Source of the DNA: Octopus sinensis
Taxonomy: Eukaryota
Direction: 5' to 3'
Assembly: GCF_006345805.1 (NCBI RefSeq)
Contig: NW_021835993.1
Location: 62,001-126,000 of the forward strand
DNA: 64,000 bases
Part shown: piece after piece, positions 1-64,000 of the stretch
Numbering within the stretch: the first letter of the stretch is position 1
Layout: every line of letters begins with the position of its first letter
The notes under the pieces: model-generated
Seen by the model: the letters and a program-made list of their open reading frames with translations, nothing else
Databases searched by the model: none
What the model was told of the DNA's origin: nothing
Translations under genes and position numbers: made by a program

Positions 1-59
1 TTCTCCAAATCACCTGCCTACTTACTCAATTCCAACGTCAAAAACTATTAAATAAATCC

Positions 60-850
60 AGCTTATTATTAAAAAATAAGTATGATTCAAAAGTATTAAT
101 AGCCTCAAAATGATGAAATGGACAGAATAGCTCGAATGTCATTTCAAATGGAAGGACCAACAATCCAACAAGTCTTAATCAAATGAATAAATATATCACG
201 AGCAATCAAATAAGCACACTTCAGCAAATAAGACTCGTCAATAAAATAACAAGAGTGCAAAATGATTAAAAAAATATAAAAGAAGACACCGAACTATAAT
301 ATTCAGACACAACAAATTATTGCAAACAGATTAGACAGCTCAGCCCCCTGTCTTTACAGATACGCAACACAAGAAGAACAAATATTCCTAATTCTATAAA
401 TATGTACAAAAACCGACGTGACATTGACCACAAACGAGTGGTTGAGGGCTCTTTTGATAGAAAATGTCTCAAGTCTCCTACGGAAGCCCGGTTTTTACTC
501 AAGTCAACCCCTTCATGTCTGTTTCGAAAATGAATGGCATCGTAAAGAGCAACATCAACCCTGCTCCCGTCAAAGGATGTCTTGTGTTGAACGAGTCTCC
601 TCCTTGGATCAGTCCGGGGACTGAAGGAAATGCATTAGTAGTATTCCTGAAGGGCAATACCATCATATCCGCGTTATTCACAACATCTTTAAAATAAAGT
701 CTCATATTTTCTCAAAGATACGGTCCCGTAAATTTAAAACACATATCAGTACAACACACCTACTACTTGTTACCTACATGAGACTGTAGTTATTGCATTT
801 CACAAAAACATGATAATTTGCATCTCGGCAGGTCTAATGCTTGAAAAATT
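60..850 (-). pseudogene. Squalene epoxidase (SQLE/ERG1)-like 3' half, frameshifted
   Basis: Minus-strand peptides GLIQGGDSFNTRHPLTGAG (cf. SQLE LLGDAYNMRHPLTGGG) and, in another frame, KRALNHSFVVNVT..FLYIF (cf. RKKSHSFVVNILAQALYELF). Frames are broken and the 5' side ends near the Helitron terminus. Boundaries approximate. Confidence 0.55.
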
Positions 851-954
851 AAAGTCCGAATTTTGTTAAACTAATTTTTCTGATGCGATAACAAATTGAA
901 AATTAAATTAATCGTGGCCCAAATTATCTTTGATGCAAGTCTTTTATTAAAAAA

Positions 955-1530
955 CTAGCTCGGCAGCTCGCTTCGCTCACCGCGACCTAGCTTCTGCGGA
1001 GGGCCTGTTTCATCAAACAACTATAAGTTTATGTAGATGTATAAAACTACCTGGTTTAATGTAACCCTATTCTATCGCCTGTTGATAAACGATGTTTGTC
1101 GTCCGTCCTTCCTTGGCATATATGAATAAATTTTCTCTTCTGCCTACCCTCGAGCATCCCACATACAGCTGTCCATGTGAAAAGCACTCACTCTCTAAAA
1201 ATAACCCAACTACCTTTAATGACTGTCCCTGGGCCTTGTTTATTGTCATTGCAAAACTCATCCTCAAAGGAAATTGCAGCCTTTTAAATCTAAATGGTAA
1301 TTCATCAGAAATTATCGGAATTCGTGGAATATAAACATCCTCACCTCTATACTTACCTGTTAATATCGTAGCCTCTATTACGTTAGCCATCAAATTTTTG
1401 ATAACTAACCTCGTTCCGTTGCATAATTTAGGTGGCGCAAGATTTCGTAATAAAACCACTGGAACGCCTATCTTTAACTTTAAAAGATGATTCGGCATTC
1501 CAGAGGGATCTAAGGAGTTTAAAAATTCAA
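955..1530 (-). mobile_element. Helitron 3' fragment: PIF1-like helicase C-terminus plus 3' terminus
   Basis: ORF 1067-1498 has [26 protein letters not shown] and [13 protein letters not shown] (Helitron RepHel helicase motifs). On the minus strand a GC-rich stretch with GCGAAGC is followed by CTAG (955-958) and then T, as at Helitron 3' ends. Confidence 0.9.
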
Positions 1531-2346
1531 TCCGGTTGAATTTTTAGAAAATAACAAAAAAATAAAGAAAAACAAATAAAAATAAATAATTTAAAAACAA
1601 AAAAATAAAAAAAACAAAAAAAAAACTTTAAAAATTTGTAAAATAGTATAAACAAAAAAAATCTCTGCCGCCACGGCAACAACCAGTCTAATTTTTTAAC
1701 AGCCAATTAAGATAATGCTTAAGAGCCTTTATAGTCCGGAGATTTAGCTTAGTGACCTTGATTAGACAAACCACTGGCGGAAATGGGGCAGCCGGAGATG
1801 CGGCAGGCAGAGTAGAAGCAGAAAAGCGACACACAAAAAAGATTTAATTAATTACCTTAAGCTGACCGTTTTTTCTTCAGCTTCGTTTTTCCTCCTTCGG
1901 TTATCTATTTAAAAAATTATTTTTGAATAATAAAAAAGTTTAGGAAAAGAGGCATACCGAAAATAAATTCTATCTTTACGAAAAACTTAACTTAATAGTT
2001 AATATTTTTACGCAAATTCTTCTGATTGCGCTGTCAATTGGTGGTAAATTGTGTTAATGATTGTGCTAATGTGGTTTTAACTATCAAAGTGTTTTTCAAA
2101 ATCTGTTAATTGCACACTCTATTCAAGGTCGTGCAATCTGTAATTGCACATTCTGTCAAAGTCAAATATGATAATAGCTTTAATTTTGATTCATGGTCGA
2201 TAATGATATATGCATTTAATTTTAAAGAGAAAATCATAGGATGAATTGAATTTCTTTATCGCGAATAATTGGGAGTTCATCATTGTTAATATTCTCGCTG
2301 TCGTTTTCATCAAGGATATTCTTAATACGTGAGATTTTTGCCTCGA

Positions 2347-5112
2347 AGGTTTTAAGGACCTCATCATGTAAGTCGAGGACATCGTAGTTGTTCATTTTAA
2401 CCAAAATGCAGAAAACTTTTTTTTAATTTTTTTTTGGGGGGAAGGTTTTAAGGACTTCATCATGTAAGTCGAGGACATCGTAGTTGTTCATTTTAACCAA
2501 AATGCAGAATTTTTTTTTAATTTTTTTGGGGGGGAAGGTTTTAAGGACTTCATCATGTAAGTCGAGGACATTGTAGTTGTTCATTTAACCAAAATGCAGA
2601 ATTTTTTTTTAATTTTTTTGGGGGGAAGGTTTTAAGGACTTCATCATGTAAGTCGAGGACATCGTAGTTGTTCATTTTAACCAAAATGCAGAATTTTTTT
2701 TTAATTTTTTTGGGGGGGAAGGTTTTAAGGACTTCATCATGTAAGTCGAGGACATCGTAGTTGTTCATTTTAACCAAAATGCAGAATTTTTTTTTAATTT
2801 TTTTGGGGGGAAGGTTTTAAGGACTTCATCATGTAAGTCGAGGACATCGTAGTTGTTCATTTTAACCAAAATGCAGAATTTTTTTTTAATTTTTTTGGGG
2901 GGAAGGTTTTAAGGACTTCATCATGTAAGTCGAGGACATTGTAGTTGTTCATTTTAACCAAAATGCAGAATTTTTTTTTAATTTTTTTGGGGGGGAAGGT
3001 TTTAAGGACTTCATCATGTAAGTCGAGGACATCGTAGTTGTTCATTTTAACCAAAATACAGAAATTTTTTTTTAATTTTTTTTTGCGGGGAAGGTTTTAA
3101 GGACTTCATCATGTAAGTCGAAAACATTGTAGTTGTTCATTTTAACCAAAATGCAGAAAATTTTTTTTAATTTTTTTTTGGGGGGGAAGGTTTTAAGGAC
3201 TTCATCATGTAAGTCGAGAACATTGTAGTTGTTCATTTTAACCAAAATGCAGAAAATTTTTTTTTAATTTTTTTTGGGGGGGGAAGGTTTTAAGGACTTC
3301 ATCATGTAAGTCGAGGACATTGTAGTTGTTCATTTTAACCAAAATGCAGAAATTTTTTTTTTAATTTTTTTGGGGGGGGAAGGTTTTAAGGACTTCATGT
3401 AAGTCGAGGACATTGTAGTTGTTCATTTTAACCAAAATGCAGAAAATTTTTTTTTAATTTTTTTTGGGGGGAAGGTTTTAAGGACTTCATCATGTAAGTC
3501 GAGGACATTGTAGTTGTTCATTTTAACCAAAATGCAGAAAATTTTTTTTAATTTTTTTGGGGGGGAAGGTTTTAAGGACTTCATCATGTAAGTCGAGGAC
3601 ATTGTAGTTGTTCATTTTAACCAAAATGCAGAAAATTTTTTTTTAATTTTTTTGGGGGGGAAGGTTTTAAGGACTTCATCATGTAAGTCGAGGACATTGT
3701 AGTTGTTCATTTTAACCAAAATGCAGAAAATTTTTTTTAATTTTTTTGGGGGGAAGGTTTTAAGGACTTCATCATGTAAGTCGAGGACATCGTAGTTGTT
3801 CATTTTAACCAAAATGCAGAATTTTTTTTTAATTTTTTTGGGGGGAAGGTTTTAAGGACTTCATCATGTAAGTCGAGGACATTGTAGTTGTTCATTTTAA
3901 CCAAAATGCAGAATTTTTTTTAATTTTTTTGGGGGGAAGGTTTTAAGGACTTCATCATGTAAGTCGAGGACATCGTAGTTGTTCATTTAACCAAAATACA
4001 GAAATTTTTTTTTAATTTTTTTTTGCGGGGAAGGTTTTAAGGACTTCATCATGTAAGTCGAGAACATTGTAGTTGTTCATTTTAACCAAAATGCAGAAAA
4101 TTTTTTTTTAATTTTTTTTGGGGGGGAAGGTTTTAAGGACTTCATCATGTAAGTCGAGGACATTGTAGTTGTTCATTTTAACCAAAATGCAGAAAATTTT
4201 TTTTTAATTTTTTTGGGGGGGAAGGTTTTAAGGACTTCATGTAAGTCGAGGACATTGTAGTTGTTCATTTTAACCAAAATGCAGAAAATTTTTTTTTAAT
4301 TTTTTTTGGGGGGAAGGTTTTAAGGACTTCATCATGTAAGTCGAGGACATTGTAGTTGTTCATTTTAACCAAAATGCAGAAAATTTTTTTTTAATTTTTT
4401 TGGGGGGGAAGGTTTTAAGGACTTCATCATGTAAGTCGAGGACATTGTAGTTGTTCATTTTAACCAAAATGCAGAAAATTTTTTTTTAATTTTTTTGGGG
4501 GGGAAGGTTTTAAGGACTTCATCATGTAAGTCGAGGACATTGTAGTTGTTCATTTTAACCAAAATGCAGAAAATTTTTTTTTTAATTTTTTTTGGGGGGA
4601 AGGTTTTAAGGACTTCATCATGTAAGTCGAGGACATTGTAGTTGTTCATTTTAACCAAAATGCAGAAAATTTTTTTTAATTTTTTTTTGGGGGGAAGGTT
4701 TTAAGGACTTCATCATGTAAGTCGAGGACATTGTAGTTGTTCATTTTAACCAAAATGCAGAAAATTTTTTTTTAATTTTTTGGGGGGGGAAGGTTTTAAG
4801 GACTTCATCATGTAAGTCGAGGACATTGTAGTTGTTCATTTTAACCAAAATGCAGAAAATTTTTTTTTTTAATTTTTTTGGGGGGAAGGTTTTAAGGACT
4901 TCATCATGTAAGTCGAGGACATTGTAGTTGTTCATTTTAACCAAAATGCAGAAAATTTTTTTTAATTTTTTTGGGGGGAAGGTTTTAAGGACTTCATCAT
5001 GTAAGTTGAGGACATTGTAGTTGTTCATTTTAACCAAAATGCAGAAAATTTTTTTTTAATTTTTTGGGGGGGAAGGTTTTAAGGACTTCATCATGTAAGT
5101 CGAGGACATCGT
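2347..5112. repeat. Tandem satellite, ~96-100 bp unit, about 28 copies
   Basis: Unit catcatgtaagtcgaggaca(t/c)..gtagttgttcattttaaccaaaatgcaga-T-run-aa-T-run-G-run-aaggttttaaggactt, repeated continuously. Length varies mostly in the T and G homopolymers. Confidence 0.97.
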
Positions 5113-5181
5113 ATTGCCAATTTGAAGTTGGTGTGCACACACAGACAGACAGACACACACCATACCATTTTATTATTAAGA

Positions 5182-7414
5182 TTATTCAAAATCAGCAGAT
5201 GCCCACATTCCAAGTCTATGAGCCTTAGCCTCATTCCTGAGCCAGAAAGTAGTCGTGGGCAAACTGTTGAGATATGCGAATACTGACAGAACACAGTCCT
5301 AGTCTGACCATCTCCAACCCAAAGTCCCTCCTCTCCCCTTCCAGAAGAGTGGAACATGACAACATAGGTGACTCGGTCAGTCTCCTTCACAATGTCAACC
5401 AGACAGTATCCTCAGTCTCCTTGGCCATATTCCTCACAACACAGGAAACAAATGTCTGATTATACTCCACAAAGGCCAGTCTGCATTTCACACACAGTGG
5501 GGGATAGTCCTGCAAATGTGTGGGCAGACCACGCACATGACTGGACATGGACAAGTCCATCTGCTAACAATACACCCACAACCAAGACATAGCCATAGTC
5601 GATGAAATACAGTCGCATTTCATTTGTCGACTGGTCGACCGACTCGACTCTCGTTCGGTACCAATTCAAGTCACATCTGGCCCTCACAACACACAGAGAG
5701 TTGATTGTGAGTTGACCAAGAGGGAGGAAAAAGAACTTGCTCTTGTCAATGGGGTTCAACTCTCTCATGGTCTCCTCAATCACCGTCACTACAACACTCA
5801 CAGAGAATGGTCACAATTCGTCACTCTCTGCAGGTAGAACTCGTCCTCCTTTATGTACGACAGACACATTTCCAACATCCTTCTGTCCGCCTGCTTCGGG
5901 GAATCTTCCCAGATCTGGTTATATAAGTGAGAGGACATTTAGTTGCTTCATTCTGGCCACTCTTTGGGCATTCCTCATGTCCTCGTCTTTATCGGAGCCT
6001 GCAGTGAGGAAAGCCAGTCCATTCTCCACCAAAGACATGGCCAGTCCCCTCCCTTCCACGCTCACCCAGCCAATAAGGAATCCATAATTATCCACCCTAA
6101 CCACCCTCACGTCCACCTCCTTATTCGTCACCAAATTCCTGACAAACTCGACCCCCTCATCCTCACACAGTCCGGGGATTTGGGACACCTCACTCCGTCC
6201 AGCAACAGTTTGACTCGGTAGTGGTCCCTCACTGTGAGAATGGTCAGACTGGATCCGTAAATGACTGTTCTATCCACGCCTTGAACCACCCCATCTTCTC
6301 AAACCGCGGAAACAGTGATTTGACCTCAAAAATGTCCTACCAATTGACCACCCCAAAACAACATGTGTCAAATCGATCAATTTATCAGTCACATTCCACA
6401 TTCCTAGGTGGGAGTCTCTGCCTATTCTGTGGGTCACACAGTAAATGTACTTCTGTGCTTGGGAGTACTCTGGGTGGGCTGGAGATAGCGATTCAGCCAG
6501 TCCTTTCTGGAGGAGACTGATGGCTACATCACTTTTCTAAAATAAATATGCCACTGTGACACATTTAGGAAAACAGTGGCAAGAAAAGTGCCATTTTTGG
6601 TAATCCGAGCAAAGCGGACAGTCACCTTCCTCTGCAAAAGACGAGCCACCATAAACGCCTTGGCTTGTTCCTCCCACTCAGTACAAAACCAGTACATTCA
6701 ACAGTCGGGGACTACACACACGTATTCCGTGGAGAGTGACATAAACATACTGCCAGTCCTTTAATAACAGAACTCTCATTTTGGATGCATTCACGACGTG
6801 TTCGACCAAACCTACCAATCAGGCCAAATCAGACCAGAACAGTCCCTTCCTTGTCTGGCCAACAAGAAGGACTGACTGTCCTCCACCACCCACAGTACTC
6901 GCCGCACAATCGCCTGGGAGAGACCCCCCCAGCGACCTCGCCCGGCTTGTCTGGCCTCCTCCTGACAGGCCAGCATCGCCCTGTACTCCCCACTGCCATA
7001 TTAACACACATCACCAGTCGGCCGCCTTCCCGACCAGTCGACGGACTGATGACAGGCCAGACAGGACTACTCGTTGGTTGATGCTCTGCCCACCTCCCAG
7101 GTGGAGGGTCACCAGTTCTGTCTCCTGCAGTCCTCCCTCCCGTTTGACGGACACTCGTTTATTCAGACTGAGGGATCGGAGGAATTCACGTGCTTCCCAG
7201 GCAAAGGGCTCGTCTGGCTGGAATGATTTGAGAACTCACTGAATTGGTCGATTCCATGGCCAGTTTAGGGGAGATGACGTTGTATAATAATACTTTCCGA
7301 GGGACAGCACTGGGGGAGGACGTTTCTTGGAGGATTACTGTATTTCCGCTTAAAACCTACCCCTATTAGACACGTAACCACTTGCTTCACAACAAGGTGG
7401 GTGTGTTTATTCAT
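5182..7414 (-). CDS. SND1: Staphylococcal nuclease and Tudor domain protein (Tudor-SN), multi-exon
   Basis: Spliced N-terminus VVKQ|VLSGNTV..SPKLA..|PDEPFAWEAREFLR; SN domain FVRNLVTNKEVDVRV..LAMSLVENGLA; Tudor WYRTRVE..LYFIDYG; C-terminus EAKAHRLGMWASADFE*. The first two introns are 25 and 22 nt. Confidence 0.85.
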
Positions 7415-7486
7415 ATTAATTAATTAATTTAAAATTAATTGTTTTAACTATTAAATAAATAAAATATTAAAAACATAATTGTTGTG

Positions 7487-8232
7487 ATGGATATCAACTA
7501 CATACAAGGACAAGAAGAAGGAGATCAGAAAATGAACAACCTCTACGTGTCCTATGGCACAGTCTACTCAGCAGCCAAAAACGCCTTGCTGACCCGCCTG
7601 TCTCTCCTCTGCGGGGTCAGTCAAGGCCCCCAGGACTTCAAAAACACAGTCTCCACCTACCTCCAAAGTACCCCCCCACCCCACCCCCACCACACAGGAA
7701 ACCCCAACTCCCAAGACCGTCTTTCACCGTGAGACGAAAAACCGACAGCGCGGAAAACGTGTGCTACGTCATCCATCACGGAATCGCGGATTCCCTGCCC
7801 GACATGCCCCACGTGATGTCCCGGTCGATCACGCAATGTCGAGGGGACCTAAAAATAGTCAAATTCCTGGAGGAAATTGGATTTGAGTATCACGGAGGTT
7901 AATCCGCAGACACACGGCGGACTACATCACGGAAGGACAGGTCGTGTGGTGGGGGACTGTCAAAATATCCATCTACCGGATCATCTGTTGGTCCCCCTCT
8001 CTTAGAGTAGTCCAAGTCTCACTCCCTTCATGACTTCACCGAGTCTGTGGTGGTGGAGATCTCCGTGGTGGGGGAGGAGGATGCCTGTGGGGTGCTCAAA
8101 CATGTGATCGACGGCCTCTCTCCGTGTGTGAGTGTTGTGTATTCTAGACTGGTCGACTTTTATAACTTTGGGAAGGATTCGTTTGATATTTGGATAGTTT
8201 TAATGACTATTATATTCACAAAATGCAGATAA
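7487..8232 (+). CDS. MED18: Mediator subunit 18-like, multi-exon
   Basis: YGTVYSAAKNALLTRLSLLCG (cf. LQGSVLD..LIHRLRGLCD), KFLEEIGFE, VKISIYRI, VVEISVV..LSP|LVDF. One junction near 7990 does not resolve cleanly (probable 1-nt indel). Confidence 0.7.
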
Positions 8233-8246
8233 ATTTGCTTAGTTTG

Positions 8247-8900
8247 TCATTTTCTTTGTAGGAATTGTTTTAATTCGTTTTCTTCATTGCCCACGTAGGT
8301 GTCACGTGGGAGTGTTGTGAGGGAAAAGTAGTGGTAGCTCTTTGTGGTAGAGTTGTCCTCTCTTTTGATCTTCCGGGGGACCACAAAGGGGAGGTCCGTG
8401 AAGGCATAACTGAGCCTCTTCTCTGGCTTGAACTCAAAATTCTCCTCTGCCACACTCCCACGAGAAGAACACTCGGACAGGTGGAGAGTGAAGGCCGAGG
8501 TGTCCTCACTCAGAGAGGTCTCTGACGATTTGGGTGAGTCGGGTGGCTGGGTGACCGCCTTTGATCTATGAATGGTGAGAAGGAGGACAGTTCTTCCAGT
8601 CTGCGAGTCTGTGACCTCGTCTGCACGTGGGAGTCCCGCCCGTCGTCTGCACTCTCAGGACACCCAAACCCTGGAGGTTTTGAGCAGCCAAATGTAGCTC
8701 TCGATGATGTCCTTTAGTGACGTGAGGGCGGGAACTCGTCTTCCGACACTTCCGAGAGTGACTTGCACTCTGTTTGAATGTTCGACACGTTTTTTTGCAG
8801 TCTATTTCGTGGAGGTAGTCAGAATAGGGGTATTTAGTTATATTATACCCAATACTAGCTGTGCCATTTGTTATTGGAGACCATTTCCTAGGGGTTATTG
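8247..8900 (-). CDS. Hypothetical multi-exon protein
   Basis: Gene-like GC content and an open terminal exon (..EENFEFKPEKRLSYAFTDLPFVVPRKIK..LQRK*), convergent with MED18. No family recognised and the start is uncertain. Confidence 0.4.
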
Positions 8901-8999
8901 GGGCATGGTAACTAGTGTGATAGGGAAAATGCGACCGCAATTCGGAAGGTCATTTTATTCAAATGTTCAAATCAAGATTTAAATAAATTAATTACAATT

Positions 9000-11800
9000 T
9001 AATAGATATCAATATTTCTTTGTTCTAATATTTTGTGTATATTTATTAAGATTTTGAATATTTTTCATAAAAATTATTCACTAAGAGGATAATTCAGCAG
9101 ATTTATGTTAACTGAAGAATCAAAACCAGATTTTTAAGTGTAAATCGAGTTGTTTGTCTACAATTCAAATAATTATTTCAAAATTTTAGTCTTTTGGTCA
9201 TACTTTGCTTAGTTAGACATTTTGAAATGAAACAATCAAGGAGCCTCTTTTCTATTTTTGTTTTTTAATTTGGGTTTTGACCGGCCAGGCCGAGGTTAGA
9301 AAGAAGCATCATTTTGAAAGTTTATTGACCAAAACGTGTCGGAACAAGTGTTTTCCAGACAAGAAATGCGTCCTGTCGTTTTCTGTCTTGAGGTCTAAGT
9401 TGATAAGTTCCAGCTGAGTTCAAAAATAGACACCAAACTGGAATATAATATGTAATTAGAACTGCAATTAGGAAATACAAGCCTGCTTAGAATATTTGTC
9501 ATACTTTTCAAATCCAGTATAACACAAACTGTCCTTCTTTTTACAAAGCAAAGTCACGATGATAACACAACACGCTTGGGTCTATGTTTGGATTCATTTT
9601 ACAAAATGGAGATTTTAAAAACCCACCAATTAGCAGTGGCTGAGAGTAATCAATGTCGGGGCACCAGTTTCATTTGTTAGAGAATGATACAGTAAAATCT
9701 CTCATGTCCATAATTCTGTAAACCGCTGCAAAAATTATTTTAAAAAATGGAAAAAATGAGATATCCGAAAAAAGATGACAAAAAATGGGGATGTTCTCAA
9801 TTTGTTGAGTAGGCAGTTATGAAAACAGAATCCTGGATTGTCTTTTCTGTTTTGCACCTCTTGGACTTGAACTTTTGAGCACTCTTCAAAAAACATAGGT
9901 CTTTGGCTACTGGATTAAATGAATCTAAACGCATTATTAAGAATTTAATTGATCAGCCTTGACCGCCATCGCTTGAAGGAGAGGAATAGATCAGAGAAGA
10001 AGCCCGTAAATTTTATAGTGGGGTACCTCTGGGGAACTCTCAGGGTTATTTTCAACGACGACATACACCTGCGAATCACTCAAATGAAGAGTCCTCCTTT
10101 GCCAAGGAAGTGTTTGAGCATCCGGCTCCTTTTCCTTAACCATTTGAATAACTCTTATCAACTTCTCAGCTACAAATGACACTCACACTCCTACTGGGCA
10201 AACGAGTCGTCATAGTAGAACTAATCTCCTCTTCTCTTCATACAAATACCCTTTTAAGAGTCCCTTGTCCTCGGACAATTTACAAAACACATCAAAACAT
10301 CTTTTTTGAAGAGTTCCATGTCCTCGAACTCGCTGGAATAAGTTAAAGACACAGCTTCTTAGGCATTGGTCGACTATTCCCTCCCGGAGCCTCCTTCTTC
10401 TTGCCAGGAGTGACCACATATTCCGTAATTAAATTGTTAATTTCAGTGTGCCGGGGAAATCGGCCGACACTCATTCTACAAAACAGAGCCCAAAGGCGTT
10501 AACTTTAGCCCCACAACGGCAGGGGTGAGGTTTGCAGACAGGAAGTCCAAAGAGATTGCAGATACCAAAACGGAGTGAATCCCTATCGAGGACAGTATCC
10601 AAAAGCGGAGAAAGGATTACATTAAGCTAGGAATCTGAGTATGGCTGACAGGCGGAACGAAAACAAGCCAGTCTGTGTTGGTCGAGGAGCGGTTCCAAGT
10701 CATCTGAAGATTGACGGCAAAGAATTTTGTCCAATTAAGAATAAATTTGAAAAAAAATCTCGTACTATATCAAAAGCAATTAGTCATTCTGTATTTTTAT
10801 ATGAAAGCCATGCTGACTTTTTATCGAAAATATCATCTAATGATCTCAAGATGAAAAAATCAGAAATTTTAAACTAGTTGATGTAATACCATTGATAATT
10901 GAAGCGTGGTATGAATTAAAAGAATAACAGTAACGAATTGCATTGAAAAAGCATTTAACAATTGGGCAATCAGGACACTCCAGATGACTCTACTTTTAAG
11001 GAGGACTCTCCGGTTTCAGATGATGATGAAAATTGTACCTATAAAAATTGCAACAACAATGATGAAGAATTTTTGAGAACAATTGAGTTCTATAAAGATT
11101 AGGATTAAGAGAATAAAAATGATGAAGATATAGAGAAAATTGATTTCTGTGATGCAATTAATCCAAAAATGTCAATTCCAGAAAAATGTTAACTAAGGTC
11201 AATAAGAAGAAGAACTGATGGCGATCTTGTTTCCCCTCACTATTGCTTGGGACACGTTCTGGAGGAGCCATCTCGTCTCCAGAGATTGTGTGTTCTCAAA
11301 GCCTTGAGACGTCCAATACACTTGAGAAAATTATTTTAATTTTTCGTTTAAAAATACAATCCACTTTATTGCGAAAACTCGACAGAAAACCGAAAATTAA
11401 AAGATGATACCTTCGATAAAAATTACGTTAAAAATTGTTTTTAAATAAGAAAATTCAGATAAAAATCCAAACACAAACATTTCTCACAAAGAAAATGCAA
11501 GAGACTACTAAGACTTAACTTCTTGGCAAAATGAACACCAAAATTTCAGACTAACTTTCTTTGAATATTAACTCGAAATGGCCACAGAAATAAAGACCAG
11601 TCTCAAATAAAATTTATTTATTTTATTTATTCATAAACCGTTCAGTAAAACTGGAGATAGACTTATCAGCCTTCCGCTGTAGGTTTCGAGATCGTTTGCA
11701 GATTTGTTTTGAGATATGATTCCCAGGCAATACAAACATAGCCTCCGCCAAGTCGGTTTAACCGATCTAAGCGGATACAGTTATATCCCGGGAATGAGGG
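9000..11800. mobile_element. Mixed, highly decayed transposon remnants
   Basis: AT-rich, no spliceable gene model, short broken peptides. Family not assignable. Confidence 0.3.
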
Positions 11801-11843
11801 AGTAAGTGAGGAGAGTGTCAATCTGGTTTATTGTCGTCTAGAT

Positions 11844-12656
11844 CAGCGGTTCTCAAATGCGGCCCCCGGGGCCGCATGTGGCCCCCAGGATTTTTTTTGC
11901 GGCCCCTCTAGAGTAACTAACTTTTTTAATTTTTTAAATAATGTTTATTCTTAAGGTTAAACATATCCATAATTGGTGATTTAATTAATCAATTTGAAGC
12001 ACGATTTGGAGTACATTTATATAAATTTAATTTTTAGAATTTTAAAGAATTCCTTCCTTTAATGAAAATATTTGCAATTCCATTCAGCGTGGAAATTAAG
12101 GATGCGCCTGCAAAGTTTCAACTAGAACTCATTAATTTACAACATGATATAGAACTGGCGGCATTATTCGAAAATGCGTCCATTATTAATTTTTACGAAT
12201 TAATTCCTCAAGACAAATTCAAAAATATAACACCACAATGCATATTATTATATTAATGTTTGGATCTACATATTTATGCGAATAAATATTTAGTAAAATG
12301 ATTTGAATAAAAATAAATATCGCAACAAACTCACGGATAATCACTCGAGTCAGCTTTACAAACTTCTTCGACTTTACTTATTCCGGATTTCAAAAACTTA
12401 TAAACAAATAATACTTTCTTTTTAGCTCAACGCCTTTTGTAGATTTTTTAACTTTTATTTCTTTATAAAGGAAATGGAAATTAAAAAGAAAAAAAGAGTC
12501 CAAAAAACTCATTACGCATCAGCAGTGGCTGCACTTCGGATTGCAAGCGAGTTACCGGCTTGGAAAAATATAAAATATATAAAATATTTTTGTGCGGCCC
12601 GCGAAGCTAATCTTAATTATCGATTTGGCCTTGAGCTGAAAAGGTGAGACCCCCTG
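11844..12656 (+). mobile_element. Non-autonomous hAT (Buster/SPIN/Charlie-like) element with 8-bp TSD
   Basis: Perfect flanking repeat GTCTAGAT at 11836-11843 and 12657-12664 (NNNTANNN). Ends CAGCGGTTCTCA and (reverse complement) CAGGGGGTCTCA. Internal transposase C-terminal remnant FQLELINLQ..MFGSTYLCE..KYRNKLTD. Confidence 0.9.
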
Positions 12657-13249
12657 GTCTAGATAATTCCAGCTGGAAAGAGTGAATGGTTCTTTTCTTG
12701 AATCCTTTAGGAGCATTCTAGTAACAATGTAGTTAACAATGTTGTAAAACTTGTATGATTCTAAAACAAAATTATGAAATTCTAAGCAATCATTCGAAGC
12801 ATAGTTATCAACTGAGTATGCTGAAATATTCATAAAATGACTACAGCTTCAAGGACGACACAGTCTAGGGGTGATTGGGAGGAGAGGAGGGAGGGTGGTC
12901 AGTGAGGACTTGTATGATCTGAGTGTGTATATGTGTGATTGGTATATTAAGACGGTCAATTCATTCGGGATTGAGGAAGAGATGAAAAGTAGGACGAAGG
13001 GATGTGTAGTTGTCAGTTCAAGTTCTCACATTGGGAGGTTGTGGGGGAGGGGCGTGGAGATGATCGACTGGGTGACAAACATGTGAAGAAAGTTCGGCTG
13101 AGGAAGGGATTGGTTACTCAGGAATAGATTGTCGGGGATCCTAATAAGCAGAGGACGTTGGCTAGGAAAAAATAATTCACTATTTTGTATTCTTCAGTAT
13201 AATTAGATGCAAGTGTGCGATTATGAATAATGGTATTAATATAGCATTT

Positions 13250-14030
13250 TGCGCAGTTAAATCAAACAAAATCTACGTAACTTTCGCGGATTGAAAAAGG
13301 ACCCAGTATTTTCTAGAGCTTGTAAACTCTGGCATGGATCCATATTGGGCATTCCATCTAACACCTCACGCCAATGGGAATGGGATAATGTCTACAGTAA
13401 AGCTATAGTGGAAACACTCAGACCTATATTGGATCAGCCGCACCCCATTCGTTTCGGTGGACCTGCTAGACCTGAAAATAATGGACCCCTCTTTTAGTCT
13501 GGAAGTTTTCTCAATAATAACTCAACTCAGTCATACAGAGAGCCCTCGCTTCAGCAGGCATCCCGTCAATCCTTGAACCTGTTGGATTGGATAGAGGGGA
13601 TGGCAAACGCCCTGACGGCATGTCCACCTTCCCCTACGAGCAGGGGAAATCCCTTATTTGGGATTCTACCTGTTCGGACACGTTCTCGCTGGGAAATCTC
13701 GCTCTGTCCGCCGCCAATCCTGGGCACGCTTCGAGGCAGGCCGAGGAGAGAAAGATTCTCAAGTACGGCCACCTCTCAAACTCGCTGTTCTTTGCTCCAA
13801 TTGCCGTGGAGTCCTCCGGGATCTTCGGCCCCAAGACACTCCGCTTCCTTTGCTCGCTCGGTCGACGGATTTCAAGGATTAGTCACGATCCAAGAGAGTG
13901 TTCTTGGCTCCTGGAACGTCTGTCGATTGCTGTGATCCGAGGAAACGGCTTCGCCATTCGCGAGGCTGGCCGGGTGTCTCGTGAGGCTTTTAATTAACTT
14001 AGCTATCTTTAATTTCTTTCTTAAAAAAAA
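13250..14030 (+). mobile_element. CRE-clade-like non-LTR retrotransposon 3' fragment (restriction-like endonuclease)
   Basis: QRALASAGIPSILEPVGLDRGDGKRPDG..WDSTCSDT..KILKY..FAPIAVESSG..ERLSIAVIRGN, followed by an A-run near 14023. Internally deleted. Confidence 0.8.
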
Positions 14031-15151
14031 TAACTATGTAAGAATTGGCGAGCAATGTGTATGCATATTAATGCTTGTTTGGTGATCAACGCCGATGTAG
14101 TGCGCATCTTAATGTACCCCTCTTTTAGTCTGGAAAATAAAATATGCCATCAAAGTCTAAGCCCCGTTTTGTGTAACGATGATATTACTAGAATAGCACG
14201 CCATTAAGCAACACTGAACACGCTCAACTTGAACACAAAGCATCTTGGCAAATCAGAGGAACTTAATGAATATTGGACAACTCTCTCAATGCGACGGGGA
14301 CTTTACCCGAGATAGTTTAAGCAATAAGCTTAGCAGTAACCTCGTATCAACACTTTGGTGGCATTTAATGAATGGAGGAAAATATAAATATAGCTATAAT
14401 CTATAAATTTTATATTTCATTATAAATTATTAAGTGCGTTTAATTAGATTTGCTTAATACTAAATTATCTATATTTAGAAAATCAAGAATAAATTTACAA
14501 AAAAATATTATCAAAGTTATAAATGTTTGAGTTGCAATTAACAAGAACAATAAAGAAAACTAATATTCAAAGACAGAAACATTGCCATTCCACCTCCTGA
14601 CAAGATGGGGGTTCTGGCTTAAGGTCACTACATAGTATTTAAAAAATCTGATCGGAGTTCAAATATTTTCGAATCATTCGCGGATGATGGATATCTAGTT
14701 CAAACAGCTAAGGAAATTCTCAACAACTATGTGTTAGTTAGCAGTGTGACCTCTTCCGAAGCTATTCGAACATTTCGGCAAACTTTCTGCTCGGTTTAAT
14801 GTTTCTCTAAGATAAAGAGTTTTCTAAGATTCAACAAAAATTTTCTAACAGAAAATATAGAAAATTATGTCTAACAAAAAGTTTTAGTGTTCTTATTTTT
14901 TTAATTTTTAGGGCATAAAGTTAAATTTTAGGTTAATTTTGTATTTTTTAGGTTAAAATAATCGCCCTAGCTATCATGATTATTGATATCATGAATATTC
15001 GATTGATTGACATTCTTATGGACTAACCAGTTAATAAATATAATAATCGCAATTTTGTACATTTTTGTTAGTGTTTATTCAAATATTAAAAAACTATTAA
15101 ATAATACATTATAATTATTTGCGAATCTCATCAATTCTTGTGGTCACATAA

Positions 15152-16856
15152 ATGGTACTTAATAACCCCATATTCGCAGAGCAAGTCCAAATTGAGTGCG
15201 GACATCCAGTCAAAAAGGATCAAATGTCAACCACAGCCGACAAAATCTCGGATATCCTCCGAAGCCTGTCCGTGCCGTACAACAAATCAGTCAGACCAAT
15301 CGAGGCCAGCACAGGATTCAACATGCACTGCATGAGTCCCCTCAGTCCAACCCACATGGAACAAAAACCCTCAGTCCTCTTCATGGGCTCATATTCCGCC
15401 GGAAAAACCACAGCCATCAAATACCTCCTCCAATTGGACATTCCCGTCCTCCGCGTAGGCCCTGAACCCACCACGGACATGTTCCACGTCCTGACCTACG
15501 GAGAGAAGCAGGTGACGGTGGGCGGAGTCATCCTCATGAACGACCCCCACCTGGGCTTCCAGAATTTCTTCCCCTCCAACAAGGACATAGCCCGTCATTT
15601 CCAGCTGACGAGGGTGAATAACACATGTCTGCGGGCAATGGACATAATCGACAGTCCGGGGTTCCTGAGTGGAGAGAACATGGGGGATCAACGAGGGTAT
15701 GACCTGCCGGGAGTGTTGTGTGAGTTGGGGAAGCGGTGTACTCGAATGTACATGATGATGGACGTGTTCAAAGTGGACGTGTCCCCCGAGTGTAAGGAGT
15801 GTTTGAGGAAGATGAGGTCCATGATGGGCAAAATGCGACTCATCTTCAACAAGGCAGATTCGTCAGTGATTTGAATCTGATTCGGCTGTATGGGCCTTCA
15901 TGTACCATTCGGGAATGGCAGTGTGTGCCCCCGAAGTGCCTCATGTCTTTATTTGCTCTTTGTGGGACAAACCATACAACACGACACGTACAGGGATTTG
16001 TTTGACTCGGAGAAACTTGAGTTGTTGAATGACCTGCAAATGTTGTCGGTTTACCACTATCCACACATTGTGGGGAATATGATCGAACGACTCAACTGTT
16101 TCCTCGTAATCCACCTGCTTATGTGTAGAGGTATTTGGTGGTTACAAGACAGTTCCGAAAAATTATGCCGTTTTTCAAAAAGGAGAAGAAAAAGCAGGAA
16201 ATTGTGGCCAATTTCAGCACATTCTACAACGATGCCTTGCGGGATGAGGGAGTGATGGGGGGGATATGATCGTCTACAACCTTGTGTTGGAGGCAGTGGT
16301 GGGACTGGCATGTGAGTGGTAGAAAGCGTTGGATGTGAATAATCTGCCCGAGTGTTGCAACAAGAAGAGTATGGACGTCATTCAGGCTATCCTTGTCAAG
16401 ACTGTCCCCTCCGTGTTGGATAAGCTCAACGATGTTCTCAACGAGTTCAATCAGGATAAGATGGAGGGCGGGGTGTTCGGCATTGTCGACGCCTCCAATA
16501 AACTGTTGGAGCAGGAGGAGGAGAACAAGTTCAGACTTACCGAGAAGGACATTGAGAAGGCCGACGAGGTGTTTGCTACATTTACCACTGTTGGGGGGAA
16601 GGTGGATTCCACGCAAATCAAGCCAGTTATGCTCGAGTCCAAACTGCCCTACGAGTCGTTGGCCAAGGTGTGGGAGTTGTCTTGTTCTGCGTCCGACGGG
16701 CGAATGGACATGTATGAGTGGAGGGTCGCCTCCTTCCTCATATCCTATGTCAAGAGTGGCAAGACTCTTCCAGATAGTCTGCCTCCCCATTTACGCCCGT
16801 CCTCTATGCGTCCTGAGTCTGACATTAGTTCGAATAGTTGGGGTGGACTTGGTTAA
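15152..16856 (+). CDS. EHD: EH-domain dynamin-like ATPase (EHD family) with three apparent 1-nt frameshifts
   Basis: GSYSAGKTT, VGPEPTTDMF, IIDSPGFLSG, FNKAD; C-terminal EH domain ESKLPYESLAKVWELS..DGRMDMYEW..LPDSLPPHLRP. The segment 15860-15975 needs three inserted bases to read continuously. Confidence 0.88.
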
Positions 16857-17029
16857 TTTAATATATTTATTATATATTTTAACACGGTTTTATCTTGGTT
16901 GTAATGTGAGGTTTTGGCAGATGCGGTAGATATAGTCGAAATACAAGTGTTGTTATATTGCGAAAATACAACTTTTATGTTGTGTGGAGGGGCCTTATCT
17001 ACAAAGTCTCCTGAACAGTGGTTAGTGTG

Positions 17030-18870
17030 TTGCATAAAGACGTAAAATGGCTACGGATTGTCGAAATAGTCTTCTATTCTTACGCGCCATACAGTTTATA
17101 AGTAGCATAAAGTGAGGAAACAGCCTGAACAATTAAATATCGTGGAAATGTCTAGTCACTTTTGGAAAACGGTCTGAATTTATACTATTTCCACAAAGAA
17201 AAAACTTTTACTGGGATCAGGGACCAACCCATTCAATGCAAGGATGCCAAGTACTCAAGGTTCTAAGTTGTTTTCGTTAAATGGAAATGATTGTTAGCTT
17301 TAAAAACCATGTCTAATACATTTTGCTATTGAAATTAATAATATAACTCCGATGTTTTAGTTGTAACATTATTTATCGATATTAAGTCTTTAGATGAGCA
17401 AGCGTCTTGCTCCAAAAACACAGGAAATCTCAATGGCAATTGCCAAAAAGCACAAATTAAGTCTTTTATGTTTGATTTAAATTTTTTGCTGATAGATTAA
17501 ACCAAATTTCTACTGAGATTAGACAAGCTATTAAACAATGAAACTTCTATTTTTTGCCAATTTTGGGATCGACAAAAAAACTATTTGTAATTAAACATTT
17601 TTTAAAAAGGATATTTTTGATTATCAGTCTCAGAAGAATTAGATAGGCAGCCGAACTCTGAAAAAACAATCCTATCTACAGAATTAACTATTCTGCTAAA
17701 ATATCATAAGCATAAAACCGATTAATTTATATCTACCGGCTGGAAGCTTATTGCATAAACTCGTAAAAAATAAAATCAGTGGCTAACGGTTGAGACAATT
17801 CCAAAAATCCTCAAAAAAATTTACGACACACAAACAAATCATCTCTCATCTACAAAAAAATCACCTATAAAATGCATGAACACCCTCGACCAAGTGAAAG
17901 CAACTAAGTTTAAAATCCAAAAAAAACAAAATCATGCGAAAACTAGGAAAAATGTCAGAAAATCCATGAAATAAAACTACAAAACCTTGCAAACGAAGTT
18001 GGAAGGTACAAGCAGGAAACGCAGATGAATGCAGTTGTAAAGATCCTAGCGCGAAAGATAAAATCCGAAAATATAAAAGTTTATGAAGAACTCGGAAAAC
18101 CTATTTACAACAACCAGAAACGCATAGACATCATAGTTGATCACTTTGAAAAATATTTCAATTTTGGAAAAGGAAACGCTTTATTCATTTGACGGAGTCC
18201 TGAGAAAGCTATCATTATAAATAATTTTATCGGGAGTTATAAAGCCTGTGACTAGGCTAAACAACTCAAAAACACCAGTCCTAGACAATATTAACCCAGA
18301 ACTCATCAAACACACTCCTGAAGAGTTTCAAAAACGCACACTCATATTCTAAACAAAACGTTTAAGGAACACTTCAGAATTAACATCGGAATCAAAAAGT
18401 TAATACATAAAACGGAGAAGAAAAGAGGAAAGCTAACTAGCTTAAGACCAATCATACTACGCAGTTCACTGCACAAAATATTATCGCTAATCTCTGGCCA
18501 AAATGGATTTTTCTCTGAATGATCAACTTATAATTTCGTTTGGAGCCACAAATGAATGTATGCATCATGTCGAAAATATAAAGAGAAGTATTACATAAAG
18601 CGAATTGACACCATTTGACTCAATCAGAAGGTCAAGATGATACAAATATTAACACTACTACTCGAGAAAGATTACATTGAATAATTCGTTATCTACTCTC
18701 CTCCACTCAAGTATCTATTAAGCTAAGAAAACAGAAATGAAGTGTTTGGAACGAATAAAGGAACCCACAAAGAAGACGCCTTGTTTCCGGTTTTGTTCAT
18801 GGCATATCTGGAGGAATAATATCCCCATGAATATAACAGAAGTCATCTACGCAGATTATACAATATGTTC
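17030..18870 (+). mobile_element. Decayed LINE (APE-RT type) remnant
   Basis: Broken RT peptides KTPVLDNINPELIK, LRPIILRSSLHKILS, DALFPVLFMAYLE, IYADY with many stops and frameshifts. Confidence 0.65.
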
Positions 18871-19143
18871 GTAAAAATCCAATTGTACAATATGTTCGTA
18901 AAAATGGTCTTACTGTATAACTCCTTTATTCGGGCAGCCACAATGCAACCCTTCTACCTACTAATGTTGCGGTATAGATATTAAAAAAATAATATATTAA
19001 GTAATGGTAAGTCCATTCAGTACACCACACAATAAAAAAACTACTCAATGAATAAAAAATCGAATTTCTCAATTACACATGTTGCTAAATCAATTTTAAT
19101 CAAAGCGAAAATAATAAAAATCATTAAAAATAAATGTTATAGA

Positions 19144-20605
19144 TTAGTTAGCAATATCCCCACCTCTTCTTTCCTTATAAAGTCGGTACCTAAAATACAC
19201 AAAGAAACACTACATCATCACAACAAAAACAAAAGCGAAGAATCCAGTCAAAATAAGGAAGATGAGCCCCGGAAATATCTCAATTGTCAGCCTATAGATC
19301 TGCAGACCAAACGTATTTCCCCCCACAGCTGACAAACTCTGAATGATCATAATAATGGAAAAAATCCTTCCTGGTATGAGTCACCAAACAAACCTTTCTC
19401 GTCATCGTCGACAAGCTTGACTAACATGGATCGAAGAATGGCCCCCGGGATGGTCTGGAGGGACAAGAACGCAACAGCTAAACATGTAAAGAAAGAACAA
19501 CCAATGTAAATAAGCAAATTCTCTTTGACCAATCCAAAAAGAATGTATCCAGTAATATTGGACAGACAGGCGACGATGCCATAACTGGTATCGCGGAGTC
19601 TGGCCTGGCCGTCCTCGTTCTTGGCGAGGAGGAAGAGGGAGCTGAGAATGCCGAAAAGGAGTCCTCCGAGACTGGAAATGGTGATGACGATTGCATATTC
19701 CTTGTTGGTCATCACAAATGGGTCGGAAGAGAAACAAATAACTCACGGAGGTGGAAGGCTAGAGAGATAACCACAACCAGTCACAATTGTAGGCCGCATG
19801 GACAGGAAATAGCAAAACAAATACAGCAAAATCAACTTCCGATTGTCCCTCTTCTTGAACACGACTCCAAAGAGTTGTCTGAGTGGTGAAAACAACAAAA
19901 CTTGAAAAAGCTTGTTTTTTTTTCCTCGAGCAGAGAAGTGTTTGGGGAAATGTCGGGGATTGCCGCAAGTCCGTAGAAGGCGGCCAAAACGTACAGCGCG
20001 AGGGATATGAAGAAGACAGGTCGAGTTGTTTCAGGTCGGCGAGGTACCCGGCGATGTTGTTTGTGATGGAAGTGGCCAGGATGATAACCACCTCTGCGAT
20101 GATCAGTCTTTTGACAAAGTGCCGGGACTGGCCGTGACGGTGATGTAACTGAAACTGGTTTGAGTTAGCACGACGACACTTCCGAAAATGAAGGACACGA
20201 TTGTGGAAATGTAAATGAAAACAAAATCGAGGTCGAATCGGACGATGAACATGAGGAACAAACACCCGCCTGAGGACCCCAGGATAGGCAGAGAGAGCGA
20301 CTGCTTGAACCGCCCTTTATCAATTTGGATTCCCGACAGCAGGGTGGCCACCATGGGAATCGACACCATCAGGAAACTGTTTATTGTCAGCACATTGTCC
20401 GCCAGTTTCTGCACATTTAGTCGTTTCACTCTGTTTATTGTGCTCATGTTTTTTTGGAATGGAGGAATGAGCAGTCCCTGTATAACTGTTCGCATGATTT
20501 TTGGTAGATCAAGGCTTGGCGGGAGAACCCCTGGAGGTTTGCGGCCAATATTATTATAAAGAGAATTGGCTCAACGTAGGAGATGCGCTTGCCCCAGTTT
20601 GGCAT
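19144..20605 (-). CDS. SLC46/PCFT-like MFS transporter, multi-exon
   Basis: N-terminus MPNWGKRISYVEPILFIII (VEP motif); multiple hydrophobic segments; DKGRFKQSLSLPILG; ILRSMLVKLVDDDEKG (cf. SLC46 RSxLSKLVxxxEQG). Confidence 0.75.
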
Positions 20606-20899
20606 TATTAAAATAATCACATTTAATTTAAGAATTTATTTATTTTACATTTAAAAATTCTTGAAATTATAAAAAATAATTTAAATGCATATTATTAAAA
20701 ACAGTTTTGAGTATAAATGATGATTAAAAAATTGCAGCAACTGGACTACGTCGACAAAAGAGCAGCTTGTCAGTATAAATAATTTAAGAAAATTAATGTC
20801 ACAGGCTTGAAAGGACCCCCAGGCTTGAAGGGACCTACCCTAATTAGATATTTCATACACTTAATAATAAAAATATCGGTGACAATTAATACCCAAATC

Positions 20900-22000
20900 T
20901 GCAACAAAATAAAGATTAATAAAACAAGTGTTGCATTCACATCAAGAGCTAACGTTCAACTACCATTTACTAAGAATTGTTTGGTTTATGTAGAATTATG
21001 GTTAGTAGCTTTTTGTCTTCAGATATGGAGTTCACGTCGTCTGCGTAGATTGTTTCTATCATATTATCATAAAGTGATCCAAGTTTGTTTCTTAATTCTC
21101 TTAAAACAGTTTCCAAGTATATAATGAATAAAATCGAGGATAGTAAGTCTCCTTGAGGACTTCCAGTATTAGTAATAAAATTTTTAGATTCTGTCATTCC
21201 AAGTTTTACACAGAGAGAAGTATTTGATTGAAGCTGCCGAATTATTTTTACAGTCTTCATCGACAATACTCATAAGGAAGTTGAGTAGTTTAATCCGATC
21301 AATGCTATCAAACGCTTTCCTGAGGTCAATTCTGAAAATATGGATCACGACTTTATACTTTTGACAAAGCGCAACAAACCAACGATGGTTCTATACTGCA
21401 TTGGTAGTGGATCCTCCGGGTACAAAACCACTTTTTTCCAAAGCCAAATATTGCTTGACTTGTTTAGTTATTTTTCAATGTGTGGCAGACACAACAGAAC
21501 TATCGACTCAGGTTTCTCAGGTCACCACTTTGTTTTCTTGGATTTTGAATAGAAATTAATAATCCCTCGGCTAATGGGAGCCAACAATGATGTCAAAAAC
21601 AGCTGTTGAAAATTCCAACCATTATCATCGAACGTGAGTCAGGTAAATATTTCAAAATTTTGACTGGGATTTGGTCGTATCCCGGTGCGCGATTGTTGTT
21701 TAGGCAATCAAACGAGTTGATGACCTCATTATTTATGATCATATTTTTCAACAGACGTTTTCTGTTTTTACTTGGAATTGGTTTTCAAAATGACTTGCAA
21801 TACGATCCTTTTTGTATTCCTTATTTAGAATAGAATGCCCTAGTTCAGTTGTTCTCAAACTGGGGCACACGAGATTCAATATTGTAGGTAATTCTTTATG
21901 AAGCTGTAAATAGATAATACAAAAAATTCTAATTTTACGATGTTTGATAAGTTTACTGATAACTTCTGTCATCTAAAATTGAATAAAATAAAAATTTTAA
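20900..22000 (-). mobile_element. Decayed LINE reverse transcriptase remnant
   Basis: FITNTGSPQGDLLSSILFIIYLE..IYADD in ORF 20970-21266; surrounding frames broken. Confidence 0.75.
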
Positions 22001-22061
22001 AATAAATTAACTTCCAATTGAGGAAAAAAATTCTTTAATTTGGATAATAACAAGGTCAAAA

Positions 22062-23400
22062 ACAGGGCGGCCAAGCTCGATCTGCGAGCACGGCGGGGCA
22101 GAAGTTAAAGTCCAGCGAGATCATCTGCCTCAGCCAAGAGGACTCGCAAGCATCCATTTTCTTCAGAGCAGTTAATACTTGGATATACATTTCCAATTTA
22201 TACTTGGATGTATACCTGAAATTGATAAAATAGATTTTGAGCTTTTTATCAATCCTGTTACCATTAAAATGTATGGTTTAATCGAATTAATAAATTCTTA
22301 CGAGTCAAAAACATTATTTGAATCTCCACCATTAATGCACTAGGACAGAGCCTAGTTCATCAAGGACGGTAATTCTGGCTTTTTTTCTTCAATTCAGTAA
22401 CCGTACAGCTTTGTGCATTTCACTTTCGGAATGCAAAGATTCAATTTCACGGACCATCGAATCAAGAGCGTTGATCCATAGCTTCTTTACTTGTGTTTTA
22501 ATTTGATGAAAAATTTTCTTCCGTTCCGTTTCTAGCTTTTTTTCTTTATCAAGTTGCAATTTTCAATAACAGGACGTAATTATTTTTGCTTACGTAATAA
22601 TGATTCAATGATCAAATATGTAGTTTTAGGCATTCATTTCGAAGAGAGATTTATCCTATAAATTTTTCTGCTGCACTTACGAATATAGTGATCGTGTTTT
22701 TTAGTAATTTATCTGGGTACTCCTTTTGTGGAAGATTAGCACTAACACACTTTTGAAATTTAATCCTCTTGGGTTAATTCCAAATAACTTCTGTCGTGGC
22801 GGGCCTTTACTTTGTTTAAACTGACTTTTTATAACGGCGGTATGTGATATTTTCTCTGTAGTAAGTAATTTGATTGACAACCAGTTTGTTGTCGCTATAT
22901 GTCGTACATCCTCAATATAAAATAAAGAAAATATACTATAGTCAATCACGTTGTATATATAATTATGGATAAACATAAAATGAGGCACTTTTAGAAGGAC
23001 TTCCAAAAACATCTGAACTCAATTCTATAAAGAGCTAGCAAAATAATCACATATATTGGTTGGTCTGTGTTATACTTGGGTATATACTTAATTGCCACAA
23101 CGGATATCTATGCCCCCGAGCAAAATTGTGGTGTCTTTGTCGTAAGTTTAATTCAAAACTTAAAATGGGAAATAAAAGTGATTTTCCAACACAATTCACT
23201 ATAACAAGGCACACTGGGAAGGGAATATGGACAATCATTGCGACGAACCATCTGTTCTGACAATATTAAACTGTCTACCACAATGAAAGAATGGGAATTG
23301 CTTTCGAAACTTTAAACAAGTCCACGCCCAATCTTTGACGCATTTCTCGATTGACTTTAAATATTTCGAAAATAGTTAGCAATCACGCTGCTAAATTCGG
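22062..23400 (-). mobile_element. Decayed hAT transposase remnant
   Basis: hAT-like end cagggcggccaa at ~22063 and a weak peptide DVRHIATTNWLS (cf. TEVRWLS). Heavily disrupted. Confidence 0.4.
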
Positions 23401-23592
23401 TGACAGTCGTACATGTTGGTACGGTGAGAATAATCTTTCCAAGTTCTATATAAGCCATCGTTGAAAAAAATGGATTTCCTATGCCTTTCTATAAAGACAA
23501 GTCTGGTCTGAAAAGAGAATTGGCTGAACACAGAAAATTTCCCATTCTGGCTTTCTTGATTGATAGAAAAGATAAAAGTTGCGCACAGAGTA

Positions 23593-25108
23593 CAGTACCG
23601 CTCAAATGTTTCGGACCACCCTATTTTTCTCAATTTCCAAGTCAATCCTAAATTATTTTATACGGTTCTTTAGAGAAACTTATTAGATAAGCTTAAATAC
23701 ATTTATTCTATTCTAAAATTTTCTTTAAATATTTTTGTTTGGCGCCAATTGAATATAATTGATTTTTGACTCGATCATATGTTCCGGACCAGTTGCAATC
23801 ATATGTTTCGAACCAGTTAAATCTCTTTAAATTTAAATAATTTTTGATTCAATTAAAAACAAAAGACTAATAAATAACAAATGCCGCGTGTTTCACTGGT
23901 TGATCGGGTCGCTATCATCACTTTTTTTAAAGATGGAGCTTCACAAAGAGAAATTGCCGAAAAATTAAAAATATCCAAAACTGCTGTTCAAAGAACAATT
24001 TCCAGATATTCATCCGTTGGACTATATTCCGACAGACCCAAATCTGGTCGACCGAGATTGTTATCCCCAAGATCTGAACGCAAATTAGTGAGAATTTCGA
24101 AAGCAGACCCCACAAAAACGGCAAATCAAATTAAATTTGATATGAAATTAAATTCTATTGTAAGCACAAATACAATTAAAAGATGCCTACAAAGAAATAA
24201 TTTGAATGGGCGAAAGCAATGCCCAAAACCAAGTCTTTCCATATGCCATAAAAAGGCTAGAAAAAATTGGTGCATTGAGAATTAACTTGGAGCCAAAATG
24301 ATTGGGGTAAAATTATTTTTAGTGATGAATGCAAAATAAATTTGCATTCAAACACAAAAATTATGTTAGAAGGCCACCAAACTCTAGATTTGACTCAAAA
24401 TATTGTTTAAAAACACGAAAATTTTCTCCTAGCATTATGGTCTGGGGAGCTATTGCTGCAAATGGATGGAGAAACATTGTCTTATGCATTAAAAATGTTG
24501 ATTCCGCAGAGTATCAGAGAATTATAAATGTTGGACTCGAAAATTTTTATGATAAGACCATGTATCTCCAGCAAGACGGCGCTCCTTCCCATCGGTCCAT
24601 GTCGACAATGAATTTTTTTCAAAGGAAACAAATAAAAATCTTAGAAACTTGGCCGAGCCAGTCACCCGAACTGAATATTATTGAAAATATGTGGTCGGTA
24701 CTAAAACAAAAACTTTATGATCTGGAACCAAAGATCTTCCAGAGCTCTGGAATTTGACCAAAAAAATTTGGTACGAGATTGATAATTCGTACATTGAAAA
24801 ATTATACAATTCACTTCCAGAGCGAATAAATGCTGTTATAACGAACAACGGAGGAAATATTAATTATTAACTTTTATAAGTTTAATAAATTTTCGGTTTT
24901 TTTTAAACTGGTCCGGAACATATGATCGAGTATAAAATCGATAATTTTAAAATTGCGCCAAACATGAATATCTGTCCAAGTTTTTAAAATAGAATAAATG
25001 TGTTTAAGCTTATCTAATAAGTTTCTCTAAAGAACCGTATAAAAATAATTTAGGATTGACTTGGAAATTGAGAAAAATAGGGTGGTCCGAAACATTTGAG
25101 CGGTACTG
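23593..25108 (+). mobile_element. Full-length Tc1/mariner transposon with long IR/DR-type TIRs; transposase 23881-24870
   Basis: TA|CAGTACCGCTCAAATGTTTCGGACC...GGTCCGAAACATTTGAGCGGTACTG|TA. The inverted repeat is near-perfect for over 120 bp and there are inner repeats atcatatgttccggaccagtt. Motifs SGRPR, IIFSDE, LQQDGAPSH, SPELNIIENMW. Three 1-nt frameshifts and no nonsense substitutions seen. Confidence 0.96.
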
Positions 25109-25351
25109 TAATAGACAAACATTATATTTTTTGATATATCTGTAGAATGAGAGATTCCGGAGTGCTTTTGAGAGATCCCTCACCCCATAAAGGATGCTTC
25201 GGCCGGATCGGGGACTGCTAAACCGGATAGAATGCCAAGCAAAAAGCAGGGGACTGAAAGGGTCATCCTGGTGAACAATCGCACAGAGTAATAGACAAAC
25301 ATTATATTTATATTAAATTATTAATATTATTTAAATTGTGTTCTCGTCGAT

Positions 25352-26601
25352 ATGATCTTAGTTTTGCTAAGCATAGTCTACCCTCTTTCCTCCACTGACA
25401 TTCCCCCGTCCCCGAAGAAAACGTAAGGATAATTAATTCTCACTCACAGACCGACTATTTTGTTCACCAAAGTCCCCAAATCTCCACGTTTCCTCAAACT
25501 GATATCCTTAGGCCACCTACCTGCTACTCCACATTTTTTCTGTCACATTTCGTCAAGTTTTACAAACAGCAAAGACACGGGTTGGCACAGTTGGATTTAA
25601 TTTTCAGATTCATTTGCTCGGATTTGCTGCATTCCTTTTTCTTGGAGTGTCGATCTTCTTGTATTTGAGAAAAAAGTCAATTTCCGAGCCGACAGACACA
25701 ACTGATAGTCATGCTGATGATCTTGACAGAAAATGTTCAGATCCTGAAAGAGAGTACTCCTCTGCATTGAGTGCCCCCTTAATCATGGTCTGTGCACGTG
25801 TCCTGGATTGCATCAGACCTCGCAGGGGACGTCGACAGAAAATGGTTTTGTGGACAAAAAAATAAATTCCTTCGGCCAACAGACTGATCCGCTTACACAT
25901 TCGGGGTTCTTTGGGAAGAAAGAGGCAAAAGTGAGTGGAGAGTGCGTGATGTGTTTAAAAGGAGGTTTTGTCCTTGTTGGATTCCTTCGGGGAGGTGAGG
26001 GATGTCATTTTGTCGGATTCCGTGACCACCGAGGACGAGAAACGTAGGATATTTTTATTTGTCCCCGAATAGTCCAACTTCTCAAAAACGTGGCCAGAGA
26101 TTTCTTGGACGTGAAAAAAGTAGACGAATTGTTTTTGTTTAGTCCGCGGACAAACTCAGTTTGATGGAACGAAGACTTGGGGCGGCCGAGGATGCCCACG
26201 AGCGGGCAGTCCGAGAGAACATGGCACTCCGAGGTTGCCCTCTGCGGATTTTTCAGAGGAGAATGGACTGTTGCAGGCCCAGATGGACGGATTGAGGGCG
26301 GAGAAGCGACAACTGAGTCTGACAAGCGAATACCTTGGCAGAGAAAATGGTGTTTTGAAGAACCAGTTGGTTGAAAGAGTGCGAGGAGGTGAGACACCTG
26401 TCAGGAGGGAGGACGAGGAGTGTTTTGTATGGCTGATTTAGTGTAGGGAATGTGTGGAGTGGAGAGTGCGATGTCTCAACTATTTGACTCAATTGCAGCG
26501 AAGTGAGATCAGAAATAACCAACTCACCAATTCGTAAGTGAATCTTTATTTACAGCAGATTACTCAAACTGGAAAGTGATCGTCGTCGAGACTGCATTTG
26601 A
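25352..26601 (+). CDS. Hypothetical multi-exon membrane protein with C-terminal coiled coil
   Basis: Signal-like start MILVLLSIVY; TM segment LLGFAAFLFLGVSIFLYL followed by RKK; heptad-rich EENGLLQAQMDGLRAEKRQLSLTSEYLGRENGVLKNQL. Exon chain not fully resolved and it could be two genes. Confidence 0.45.
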
Positions 26602-26790
26602 CCATTATTTTGTTCAACTCATAAAATCTTGTGGTTTTAATGTGAGTTTTTATGAGGAGAATAGTAATGCCTAGTCATCTGCAACATTTCCAAACAATCT
26701 TAAATTAATGTTAACTTTGATTAGTTTAGTGTGACTAAGTTTAAAAAGAATTAGTAAATTAGTTTGGGCAATGATAATTAATTTGAGTTA

Positions 26791-28705
26791 ATGTTTTGTG
26801 ACAGAATCGGCAGTGATGGGCCCGTCACGTTCACAATCCAACAACACTCCAAAGACTTGGTGTGTCTGCTAACCTACGTCCGACGCAACTCCCAACTCTT
26901 TGACGTTCGACTCAAAGTGGAGGAAGTGGTCATCAACGCCCACAGAATAGTCCTCTGTGCCTGCTCCAATTACTTCAGGAAAATGTTTCTGTGTGGAATG
27001 GTCGAGTCCACGTCTGACGAGATACATATTCAGAACGTGGATTCAAGGATAATGCAACTCATCGTGGACTACGCTTACACTGGGGAAATTCTCATTTCTT
27101 CACAAAACGTGGAAAGACTGTTGGCAGCCTCAGTCTTGCTGCAAGTCCAGGCAGTGACGGCCAGTTGCTGCACTTTTCTGGGGAATAAGATGACCCCCTT
27201 GAATTGCATGGCAATCGCCCGGTTTGCCACGACACACGCGTCCCCCGAATGTCAGGCTCTTTGGGAGAAGGCGGTCGAATATTCCTTCACCAGGTTCTCA
27301 GAGGTCTCCAAGTCGGATGACTTTCTACAACTCCCTGAAGAAGAACTCGTCCAAATCCTGACGAATGAACGACTGTTTACTCGTGTAAGAATGAGTGCTT
27401 ATTCAAGTGCGAGTCGGAAGTGTTTTTTGCAGTTGTGGGGTGGATTGAAAGGGATTATCACACCCGTTTTGACAGATTCGACAGACTTATGTCCTTGGTT
27501 AACTTTGGCGGACTTCCTCTTACATTTCTCCGCAAACAACTCACCAATCCGCTCAAAACCACTCAGGTGTGTGTCATACACTCACTGCAGTCGCCCAAAT
27601 GCAAGAACTACATTCAATCACTCATTTGGCGAATGGAGAACCCCGCCATCCCTCTTGATTGCTGTCACAGGGATGGACCCTTGAAGGTTATTTACGTGGT
27701 CGGGGGGTACAACGTCAAATCTATATCCCTCTTTGAGTGCTTTTGTCTGTCCTCAAAACGCTGGTTCAGACTTCCGGACATTCCATCTATTCGAAGTGGG
27801 CTGTGTTGTGCCATGACCCACCAATATTTGTATGTCATTGGCGGAAAAAAACGGGAATTTCTTCCGCGGAACTGCCTTCAAGACTGTCTCTCGCTATGAC
27901 CCGACTACAAATTGCTGGCAGGAGTGCTGCAGTATGCACGAGGGTCGGCACAGAGCAGGAGTGGGGGTAATCGACCATCAGATTACATCACTGGGGGGTT
28001 GAGTGAGGTAGTAACAACTCGCGTCTGTCGAAAAGTTGTTGTTTTGTTAACATTTGAGATATTCTCCCTCTGGGAACGTGTGGACGTGTGTGGCCTCCAT
28101 GCCCAGTCCTCGGATTGGACATGGCTGTGCTGTCCTCTACAGACATCTCTACGCGGTGGGGGGAATCAGAGGGGACAGTCGCCTCAGTTCGGTCATTCGG
28201 TATTCTCCCGACGACGACGTGTGGACTGAGGTGGCTTCACTCAATTTCCCTCGAAGTGGAGCAGGTTGGGCATCACAATTAATTTTGAGCATGTTGTGCT
28301 ACGTCCTCTCATATTTATGTGGTGGGGGGATATGACGGGGAGAATATCATGTCTTCTGTGGAGAGGTACGACCCCCTCACGGACACCTGGAGTCTGATGT
28401 CCCCCATGCCCGTCCCTGTCAGCGGACTGGCCTGTACGGCAGTGTGTCCGGATATAATATTTGCCTTTGGTGTGATCAGTGTCCACATTTTAGGCGGATA
28501 TAATGGTCGGGAATTTGTCAATCATTTGCAAATTTATAATATCGAGAGTGATCAGTGGAGGAACCAGCCTACCGACAACTTTGGAAGGACGGGTCACGGC
28601 GTGATTGTTGGGGGGAGGCCTCAAATTATTCACCAGTTGGTCTTTGTCGACTATTGTAGGATGAGAGGGCAGAATATTTATTACATGTGTGGTAGTATTA
28701 AATGA
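26791..28705 (+). CDS. BTB-BACK-Kelch protein, KEAP1/KLHL-like
   Basis: BTB AHRIVLCACSNYFRKMF; after a 23-nt intron R|CESEVF (KEAP1 VRCESEVF); Kelch repeats IYVVGGY, LYVIGG, LYAVGG, VERYDP. Several 1-nt indels at 27845-28030. Confidence 0.88.
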
Positions 28706-30993
28706 TTATTTAATCAAGTTATATTATATATTTCCACTGATATGCGGTATTCCGCAGCCATTATATCATTTCTCTAAAATTCCAAGCCAAGTATTTACTG
28801 GTTAACTCACGACTGAGTATCTGGCTATCCTCCTGCTTTGGTTTTAGTCGAATATTTAAGTAAAAGGAATTTGGACAGGAATTGGTAGAAAAATGCTTTT
28901 TGATTTACCTAACTTACTCCAATAGCGTTTATTTTACTCACCAGTTTGCAGTTAATTCAGTTTATTGCAGTTCACCTCGACCTAAAAAACATAGGAAATT
29001 CGTATAGACAAGACTTGGATTGACATTCCCGAGATATCCTAATCCGAAGTTTACCAAATACATCGTATCTTTTGAGTTAGTAAACCGCGTCATATTCAAG
29101 GGCTTTTCAATCCGGAAGAATTTTTCTCTTTGACTGCCATAGTTCTTAATGTTCAGCTTCTTGTACTTCAACTGCCCAACATATCTGTCAATTTATTAAA
29201 ATCGCAAACTTAGGATGTAACTACTCGATTCAGACATTTGAGAAAACAGTGGTAATCTTTGAATTTATTATTCTACTTTTCATTGTTCAGTAAATATCAT
29301 TCCTTCCGCATGAAAGTCTGCTTGCATTAGGTCTTCCTAGACATTCCTGGAAAAACATTACACAGATCATCGCTGGCTATGCCCACCGAGAGATCATACA
29401 AAAGATTGTCAACTCTCATTGAAAAGAGGAAAAGAAGTGAGTTTGGGGCTGTTATTTATTTGGGGCTCTTTCTATCTTCAAGGCTTGTGGTATCGTGTGA
29501 ATTAAGCGGTCAATTTGATTTGTTGGTATGAGGAGTTTGTCGTCCCTGAAGACAAGGATAATTGATTAAATATTCTTTTCTATATGTGAAGAAAGATCAG
29601 AACATGAGATCGGAGATCTTTATTATTCAATCCTTAAAAGCTTGAATATTTGAATACTTATTTTTGACTAGTTCTAACAACGGGCAAAACTGTCGATGGC
29701 TTAATTCATTCGGAATTATTTTATTCACTATCATGATAACCACTCCCACACATTCACATTAAATGTGCGCAAAGTGGTAGATGATGCAATGAAACCTTGT
29801 CAAATCTCTACCCAAATAACTTTGAAGTGAATTCAACAAGGCTTTCTGTGGTCTTTAATACTTTGCGTCCCAGCAGTAGATATCCACGTGGTGTTTATCC
29901 CTTGCCTGATAGGGCCTCGTATTGTTAGATAGTGGGAGAGGATTTTGATAGAGATCTGTTTGTCTAAATAATCGTGTTGCATGCTCTCCAATTTTTCCGA
30001 AGCACGACTAATTTGACAAATGCTTTTTCTATTACAAGGAAATTTAGGTTGGTTTTGTAATACTTTTAAACGATTCCGTCTCACGTAAACACAATGGAGA
30101 TTCTTTTCATTTTCACACAATTCCCAATTCTCACACGTCATCTTTATGGATTTTCTTCACGTGGACTTGTTTCACTAACTTTGCAAGTTTATGCCAATAT
30201 CGATGAGTGTGCTCATGCTCGTCGGCTTAATAAAATATCCGGTTTGTTGTTTTCTAGTTCTGATTGTATTCACTCTTACTTCGACAAACTCATTCGCCAC
30301 AACAGATTTGGAGCTTTCTGGTCTTTCTTACTTTAAAATATAAGTATTCTCACTCATTGCTCTGGCAGTTAATTGTGTGTCCCCGTTTATTTCAGCTACC
30401 TCGACCTTCAAAATATGGGCAATTCAAAAGATCAAGGCTATTTTCTGTCTTCAATTCGTATGGACACAGAAAATAGACTGATTGACATTCCTGAGTTTGT
30501 GATTAAATTGATTCACGATTTGTCTATAACTAAAATCAATGAATTATAGATGTAGACATGATATAATCAACTCTAAATTATGCAGAGTCTTTGATCAAAT
30601 GTATAATCTCTTCCGAATGCCATAACATTTATATGAATGTTTTCAAAAAGTCAATGAATACAACACTTAGACAGTTCGGGTTGGTCTATTAGAGGCAAAA
30701 ACTTTATTTTTGTGGTTTAGAATGAGACTGAGGTGCCGATATTGAGGTTAACTGGATTGTCGAGATATCACAATTTGCGTGGATAGCGGAGGTTATAACA
30801 TTATTGGCGCATTACATACAAATCGTAACTGAATTACGTGCGTAATAAACATGGAGGAGATGGTAATAACTGCTTTCCTGCATTATCAACAATATTCTGC
30901 TTAGTTGAGAAAGTTTAAATACGCTAATCTTATTTTGGACTACAAATATAAATTATTTTTTAAAAATTGTTTTTGTAGTGGAATATAGGCGTG

Positions 30994-31604
30994 ATGGAGT
31001 ACACCAAGCTACTATATCAGGCAGCACTGAATGCGGCAGAGGACAAAGTGAGGCCATCTCTCCTCATAAACTATTAGAAAAAGCTCGCCCAACTAGAAAT
31101 CAGGAGGACAAGCTCAACCCCGAACATCGAACGAAACGTGGTGCCAATTGGTAAACTCTGACAGCTCATATTCCAGGAATCTTCAAAGGTCCTTATAGGC
31201 CGAAAGTTGGAAAGTCAAGGACGCACGTGGAAATTCCAAAATCTAAAAAAGGGGATCAAACAGACCCCAAACCAATGGATTACGAATCTCTGCTTAAGCT
31301 GGCCAAGGAGCAACAGGAAGAAACGTTCAGTTCAAAAAAGGTGACCAAAGAGCAGAATAATAAAAAATCCGTTAAAATTCCGTCTAAAAAATCGAGAAAA
31401 AGTGAGAAAGAGAGAAACAAGAAAAAACCCAGGAGAACAAGCGCAAAAAAGAGCACTGGAGACATGAATTCATTCGAGTCGCTGATGGCAGAGGAGAGAA
31501 GAAGGTTTTGGTGGCATTAACGACTCTTTAGTATCCGCATTGGGATGATGGAAGACGCCCGAGAACTTTTGCTAGAGCAAAGGGCCAGAAGACGACGTAA
31601 ATAG
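30994..31604 (+). CDS. SPT2: Miniature SPT2 (SPTY2D1)-like chromatin protein, copy A
   Basis: PMDYESLLKLAKEQQ (cf. PMDFxELLxLAEKKQ) and spliced C-terminus SFESLMAEERRS|IRIGMMEDARE..RRRRK* (SPT2 domain). Introns of 30, 26 and 27 nt. Confidence 0.75.
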
Positions 31605-32004
31605 ATTTATCAATATATTTTTTGTTTATTTGTACAGTCTGAGTAGGTCAAGCCCCAATTGTATCATGGAAATGTTTAAAATACAAATAGCCTCCTCCCA
31701 AACAAGTAAAAATGTGGCCTTGCTCATATTCGCATAACTTCATTTGTGTAAAGCATATAAATCCCTTCCATTCATATAGTCCTTGTAGCTTTTTTATGGC
31801 TATAAAGCTGTCCATTATGAACCTCCAATTTGAAAATTCTTTCGGGTTTCTACCTGCAGACGGTATATTTTACTTCCCCGGACTCTGTGTTGTACATAAA
31901 GACTGCGCTTTTGTCAGGAATTCCTAATCCACCTCCGTTTCCTTCTATTCTCAATTTTTTTAAACTTGACCTTGTACAAAAAAATGTAATCCAAAACTAA
32001 TCTT

Positions 32005-32240
32005 TACGGACTGGAAGCTGACGCGATCGAGAAAGAGTTAGAGCGTACTATCGCCGGGGATATCCGCTCGAAAACCATCTCGATTCGCGGGCGTCGCCTG
32101 TGAGAGCAGATATGCGGAACCCGATCTCCTAAACGAAGCTGATTTCCTTTCCGCCCAAGGAACCGGAAGTCTCAACCGCGAATGGAAGGAATTGGAACTT
32201 CTCCGTAAGTGAGGAGTACTTGAGTACTTCTTCTATTCTT
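32005..32240 (-). mobile_element. CRE-like retrotransposon 3' fragment
   Basis: Minus-strand KYSSLTEKFQFLPFAVETSGSLG..ALTGDARESRW..ERIS.AIVRSN, paralleling the C-terminus of the element at 13587-13997. Also present in copy B (~56600-56820). Confidence 0.7.
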
Positions 32241-32420
32241 AAACAGCCAATTTTTTGTTCTCTTTTTAGCTTATGTTTTTAAATTTTTTACTCTCATTTT
32301 AAAATTATTCGAAAAAGAAACCAGGTCTATAAATTATTTTATTACCAACTTTGGTCAGTTTAACATCTTTATCTTATTTTTAATCTATCACGGGAATAAT
32401 ATTTATCATTAATCTTATGC

Positions 32421-33879
32421 CATATTGGAGAATGTCAAGAAGAGGATAAATATGTTGTCAAAAACAAACCTGAATGCTGTAAATTTGTTTCGTGGAATCA
32501 ATGAATATGCATTATCCCTATATAATTATTATATTGGGCTAATCAATATTGAACCTTACGAATTTGATGAGATTGACCAACAAATACGCCGATTACTTAC
32601 GACTCTCAAGTTACACCTCCAGCCTGCAAATAAGGAGAGGTTGTATTTGGACCGCAAGACCCTTGGAAGAGGACTTGCCTCAATTTCTTTCAAAAGCGAA
32701 TTAATGCTCTTCCAGTTTCTTAAAAGTTTGGAAAAACAGTCGACTACCTGTCTGCGGAGGTCGGGTATTCTGCGAGTAATAAAGGAAAAAAAATGGCACT
32801 TAGCCACAATCGCAGAATTTCTTGTCTCCAAATATGCAGCTGTCGGCAGGGAAAATCTGACCATTGAGTTACTGAAGGACGCACAAAGGAAACTCTTGCT
32901 TAACCGAATTAACAGTAAATCACTACACTCGGTGATGTTCAAATGTATGGAGGAATCAGATGTGGACATATCTACTTCTTCGCAATGGCTATCGAAAGGG
33001 AACAATGGTCCACGAAGCGAAGCATTGTACTGTCTTTTGCAAGATAGGAATTTGTTCTTTGCATACACGGGATCACTATGCGTCCACTGCAAAAAAAGCA
33101 GGCAGACTGTTGACCATCTAGCCACGCGGTGTGGTAGGATGCTAAACAGTGATTATCTCCGAAGACACAACGAAGTGGTAAAGTGTATTCATCTCCACTT
33201 GTGTCGAATGTATGGAATAAAACGAAGCAGGAAATTGAAAGGACATTCAGTCGTGTCAACAATGTCGACCCAAAATGTCGAAATCAGAGTTGACACTTCA
33301 ATTATGACTGAAACAAAGGTTCAATTCAATAAACCTGATATCTTCGTTTATGACAAGAGGAAAAGAGAAATTCATTTAATCGAAGTGGGAGTTACCTCGC
33401 AAGACCGTTTAAAGCAAGTTGAAGTGGAGAAATTTCACAAATATGACCTGCTTGCAAACGAACTGTCGGTTCTCTATGAAGCAAAAGTGAAGATTATTCC
33501 AATTGTCTTGACATGGGATGGAGTTGTCTCAAAGTTCTTTAAAAGTCATATGGACAAATTATCCATTGAAGAAGGAACGAGGACATACATCCAGTCGGTT
33601 GTGCTGAAGAGGACTCTAGAGAGTATGCTTATTGAACACAGACATGGGATGAAGGTAGACAACGAGGAGTACGCCTCTGCCGCCAATCAACTTGCGGAGC
33701 TGGCATGTCGTGAGGACACTCAGTTGAACAATTACTTTGACGCAGAAATGGAAAATGATGAGAATTTTGTTGCAAACTCTTCTTCCAAGCGAAGAAGAGA
33801 AATCACTGACGATCTGGATTCTTAAATAATTTAAGATAGAATTTACATAATTAATTTTTATTAATAAAAGCATATCTGC
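32421..33879 (+). mobile_element. 5'-truncated RLE non-LTR retrotransposon (R4/NeSL-like), uninterrupted 466-aa ORF
   Basis: ERLYL.RK.LGRGL thumb region, CCHC knuckle CVHCKKSRQTVDHLATRC, YLRRHNEVV, endonuclease NKPDI..LIEV..EKFHKY. Absent from copy B, whose empty site reads tcttatgc|taaggtac at ~57008. Confidence 0.93.
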
Positions 33880-34039
33880 TAAGGTACATAAATCGGTCGG
33901 TTGGGTTTTGACCTAAACTCAAATGATGTACAATTTTTGCATTGGTCGTTATGATTTCCTTTATAAAAAATTGCGACTATAAAAGCCGCAATTTTTTTCA
34001 GCTAAGTGTCCTCACTACATGCTAGATCCGCAAGTTGAT

Positions 34040-34425
34040 TGGCCACAGAAGTGTACTTTTCGTTGTCTTATTCTTTTTCTATGTTTGATGAGCATACTTT
34101 AGCACAACCGACATCTCATTCCTTTTCAATAAATCACTTATCCACATGACTTTTAAAGAACTTTGAGACAACTCCATTGGAATAATTTTTTACTTTTACT
34201 TCATAGAGAACCCACAATTCGTTTGGAGGCAGGTCTTATTTGTGAAATTTTTTCACTTCAACTTGTTTTAACCGGTCTTGTGAGGTAATATATCCACTTC
34301 GAATAAATGTCAGGTTTATTAAATTGGACTTTTTTTCCGGTCTTAATTGACTTGTCAACTCTGATTTCGACATTATTAACATTACCAAATGTCTTTAATT
34401 TCCTGCTTCGTTTAATTTTATACAA
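34040..34425 (-). mobile_element. Older decayed copy of the same RLE retrotransposon family, inverted
   Basis: Reverse complement gives atggagttgtctcaaagttctttaaaagtcat, matching ~33519-33550, and YKIKRSRKLK..NVEIRVDKSI, matching YGIKRSRKLK..NVEIRVDTSI. Also at ~57160-57575. Confidence 0.85.
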
Positions 34426-34559
34426 AAGATATTAGTAATAATGAAATTTATCAAATTAATTTTTGTGTTTTTTCTTGTCCCATAATTAATCTTAATTTAA
34501 TTTAAAATTAGTAACACAAAATGATTATAAAACCTCATTCAATAAAATGCGTATGAACT

Positions 34560-35091
34560 ATGAACAACAAAACTAAACTGTCAGAAAAAGACATGCTAAG
34601 TTTGAAAAAGAAATAGTCGTTAGATTATAAAGAGGCGTTCTCCCTCTTTGAGAAGGACTGCGAAGGCACAATCACCCAAAATGAACTTAAACACACAATC
34701 CGCGCACTCGGGCACATATTTTCGGAGGACGAATTCGCGGAATTTATCATTAAACAAAACTTTCAAAGTTGAATTGTTTTTAGATATTGAGATAAAAACA
34801 ACTTCAATTTCACCGAATTTGTGGAGATTATGTCCACTAAATTTGTCCCCAAAAGTCTGGAGAAATCCTACCGCGAAACATTTAAGTTTTTGGACAGATC
34901 GAACGACGGGATCATTTCCGCGGACGAACTCGCAAAAGCAATGCTTAAATTGGACATAAATCTAACTCCGGAAAATGTGATGAGAATGATTAGAGAAATT
35001 GACACCGACAACAGTGGCCTGATAGATCTCGAAGGTTGGCGTTTAGCTGTCTTTCTTAGAATTCCTCTCTCTAATGATGGCCAAACAATAA
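34560..35091 (+). CDS. Calmodulin-like four-EF-hand protein, copy A
   Basis: YKEAFSLFEKDCEGTITQNEL..RALG; NFTEFVEIM; FKFLDRSNDGIISADEL; MIREIDTDNSGLIDLE|EFLSLM. Three introns of 24-25 nt. Confidence 0.85.
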
Positions 35092-35289
35092 TATTTTTAT
35101 TGGTTTTTAATTGGATTAAATTTCAACAAAACTCACAATGAATAAATTGATTAATGTTTAAGACTTTCTATACAGTTGATGTCATCGTTTTCAGGTCGTT
35201 TAGTTATCGAACAAACATTTAATATTACACTAAAATTAAGATATGTGAAAATTTGCACGGTTTCTAGCCAGTTGATAGGCGTTAAAATA

Positions 35290-35960
35290 ATATGAATGAC
35301 TGGTAATGCACTTCGAAAATTCGTGTTGTTAAAACCATCGGCGATGAATTTAGTGAAAGAACTGGGAATTTATGATCAGTAGAGGTGTTGTTCGCGCCTG
35401 CATCGAAGAGGCTCAGAGCATTGGAAGAATGTTTGAATGGCGTCATTAGCGGGAACAGAGAGATCCATCCGTAGTATGTGGCCGAAGAGTGTCCATCGGG
35501 TTTTATAATAGATGTCTCCAAGTTCTTTGGAAACAGAGTATAAGTTTTGGTTTTTGATCTTCATCGGATAGTGTATTTCCAGTAATGCCTTGAGATGCTT
35601 CCTGTGAAAAGCACTGAGATTTTCAACACATTTCTGATCCAGTCCTCATGTTTCTGAGTTGTATAGTATGATGGGCAGGATGAAAGTCTTGTAACAATGC
35701 ACTTTTATGGGATTTGAGAGAAGCACGTAACTCAAACATGTTGATTTTTGCTTCTTCGGTGCCAATGTCGTCAACATCTTTTTTCATTAGACATTTTCTT
35801 AGTCACCAAGCAGTGACCCGACTTTTCTTGATCTCCTCCACATCTTGCCAGTAACTTTACTTTTTCGTGTGATAAACTCAGTCTTTTGTCCCTTCATTTT
35901 TAGTCATTCAGGTTTTCTGAAACAAAATCTATGTCGTCCGCATATAGTAATTCTATAATA
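35290..35960 (-). mobile_element. Decayed RTE-like LINE 3' remnant
   Basis: LLYADDIDFVS, KVGSLLGD, RWTLFGHILRM. Duplicated at ~58420-59080. Confidence 0.7.
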
Positions 35961-36029
35961 GAGGTCGGCTCAAATTAAATCTATATTTTTACAATTAATT
36001 TCTCACGTGTTCGTTATTATGATTTATAA

Positions 36030-37113
36030 TAATAAAAAATGAAGCAAAAGACTTATTTCTTTAATCCAATTGGACTGAAGAGTTTGCATTTGTCATAAAT
36101 TCTAAAAACTTGGATGTTTAACGTCAACGTTTAAAAATCCAATATTTATCAGACTTCTACTACTGCCAGTTTTATTTTCAGTCAAGTTAAAGCTACACCC
36201 GTAGAAGCTGTTATTAATAATTTTGATACTAATCACATTTTATTGAATAAGATTGTTTAAATATCAACAAATGGTGCAAAGAACATGGTTGGATCTAAGA
36301 AAGGTTTTGTGACAATTTTGAGATATAAAATTGAACATGAGATATAAATTTTCATTGTGTCATGAAGTTTTTTGTTCTCAAACATTTCCTGAAGATTGAC
36401 ATAGAGATTAAAACGATTGAGTTACCCTATATTAAAGAAACTCTTTTATCGATAAATAAATCATTTCAGAACAGGTCAGAATTAAATAAAAAATTAAAGC
36501 AGAATCCAGATTTTAGAAAAGAAAAATCTACCTTCATGTTTGTTACTTCTGATTGCAAAAACAGAAGATCTAAATTTTGCACCATTTGAAATAAAATTTT
36601 TTGAATTCAAGATGCAATTACTGGAATTAAAGAATAAGAATTATGGCCTAAAAGTTTATTCACCTAACCACCGAATAAAAAGAATTAGAAAAAAAATATT
36701 CCCAACAATTGAAGTAAGAATTAACTTAATATTCGTGCGGAAACACGAAATAGAAAGACAAGATTTATTAATATTTGATGTATGGAATAGCCTCCCTGAG
36801 ACATTTTATCTATTAAAAAAATTCGCATTTGGAATTATAACAATATTTAGATCAACCAATATTTGCAAAAATTCATTCTCAGAAATGAATTCAATAAAAT
36901 CAAAATTGAGGAGTCACCTAACCGACAAAAAGTCTTAATTTTTGTGTAAAATTAAAAATGACTAAACACTGTCAACTGAGATAAAGGGACAATCGTTGCA
37001 TTAATTATTTAATACTTTCTATGTTTAAATTTTCTTTCATGTTTTCTTTACAAAATATGAATTCCTGTTTAAATAAAAAGTGACTCTTTTCCACAAAAAA
37101 GTTGCCGATTCCT
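36030..37113 (+). mobile_element. Decayed hAT (Charlie/SPIN-like) transposase remnant with right end
   Basis: FNPNWTEEFAFV, KMQLLELKN, WNSLPETFYLLKKFAFGIITIFRSTNICKNSFSEMN.IKSKLRSHLTD; end aaaagttgccgattcctg. Duplicated at ~59150-60243. Confidence 0.8.
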
Positions 37114-37266
37114 GGCTATACTCATTGCTGGTGCATATGCGTTAATGATTGTCAGAAGCTTTTTCTACGGCATTATCTGTAAGACTGATATCCTGTCATT
37201 GATTCTCCAGTATTTGTGAATTGAGCTGGGATGGCGCTTATTGATTGAAAATTCATGTCTATGGTG

Positions 37267-37487
37267 CAGGGGTCGGCAAAATACGGCCCGCGGAGCAATC
37301 CAATCCGCCCCGCGTATAGATTTTTATATATTACCGATAAAATAAATTTTTTTAGATAAAATATTTAATTTGTACTTTATTCAATTAATTAATATTAGCC
37401 TTAAATAAGTAAAAAAAATTATCCGGCCCGCAGACCAATAATTTTTTATAATCCAGCCCCTGAAGTCGGAAATTCTGCCGACCCTTG
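37267..37487. mobile_element. hAT-type MITE (~220 bp)
   Basis: TIRs caggggtcggcaaaat and attctgccgaccc(t/c)tg with internal ggcccgc motifs. No clear TSD. Copy B at 60396-60616. Confidence 0.75.
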
Positions 37488-37938
37488 GAAATTCGTTCCG
37501 GTTTTGGTAAGATAATTCTATATTATTTAACAATCACATCGAAATCCTTGTTGAGCTTAGTTTCTTGAAGGTAAGCTACTAAAAATCCATAATAGATTAG
37601 TTCCTCAGTCAATTGTGTTCTTCGTAGTGAATTCCTCTGACATGAACGTCATTATACGAACTCTCCAGAATATGTATTATACAGTAGTGCAATAGAGAAA
37701 TGTCTCCACCTTAATCTAAAAGTCTAAGGTTTATCCATGAGGACCAACTATTTAAACTCTAGCCAACAAAATGTGCGCAGTATAGGGATTATTTATATTG
37801 TGCATGTTGCTAATAATAAAAGTGGGAATGAGAGAGGTTCCTGGCCGAATCATTCGACTAGTTATGACGATTAACATTTGACTACGACAAAGTACGAATA
37901 AACAAATTGCAAGTCAATTAAATGATAGAGAACTGAAT

Positions 37939-38461
37939 TTAATTTCCCAGAGGTATTTTGAGTAAAAGACGACTTTCTTTGATGTCACTAAGTTTGGTAC
38001 AAAACTGTCCTACTCGAATAGGGATTGGTGTTCCTCCCATTTAGTCCTCTCCAAATAGCCGTCTTGTGCAGCAAACAACATTGTCCGGAGTTTGTGCATG
38101 CAGTCCGCCTGGTTGAGCGTTCTCCGTTCAGTGAGATCAGAGCGGACGACAAGTCTGTTCTCTCTGTCAATACGGGTAGGGAACTGCAGCAATGATTCTG
38201 TCGAAATACCATTTGGACTATTCTTTCGCTCAGTCTCTGATTCCCCCAGTTATTCAAGTCCATTCTTATCTCGACGGCTACCAATGTCAGAAGTGACTTA
38301 CCGTGGGGGGACTTGGGGCAGTCGACCATTGTCTGTCCGTAGCGGAATTCTAGCTTATCTAATATGAGTGAGTAATGGTAACCGATGGGGATTTCTCCAT
38401 TGAAAGAAGGGCACTGCACACAAAACAGTCTTTTAAAACGTGAACCAAACCCACTAAACAT
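37939..38461 (-). CDS. ICT1/mL62 (MRPL58)-like protein lacking the GGQ motif, copy A
   Basis: Spliced: FNGEIPI|DKLEFRYGQTMVDCPKSPH|AVEIRMDL..RIVQM|FPTRIDRENRLVVRSDLTERRTLNQADCMHKLRTML (cf. ICT1 IPLDRLTISY..KAEVRFHL..KINRLGELILTSE.SRYQFRNLADCLQKIRDMI). Confidence 0.7.
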
Positions 38462-38504
38462 GATTATTATAATTCGTTCTATTAATATTTCAAAACAATT
38501 AATA

Positions 38505-38690
38505 ATGCAAAAAATAGGTGGTGTGAACGAAAAATCAGACAGGAAGTATAATTTAATGACCGAGGACCCGTGGCAGAACATTCCCCCGTCCACCTACGAA
38601 GAAGCTCAGGAATATTTCCATCAAATTATGGACGAATATTCACATTCCCGAGCCAAAAGAAACCACAAATGGAAAAAACGATTCAATTAA
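38505..38690 (+). CDS. Small protein, possibly MPLKIP-like, copy A
   Basis: Short ORF retained in both duplicates. MTEDPWQNIPP resembles the MPLKIP SMLEDPW motif, which is only a short match. Confidence 0.35.
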   Translation: MQKIGGVNEKSDRKYNLMTEDPWQNIPPSTYEEAQEYFHQIMDEYSHSRAKRNHKWKKRFN

Positions 38691-38739
38691 CTGGCCTTTT
38701 CTTTCTTATCATTTAATTAACAACATTTGAATAAAAAAG

Positions 38740-40374
38740 TCAAATCCTTAACGAGGCAAACTTGCCCACAATGTCGGCCAATTCGTCCGTCCGAGTGAAC
38801 TTTCTCCGATTTCTACAAATAGCCCGACACGACAACTTGGCAATGAAGACCTGAAACATTGGCACCAAATAAGGCGGAATGATGTCCCCAGACATGGACT
38901 TGCCACCAATCCGAGAAAGCAGTCCAGTCGGCTGTGACTCAACACACTGACCTGATCCCCCTCAGACTGGAGTAAGCACACACACCCACCCGCAGTAGTC
39001 CACACATCACCAGAATGTCATTGGCATTACCCACGGCGACCTCCCTCGAAGACATGACGAGTAAGTGAGTGAGGACGTGGTCTATGTACAATTGAGGGAC
39101 ACTACTGAATATGGCCTGCTGTGTGGGGGAGGGGGGCAGGCCTATGCACTCCTTCAACACCTCAATTCCCACAGAGGATGAGTCCCCCACCACTGCCTCC
39201 TCAAACTCGTCCTCACTGTCCAATTAAATGCATCCACAACTCGAATAGGCCAATCTGGTCGGACTTGAAGCCAAGATGGAATAATTTCTCACGCACTTGC
39301 TCAATTCCGGCCTCCCCCAACTCATTCCCGTTCAAGTTGAGCCTTCCACCAACAGGAGTCCCCCAAACCTCCAAAAAATGGAGTATGTGTGATGTGGACA
39401 GACCGCAGTGGCTAAAGTCCAGTGTCTAAACATATCACAACAGCCAGACGTCGAAATGTGCTTCTGAATAGGAGAAGGCCAGTCCGAAGGCGGGGAAAGC
39501 AACTCCCGGGTAGTTATCACTGATATTCAACGACTTTAGTCTGTTCATTCCATAAAGAGACTGACATGATTAGTGTGGTTAACCAAGGATAATAAAATGG
39601 CGCCAGTTTTGTGCATGTTGTTGTCAGAGACGTCCAGTGACTCCAACGTGGAGGACACCGAGGACAAGGCCAGGGACAAATGTCTGAATCCCTCGTCCAC
39701 CACCGAATTTCCCTTCAACTCCAAATTTCTCAGCCTCCTTAGTCTCTAGCACATTCTGGGGGGAAATTAATACGGAAATAATTCTGCTCATTTTGGCCGC
39801 CCCAGCATCCCCCAGTCTGTTTCTGGAAATATGAAAATTGACAATTTCAGAGGACTGAGTGAGCCAATACTCGTCCAACATCTGGGAGTGGCCCACCAAC
39901 CCAACCTTGGCACCCTCCGGTCCCAGTCCAGTGTTGTTGAGGTTGAGAGTCTCCAATTTGTGAAAGACCTTCGACTGGAAGTACTCCTGCAGTCCCGGGA
40001 GTGCCAAAGGACCGATTGCGTTGTCGGACAAGTCGACCTCCCGAATGGACTGGATGACTGACATGGACTGGCCGAGGAAGGTCTGGACTGATGGATGTGG
40101 CCTACCAGGGCTGCCGGGATCTCTGTGCTCGACCGGCGAGTGAACATGTTGGACAGGTTGAGGACTCGCAGTGACTTGCAGTGAAGGAGGGCCTCCGAGA
40201 TTTCCCTACAGGCATCGACGCTGTAGGAATTGCCGGAGAGACTGAGTGAGAGCAGAGTTGGACTGTTCTCTCGGATTTGCTCACATATTGGTTGTGCTGT
40301 CGATTAATTATATTTGTACCCTCCTCTGCGGTGTTGATGAATGCTCCCGAGTCAAAACACAGAGTCTCACACAT
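38740..40374 (-). CDS. RANGAP1: Ran GTPase-activating protein 1, copy A
   Basis: LRRs LSLSGNSY, LNLSNMFTRRSSTEIPAAL, VDLSDNAIGP, LNLNNTGLGPEGAK, ISRNRLGDAGA, LNGNELGEAG; short acidic DSEDEFEE; GLLR|SE C-domain. One 1-nt deletion near 38903 relative to copy B. Confidence 0.88.
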
Positions 40375-40439
40375 GATATGAAATATTAGTCTAATTAATT
40401 CAAAGTTATATAAATATTAATATAATAATAAATTAAGTG

Positions 40440-41136
40440 ATGGAGTGTATCTCGTGCTATGTGTCTGACAGTGACAGTCCTTCCAGCACGGAGGAGACGC
40501 CCTTCAAAATCCGTTCGGTTCCCCACGTGATCGGGAATTGGTCAGTTCACGTGTATATAGACTGCACTCAATGGGGAGGGAGGAGAGTGGTCCCCCACAA
40601 GTGGGAATGCGTGGACAGTCCCCACATCAGTCTCTCTCGGACTGTCTACACGACGAGGCAGTGCATCAACCCAATCTGCGAGTCCCTCCACCGGGTACTC
40701 TCCCTCCACTCACACTTCCACGTCAAACTCGACGACCAACTCACTTACTTCACCAACGACAGCCACAATCGGTTCCCAGAGAGTGCACATTCTTAGAGAG
40801 TTCGCCGCCCTGGTGGTTGTGGAGGGGACGCGGAGACTCGCCCAGCTGGTGGGGGATGTGGACAGAGTATTCCACAAGTACCAATTGGAGGAATACTACC
40901 AAGTGAGGGGGACTGTCATGTTTGCAGGACCCGACCTTCCACGTCAGTCTACTGTGGAGGAACAAAGGAAGGAAGGACTATTGCCTGAATGGATATGAGG
41001 TGGTGGTGGACTGTTATGGTAGGACATGATTGGGGAGTATTTGGGGGAGGAGTACTCCGTGAGGTATGTCCACGTCAAACTGGGTGGGAGACGACATTTT
41101 GTCATCCAATTGGCTACCAAACAGTCATTTGATTAA
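40440..41136 (+). CDS. USB1: U6 snRNA phosphodiesterase (2H family), copy A
   Basis: IRSVPHVIGNWSVHVYI and two HxS motifs (PHISLSRT; spliced YYQ|DPTFHVSLLW). Introns of 25, 25 and 23 nt. Confidence 0.88.
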
Positions 41137-41139
41137 TAG

Positions 41140-42141
41140 TTAATAACAATCCAAGACTAGATAAGTAGAATAGAGAAGGCATCCATTATGTACTGGGGGT
41201 GAAGGAGGACACACAACCTGCTGGTACCCCACCCGTGACTTTGTCCCCAACTGGGAGGGCCACTTGGAGAACACATCCCAACAGTCCATTACGATCTTCC
41301 TAATCAGACAGAACTGATCCAGTTTGACACTATTCCGTAGCACAGTGGCACAGAAGGCGGAGTAGTCGTGTGAACTGGAATGAGACGGGAGGAATACAGA
41401 TTGTAGCCCAGGGCAGTCCTCAACTCACCTGCATTGAGCACTACTCTGTCGGTCGAGTTGGCCGAGAAGAGGGTGACACATTCTGACACGTATTGCTTCA
41501 GTCGGACAAAGTCTTGCATGTTCAATTGGTCAGGACTTGGCTCGTGGGGAGTGAGGGATACCTGTGAGTGCAGAATCGCTTTACGAGTATCCGACATACA
41601 CGCTCGTCGAATGGACGCTTGTCTGAGTTGACGAGTGCGCTCTGCAATTCTTGGACGGATATCAATCCCGATCGGTTCACGTCGATCGACTGCATGTGGA
41701 CAAATAACCAATACAGTGAACCACGCCTCATAGGAGTCCTGGGAGTGTGAGGAGGCGGAGTAGGCAGTCGGACCCCCCATGTAGTTCTGTTGAGGGTTTG
41801 GAAAGTTTGAGGTGGGATAGGCAGGCGGTCCTCCCATGTAGTTCGGTTGTGGGTTTGGGAGGTTTGAGGTAGAATAAGCAGATAGACCTGGAATGTAATT
41901 CTGTTGGGGGTTTGGGCAGTATGACTGGTTGGGGTTCTGGAATTGTCCGGAAAACTGTCCGTGCGGGGAAGGGGGCTGGTATGGGTAGTTATGCGGATTT
42001 GCTATAACTTAATTGCAAATGACTACATGTGTTGGGGTTGTCGTAGGCAAAGTTGTAGGGCTGAGTAGAGCGGGGGAGTGAGTTGGGATTTCCACTTTGA
42101 TTCCATTGGTTATCGTACGGGCCACCACCAGGATTATTCAT
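41140..42141 (-). CDS. PEF1: Penta-EF-hand protein, peflin-like
   Basis: Long G/P/Y/Q/N-rich N-terminus with repeated YMGGP(P/T)AY, then AWFT|SIDVNRSGLISVQELQSALVN..FDERVCRIL and LNAGELRTAL. Confidence 0.75.
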
Positions 42142-43311
42142 TGATATTTTAATAGATTTGATTTAAATACACTTAATCATATCCAAACATCCAGGTGAAA
42201 TAATAGAAAAACGAGGGTTGCAATTAATGAGAACTTTATGGAGGCGCAGTTTGCCAAATTCACAATTTTTCCTCCGTCGCCTAATGAGGGAGCTCTTGAA
42301 GCTACAAGAAGGCCTTTAAAAGCAGCCGAAGCTAAAAGGATACGCCAATAAATACGGGCCATATATCTGGAGGCATTTCCTTAGATCAGGAAACCTTCCA
42401 TACAGCCCTGGGACTCTCTCCACACTCAAGTCGAAACATTCGAGGACATTTTTATCCGCCTAATATCATTCCATTGGGGGCTCTCCAGCACCTCCTGAGG
42501 TTTGGAGAGGCTAAGAAGTGTGCACGTCCGTGGTCTGATGTTTAGGGCCGCAGGGAAAACTTAATATGATCGTCAAAATATTTAATTGTGGGCGACATAT
42601 GCCCTTTCGCCTGGGATCTGATTTTTACTCATTATTCGCAACAAATATTCTGCCAAGTATTTTTTCTCAGAAATTTCGGTCTGAATAACTAAAAAACTTT
42701 CAAGTTTCAAAGAACATACTCGACATAGAATGATCCTAATCCTCTTTCTTCTTGATAAGTATTTCTTGCAGGTCGAAGATGTATTTGACGTTCCATTAAT
42801 TTGGATCGAATTATTCTATCAACTACTTGAAACAAAATAGCAAGAGGATTTGAAGATAAGAATTTCTTTTGCCACTTAAGGATATTTGGGTAATAATAGA
42901 CAACTAAGTGGATCCATTGTCTAAATAGAGATAAACTATTAACCTACTCTATTCAGAATTTGCCAAAACTTTATTGGCAGGTTCAACGGTCTTGTTTAAG
43001 TCAATCCAAACAGCAAACAACCATAATTCGTCATTTGATGCATAACAAAATCTCTTAGTCTCCATTCCATTGTATCCACAGAATCAGTAGAGGAAAGGAA
43101 TTGTTGAAAAAAGTGGTGTTGGCATTGTGGCTGAGTTTTCAAAACCATAATAAATCTGGACAAGTCCTGTCTTTTTATGGGTTTTATTGTATTTAGTGAT
43201 GCAGTCGAGGAATGGGGATTGAGGAACACCACGACTAAATTAATAAAATTATATTTTGATAGTGATTGAGTGATTGGTGAACGAATGGATTGTTGCTATA
43301 GCAACGTTATT

Positions 43312-43970
43312 ATGGTTGACTGAATGGTGGTCATTGCAGGGATTGATGAATTTTTTGACTCGATTCAGTTTCGGCCGAAAAAAGAATCTCAAGATTCTAA
43401 TGCTGGGACTCGACAACGCGGGAAAGACAACAATTCTCAAGACACTCGTCCTGGAAGACATTTCCACGACCTGTCCGACTCTGGTGGGTGGTCGCAGTCT
43501 GATTGCAGGGGTTCAACATCAAGCACGTGAAACAGAAAGGACTCAACATGACGGTGTGGGACATTGGGGGACAGAGGAAGATTCGGCCGTATTGGCGGAA
43601 CTATTTGGAGAACACGGATGTGATGGTGCAGTTGGGGGGTCATTGTAGATATACGTCATCGACAGCACTGACCGGAAGAGACTGGAGGAGAGTGGTTATG
43701 TAAGTCCCCGACTGATTCCAGGAGTTGTTCGAAATCCTGGACGAGCAGATGCTGAGGAATGTGCCTGTGCTGGTGTTCTGCAATAAACAGGATCTGGTGA
43801 CTGCGTGCCAGACTGACGAGATTGTGAGGTCGCTCAGTCTGTGCAACCTGAAAGGGCATGCCTGGCAAGTCCAGCCTTGTTCTGCCAAAGCAAACGAGGG
43901 TTTAAAGGTAGTCCCCGATTAGTGTCTGTAGGAGGGGTTTGACTGGATTCTCCAGGTCATGAAGAGGTGA
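43312..43970 (+). CDS. ARL3: ADP-ribosylation factor-like GTPase 3
   Basis: Six exons (3, 144, 117, 51, 186 nt and a last exon) with introns of 25, 25, 23, 22 and 24 nt. Motifs [12 protein letters not shown]|[31 protein letters not shown]. Confidence 0.95.
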
Positions 43971-44067
43971 CTCAAATAAATATTCTACTTATTTTTTAAT
44001 TAACGGCCGTGACTACTGGTGGCCATTCTAAGACAAAATCATCTGTTTAAGCCATAAATAAATCCAA

Positions 44068-45941
44068 TTAGGCAACCTTAACTTGGGTATCAGTATAAAC
44101 CACTGCCTCAAACACCCACTTTTGTGAACCGTCCCCCGAACAGTCCGACAATTTGACCTCGAATTCCCCATCCTTGGCAAGACATCGAACTTTGGTCCCT
44201 TCAACATATTTCAGCAAGTGAGTCCCCTTGGAATAGAACAGGAGCGACAGACTGAGTCATAACTCCACGGCCCTTCCCCGAAGTAGTGATAGTCCAGTCG
44301 CATGACGGCGTCGTCCTGGGAGTACAGTCCCCTCTCCGACACCCCAATGTGTCCTCTCGAGTCCAGTCGGAAATACTACCACCTCCCTCAGCCAGTCAAC
44401 CATGTTCATGCAGGGCAGTTCAGGACAGCGGGCGAGACTAGCACGACTGTTGACATCCTCATTGCCCGAAGTGAGACACAATGTCGAGTCCACCAACCGA
44501 ATCTGAGGAGTCAGACTACGTGCACACATTTCCGAAATGGATGTTCTCATGAGGGTACGGGTAGCTGTCCAGTAAGAAAGGGGCCACGTCTTTCATAAAC
44601 CAGGAGAAGGATTTGCACTGCAGTCGATTCTTCAATGCAATCTGGTCCCTCACATCCACACTGAACCCATCCAATTCGGGATGTCGTCGATAAAAGTATT
44701 TCCTGTGCTCCTCATCAAACCAGGTGTCGACCACACGTTTGTGATTCTGTGTGTTCTATAAAGTTCTCGAATACTCCACCAGGTCAGACAAAGGGACTTG
44801 AGAAGTGTATTTGCTACTCGCCGTGGATCGTCCAGGACCGCGGTAAACGTGACCAATGCGGGAACAGGGAACCCACAACACAGCCCCATGACACATCCAC
44901 ACTTTGAAGGACAGTTCGTATTGCTCTCCTCCCCAGACAAGCAGTCCCTGGTCATAGTACCCCAATTCTTTAAAGAAGTGTCGATCAATTGCCAACAACC
45001 CCCCTGCATGGGTGGGAGAATGGTATGGCTCGCTTGACAGTTTTCCTTTCTGGAGGGGCAGATTGGCCTCCTTGTAGAAGAATCCCCACTCAAATATGCC
45101 CACGGGATTGTCACGGGAGGAGTAGACAGAAGAATACTCGAACGTGGCCCAGTCAATCCCATCGATGACAGGCACAGCAATCGCCCGACTGAATGTCATT
45201 CTCGATTATACCTGTTCTCCTTTATTACCGAAAGAAGAGGTGGCAGCCAGTTTGTGTTGACTTCGCAGTGAGCATCCAGGAAGATGACGACCTCCCCCAA
45301 GGCAGCCTTCGCTCCCCTCGTCCTCGCTGCGATTAGTCCCTCATTCTCCTTGTTTCGAATCATCCGCACGAGTCCTCCATACTCCAACACCTTCAGTTGG
45401 AAACTAGTCACCAAAGCCTCTAAATAATCGAATTATGCACACGACCGTCGGATGTTCCGTCGTCCACCAAAATGACTTCTTTCAGCAAATTGGGAGGGCT
45501 TCTGTCGATGATGGAAGTCACTGTTCTGAACACCACAGAGAGCGACTCGTAATAAAACACCAGAATGACTGAAGCTGTGGGCAACTCTTCCGGGTAGTCC
45601 CAGAATTTGCATCTGTGAATGAATATACATTCGTACTCCTCATTCCGCGTGTCCAATATTGTTCTGTTTAGAGCAATCATTCTACTTATCTCGTCCTTGT
45701 AGCCAAATGGATAGGAGGGGGCCTCCGGGTTCGTCTTAACCCCTCTCCCATTCTCCCCCGGGCCACTTTGAAATGCAATTTCCTGCGGTTCGTAGTTGCC
45801 ATACACACCATGGTGGTAGGCTGGTGATAGGACTGGGTGGGTCGAGTGTCTGAGAAGTGTCAGACTAAAGACGGCCACAACTGATAGTATCACGATTGAT
45901 ATCTTTTTTCGGAAGCTCAGGAAACCAAACACACGAAACAT
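44068..45941 (-). CDS. Polypeptide N-acetylgalactosaminyltransferase, GALNT7/PGANT7-like
   Basis: N-terminal [88 protein letters not shown]-terminal ricin-type QKW. Confidence 0.93.
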
Positions 45942-46718
45942 TGATAACAAATTTAAATACTTGTCCAACTAAATAAATTAATAAATCAAAATACTCTCAA
46001 CGTAGATGACTCAATCAGAACGTAAGAATTGTAATATGAAAGAAAGTATGTGGATTGAGTAGAACGTGGGTTGATTGACATATCCGTGTCAGCAGAGTGG
46101 AGTCGATAAAAAGACTTTAACGGAGGAGGTGGACAATAAACTGACTCTAAGAAGTGGACAGGAAGATTCAATTGGATGTCTTTGTTAGCCCTTGTGATGA
46201 GGGAATACCTGCAAGAGTAGACCGCTCTTTACGTTTCTCCTTTTATAATTCTTAATTTTACAAACCAGGTTCTCAACCATTTTTGGCTCAAGGGCCAGAT
46301 CGATCATTTTTTCAAAAATAACGACTTGAATCGAGAGGCAGTCTCCGTGGAGAATTGAGACCGAGACGCCTGGAAGAGAATCGATACTTATGAGTACAAA
46401 AATATTTTATTAATTCGTGTACGAATATCAAGAATCAGATCAGGCCAACATCCCCTCCTCACTCCCAGATGACCTCTTTCCATTCCCTAAGCAATCTCAG
46501 TCGTCTCATCGCACTTCGTGACCTTTACTTGCTGTTGATTTTTTTAAATAGGAAAACCGGGGATCAACTAACTAACTAAACGTTCCCCAATAAGGACAAT
46601 GACATGAATTGGTGAAACAAGATCAATTATGGGGCTAATCAAATGATATAAACTACATGTTTAACAATCGCAATATAATCCACTGCTATTTGTGAATTTA
46701 CTTATAACACGAAGCATA

Positions 46719-47700
46719 TTAGACAAGCATATCAGCAAAAAAGTCATCAAACTCCTCCTCCCTAAACGTGGACAGACACCCCAACCTCGTCTTGTCGTCC
46801 GTCAGTACGAGTGGGCCACGCCAAATGGAGTTGTCCTCCTCGGGCTCACGTTCCTCGACTGCCTTCACTTGTTCTGGCTCACTGGCGGGTTCCTCCTTGA
46901 CTTGTGGTCTGATGACTTGTCGGTGCTTTCGGTGGTAGTTCAACAACTCCGAACAGTCGACGCACAGTCCTGTGGACATTACCCAACATGTCACTCAGTT
47001 TGATCAATGCCTGCTTCTGAACGGCCTCCTCCGTGTAGACAAAGTTGACTTCCCAACTGCGAAGTCCATCCTGGCGAGTACATCGAAGTGACCCGCATAT
47101 GAACTGTCCTTGAAGTACAAGAGGGGAGGATACCCTTCCCGTCGATGACCTCCGCCTCCGTCCTCCACCTCATCCCGATCTACCGTCACCCACCCCTCTC
47201 ACTTTGTTGTGCTTGTAGTGCTTCAGGTTGGCCAGACAGTACTCGTGGTATAACTTGTCGTAGTACTTCTTGGCTAGTTTCTTTCCCCTGGGAGTATAAA
47301 CAGACAACCAACCAAGTATCCACTGCCTCGTCCTCGTCCCACAAAAACTTGTGATTTTCCTTAATTGTGTCCAAATCCGACTTGAAGGCCCCCACTCTAC
47401 ACGTCAGGCCAATTCCTACTCCTTTCGCTGATAGGGGCCCAGTGTCCCTCCGTGGTAACGAAAGTAGTCATTCACGAGTTGTTTGTGTCGGGAATACTGG
47501 GAATGATGGTGAGGCATTACAGCATCCATGCTCATGTATTTCGCACGAATCCCCTTCGCAGGTCTGAGTTGGTCATCGACGAGATACCTTTCTAAGTCGA
47601 CGGTTTGCGTCCGCCGTTTTCTTCCAAAGTCGTCCACCAAGTCTGCCTTTCGTCTAATTGTGTATTTTATTTGCTACTTTGATTTATTCGTTGAATCCAT
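46719..47700 (-). CDS. FRA10AC1: FRA10AC1 spliceosome-associated protein
   Basis: YSRHKQLVNDY, SDLDTIKENHKFLW, W|GKKLAKKYYDKL, MRWRTEAEVIDGKG, LCVDCSELLNY, terminal EFDDFFADMLV*. Confidence 0.9.
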
Positions 47701-47879
47701 TTCCTTTAAAGTTGAATTAAACTTGCATGCTACCCAACAAAACACTTTTTGAATATTAATTATTATATTTGTAATACTCCTCTCATTTATTAGAATTACA
47801 AATATTGTTATTTAAAAAGAATGAAAAAACAAACAATCTTCTGAGTGAACTATCGGGGAACAGAGGGAATCGGAAGGGA

Positions 47880-48935
47880 TTGACAAAACATATTCGGGAA
47901 AGGGTGGCACATGTGAGGTAACTTTACTAACGTTGTTTTGCGGTGTGTTTATTAATAATAGTGTCGGAGAGGCCGACGAATACCTCAAAAGTCGATAAAG
48001 TCAACTCAAAAATAAATAATTATTTTTTCATAAAAATATTAGAAATACAATTTCGAAGTTTTTTAGGTCAACTTTGTCAATTTTTGTGTCATTTTTTAAT
48101 TTTCCGTCTTAATATTTTTAAAAAATATAAATATCAAATTTTGAGCCGCACCGACTTATTTAATTGTTGTTATGTTTTCTAAGTCGAAAAAATGGTACTT
48201 TTTGTAATAAATAATGAAAAATAATTAAAATCTATTGTTTATACGTCAAGATTTATACATTGACTAAAATTGTAGATTACCCTAAATCCTACTGAAGCAT
48301 TTGTATCAGCAAATATTTCCTTGTATGAACTAAGGAATACTGGGTTAATCAATTTTTTCAATACTCAGAATTCAAATGTCGAAATAATGTCAAAATTTTG
48401 GTAGAACGACGTGTCGATGAGATAATCAGCTTGTTAATTAACGAAAAGATGTTCTTATTTGTGAATATATTCTTACTGGGAAAATAACGGATACTCAAAT
48501 CAACTAAACCTTATCCCCTAAAACGGAAACCATATTGATTCGGAGAGCAATGAAATCAATTAAAAATAAAGGACTTTTTAATGATTTAAAGGAGATATGG
48601 AATAAATATTTCCCCACTCGTTGATGTTCTTAGTGAAATTGACTCGATTTAAAAGAAGATACATGTAAAATAAATGAATATAACGAGAAGAGATTGAACT
48701 CGAATGAAATTCTAAAAATTGTCAACGGAGATGGAATTTTTTAGCCTTTGGAAAAGTTTAAACTACTCCAGTGTCAGGCTACTGGGTGTTCGGTGGAGCC
48801 CTTGTTTTAAGTTTTTCATACAATTTTGGCCAAAGACCAAAATTTTAAAACTGAAAAAGTCAAATATTATATGATTGTATATAATTGTTGTTTCTAGAAA
48901 AAATTATTGCTTAAAATTTATCTGTAAAACTTCTT
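47880..48935 (+). mobile_element. Decayed DNA transposon remnant (hAT-like C-terminus)
   Basis: AT-rich with broken peptide TPVSATGCSVEPLF..HNIL.KDQNFKTEKVKYYMIVY. Weak evidence. Confidence 0.35.
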
Positions 48936-48940
48936 TTTAT

Positions 48941-49073
48941 GATCAAACTGAGTGACATCCTGGGTAATGTCCCAGGACTGTGCGTCGACTGTTCGGAGTT
49001 GTTGAACTACCACCGAAAGTCAAGGAGGAACCCGCCAGTGAGCCAGACCAGGTGAAGGCCGCCGAGGAACGTG
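48941..49073 (+). pseudogene. Inverted partial duplicate of FRA10AC1 (exon end, intron, exon)
   Basis: Matches the reverse complement of ~46846-47005 (caggactgtgcgtcgactgttcggagttgttgaactaccaccgaaag identical), with a ~24-nt internal deletion and a few substitutions. Confidence 0.9.
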
Positions 49074-49082
49074 GACATTTTG

Positions 49083-51357
49083 GTCAACTTTCCTCTTTTT
49101 GAATCAATTTTGTTGACTTAATGGAGGTCAATTTTTGCTTTTCTGGACAACTTTGTGGTTGCCCTACTTATAAAATTTGAGCTAAAATGTTGTGTGATTC
49201 ATTACCAAGTCAAATAAACAGGTGAACCAACCTAACCTAAGACAGAGGGACGGTTTTCCCGTGTGGTTGTGACCAAGAGTGATAGCGAGGGTTATCAACT
49301 GGACTGATATATCAACCACTTTTTGATAGCCCGGGGGTGACGCCATTAGTAAAATTAAAGTCCAATTAGTAATAGTTTAATTTCCACTGAAATGTGTGGA
49401 AATGTCCCTGAAGCATCTGGAAATCTTGTGGAGAATATGAATTGCCGAGTCGAGAGATTCAATGTTTTTGGAGGCAATCATTTTGTTGACCAGTTGCCCA
49501 AACGCTCGAATTTCTAAAATAGGGAGAACTGGAGAACGAGAGGCGGCGATGGACATATCCGTGGTTATCCCCGAGTTCTCCTGCTCAGTGTAATTGACGA
49601 ACTCTCCAATCAGTGATAAACAGCAGTTTGCTCGCTGGTAGGCATATCCACAAGTCTTGATGATTGCGATGGGCGAGTCTCTTTTCTCGAAATGACGTGT
49701 CACCTCCTCCAACTGTGAGGCTGCGACTAAATCTGGGAGGCCAACCACAGACGGACAGGAACTGGGCAAAGTCGAGAGCGTCGAGTCCCAGGGTAACTGA
49801 ATAGCGGAATTGGTTTCGCCAGAGTTGTACTGCTTTGGTCATTTCCTCTGATTTGCCACAAGACAGGACATTCTCCATGAGGACTTCCAACGAGCCAATC
49901 GACCGAATCAGTTTGAGGGCGACTGGGAGTGAGGACAGGTGGCCAACCGTCCTTCTTTGTGCTGGTGATGGCCAGGAAGTAGAGGGCGTTGAGGAGTTCT
50001 TTATTGAGAAGTCTGACGGAAGTGGATTGTGAGTCCCAGTCTTCTTCCTACCATCCAAACACACCACCACCGATTTCAACAACTGGTCGACTTGTTCCAC
50101 TGGCTGGGGAATGCGGAAGACCAGGTCCACCATTTTGTGGCAGGTAAGGAGTGAGAGGTTGTCGCGGAGTGTGGAGAAGAGGGTGTAGAGGGTGTTGAGG
50201 GACTTGATGCTGGGGGTGAGGACGAGAGCCAACCTGATGAACTCGTCCTTGGCCTGGAGAGAGGAGTAGGTGGAGGACTTGACGACCTGCGTGATTGAAT
50301 AATGGCACTTGTTGGCATGTGTGGAGAATAGTCAGTCTGAGTGTGTCATCTGTGCACTGACTGGTCATGAAGATGGTGATGGGGACTGTCCGCTCGATTA
50401 TTTCCCGTAGTTGGAGTGACTTGACCATGTAGGACGCCGACTCGTTCATGGAGACAATCTCCCTCAACTGCAGTCAGCCACTCACCCCACCTTTTCGTGA
50501 CACTGACTGAAGATGGCCGCATTCCGTGGACAGTAGTCGTTGTAGTAGTGCTTGTGCTTGTACGACAGGGCCAACTGTCGCAGATTCTTCTTCATTTTGG
50601 CCAATATCAAATCCACGTGACCCTGACATGTCGGACGAGTATTACTTGACATGTGTCGTCGAAAGGGGATAGGGTTGTGTAGTTGGACACACTGTTCATC
50701 AGTTGGATGATTCCCGCCAGGATATTTGATATTTTGGCAGACTGGTTGATTGAGAGGAGTTCCTTCTGTCGAGTTTCGGCGTCCCGAATGACCTGCATGA
50801 TCATTCCCTTGAATTCCTAGACGTCGCCCAAGTCCCTTGCCTCGAAGGACGCCCTGCAGAACTTGCCCCCCAACAGACTCCGCTGAATGAGTGCCGAACT
50901 GTGAGCACAGCGCAGTGCAAACACTCTGCACTTCTTGTCGTCCATCAACAGGAGGATCTACCAATCACGACACCCCCAACGTGTGATATCGATATTACAA
51001 TCTTCTTGTTTGTCTCAAACAGTCTTCCAATGTCCAACTCCGACGTGTTCGTGGACAGTCCCTCCAACAGGGAGTCCAATATTCGGCATGCCTTCGACGT
51101 CTCCTCTGCCAGAATCTGCGAATGACCCATATGGACGACCGGGTCTGCTTTCGAGGTGTCGACAAGTGCGATTTCGGTTATTTTTTTAGCCGACTGGATG
51201 ATGGAGTAGAAAGCCGATGCCTCTGTGCCTGCTTTTCCGCTTTTGCTGTCAAAAGTCTTGATCCAGAATTCGCACATCTGGAATGTTGGATTAAATACTT
51301 TCATATAAATTGGGTCGACAATTTTTGGAGGGTCTTCAGTTCGTAGCCGCAGTCCAT
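49083..51357 (-). CDS. Divergent vinculin/alpha-catenin superfamily protein, multi-exon
   Basis: Helical-bundle peptides KTLQKIVDPIY (cf. TVERLLEPL), LLLMDDKKCRVF (cf. LLTFDEAEVRKI), IRDAETRQKELL (cf. MIDERQQELT). Ends approximate. Confidence 0.5.
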
Positions 51358-52071
51358 TGCTCTACATTGGAGTAGTCAGGGGAGGAGGGCAGTCAGTAAA
51401 ATAATATATTTGCAGCATTTAAACATACCCGATTACCAAGTTCTGAGTTTAAATAAATGTATTTCATTTTGGGCCATATAAATAATTAACTAACAAATTA
51501 AATAAATATAAATTAACAAATAAATGTTCCATTATCCTTTTTATAGCAGCTCGTGATGTATTAGCTTAAAGTAAATAGGATCAGAGCAAAGGAGACCTGA
51601 ATGTAGAGAGAATTCAACTTTGGAGTAGTTGGTCTATTCTCAACCATCGTCATGGATACAGAAAATCGAATTTGACAAGGTGGCGAGTGCACTACTATTC
51701 AGAGAGAGAACAATGGCGAGTATTTGCTCGTCCAGCAGCCTTAAATAGTCCCCCACTTATTCGATTGATTGGGAGAGGAGTGTTCTAAATAGTGGGGTTT
51801 TATTTCTATAAAGTAGGGCATGTATGCGGAAAGTTGCGGGCTGGAGTTGGCCTGTTCTGTTCTCGCATAGTTCATTGGCATATTCGTGAATAATTAGTTA
51901 ATTGGGTTCGTCAACAGAAACCCCTCAACAGCCCTATGGCCACCACAAGACCAGTCCTCCGGCAATCTGAGGACCAACTAAATCAAGGAAACTAGCCAAT
52001 CCCCCTAATGGTACCCCAAAGTAGTACTCGACATGCTTATAAATACATCTCGGATTATATATTAGAATTTG

Positions 52072-52699
52072 TTATTTTCTTAAAGATTTAATAAAATTGG
52101 AGATTTTCTTTTCGCCCATTTTTATGTCGTTGGCGACAGTGCCCAGCACGCCGGCCTATGAATGCAGCAGACGACCAACCTCCGACTTTTCTGCCCTGTC
52201 GTTGTCGGCGATCCTTTTGAGGATTTCAGTTTTGGATATCTCGAGGACGAGTCCGCCCATTACAATTTCGTTGAGAACTTGATGGACCTGCCAGTGAGAC
52301 ACAAGCGAGGACAGTATCGACGTGGAAGACCAAGTCGAGTTCACACACATTGGTGAAGAGGGCGTCCAGAATTTCGACAAACACTTGAATTAGGTCGATT
52401 ATGGCGAGAGGGCTTTCGAGTGAGTCAATGTAGAACACAAAGTGGAGAGTGGCATATGTCCTGTACACCAGAATGCCGTCCTTGCCGCACAGTCTGGCAA
52501 TGAGAGAGCACTTACTTTCCCCCCTCCACGAACGAGCAGTCCTCGGGAGTCCGGCCAGTGATGAGTATGTACGTGTCCTCTACTAACTCCCGCTGTTCTC
52601 GCTCAGACTGGCTAATCAGTGCATGTTTACGTAGTGCTCGTAGAATTTGGTCAGACGAGGTTTCCCACTTCGGTTGAACACGAGAACTGCCTTAATCAT
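52072..52699 (-). CDS. AP3S: AP-3 complex sigma subunit
   Basis: MIKAVLVFNRSGKPRLTKFY, YRTYATLHFVF, IDLIQVFVEILD..NVCELDLVFH, EIVMGGLVLE. Confidence 0.93.
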
Positions 52700-52787
52700 T
52701 CGACTAATTAATTCTATTTTATTCAAACAGTCCTTTAATACATTGTTCGAAAATACACTACAATCCAATATAAAGACATTAGCGGTT

Positions 52788-53295
52788 ATGAGTGAACATG
52801 TCGGCTTTTGGGTGAATTTCACGAAATATAACATCCACTTGGTCAGACTGATTGCCAAAGGTAGCCGCCGTATTTCAGTCCAGGCGCATTCGGACTAATC
52901 TACTTGGGAGTGGACGTCCGAACCAAGTCGAAATATGTGGTCAAGAAACTGGTCAAGGGCGATAAAATGCGAGTCGAAAATGAAATCAGAATTCAAGTAG
53001 TCGTGGTAGAATAACACCTGAGAGTCTGTTCAACAAGTGCGACAACATTGTCCATCTCATCACGTGGAATCAAATCCACATCCTCGGGGAAACTCACTTT
53101 AATTTGCTGATGGATTTTTGCCAGGGTCTCACTTTGTAGGCATTGAAGGCGGCTCCCTCCACGACTACTTTGTCAAGCCCAGAAAACTCAGTCACCTCGA
53201 AATTTACTACATTTTCATCTCCGTTCTGAAAGCCCTGGAGAAACTCCACTGCATGGACCCGCCGATCATACACCGAGACCTCAAAATTATTTAAT
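52788..53295 (+). pseudogene. NAK-family (GAK/AAK1-like) Ser/Thr kinase truncated at the duplication junction
   Basis: Spliced LIAKG|AFGLIY..YVVKK..ENEIRIQ|..NIVHL..LLMDFCQG|G..LHCMDPPIIHRDLK, then immediately copy-B sequence (II*). Introns of 23, 26 and 23 nt. Confidence 0.85.
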
Positions 53296-55589
53296 CAAGT
53301 TATATTATGTATTTCCACTGATATGCGGTATTCCGCAGCCATTATATCATTTCTCTAAAATTCCAAGCCAAGTATTTACTGGTTAACTCACGACTGAGTA
53401 TCTGGCTATCCTCCTGCTTTGGTTTTAGTCGAATATTTAAGTAAAAGGAATTTGGACAGGAATTGGTAGGAAAATGTTTTTTGATTTACCTAACTTACTC
53501 CAATAGCGTTTATTTTACTCACCAGTTTGCAGTTAATTCAGTTTATTGCAGTTCACCTCGACCTAAAAAACATAGGAAATTCGTATAGACAAGACTTGGA
53601 TTGACATTCCCGAGATGTTCTAATCCGAAGTTTACCAAATACATCGTATCTTTTGAATTACTAAACCGCATTACATTCAAGGGCTTTTCAATCCGGAAGA
53701 ATTTTTCTCTTTAACTGCCATAGTTCTTAATGTTCAGCTTCTTGTACTTCAACTGCCCAACATATATTGTCGATATCTGTCAATTTATTAAAATCGCAAA
53801 CTTAGGATGTAACTACTCGATTCAGACATTTGAGAAAACAGTGGTAATCTTTGAATTTATTATTCTACTTTTCATTGTTCAGTAAATATCATTCCTTCCG
53901 CATGAAAGTCTGCTTGCATTAGGTCTTCCTAGACATTCCTGGAAAAACATTACACAGATCATCGCTGGCTATGCCCACCGAGAGATCATACAAAAGATTG
54001 TCAACTCTCATTGAAAAGAGGAAAAGAAGTGAGTTTGGGGCTGTTATTTATTTGGGGCTCTTTCTATCTTCAAGGCTTGTGGCATCGTGTGAATTAAGCG
54101 GTCAATTTGATTTGTTGGTATGAGGAGTTTGTCGTCCCTGAAGGCAAGGATAATTGATTAAATATTCTTTTCTATATGTGAAGAAAGATCAGAACATGAG
54201 ATCGGAGATCTTTATTATTCAATCCTTAAAAGCTTGAATATTTGAATACTTATTTTTGACTAGTTCTAACAACGGGCAAAACTGTCGATGGCTTAATTCA
54301 TTCGGAATTATTTTATTCACTATCATGATAACCACTCCCACACATTCACATTAAATGTGCGCAAAGTGGTAGATGATGCAATGAAACCTTGTCAAATCTC
54401 TACCCAAATAACTTTGAAGTGAATTCAACAAGGCTTTCTGTGGTCTTTAATACTTTGCGTCCCAGCAGTAGATATCCACGTGGTGTTTATCCCTTGCCTG
54501 ATAGGGCCTCGTATTGTTAGGTAGTGGGAGAGGATTTTGATAGAGATCTGTTTGTCTAAATAAATCGTGTTGCATGCTCTCCAATTTTTCCGAAGCACGA
54601 CTAATTTGATAAATGCTTTTTCTATTACAAGGAAATTTAAGTTGGTTTTGTAGTACTTTGAAACGATTCCGTCTCACGTAAACACAATGGAGATTCTTTT
54701 CATTTTCACACAATTCCCAATTCTCAGACGTCATCTTTATGGATTTTCTTCACGTGGACTTGTTTCACTAACTTTGCAAGTTTATGCCAATATCGATGAG
54801 TGTGCTCATGCTTGTCGGCTTAATAAAATATCCGGTTTGTTGTTTTCTAGTTCTGATTGTTGTATTCACTCTTACTTCGACAAACTCATTCGCCACAATA
54901 GATTTTGAGCTTTCTGGTCTTTCTTACTTTAAAATATAAGTATTCTCACTCATTGCTTTGGCAGTTAATTGTGTGTCCCCGTTTATTTTAGGTACCACGA
55001 CCTTCAAAATATGGGCAATTCAAAAGATCAAAACTGTTTTCTGTCGTCAATTCGTATGGACACAGAAAATAGACTGATTGACATTCCTGAGTTTGTGATT
55101 AAATTGATTCACGATTTGTCTATAACTAAAATCAATGAATTATAGATGTAGACATGATATAATCAACTCTAAATTATGCAGAGCCTTTGATCAAATGTAT
55201 AATCTCTTCCGAATGCCATAACATTTGTATGAATGTTTTCATAAAGTCAATGAATACAACACTTAGACAGTTCGGATTGGTCTATTAGAGGCAAAAACTT
55301 TATTTTTGTGGTTTAGAATGAGACTGAGGTGCCGATATTGAGGTTAACTGGATTGTCGAGATATCACAATTTGCGTGGATAGCGGAGGTTATAACATTAT
55401 TGGCGCATTACATACAAATCGTAACTGAATTACGTGCGTAATAAACATGGAGGAGATGGTAATAACTGCTTTCCTGCATTATCAACAATATTCTGCTTAG
55501 TTGAGAAAGTTTAAATACGCTAATCTTATTTTGGACTACAAATATAAATTATTTTTTAAAAATTGTTTTTGTAGTGGAATATAGGCGTG

Positions 55590-56200
55590 ATGGAGTACAC
55601 CAAGCTACTATATCAGGCAGCACTGAATGCGGCAGAGGACAAAGTGAGGCCATCTCTCCTCATAAACTATTAGAAAAAGCTCGCCCAACTAGAAATCAGG
55701 AGGACAAGCTCAACCCCGAACATCGAACGAAACGTGGTGCCAATTGGTAAACTCTGACAGCTCATATTCCAGGAATCTTCAAAGGTCCTTATAGGCCGAA
55801 AGTTGGAAAGTCAAGGACGCACGTGGAAATTCCAAAATCTAAAAAAGGGGATCAAACAGACCCCAAACCAATGGATTACGAATCTCTGCTTAAGCTGGCC
55901 AAGGAGCAACAGGAAGAAACGTTCAGTTCAAAAAAGGTGCCCAAAGAGCAGAATAATAAAAAATCCGTTAAAATGCCGTCTAAAAAATCGAGAAAAAGTG
56001 AGAAAGAGAGAAACAAGAAAAAACCCAGGAGAACAAGCGCAAAAAAGAGCACTGGAGACATGAATTCATTCGAGTCGCTGATGGCAGAGGAGAGAAGAAG
56101 GTTTTGGTGGCATTAACGACTCTTTAGTATCCGCATTGGGATGATGGAAGACGCCCGAGAACTTTTGCTAGAGCAAAGGGCCAAAAGACGACGTAAATAG
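55590..56200 (+). CDS. SPT2: Miniature SPT2-like protein, copy B
   Basis: Near-identical to 30994-31604; visible changes include VTK>VPK and KIP>KMP. Confidence 0.75.
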
Positions 56201-57677
56201 ATTTATCAATATATTTTTTGTTTATTTGTACAGTCTGAGTAGGTCAAGCCCCAATTGTATCATGGAAATGTTTAAAATACAAATAGCTTCCTACCAAACA
56301 AGTAAAAATGTGGCCTTGCTCATATTCGCATAACTTCATTTGTGTAAAGCATATAAATCCCTTCCATTCATATAGTCCTTGTAGCTTTTTTATGGCTATA
56401 AAGCTGTCCATTCTGAACCTCCAATTTGAAAATTCTTTCGGGTTTCTACCTGCAGACGGTATATTTTACTTCCCCGGACTCTGTGTTGTACATAAAGACT
56501 GCGCTTTTGTCAGGAATTCCTAATCCACTTCCGTTTCCTTCTATTCTCAATTTTTTTAAACTTGACCTTGTATAAAAAAATGTAATCCGAAACTAATCTT
56601 TACGGACGGGAAGCCGACGCGATCGAGAAAGAGTTAAAGCGTACTATCGCCGGGGATATCCGCTCGAAAACCATCTCGATTCGCGGGCGTCGCATGTGAG
56701 AGCAGATATGCGGGACCCGATCTCCTGAATGAAGCTGATTTCCTTTCCGCTCAAGGAACCGGAAGTCTCAACCGCGAATGGAAGGAATTGGAACTTCTCC
56801 GTAAGTGAGGAGTACTTCTTCTATTCTTAAACAGCCAATTTTTTGTTCTCTTTTTAACTTATGTTTTTAAATTTTTTACTCTCATTTTAAAATTATTCGA
56901 AAAAGAAACCAGGTCTATAAATTATTTTATTACCAACTTTGGTCAGTCTAACATCTTTATCTTATTTTTAATCTATCACGGGAATAATATTTATCATTAA
57001 TCTTATGCTAAGGTACATAAATCGGTCGGTTGGGTTTTGACCTAAACTCAAATGATGTACAATTTTTGCATTGGTCGTTATGATTTCCTGTATAAAAAAT
57101 TGCGATAAAAGCCGCAATTTTTTTCAGCTAAGTGTCCTCACTACATGCTAGATCCGCATGTTGATTGGCCACAGAAGTGTACTTTTCGTTGTCTTATTCT
57201 TTTTCTATGTTTGATGAGCATACTTTAGCACAACCGACATCTCATTCCTTTTCAATAAATCACTTATCCACATGACTTTTAAAGAACTTTGAGACAACTC
57301 CATTGGAATAATTTTTTACTTTTACTTCATAGAGAACCCACAATTCGTTTGGAGGCAGGTCTTATTTGTGAAATTTCTTCACTTCAACTTGTTTTAACCG
57401 GTCTTGTGAGGTAATACCCACTTCGAATAAATGTCAGGTTTATTAAATTGGACTTTTTTTCCGGTCTTAATTGACTTGTCGAACAAACATTTAATATTGA
57501 CTTGTCAACTCTGATTTCGACATTATTAACATTACCAAATGTCTTCAATTTCCTGCTTCGTTTAATTTTATACAAAAGATATTAGTAATAATGAAATTTA
57601 TCAAATTAATTTTTGTGTTTTTTCTTGTCCCATAATTAATCTTAATTTAAACTCATTCAATAAAATGTGTATCAACT

Positions 57678-58210
57678 ATGAACAACAAAACTAAACTCTC
57701 AGAAAAAGACATGCTAAGTTTGAAATACAAAATAGTCGTTAGATTATAAAGAGGCGTTCTCCCTGTTTGAGAAGGACTGCGAGGGCACAATTACCCAAAA
57801 TGAACTTAAACACACAATCCGCGCACTCGGGCACATATTTTCGGAGGACGAATTCGCGGAATTTATCATTAAACAAAACTTTCAAAGTTGAATTGTTTTT
57901 AGATATTGAGATAAAAACAACTTCAATTTCACCGAATTTGTGGAGATTATGTCCACTAAATTTGTCCCCAAAAGTCTGGAGAAATCCTACCGCGAAACAT
58001 TTAAGTTTTTGGACAGATCGAACGACGGGATCATTTCCGCGGACGAACTCGCAAAAGCAATGCTTAAATTGGACATAAATCTAACTCCGGAAAATGTGAT
58101 GAGAATGATTAGAGAAATTGACACCGACAACAGTGGCCTGATAGATCTCGAAGGTTGGCGTTTAGCTGTCTTTCTTAGAATTCCTCTCTCTAATGATGGC
58201 CAAACAATAA
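57678..58210 (+). CDS. Calmodulin-like EF-hand protein, copy B
   Basis: Near-identical to 34560-35091. Confidence 0.85.
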
Positions 58211-61068
58211 TATTTTTATTGGTTTTTAATTGGATTAAATTTCAACAAAACTCACAATGAATAAATTGATTAATGTTTAAGACTTTCTATACAGTTGATG
58301 TCATCGTTTTCAGGTCGTTTAGTTATCGAACAAACATTTAATATTACACTAAAATTAAGATATGTGAAAATTTGCACGGTTTCTAGCCAGTTGATAGGCG
58401 TTAAAATAATATGAATGACTGGTTAATGCGCTTTGAAAATTCGTGTTGTTAAAACCATCGGCGATGAATTTAGTGAAAGAACTGGGAATTTATGATCAGT
58501 AGAGGTGATGTTCGCGCCTGCATCGAAGAGGCTCAGAGCATTGGAAGAATGTTTGAATGGCGTCATTAGCGGGAACAGAGAGATCCATCCGTAGTATGTG
58601 GCCGAAGAGTGTCCATCGGGTTTTATAATAGATGTCTCCAAGTTCTTTGGAAACAGAGTATAAGTTTTGGTTTTTGATCTTCATCGGATAGTGTATTTCC
58701 AGTAATGCCTTGAGATGCTTCCTGTGAAAAGCACTGAGATTTTCAACACATTTCTGATCCAGTCCTCATGTTTCTGAGTTGTATAGTATGATGGGCAGGA
58801 TGAAAGTCTTGTAACAATGTACTTTTACGGGATTTGAGAGATGCACGTAACTCAAACATGTTGATTTTTGCTTCTTCGGTGCCAATGTCGTCAACATCTT
58901 TTTTCATTAGACATTTTCTTAGTCACCAAGCAGTGACCCGACTTTTCTTGATCTCCTCCACATCTTGCCAGTAACTTTACTTTTTCGTGTGATAAACTCA
59001 GTCTTTTGTCCCTTCATTTTTAGTTATTCAGGTTTTCTGAAACAAAATCTATGTCGTCCGCATATAGTAATTCTATAATAGAGGTCGGCTCAAATTAAAT
59101 CTATATTTTTACAATTAATTTCTCACGTGTTCGTTATTATGATTTCTAATAATAAAAAATGAAGCAAAAGACATATTTCTTCAATCCAATTGGACTGAAG
59201 AGTTTGCATTTGTCATAAATTCTAAAAACTTGGGTGTTTAACGTCAACGTTTAAAAATTCAATATTTATCAGACTTCTACTACTGCCAGTTTTATTTTCA
59301 GTCAAGTTAAAGCTACACCCGTGGTGAAAACATAGCAGAAGCTGTTATTAATTATTTTGATACTAATCACATTTTATTGAATAAGATTGTTTAAATATCA
59401 ACAAATGGTGCAAAGAACATGGTTGGATCTAAGAAAGGTTTTGTGACAATTTTGAGATATAAAATTGAACATGAGATATAAATTTTCATTGTGTCACAAA
59501 GTTTTTTGTTCTCAAACATTTCCTGAAGATTGACATGGAGATTAAAACGATTGAGTTATCCTATATTACAGAAACTCTTTTATCGATAAATAAATCATTT
59601 CAGAACAGGTCAGAATTAAATAAAAAATTAAAGCAGAATCCATGATTTTAGAAAAGAAAAATCTACTCTCATGTTTGTTACTTTTGATTGCAAAAACAGA
59701 AGATCTAAATTTTGCACCATTTGAAATAAAATATTTTTGAATTCAAGATGCAATTACTGGAATTAAAGAATAAGAATTATGGCCTAAAAGTTTATTCACC
59801 TAACCACCGAATAAAAAGAATTAGAAAAAAAATAATTGAAATAAGAATTAACTTAAAATATTCGTGCGGAAACACGAAATAGAAAGACAAGATTTATTAA
59901 TATTTGATGTATGGAATAGCCTTCCTGAGGCATTTTATCTATTAAAAAAATTCGCATTTGGAATTATAACAATATTTAGATCAACCAATGTTTGCAAAAA
60001 TTCATTCTCAGAAATGAATTCAATAAAATCAAAATTGAGGAGTCACCTAACCGACAAAAAGTCTTAATTTTTGTGTAAAATTAAAAATGACTAAACACTG
60101 TCAACTGAGATAAAGGGACAATCGTTGCATTAATTATTTAATACTTTCTATGTTTAAATTTTCTTTCATGTTTTCTTTACAAAATATGAATTCCTGTTTA
60201 AATAAAAAGTGACTCTTTTCCACAAAAAAGTTGCCGATTCCTGGCTATACTCATTGCTGGTGCATATGCGTTAATGATCGTCAGAAGCTTTTTCTACGGC
60301 ATTATCTGTAAGACTGATATCCTGTCAATGATTCTCCAGTATTTGTGAATTGAGCTGGGATGGCGCTTATTGATTAAAAATCCATGTCTATGGTGCAGGG
60401 GTCGGCAAAATACGGCCCGCGGAGCAATCCAATCCGCCCCGCGTATAGATTTTTATATATTACCGATAAAATAAATTTTTTTAGATAAAATATTTAATTT
60501 GTACTTTATTCAATTAATTAATATTAGCCTTAAATAAGTAAAAAAAATTATCCGGCCCGCAGACCAATAATTTTTTATAATCCAGCCCCTGAAGTCGGAA
60601 ATTCTGCCGACCCCTGGAAATTCGTTCCGGTTTTGGTAAGATAATTCTATATTATTTAACAATCACATCGAAATCCTTGTTGAGCTTAGTTTCTTGAAGG
60701 TAAGCTACTAAAAATCCATAATAGATTAGTTCCTCAGTCAATTGTGTTCTTTGTAGTGAATTCCTCTGACATGAACGTCATTGTTATGAACTCTCCAGAA
60801 TATGTATTATACAGTAGTGCAATAGAGAAATGTCTCCACCTTAATCTAAAAGTCTAAGGTTTATCCATGAGGACCAACTATTTAAACTCTAGCCAACAAA
60901 ATGTGCGCAGTATAGGGATTATTTATATTGTGCATGTTGCTAATAATAAAAGTGGGAATGAGAGAGGTTCCTGGCCGAATCATTCGACTAGTTATGACGA
61001 TTAACATTTGACTACGACAAAGTACGAATAAACAAATTGCAAGTCAATTAAATGATAGAGAACTGAAT

Positions 61069-61591
61069 TTAATTTCCCAGAGGTATTTTGAGTAAAAGAC
61101 GACTTTCTTTGATGTCACTAAGTTTGGTACAAAACTGTCCTACTCGAAGAGGGATTGGTGTTCCTCCCATTTAGTCCTCTCCAAATAGCCGTCTTGTGCA
61201 GCAAACAACATTGTCCGGAGTTTGTGCATGCAGTCCGCCTGGTTGAGCGTTCTCCGTTCAGTGAGATCAGAGCGGACGACAAGTCTGTTCTCTCTGTCAA
61301 TGCGGGTGGGGAACTGCAGCAATGACTCTGCCGAAATACCATTTGGACTATTCTTTCGCTCAGTCTCTGATTCCCCCAGCTATTCAAGTCCATTCTTATC
61401 TCGACGGCTACCAATGTCAGAAGTGACTTACCGTGGGGGGACTTGGGGCAGTCGACCATTGTCTGTCCGTAGCTGAACTCCAACTTATCTAATATGAGTG
61501 AGTAATGGTCACCGATGGGGATTTCTCCATTGAAAGAAGGGCACTGCATACAAAGCAGTCTTTTAAAACGTGAACCAAACCCACTAAACAT
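61069..61591 (-). CDS. GGQ-less ICT1/mL62-like protein, copy B
   Basis: Same exon structure as 37939-38461; loop reads EFSYGQTMVDCPKSPH. Confidence 0.7.
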
Positions 61592-61634
61592 GATTATTAT
61601 AATTCGTTCTATTAATATTTCAAAACAATTAATA

Positions 61635-61820
61635 ATGCAAGAAGTAGGTGGTGTGAACGAAAAATCAGACAGGAAGTATAATTTAATGACCGAGGACCCG
61701 TGGCAGAACATTCCCCCGTCCACCTACGAGGAAGCTCAGGAATATTTCCATCAAATTATGGACGAATATTCACATTCCCGAGCCAAAAGAAACCACAAAT
61801 GGAAAAAACGATTCAATTAA
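61635..61820 (+). CDS. Small protein, possibly MPLKIP-like, copy B
   Basis: Duplicate of 38505-38690 with the frame retained. Confidence 0.35.
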   Translation: MQEVGGVNEKSDRKYNLMTEDPWQNIPPSTYEEAQEYFHQIMDEYSHSRAKRNHKWKKRFN

Positions 61821-61869
61821 CTGGCCTTTTCTTTCTTATCATTTAATTAACAACATTTGAATAAAAAAG

Positions 61870-63504
61870 TCAAATCCTTAACGAGGCAAACTTGCCCACA
61901 ATGTCGGCCAATTCGTCCGTCCGAGTGAACTTTCTCCGATTTCTACAAATAGCCCGACACGACAACTTGGCAATGAAGACCTGAAACATTGGCACCAAAT
62001 AAGGCGGAATGATGTCCCCAGACATGGACTTGCCCACCAATCCGAGAAAGCAGTCCAGTCGGCTGTGACTCAACACACTGACCTGATCCCCCTCAGACTG
62101 GAGTAAGCACACACACCCACCCGCAGTAGTCCACACATCACCAGAATGTCATTGGCATTACCCACGGCGACCTCCCTCGAAGACATGACGAGTAAGTGAG
62201 TGAGGACGTGGTCTATGTACAATTGAGGGACACTACTGAATATGGCCTGCTGTGTGGGGGAGGGGGGCAGGCCTATGCACTCCTTCAACACCTCAATTCC
62301 CACAGAGGATGAGTCCCCCACCACTGCCTCCTCAAACTCGTCCTCACTGTCCAATTAAATGCATGCACAACTCGAATGGGCCAATCTGGTCGGACTTGAA
62401 GCCAAGATGGAATAATTTCTCACGCACTTGCTCAATTCCGGCCTCCCCCAACTCATTCCCGTTCAAGTTGAGCCTTCCACCACAGGATTCCCCCAAACCT
62501 CCAAAAAATGGAGTATGTGTGATGTGGACAGACCGCAGTGGCTAAAGTCCAGTGTCTAAACATATCACAACAGGGAGACGTCGAAATGTGCTTCTGAATA
62601 GGAGAAGGCCAGTCCGAAGGCGGGGAAAGCAACTCCCGGGTAGTTATCACTGATATTCAACGACTTTAGTCTGTTCATTCCATAAAGAGACTGACATGAT
62701 TAGTGTGGTTAACCAAGGATAATAAAATGGCGCCAGTTTTGTGCATGTTGTTGTCAGAGACGTCCAGTGACTCCAACGTGGAGGACACCGAGGACAAGGC
62801 CAGGGACAAATGTCTGAATCCCTCGTCCACCACCGAATTTCCCTTCAACTCCAAATTTCTCAGCCTCTTTAGTCTCTAGCACATTCTGGGGGGAAATTAA
62901 TACGGAAATAATTCTGCTCATTTTGGCCGCCCCAGCATCCCCCAGTCTGTTTCTGGAAATATGAAAATTGACAATTTCAGAGGACTGAGTGAGCCAATAC
63001 TCGTCCAACATCTGGGAGTGGCCCACCAACCCAACCTTGGCACCCTCCGGTCCCAGTCCAGTGTTGTTGAGGTTGAGAGTCTCCAATTTGTGAAAGACCT
63101 TCGACTGGAAGTACTCCCGCAGTCCCGGGAGTGCCAAAGGACCGATTGCGTTGTCGGACAAGTCGACCTCCCGAATGGACTGGATGACTGACATGGACTG
63201 GCCGAGGAAGGTCTGGACTGATGGATGTGGCCTACCAGGGCTGCCGGGATCTCTGTGCTCGACCGGCGAGTGAACATGTTGGACAGGTTGAGGACTCGCA
63301 GTGACTTGCAGTGAAGGAGGGCCTCCGAGATTTCCCTACAGGCATCGACGCTGTAGGAATTGCCGGAGAGACTGAGGGAGAGCAGAGTTGGACTGTTCTC
63401 TCGGATTTGCTCACATATTGGTTGTGCTGTCGATTAATTATATTTGTACCCTCCTCTACGGTGTTGATGAATGTTCCCGAGTCAAAACACAGAGTCTCAC
63501 ACAT
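61870..63504 (-). CDS. RANGAP1: RanGAP1, copy B
   Basis: Duplicate of 38740-40374, carrying a different 1-nt deletion near 62481. Confidence 0.85.
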
Positions 63505-63569
63505 GATATGAAATATTAGTCTAATTAATTCAAAGTTATATAAATATTAATATAATAATTAATTAAGTG

Positions 63570-64000
63570 ATGGAGTGTATCTCGTGCTATGTGTCTGAGA
63601 GTGACAGTCCTTCCAGCACGGAGGAGACGCCCCTCAAAATCCGTTCAGTTCCCCACGTGATCGGGAATTGGTCAGTGCACGTGTATATAGACTGCACTCA
63701 ATGGGGAGGGAGGAGAGTGGTCCCCCACAAGTGGGAATGCGTGGACAGTCCCCACATCAGTCTCTCTCGGACTGTCTACACGACGAGGCAGTGCATCAAC
63801 CCAATCTGCGAGTCCCTCCACCGGGCACTCTCTCCACTCACACTTCCACGTCAAACTCGACGACCAACTCACTTACTTCACCAACGACAGCCACAATCGG
63901 TTCCCAGAGAGTGCACATTCTTAGAGAGTTCGCCGCCCTGGTGGTTGTGGAGGGGACGCGGAGACTCGCCCAACTGGTGGGGGATGTGGACAGAGTATTC
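63570..64000 (+). CDS. USB1: USB1, copy B (cut by window end)
   Basis: Duplicate of 40440 onward. Confidence 0.85.
   Translation, partial: MECISCYVSESDSPSSTEETPLKIRSVPHVIGNWSVHVYIDCTQWGGRRVVPHKWECVDSPHISLSRTVYTTRQCINPICESLHRALSPLTLPRQTRRPTHLLHQRQPQSVPRECTFLESSPPWWLWRGRGDSPNWWGMWTEY

What the first reader, a model, noticed from the sequence alone, without database searches (positions are those of the whole stretch)
34768..53148. Splicing by ruler: acceptors appear chosen by distance in 21-30 nt introns
Seen: every intron I could infer from protein continuity is GT-AG and about 21-30 nt. The donor consensus is reduced to little more than GT (GTTG, GTCT, GTGG, GTTT, GTTA and GTTC all occur) and there is often no pyrimidine tract. 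A good YAG early in the intron is repeatedly skipped for a later and sometimes worse AG. Examples: calmodulin-like 34768-34791 gttgaattgtttttAG(16)atattgAG(24); RanGAP 39773-39746 gtattaatttccccccAG(18)aatgtgctAG(28); RanGAP gtaggccacatccatcAG(18)tccAG(23); kinase gtagccgccgtatttcAG(18)tccAG(23) and gtctcactttgtAG(14)gcattgaAG(23). Inference: the spliceosome has a hard minimum of about 21 nt and uses length more than sequence signals. Tiny introns are already known in dicyemids, some ciliates and nucleomorphs. The explicit skipping rule is the testable addition.
Basis: partly seen in the sequence, partly recalled or inferred. Interest (0 to 1): 0.75.

Follow-up and report, generated by a model that had tools for sequence, protein, structure and literature searches.

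The report
Dicyemid tiny introns spliced by distance
This DNA likely comes from a dicyemid, a tiny parasite sequenced along with its octopus host; its genes are interrupted by predicted introns of 22-35 bases that pass over every early AG and end at the first usable AG about six bases beyond an adenosine lying 16-19 bases from the start, which likely is the branch point, so a known kind of tiny intron gains a testable distance rule.

Summary
All five cited segments exist, and homology or reading frame supports the later AG. The window lies on a parasite contig inside an octopus assembly; RPS13 points to a dicyemid, where such introns are published. With a spliced aligner that had no length preference, 398 pooled introns (4 longer ones set aside) were 21-38 nt, with a floor at 22 apart from one doubtful 21. 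YAGs ending at positions 8-20 were used 0 of 79 times; at 23 or later, 323 of 326. But distance does not act alone. An adenosine is nearly required 16-19 nt from the donor, and AGs at 22-26 tend to be skipped when no such A lies six bases upstream. The floor is best read as two spacings: donor to branch A (16 or more) plus branch A to AG (about 6), followed by ordinary first-AG choice. U2, U6, Prp8, SF3B1, SF1 and Slu7 are present. No RNA was seen. Tiny introns, weak signals and a weak A are in print; I did not find the explicit acceptor rule. This scan reached the same reading earlier on other DNA of this genome.

The parts
34768..34791 (+). 24-nt intron of a calmodulin-like gene; TAG at 16 skipped, A at 17, rare GAG acceptor
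   Evidence: (host position shared, margin 300); paralog L167 has a 25-nt intron that skips TAG at 17 and ends in AAG
35035..35059 (+). 25-nt intron of the calmodulin-like gene; TAG at 12 skipped; exception: no A between 16 and L-6
   Evidence: (flagged as near a short host exon)
39746..39773 (-). 28-nt RanGAP intron; CAG at 18 skipped; A at 17, 19, 20
   Evidence: (host position shared, margin 140)
40083..40105 (-). 23-nt RanGAP intron; CAG at 18 skipped; its A (17) is the only candidate branch A
   Evidence: (host position shared, margin 100)
43312..43972 (+). ARL3 gene with introns of 25, 25, 23, 22, 24 nt (43315-43339, 43484-43508, 43626-43648, 43700-43721, 43908-43931)
   Evidence: three introns match host ARL3 positions; first and last read by eye from frame
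44227..45636 (-). GALNT7-like gene, introns of 24, 26, 23, 33, 25, 26 nt (a seventh call, 25 nt, had margin 0); the 33-nt one skips an in-frame TAG at 24
   Evidence: against 18 database homologs
46762..47520 (-). FRA10AC1 gene, seven introns of 23-25 nt
   Evidence: against the host's intronless 355-aa open frame
52156..52630 (-). clathrin adaptor small-chain gene, introns of 23, 22, 25, 24 nt; TAG at 19 skipped in the first
   Evidence: (host paralogs, not the ortholog)
52861..52883 (+). 23-nt kinase intron; CAG at 18 skipped; its A (17) is the only candidate branch A
   Evidence: early AG gives a stop
52997..53022 (+). 26-nt kinase intron, GAG acceptor, TAG at 13 skipped; donor could lie 3 nt later
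   Evidence: frame only
53126..53148 (+). 23-nt kinase intron; in-frame TAG at 14 skipped; A at 17; AAG acceptor
   Evidence: 4 of 5 copies lack the early AG

Best explanation
These are predicted U2-type introns of a likely dicyemid whose acceptor is likely set by two short spacings: a branch adenosine at least about 16 nt from the donor, then the first TAG, CAG or AAG whose G lies about six or more bases past it. An AG nearer the donor has no usable branch A upstream of it, and an AG at 21-24 is skipped when the available A is too close; the two spacings add up to the 22-nt floor. Shown from DNA and homology: lengths, AG use by position, the positional A. Inferred: that the A is the branch point, that steric limits set the spacings, that splicing occurs as predicted.
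For: Pooled 398 introns: YAG ending at 8-20 used 0 of 79, at 21 1 of 7, at 22 4 of 7, at 23+ 323 of 326. All 19 introns with a single A between position 8 and L-3 have it at 16-21 from the donor and 5-8 before the last G (18 in the window 16..L-6 vs 4.1 expected). No A at 16-19: 31 of 398 vs 100 expected; control positions 10-13: 129 vs 95. Non-GAG AGs ending at 22-26: with an A in 16..p-6, 192 used and 3 skipped; without, 9 used and 11 skipped (Fisher p 6e-11). 29 of 40 skipped early YAGs do have an A 5-8 nt upstream, so the A must also be far enough from the donor. A branch model fits far better with both 5' and 3' position terms (log-likelihood -4.5 vs -43 and -45; shuffles -82 to -105). 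All five cited introns have A at 17. Threshold rule on held-out genes: 36 of 37 and 23 of 24. U2 with GUAGUA and U6 with ACAGAGA lie on parasite contigs.
Against: No RNA or lariat was seen. As a predictor the two-spacing rule (360 of 374; 22 of 24 held out) does not beat a plain threshold (363 of 374; 23 of 24). 4 of 29 window introns lack an A in 16..L-6 (two have one at 15). AGs ending at 15-19 are depleted (33 vs 71 expected), so they may not be invisible. Never-used AGs also reflect selection: only introns that splice correctly survive. The branch motif is weak, and most data come from 11 dynein genes.
Confidence: 0.66

Rival explanations
1. Single end-to-end ruler: the spliceosome takes the first acceptable AG at least 22-23 nt from the donor, and the A bias is secondary.
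For: A plain threshold predicts 363 of 374 acceptors, slightly more than the two-spacing rule; length alone picks 327 of 374 donors vs 294 for the donor matrix; 9 of 11 introns of 34 nt or more have no AG from 23 to the end.
Against: It does not explain the near-obligate A or why AGs at 22-26 are skipped mainly when that A is missing; RPS13 skips TAG at 22, four bases past an A at 18.
Confidence: 0.12
2. 3'-anchored unit: the AG and an A 6-8 nt upstream are recognised together (fixed branch-AG distance); early AGs fail only because the lariat would be too small.
For: Single A's lie 5-8 nt before the end in 19 of 19 cases, including three 27-nt introns with the A at 19-21; the A peak moves from 17 to 19 as length goes from 23 to 27.
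Against: In the 130 introns of 28 nt or more an A at -5..-8 is not enriched (lacking in 32 vs 25.1 expected), whereas an A at 16-19 is weakly enriched (lacking in 18 vs 25.9; 16 of 400 shuffles as low). A 3' matrix without distance picks 188 of 236. This rival shares the donor-branch minimum with the best explanation.
Confidence: 0.14
3. Sloppy splicing plus surveillance: early AGs and exonic cryptic sites are used at a real rate, and nonsense-mediated decay and selection leave only the productive form visible to homology.
For: Early AGs are depleted inside introns; in-frame (3n) cryptic pairs in exons are most depleted (O/E 0.63-0.64) and 78 of 110 3n introns carry a stop vs 127 of 264 others; homology can show only the productive isoform.
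Against: Exonic depletion after strong donors is larger at 22-35 (0.80-0.81) than at 8-21 (0.94), as a floor predicts; the published D. japonicum annotation has minimum 20 and 10th percentile 22 (PMC13644364 supplement), though that minimum could be an aligner setting.
Confidence: 0.06
4. Artefact: the segments are assembly errors or products of the alignment method.
For: 33 of 726 unfiltered dynein and Prp8 calls were 20 nt or shorter; the SND1 run gave 13-17-nt calls.
Against: Those calls fail length-blind quality filters or sit at spurious host micro-exons; 59 of 67 filtered Prp8, clathrin, Brr2-like and ARL3 introns share position and phase with host introns.
Confidence: 0.02

Closest known systems
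Ultra-short introns of dicyemids and myxobolid myxozoans (PMC13644364; PMC6543705; PMC6736024; PMC2222250)
   Same: Length (D. japonicum median 24, Dicyema sp. median 27, D. acuticephalum mean 26.2; here median 26), donor reduced to GTa, acceptor to AG, no pyrimidine tract, ancestral positions, and a weak A stretch that lies further from the AG in longer introns.
   Different: In the parts I read, these papers do not tabulate used against skipped AGs, do not place the A relative to the donor and give no acceptor rule. The species differs from the published D. japonicum RPS13 sequence.
Human donor-to-branchpoint space constraint (PMC11291888; PMC6692369; abstracts read) with first-AG choice after the branch point (AG exclusion zone, PMC9284458, listing only; otherwise recalled)
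   Same: A minimum donor-branch distance, then the first suitable AG downstream.
   Different: The human minimum is given as 46 nt; here about 16. No pyrimidine tract, and only about 6 nt from A to AG.
Stentor coeruleus 15-16-nt introns (PMC9505925, passages read)
   Same: Positional branch A without consensus; conserved U2 and U6 motifs.
   Different: There the A is at 10 or 11 and follows the 3' end at near-fixed length; here lengths span 22-35 and the A leans towards the donor side.
Fixed branch-AG distance in Yarrowia, Trichomonas, Giardia (PMC2483917, passages read)
   Same: Short branch-AG spacing, no pyrimidine tract.
   Different: Those have a strong branch consensus and few introns; that paper found no branch signature in 41 Dicyema introns, whereas here a positional A is clear.
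Paramecium and Bigelowiella nucleomorph short introns (PMC5014332, PMC6009652, PMC12862383; passages read)
   Same: Weak signals; intron size proposed as a recognition signal; 23-26-nt introns spliced best in P. bursaria.
   Different: No branch A was discerned in B. natans; no skip rule in the passages seen.

Membership tests
Dicyemid ultra-short spliceosomal introns | Narrow length peak at about 22-30 nt | tested here: met
   369 of 398 at 21-30 nt, 396 at 22-35; 4 longer ones (48, 49, 73, 91) set aside
Dicyemid ultra-short spliceosomal introns | GT-AG ends with reduced consensus | tested here: met
   GT 381, GC 17; TAG 209, CAG 119, AAG 69, GAG 1; information content
Dicyemid ultra-short spliceosomal introns | Introns at ancestral animal positions | tested here: met
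   59 of 67 share position with host introns; calmodulin and RanGAP
Dicyemid ultra-short spliceosomal introns | Organism is a dicyemid | tested here: met
   Host Prp8 1815 of 1815 identical to an Octopus bimaculoides entry; parasite RPS13 shares distinctive residues and the presence/absence of four introns with D. japonicum, compared by eye. No rRNA or tree; RPS13 is on other contigs of the same parasite set.
Dicyemid ultra-short spliceosomal introns | Removal shown in RNA | not testable with these tools
   no RNA holder listed
Major (U2-type) spliceosome | U2 with GUAGUA, U6 with ACAGAGA | tested here: met
   U2 on dynein contig C8698; U6 contigs share parasite repeats
Major (U2-type) spliceosome | Prp8, SF3B1, SF1, Slu7, Brr2-like helicase | tested here: met
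   each gene carries tiny introns
Major (U2-type) spliceosome | U1 snRNA, U2AF65/35, Smu1/RED | not tested
   no result was obtained for these
Fixed branch-AG systems (Yarrowia, Trichomonas, Giardia) | Strong branch consensus | tested here: not met
   motif only nTnA(not G)T
Fixed branch-AG systems (Yarrowia, Trichomonas, Giardia) | Constant branch-AG distance at all lengths | tested here: inconclusive
   5-8 nt in 19 single-A introns but no enrichment at -5..-8 in 130 introns of 28 nt or more
Pure length-defined splicing without a branch signal | No positional sequence requirement inside the intron | tested here: not met
   A at 16-19 lacking in 31 vs 100 expected

The most novel reading that the evidence does not exclude
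In this animal the branch point is placed mainly by distance from the donor (16-19 nt, about a third of the human minimum) rather than from the 3' end through a pyrimidine tract, and the acceptor is then simply the next non-GAG AG at least six bases on; the A of a skipped AG can itself be the branch. That would need a remodelled, very compact spliceosome assembly path.
Probability: 0.4. Interest if true: 0.7.

Novelty: new variant of a known kind. Interest (0 to 1): 0.45.

Why it matters
PMC13644364 ends by saying that how such introns are recognised is open. The rule here turns that into precise predictions (which A, which AG, which spacings) for lariat sequencing and minigenes, and gives a natural lower bound for donor-branch distance in an animal. 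It also improves gene annotation in dicyemids and flags parasite contigs in a host assembly. It is not a new kind of splicing: both spacings have counterparts in human splicing at larger scale.

Tried and rejected
RNA runs: no RNA holder listed. RanGAP homologs: none from the protein search, the structure database or the genome search; the host gene was found through its C-terminal family. Host ortholog of the kinase: not found. Ab initio model with flat length prior: 144 of 149 exact at posterior 0.9 on held-out dynein and Prp8 genes but noisy on about 0.7 Mb of other DNA, with 15 of 98 calls under 21 nt; not used for statistics. SND1 against the host: rejected, the rebuilt host protein is full of spurious micro-exons copied from the draft. 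Dyneins on C12461 and C12468 dropped as near-duplicates. Two parasite species: considered because intron GC and length vary between contigs (Spearman -0.26); rejected because only one non-host type of Prp8, RPS13, SF1, Slu7 and SF3B1 appeared. The single 21-nt intron is a multiple of three without a stop and may be a coding insertion (read by eye). Myosin loci were located but not analysed. Ogino et al. 2010 was not held; it may already describe some of this. Supplement S9 of PMC13644364 is a picture and could not be seen.
Full report
Observation. All five cited segments are at the stated coordinates. Pfam places them in calmodulin-like, leucine-rich-repeat and kinase genes, among ARL3, GALNT7, FRA10AC1 and adaptor genes (150 frames scanned, chosen mostly from 304 listed). 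Against host proteins rebuilt from the same assembly, the calmodulin-like intron and both RanGAP introns are the best splices and coincide with host intron positions. The early AG breaks the frame in four cases and adds three residues in the fifth; in that fifth case 4 of 5 copies on the contig lack the early AG at unchanged length. Paralogs of the calmodulin-like gene repeat the pattern: TAG at 17 and TAG at 21 skipped in 25-nt introns (read by eye).

Source. The window lies on an unplaced 360-kb contig of a 2.7-Gb assembly. Its repeat fragments match only unplaced contigs, which hold a second, compact set of Prp8, dynein, clathrin, SF1, Slu7 and SF3B1 genes beside long-intron copies on chromosomes. 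The chromosomal Prp8 is identical to an Octopus bimaculoides entry over 1815 aligned residues. The compact RPS13 shares distinctive residues and its intron pattern with D. japonicum in the supplement of PMC13644364 but differs in sequence (by eye). A dicyemid co-sequenced with its host is the inference; no rRNA or tree was made.

Method. I wrote a protein-to-DNA aligner that allows any GT/GC..AG intron of 8-300 nt at one flat cost, with no splice-site scores. Thirteen dynein heavy chains and Prp8 gave 726 raw calls, 33 of them 20 nt or shorter. After dropping two near-duplicate genes, length-blind filters left 255 strict (22-38 nt and one of 91) or 338 relaxed introns (adding one doubtful 21); looser filters let in one 9-nt and one 17-nt call. 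Held-out genes added 40 (3 over 45 nt set aside) and 24 (11 window introns under a looser filter). The pool is 398.

The skip rule. YAGs ending at 8-20 were used 0 of 79 times, at 21 1 of 7, at 22 4 of 7, at 23 or later 323 of 326; AAG 0 of 55 up to 22 and 69 of 72 later; GAG once. Given the donor, 'first YAG at 22+ or AAG at 23+' is right in 247 of 254 strict and 328 of 337 relaxed introns, against 76-80% with a threshold of 12, and in 36 of 37 and 23 of 24 held-out introns. Where two or more AGs compete it gets 227 of 236, a leave-one-out 3' matrix 188. In the finding's interval it gets 26 of 29 once one mistyped coordinate is corrected; the misses are two GAG acceptors and the 33-nt GALNT7 intron. 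Internal non-GAG AGs are 6 vs 25.1 expected at 23+, but also 33 vs 71 at 15-19, so early AGs are tolerated, not neutral.

The hidden signal. An A is nearly required at 16-19 (lacking in 31 of 398 vs 100 expected). In all 19 introns with one internal A it lies at 16-21 and 5-8 nt before the end. AGs at 22-26 are used 192 of 195 times when an A lies between 16 and six bases upstream, and 9 of 20 times otherwise. Early YAGs with an A 5-8 nt upstream are still skipped (29 of 40). A mixture model needs both position terms. In introns of 28 nt or more the A is not enriched near the 3' end and is weakly enriched at 16-19, in line with the published remark that the A's lie further from the AG in longer introns (PMC13644364). 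All five cited introns have A at 17, and in both 18/23 cases it is the A of the skipped CAG. Against this: the two-spacing rule predicts no better than the threshold (360 vs 363 of 374), and 4 of 29 window introns lack such an A.

Donors and exons. Given the acceptor, the donor matrix picks 294 of 374, length alone 327, both 356; the exon side carries 1.22 bits, +3..+8 0.17 bits, length 2.3 bits against a flat 12-60 range. In 116 kb of exons, strong cryptic donors are fewer than in synonymous shuffles (753 vs 856) and AGs 22-35 nt after them are depleted (O/E 0.80-0.81 vs 0.94 at 8-21 and 0.91 at 36-47). Hundreds of such pairs remain, so something else, such as composition, exon-binding proteins or decay, must separate introns from exons; that is unexplained.

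Machinery. U2 and U6 on parasite contigs keep their recognition motifs; Prp8, SF3B1, SF1, Slu7 and a Brr2-like helicase (name inferred) are present. U1, U2AF and Smu1/RED were not examined.

Literature. Eight searches. Read: PMC13644364 (main text parts 1-2 of 3, supplement passages; figure S9 not visible), passages of PMC6543705, PMC6736024, PMC2222250, PMC9505925, PMC5014332, PMC6009652, PMC2483917, PMC13685798, PMC12862383, abstracts of PMC11291888 and PMC6692369. Tiny dicyemid introns, reduced signals and a weak A are published. A used-versus-skipped AG rule or a donor-referenced branch position was not found in these; Ogino et al. 2010 was not available. Earlier notes of this scan reached the same reading on other pieces of this genome and a similar one in another genome; I consulted them after my own tests, and they are not independent support.

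Verdict. A real feature of a known kind. Interest 0.45.

Noticed in passing
window 34530-41870 and 57650-64000; contig C12464: The gene block is present in two to five copies at 97-99% identity along the 360-kb contig: recent segmental duplications or uncollapsed haplotypes.
   Followed up: partly
window 52788-53290: The kinase copy stops at a repeat boundary near 53284; a copy at contig 138.0-139.9 kb continues for about 500 residues with further 22-28-nt introns.
   Followed up: partly
window 34768-34791, 52997-53022; L093 second RPS13 intron: GAG acceptors appear in three places although none occurs among 374 other introns; used where no other AG is near.
   Followed up: partly
dynein and Prp8 loci L052-L079: Third-position GC ranges from 0.27 to 0.60 between genes and intron length falls with GC: strong regional composition differences in one small genome.
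   Followed up: partly
pooled introns: 3n introns carry a stop more often (78 of 110) than others (127 of 264), a decay-surveillance signature like that reported in ciliates.
   Followed up: partly
L099:1991-2090, L100:2101-2200: The parasite U6 has a shortened 5' stem-loop (100 nt) with an intact core.
   Followed up: no
L197 (host C27): The host FRA10AC1 match is a single 355-aa open frame, while the parasite gene keeps seven introns.
   Followed up: no
window about 2335-5116; contig 333.7-359.8 kb: Tandem arrays of about 95 and 169 bases.
   Followed up: no
window 32413-33825: A 470-codon open frame without a Pfam match; looks like a retroelement remnant by eye.
   Followed up: no
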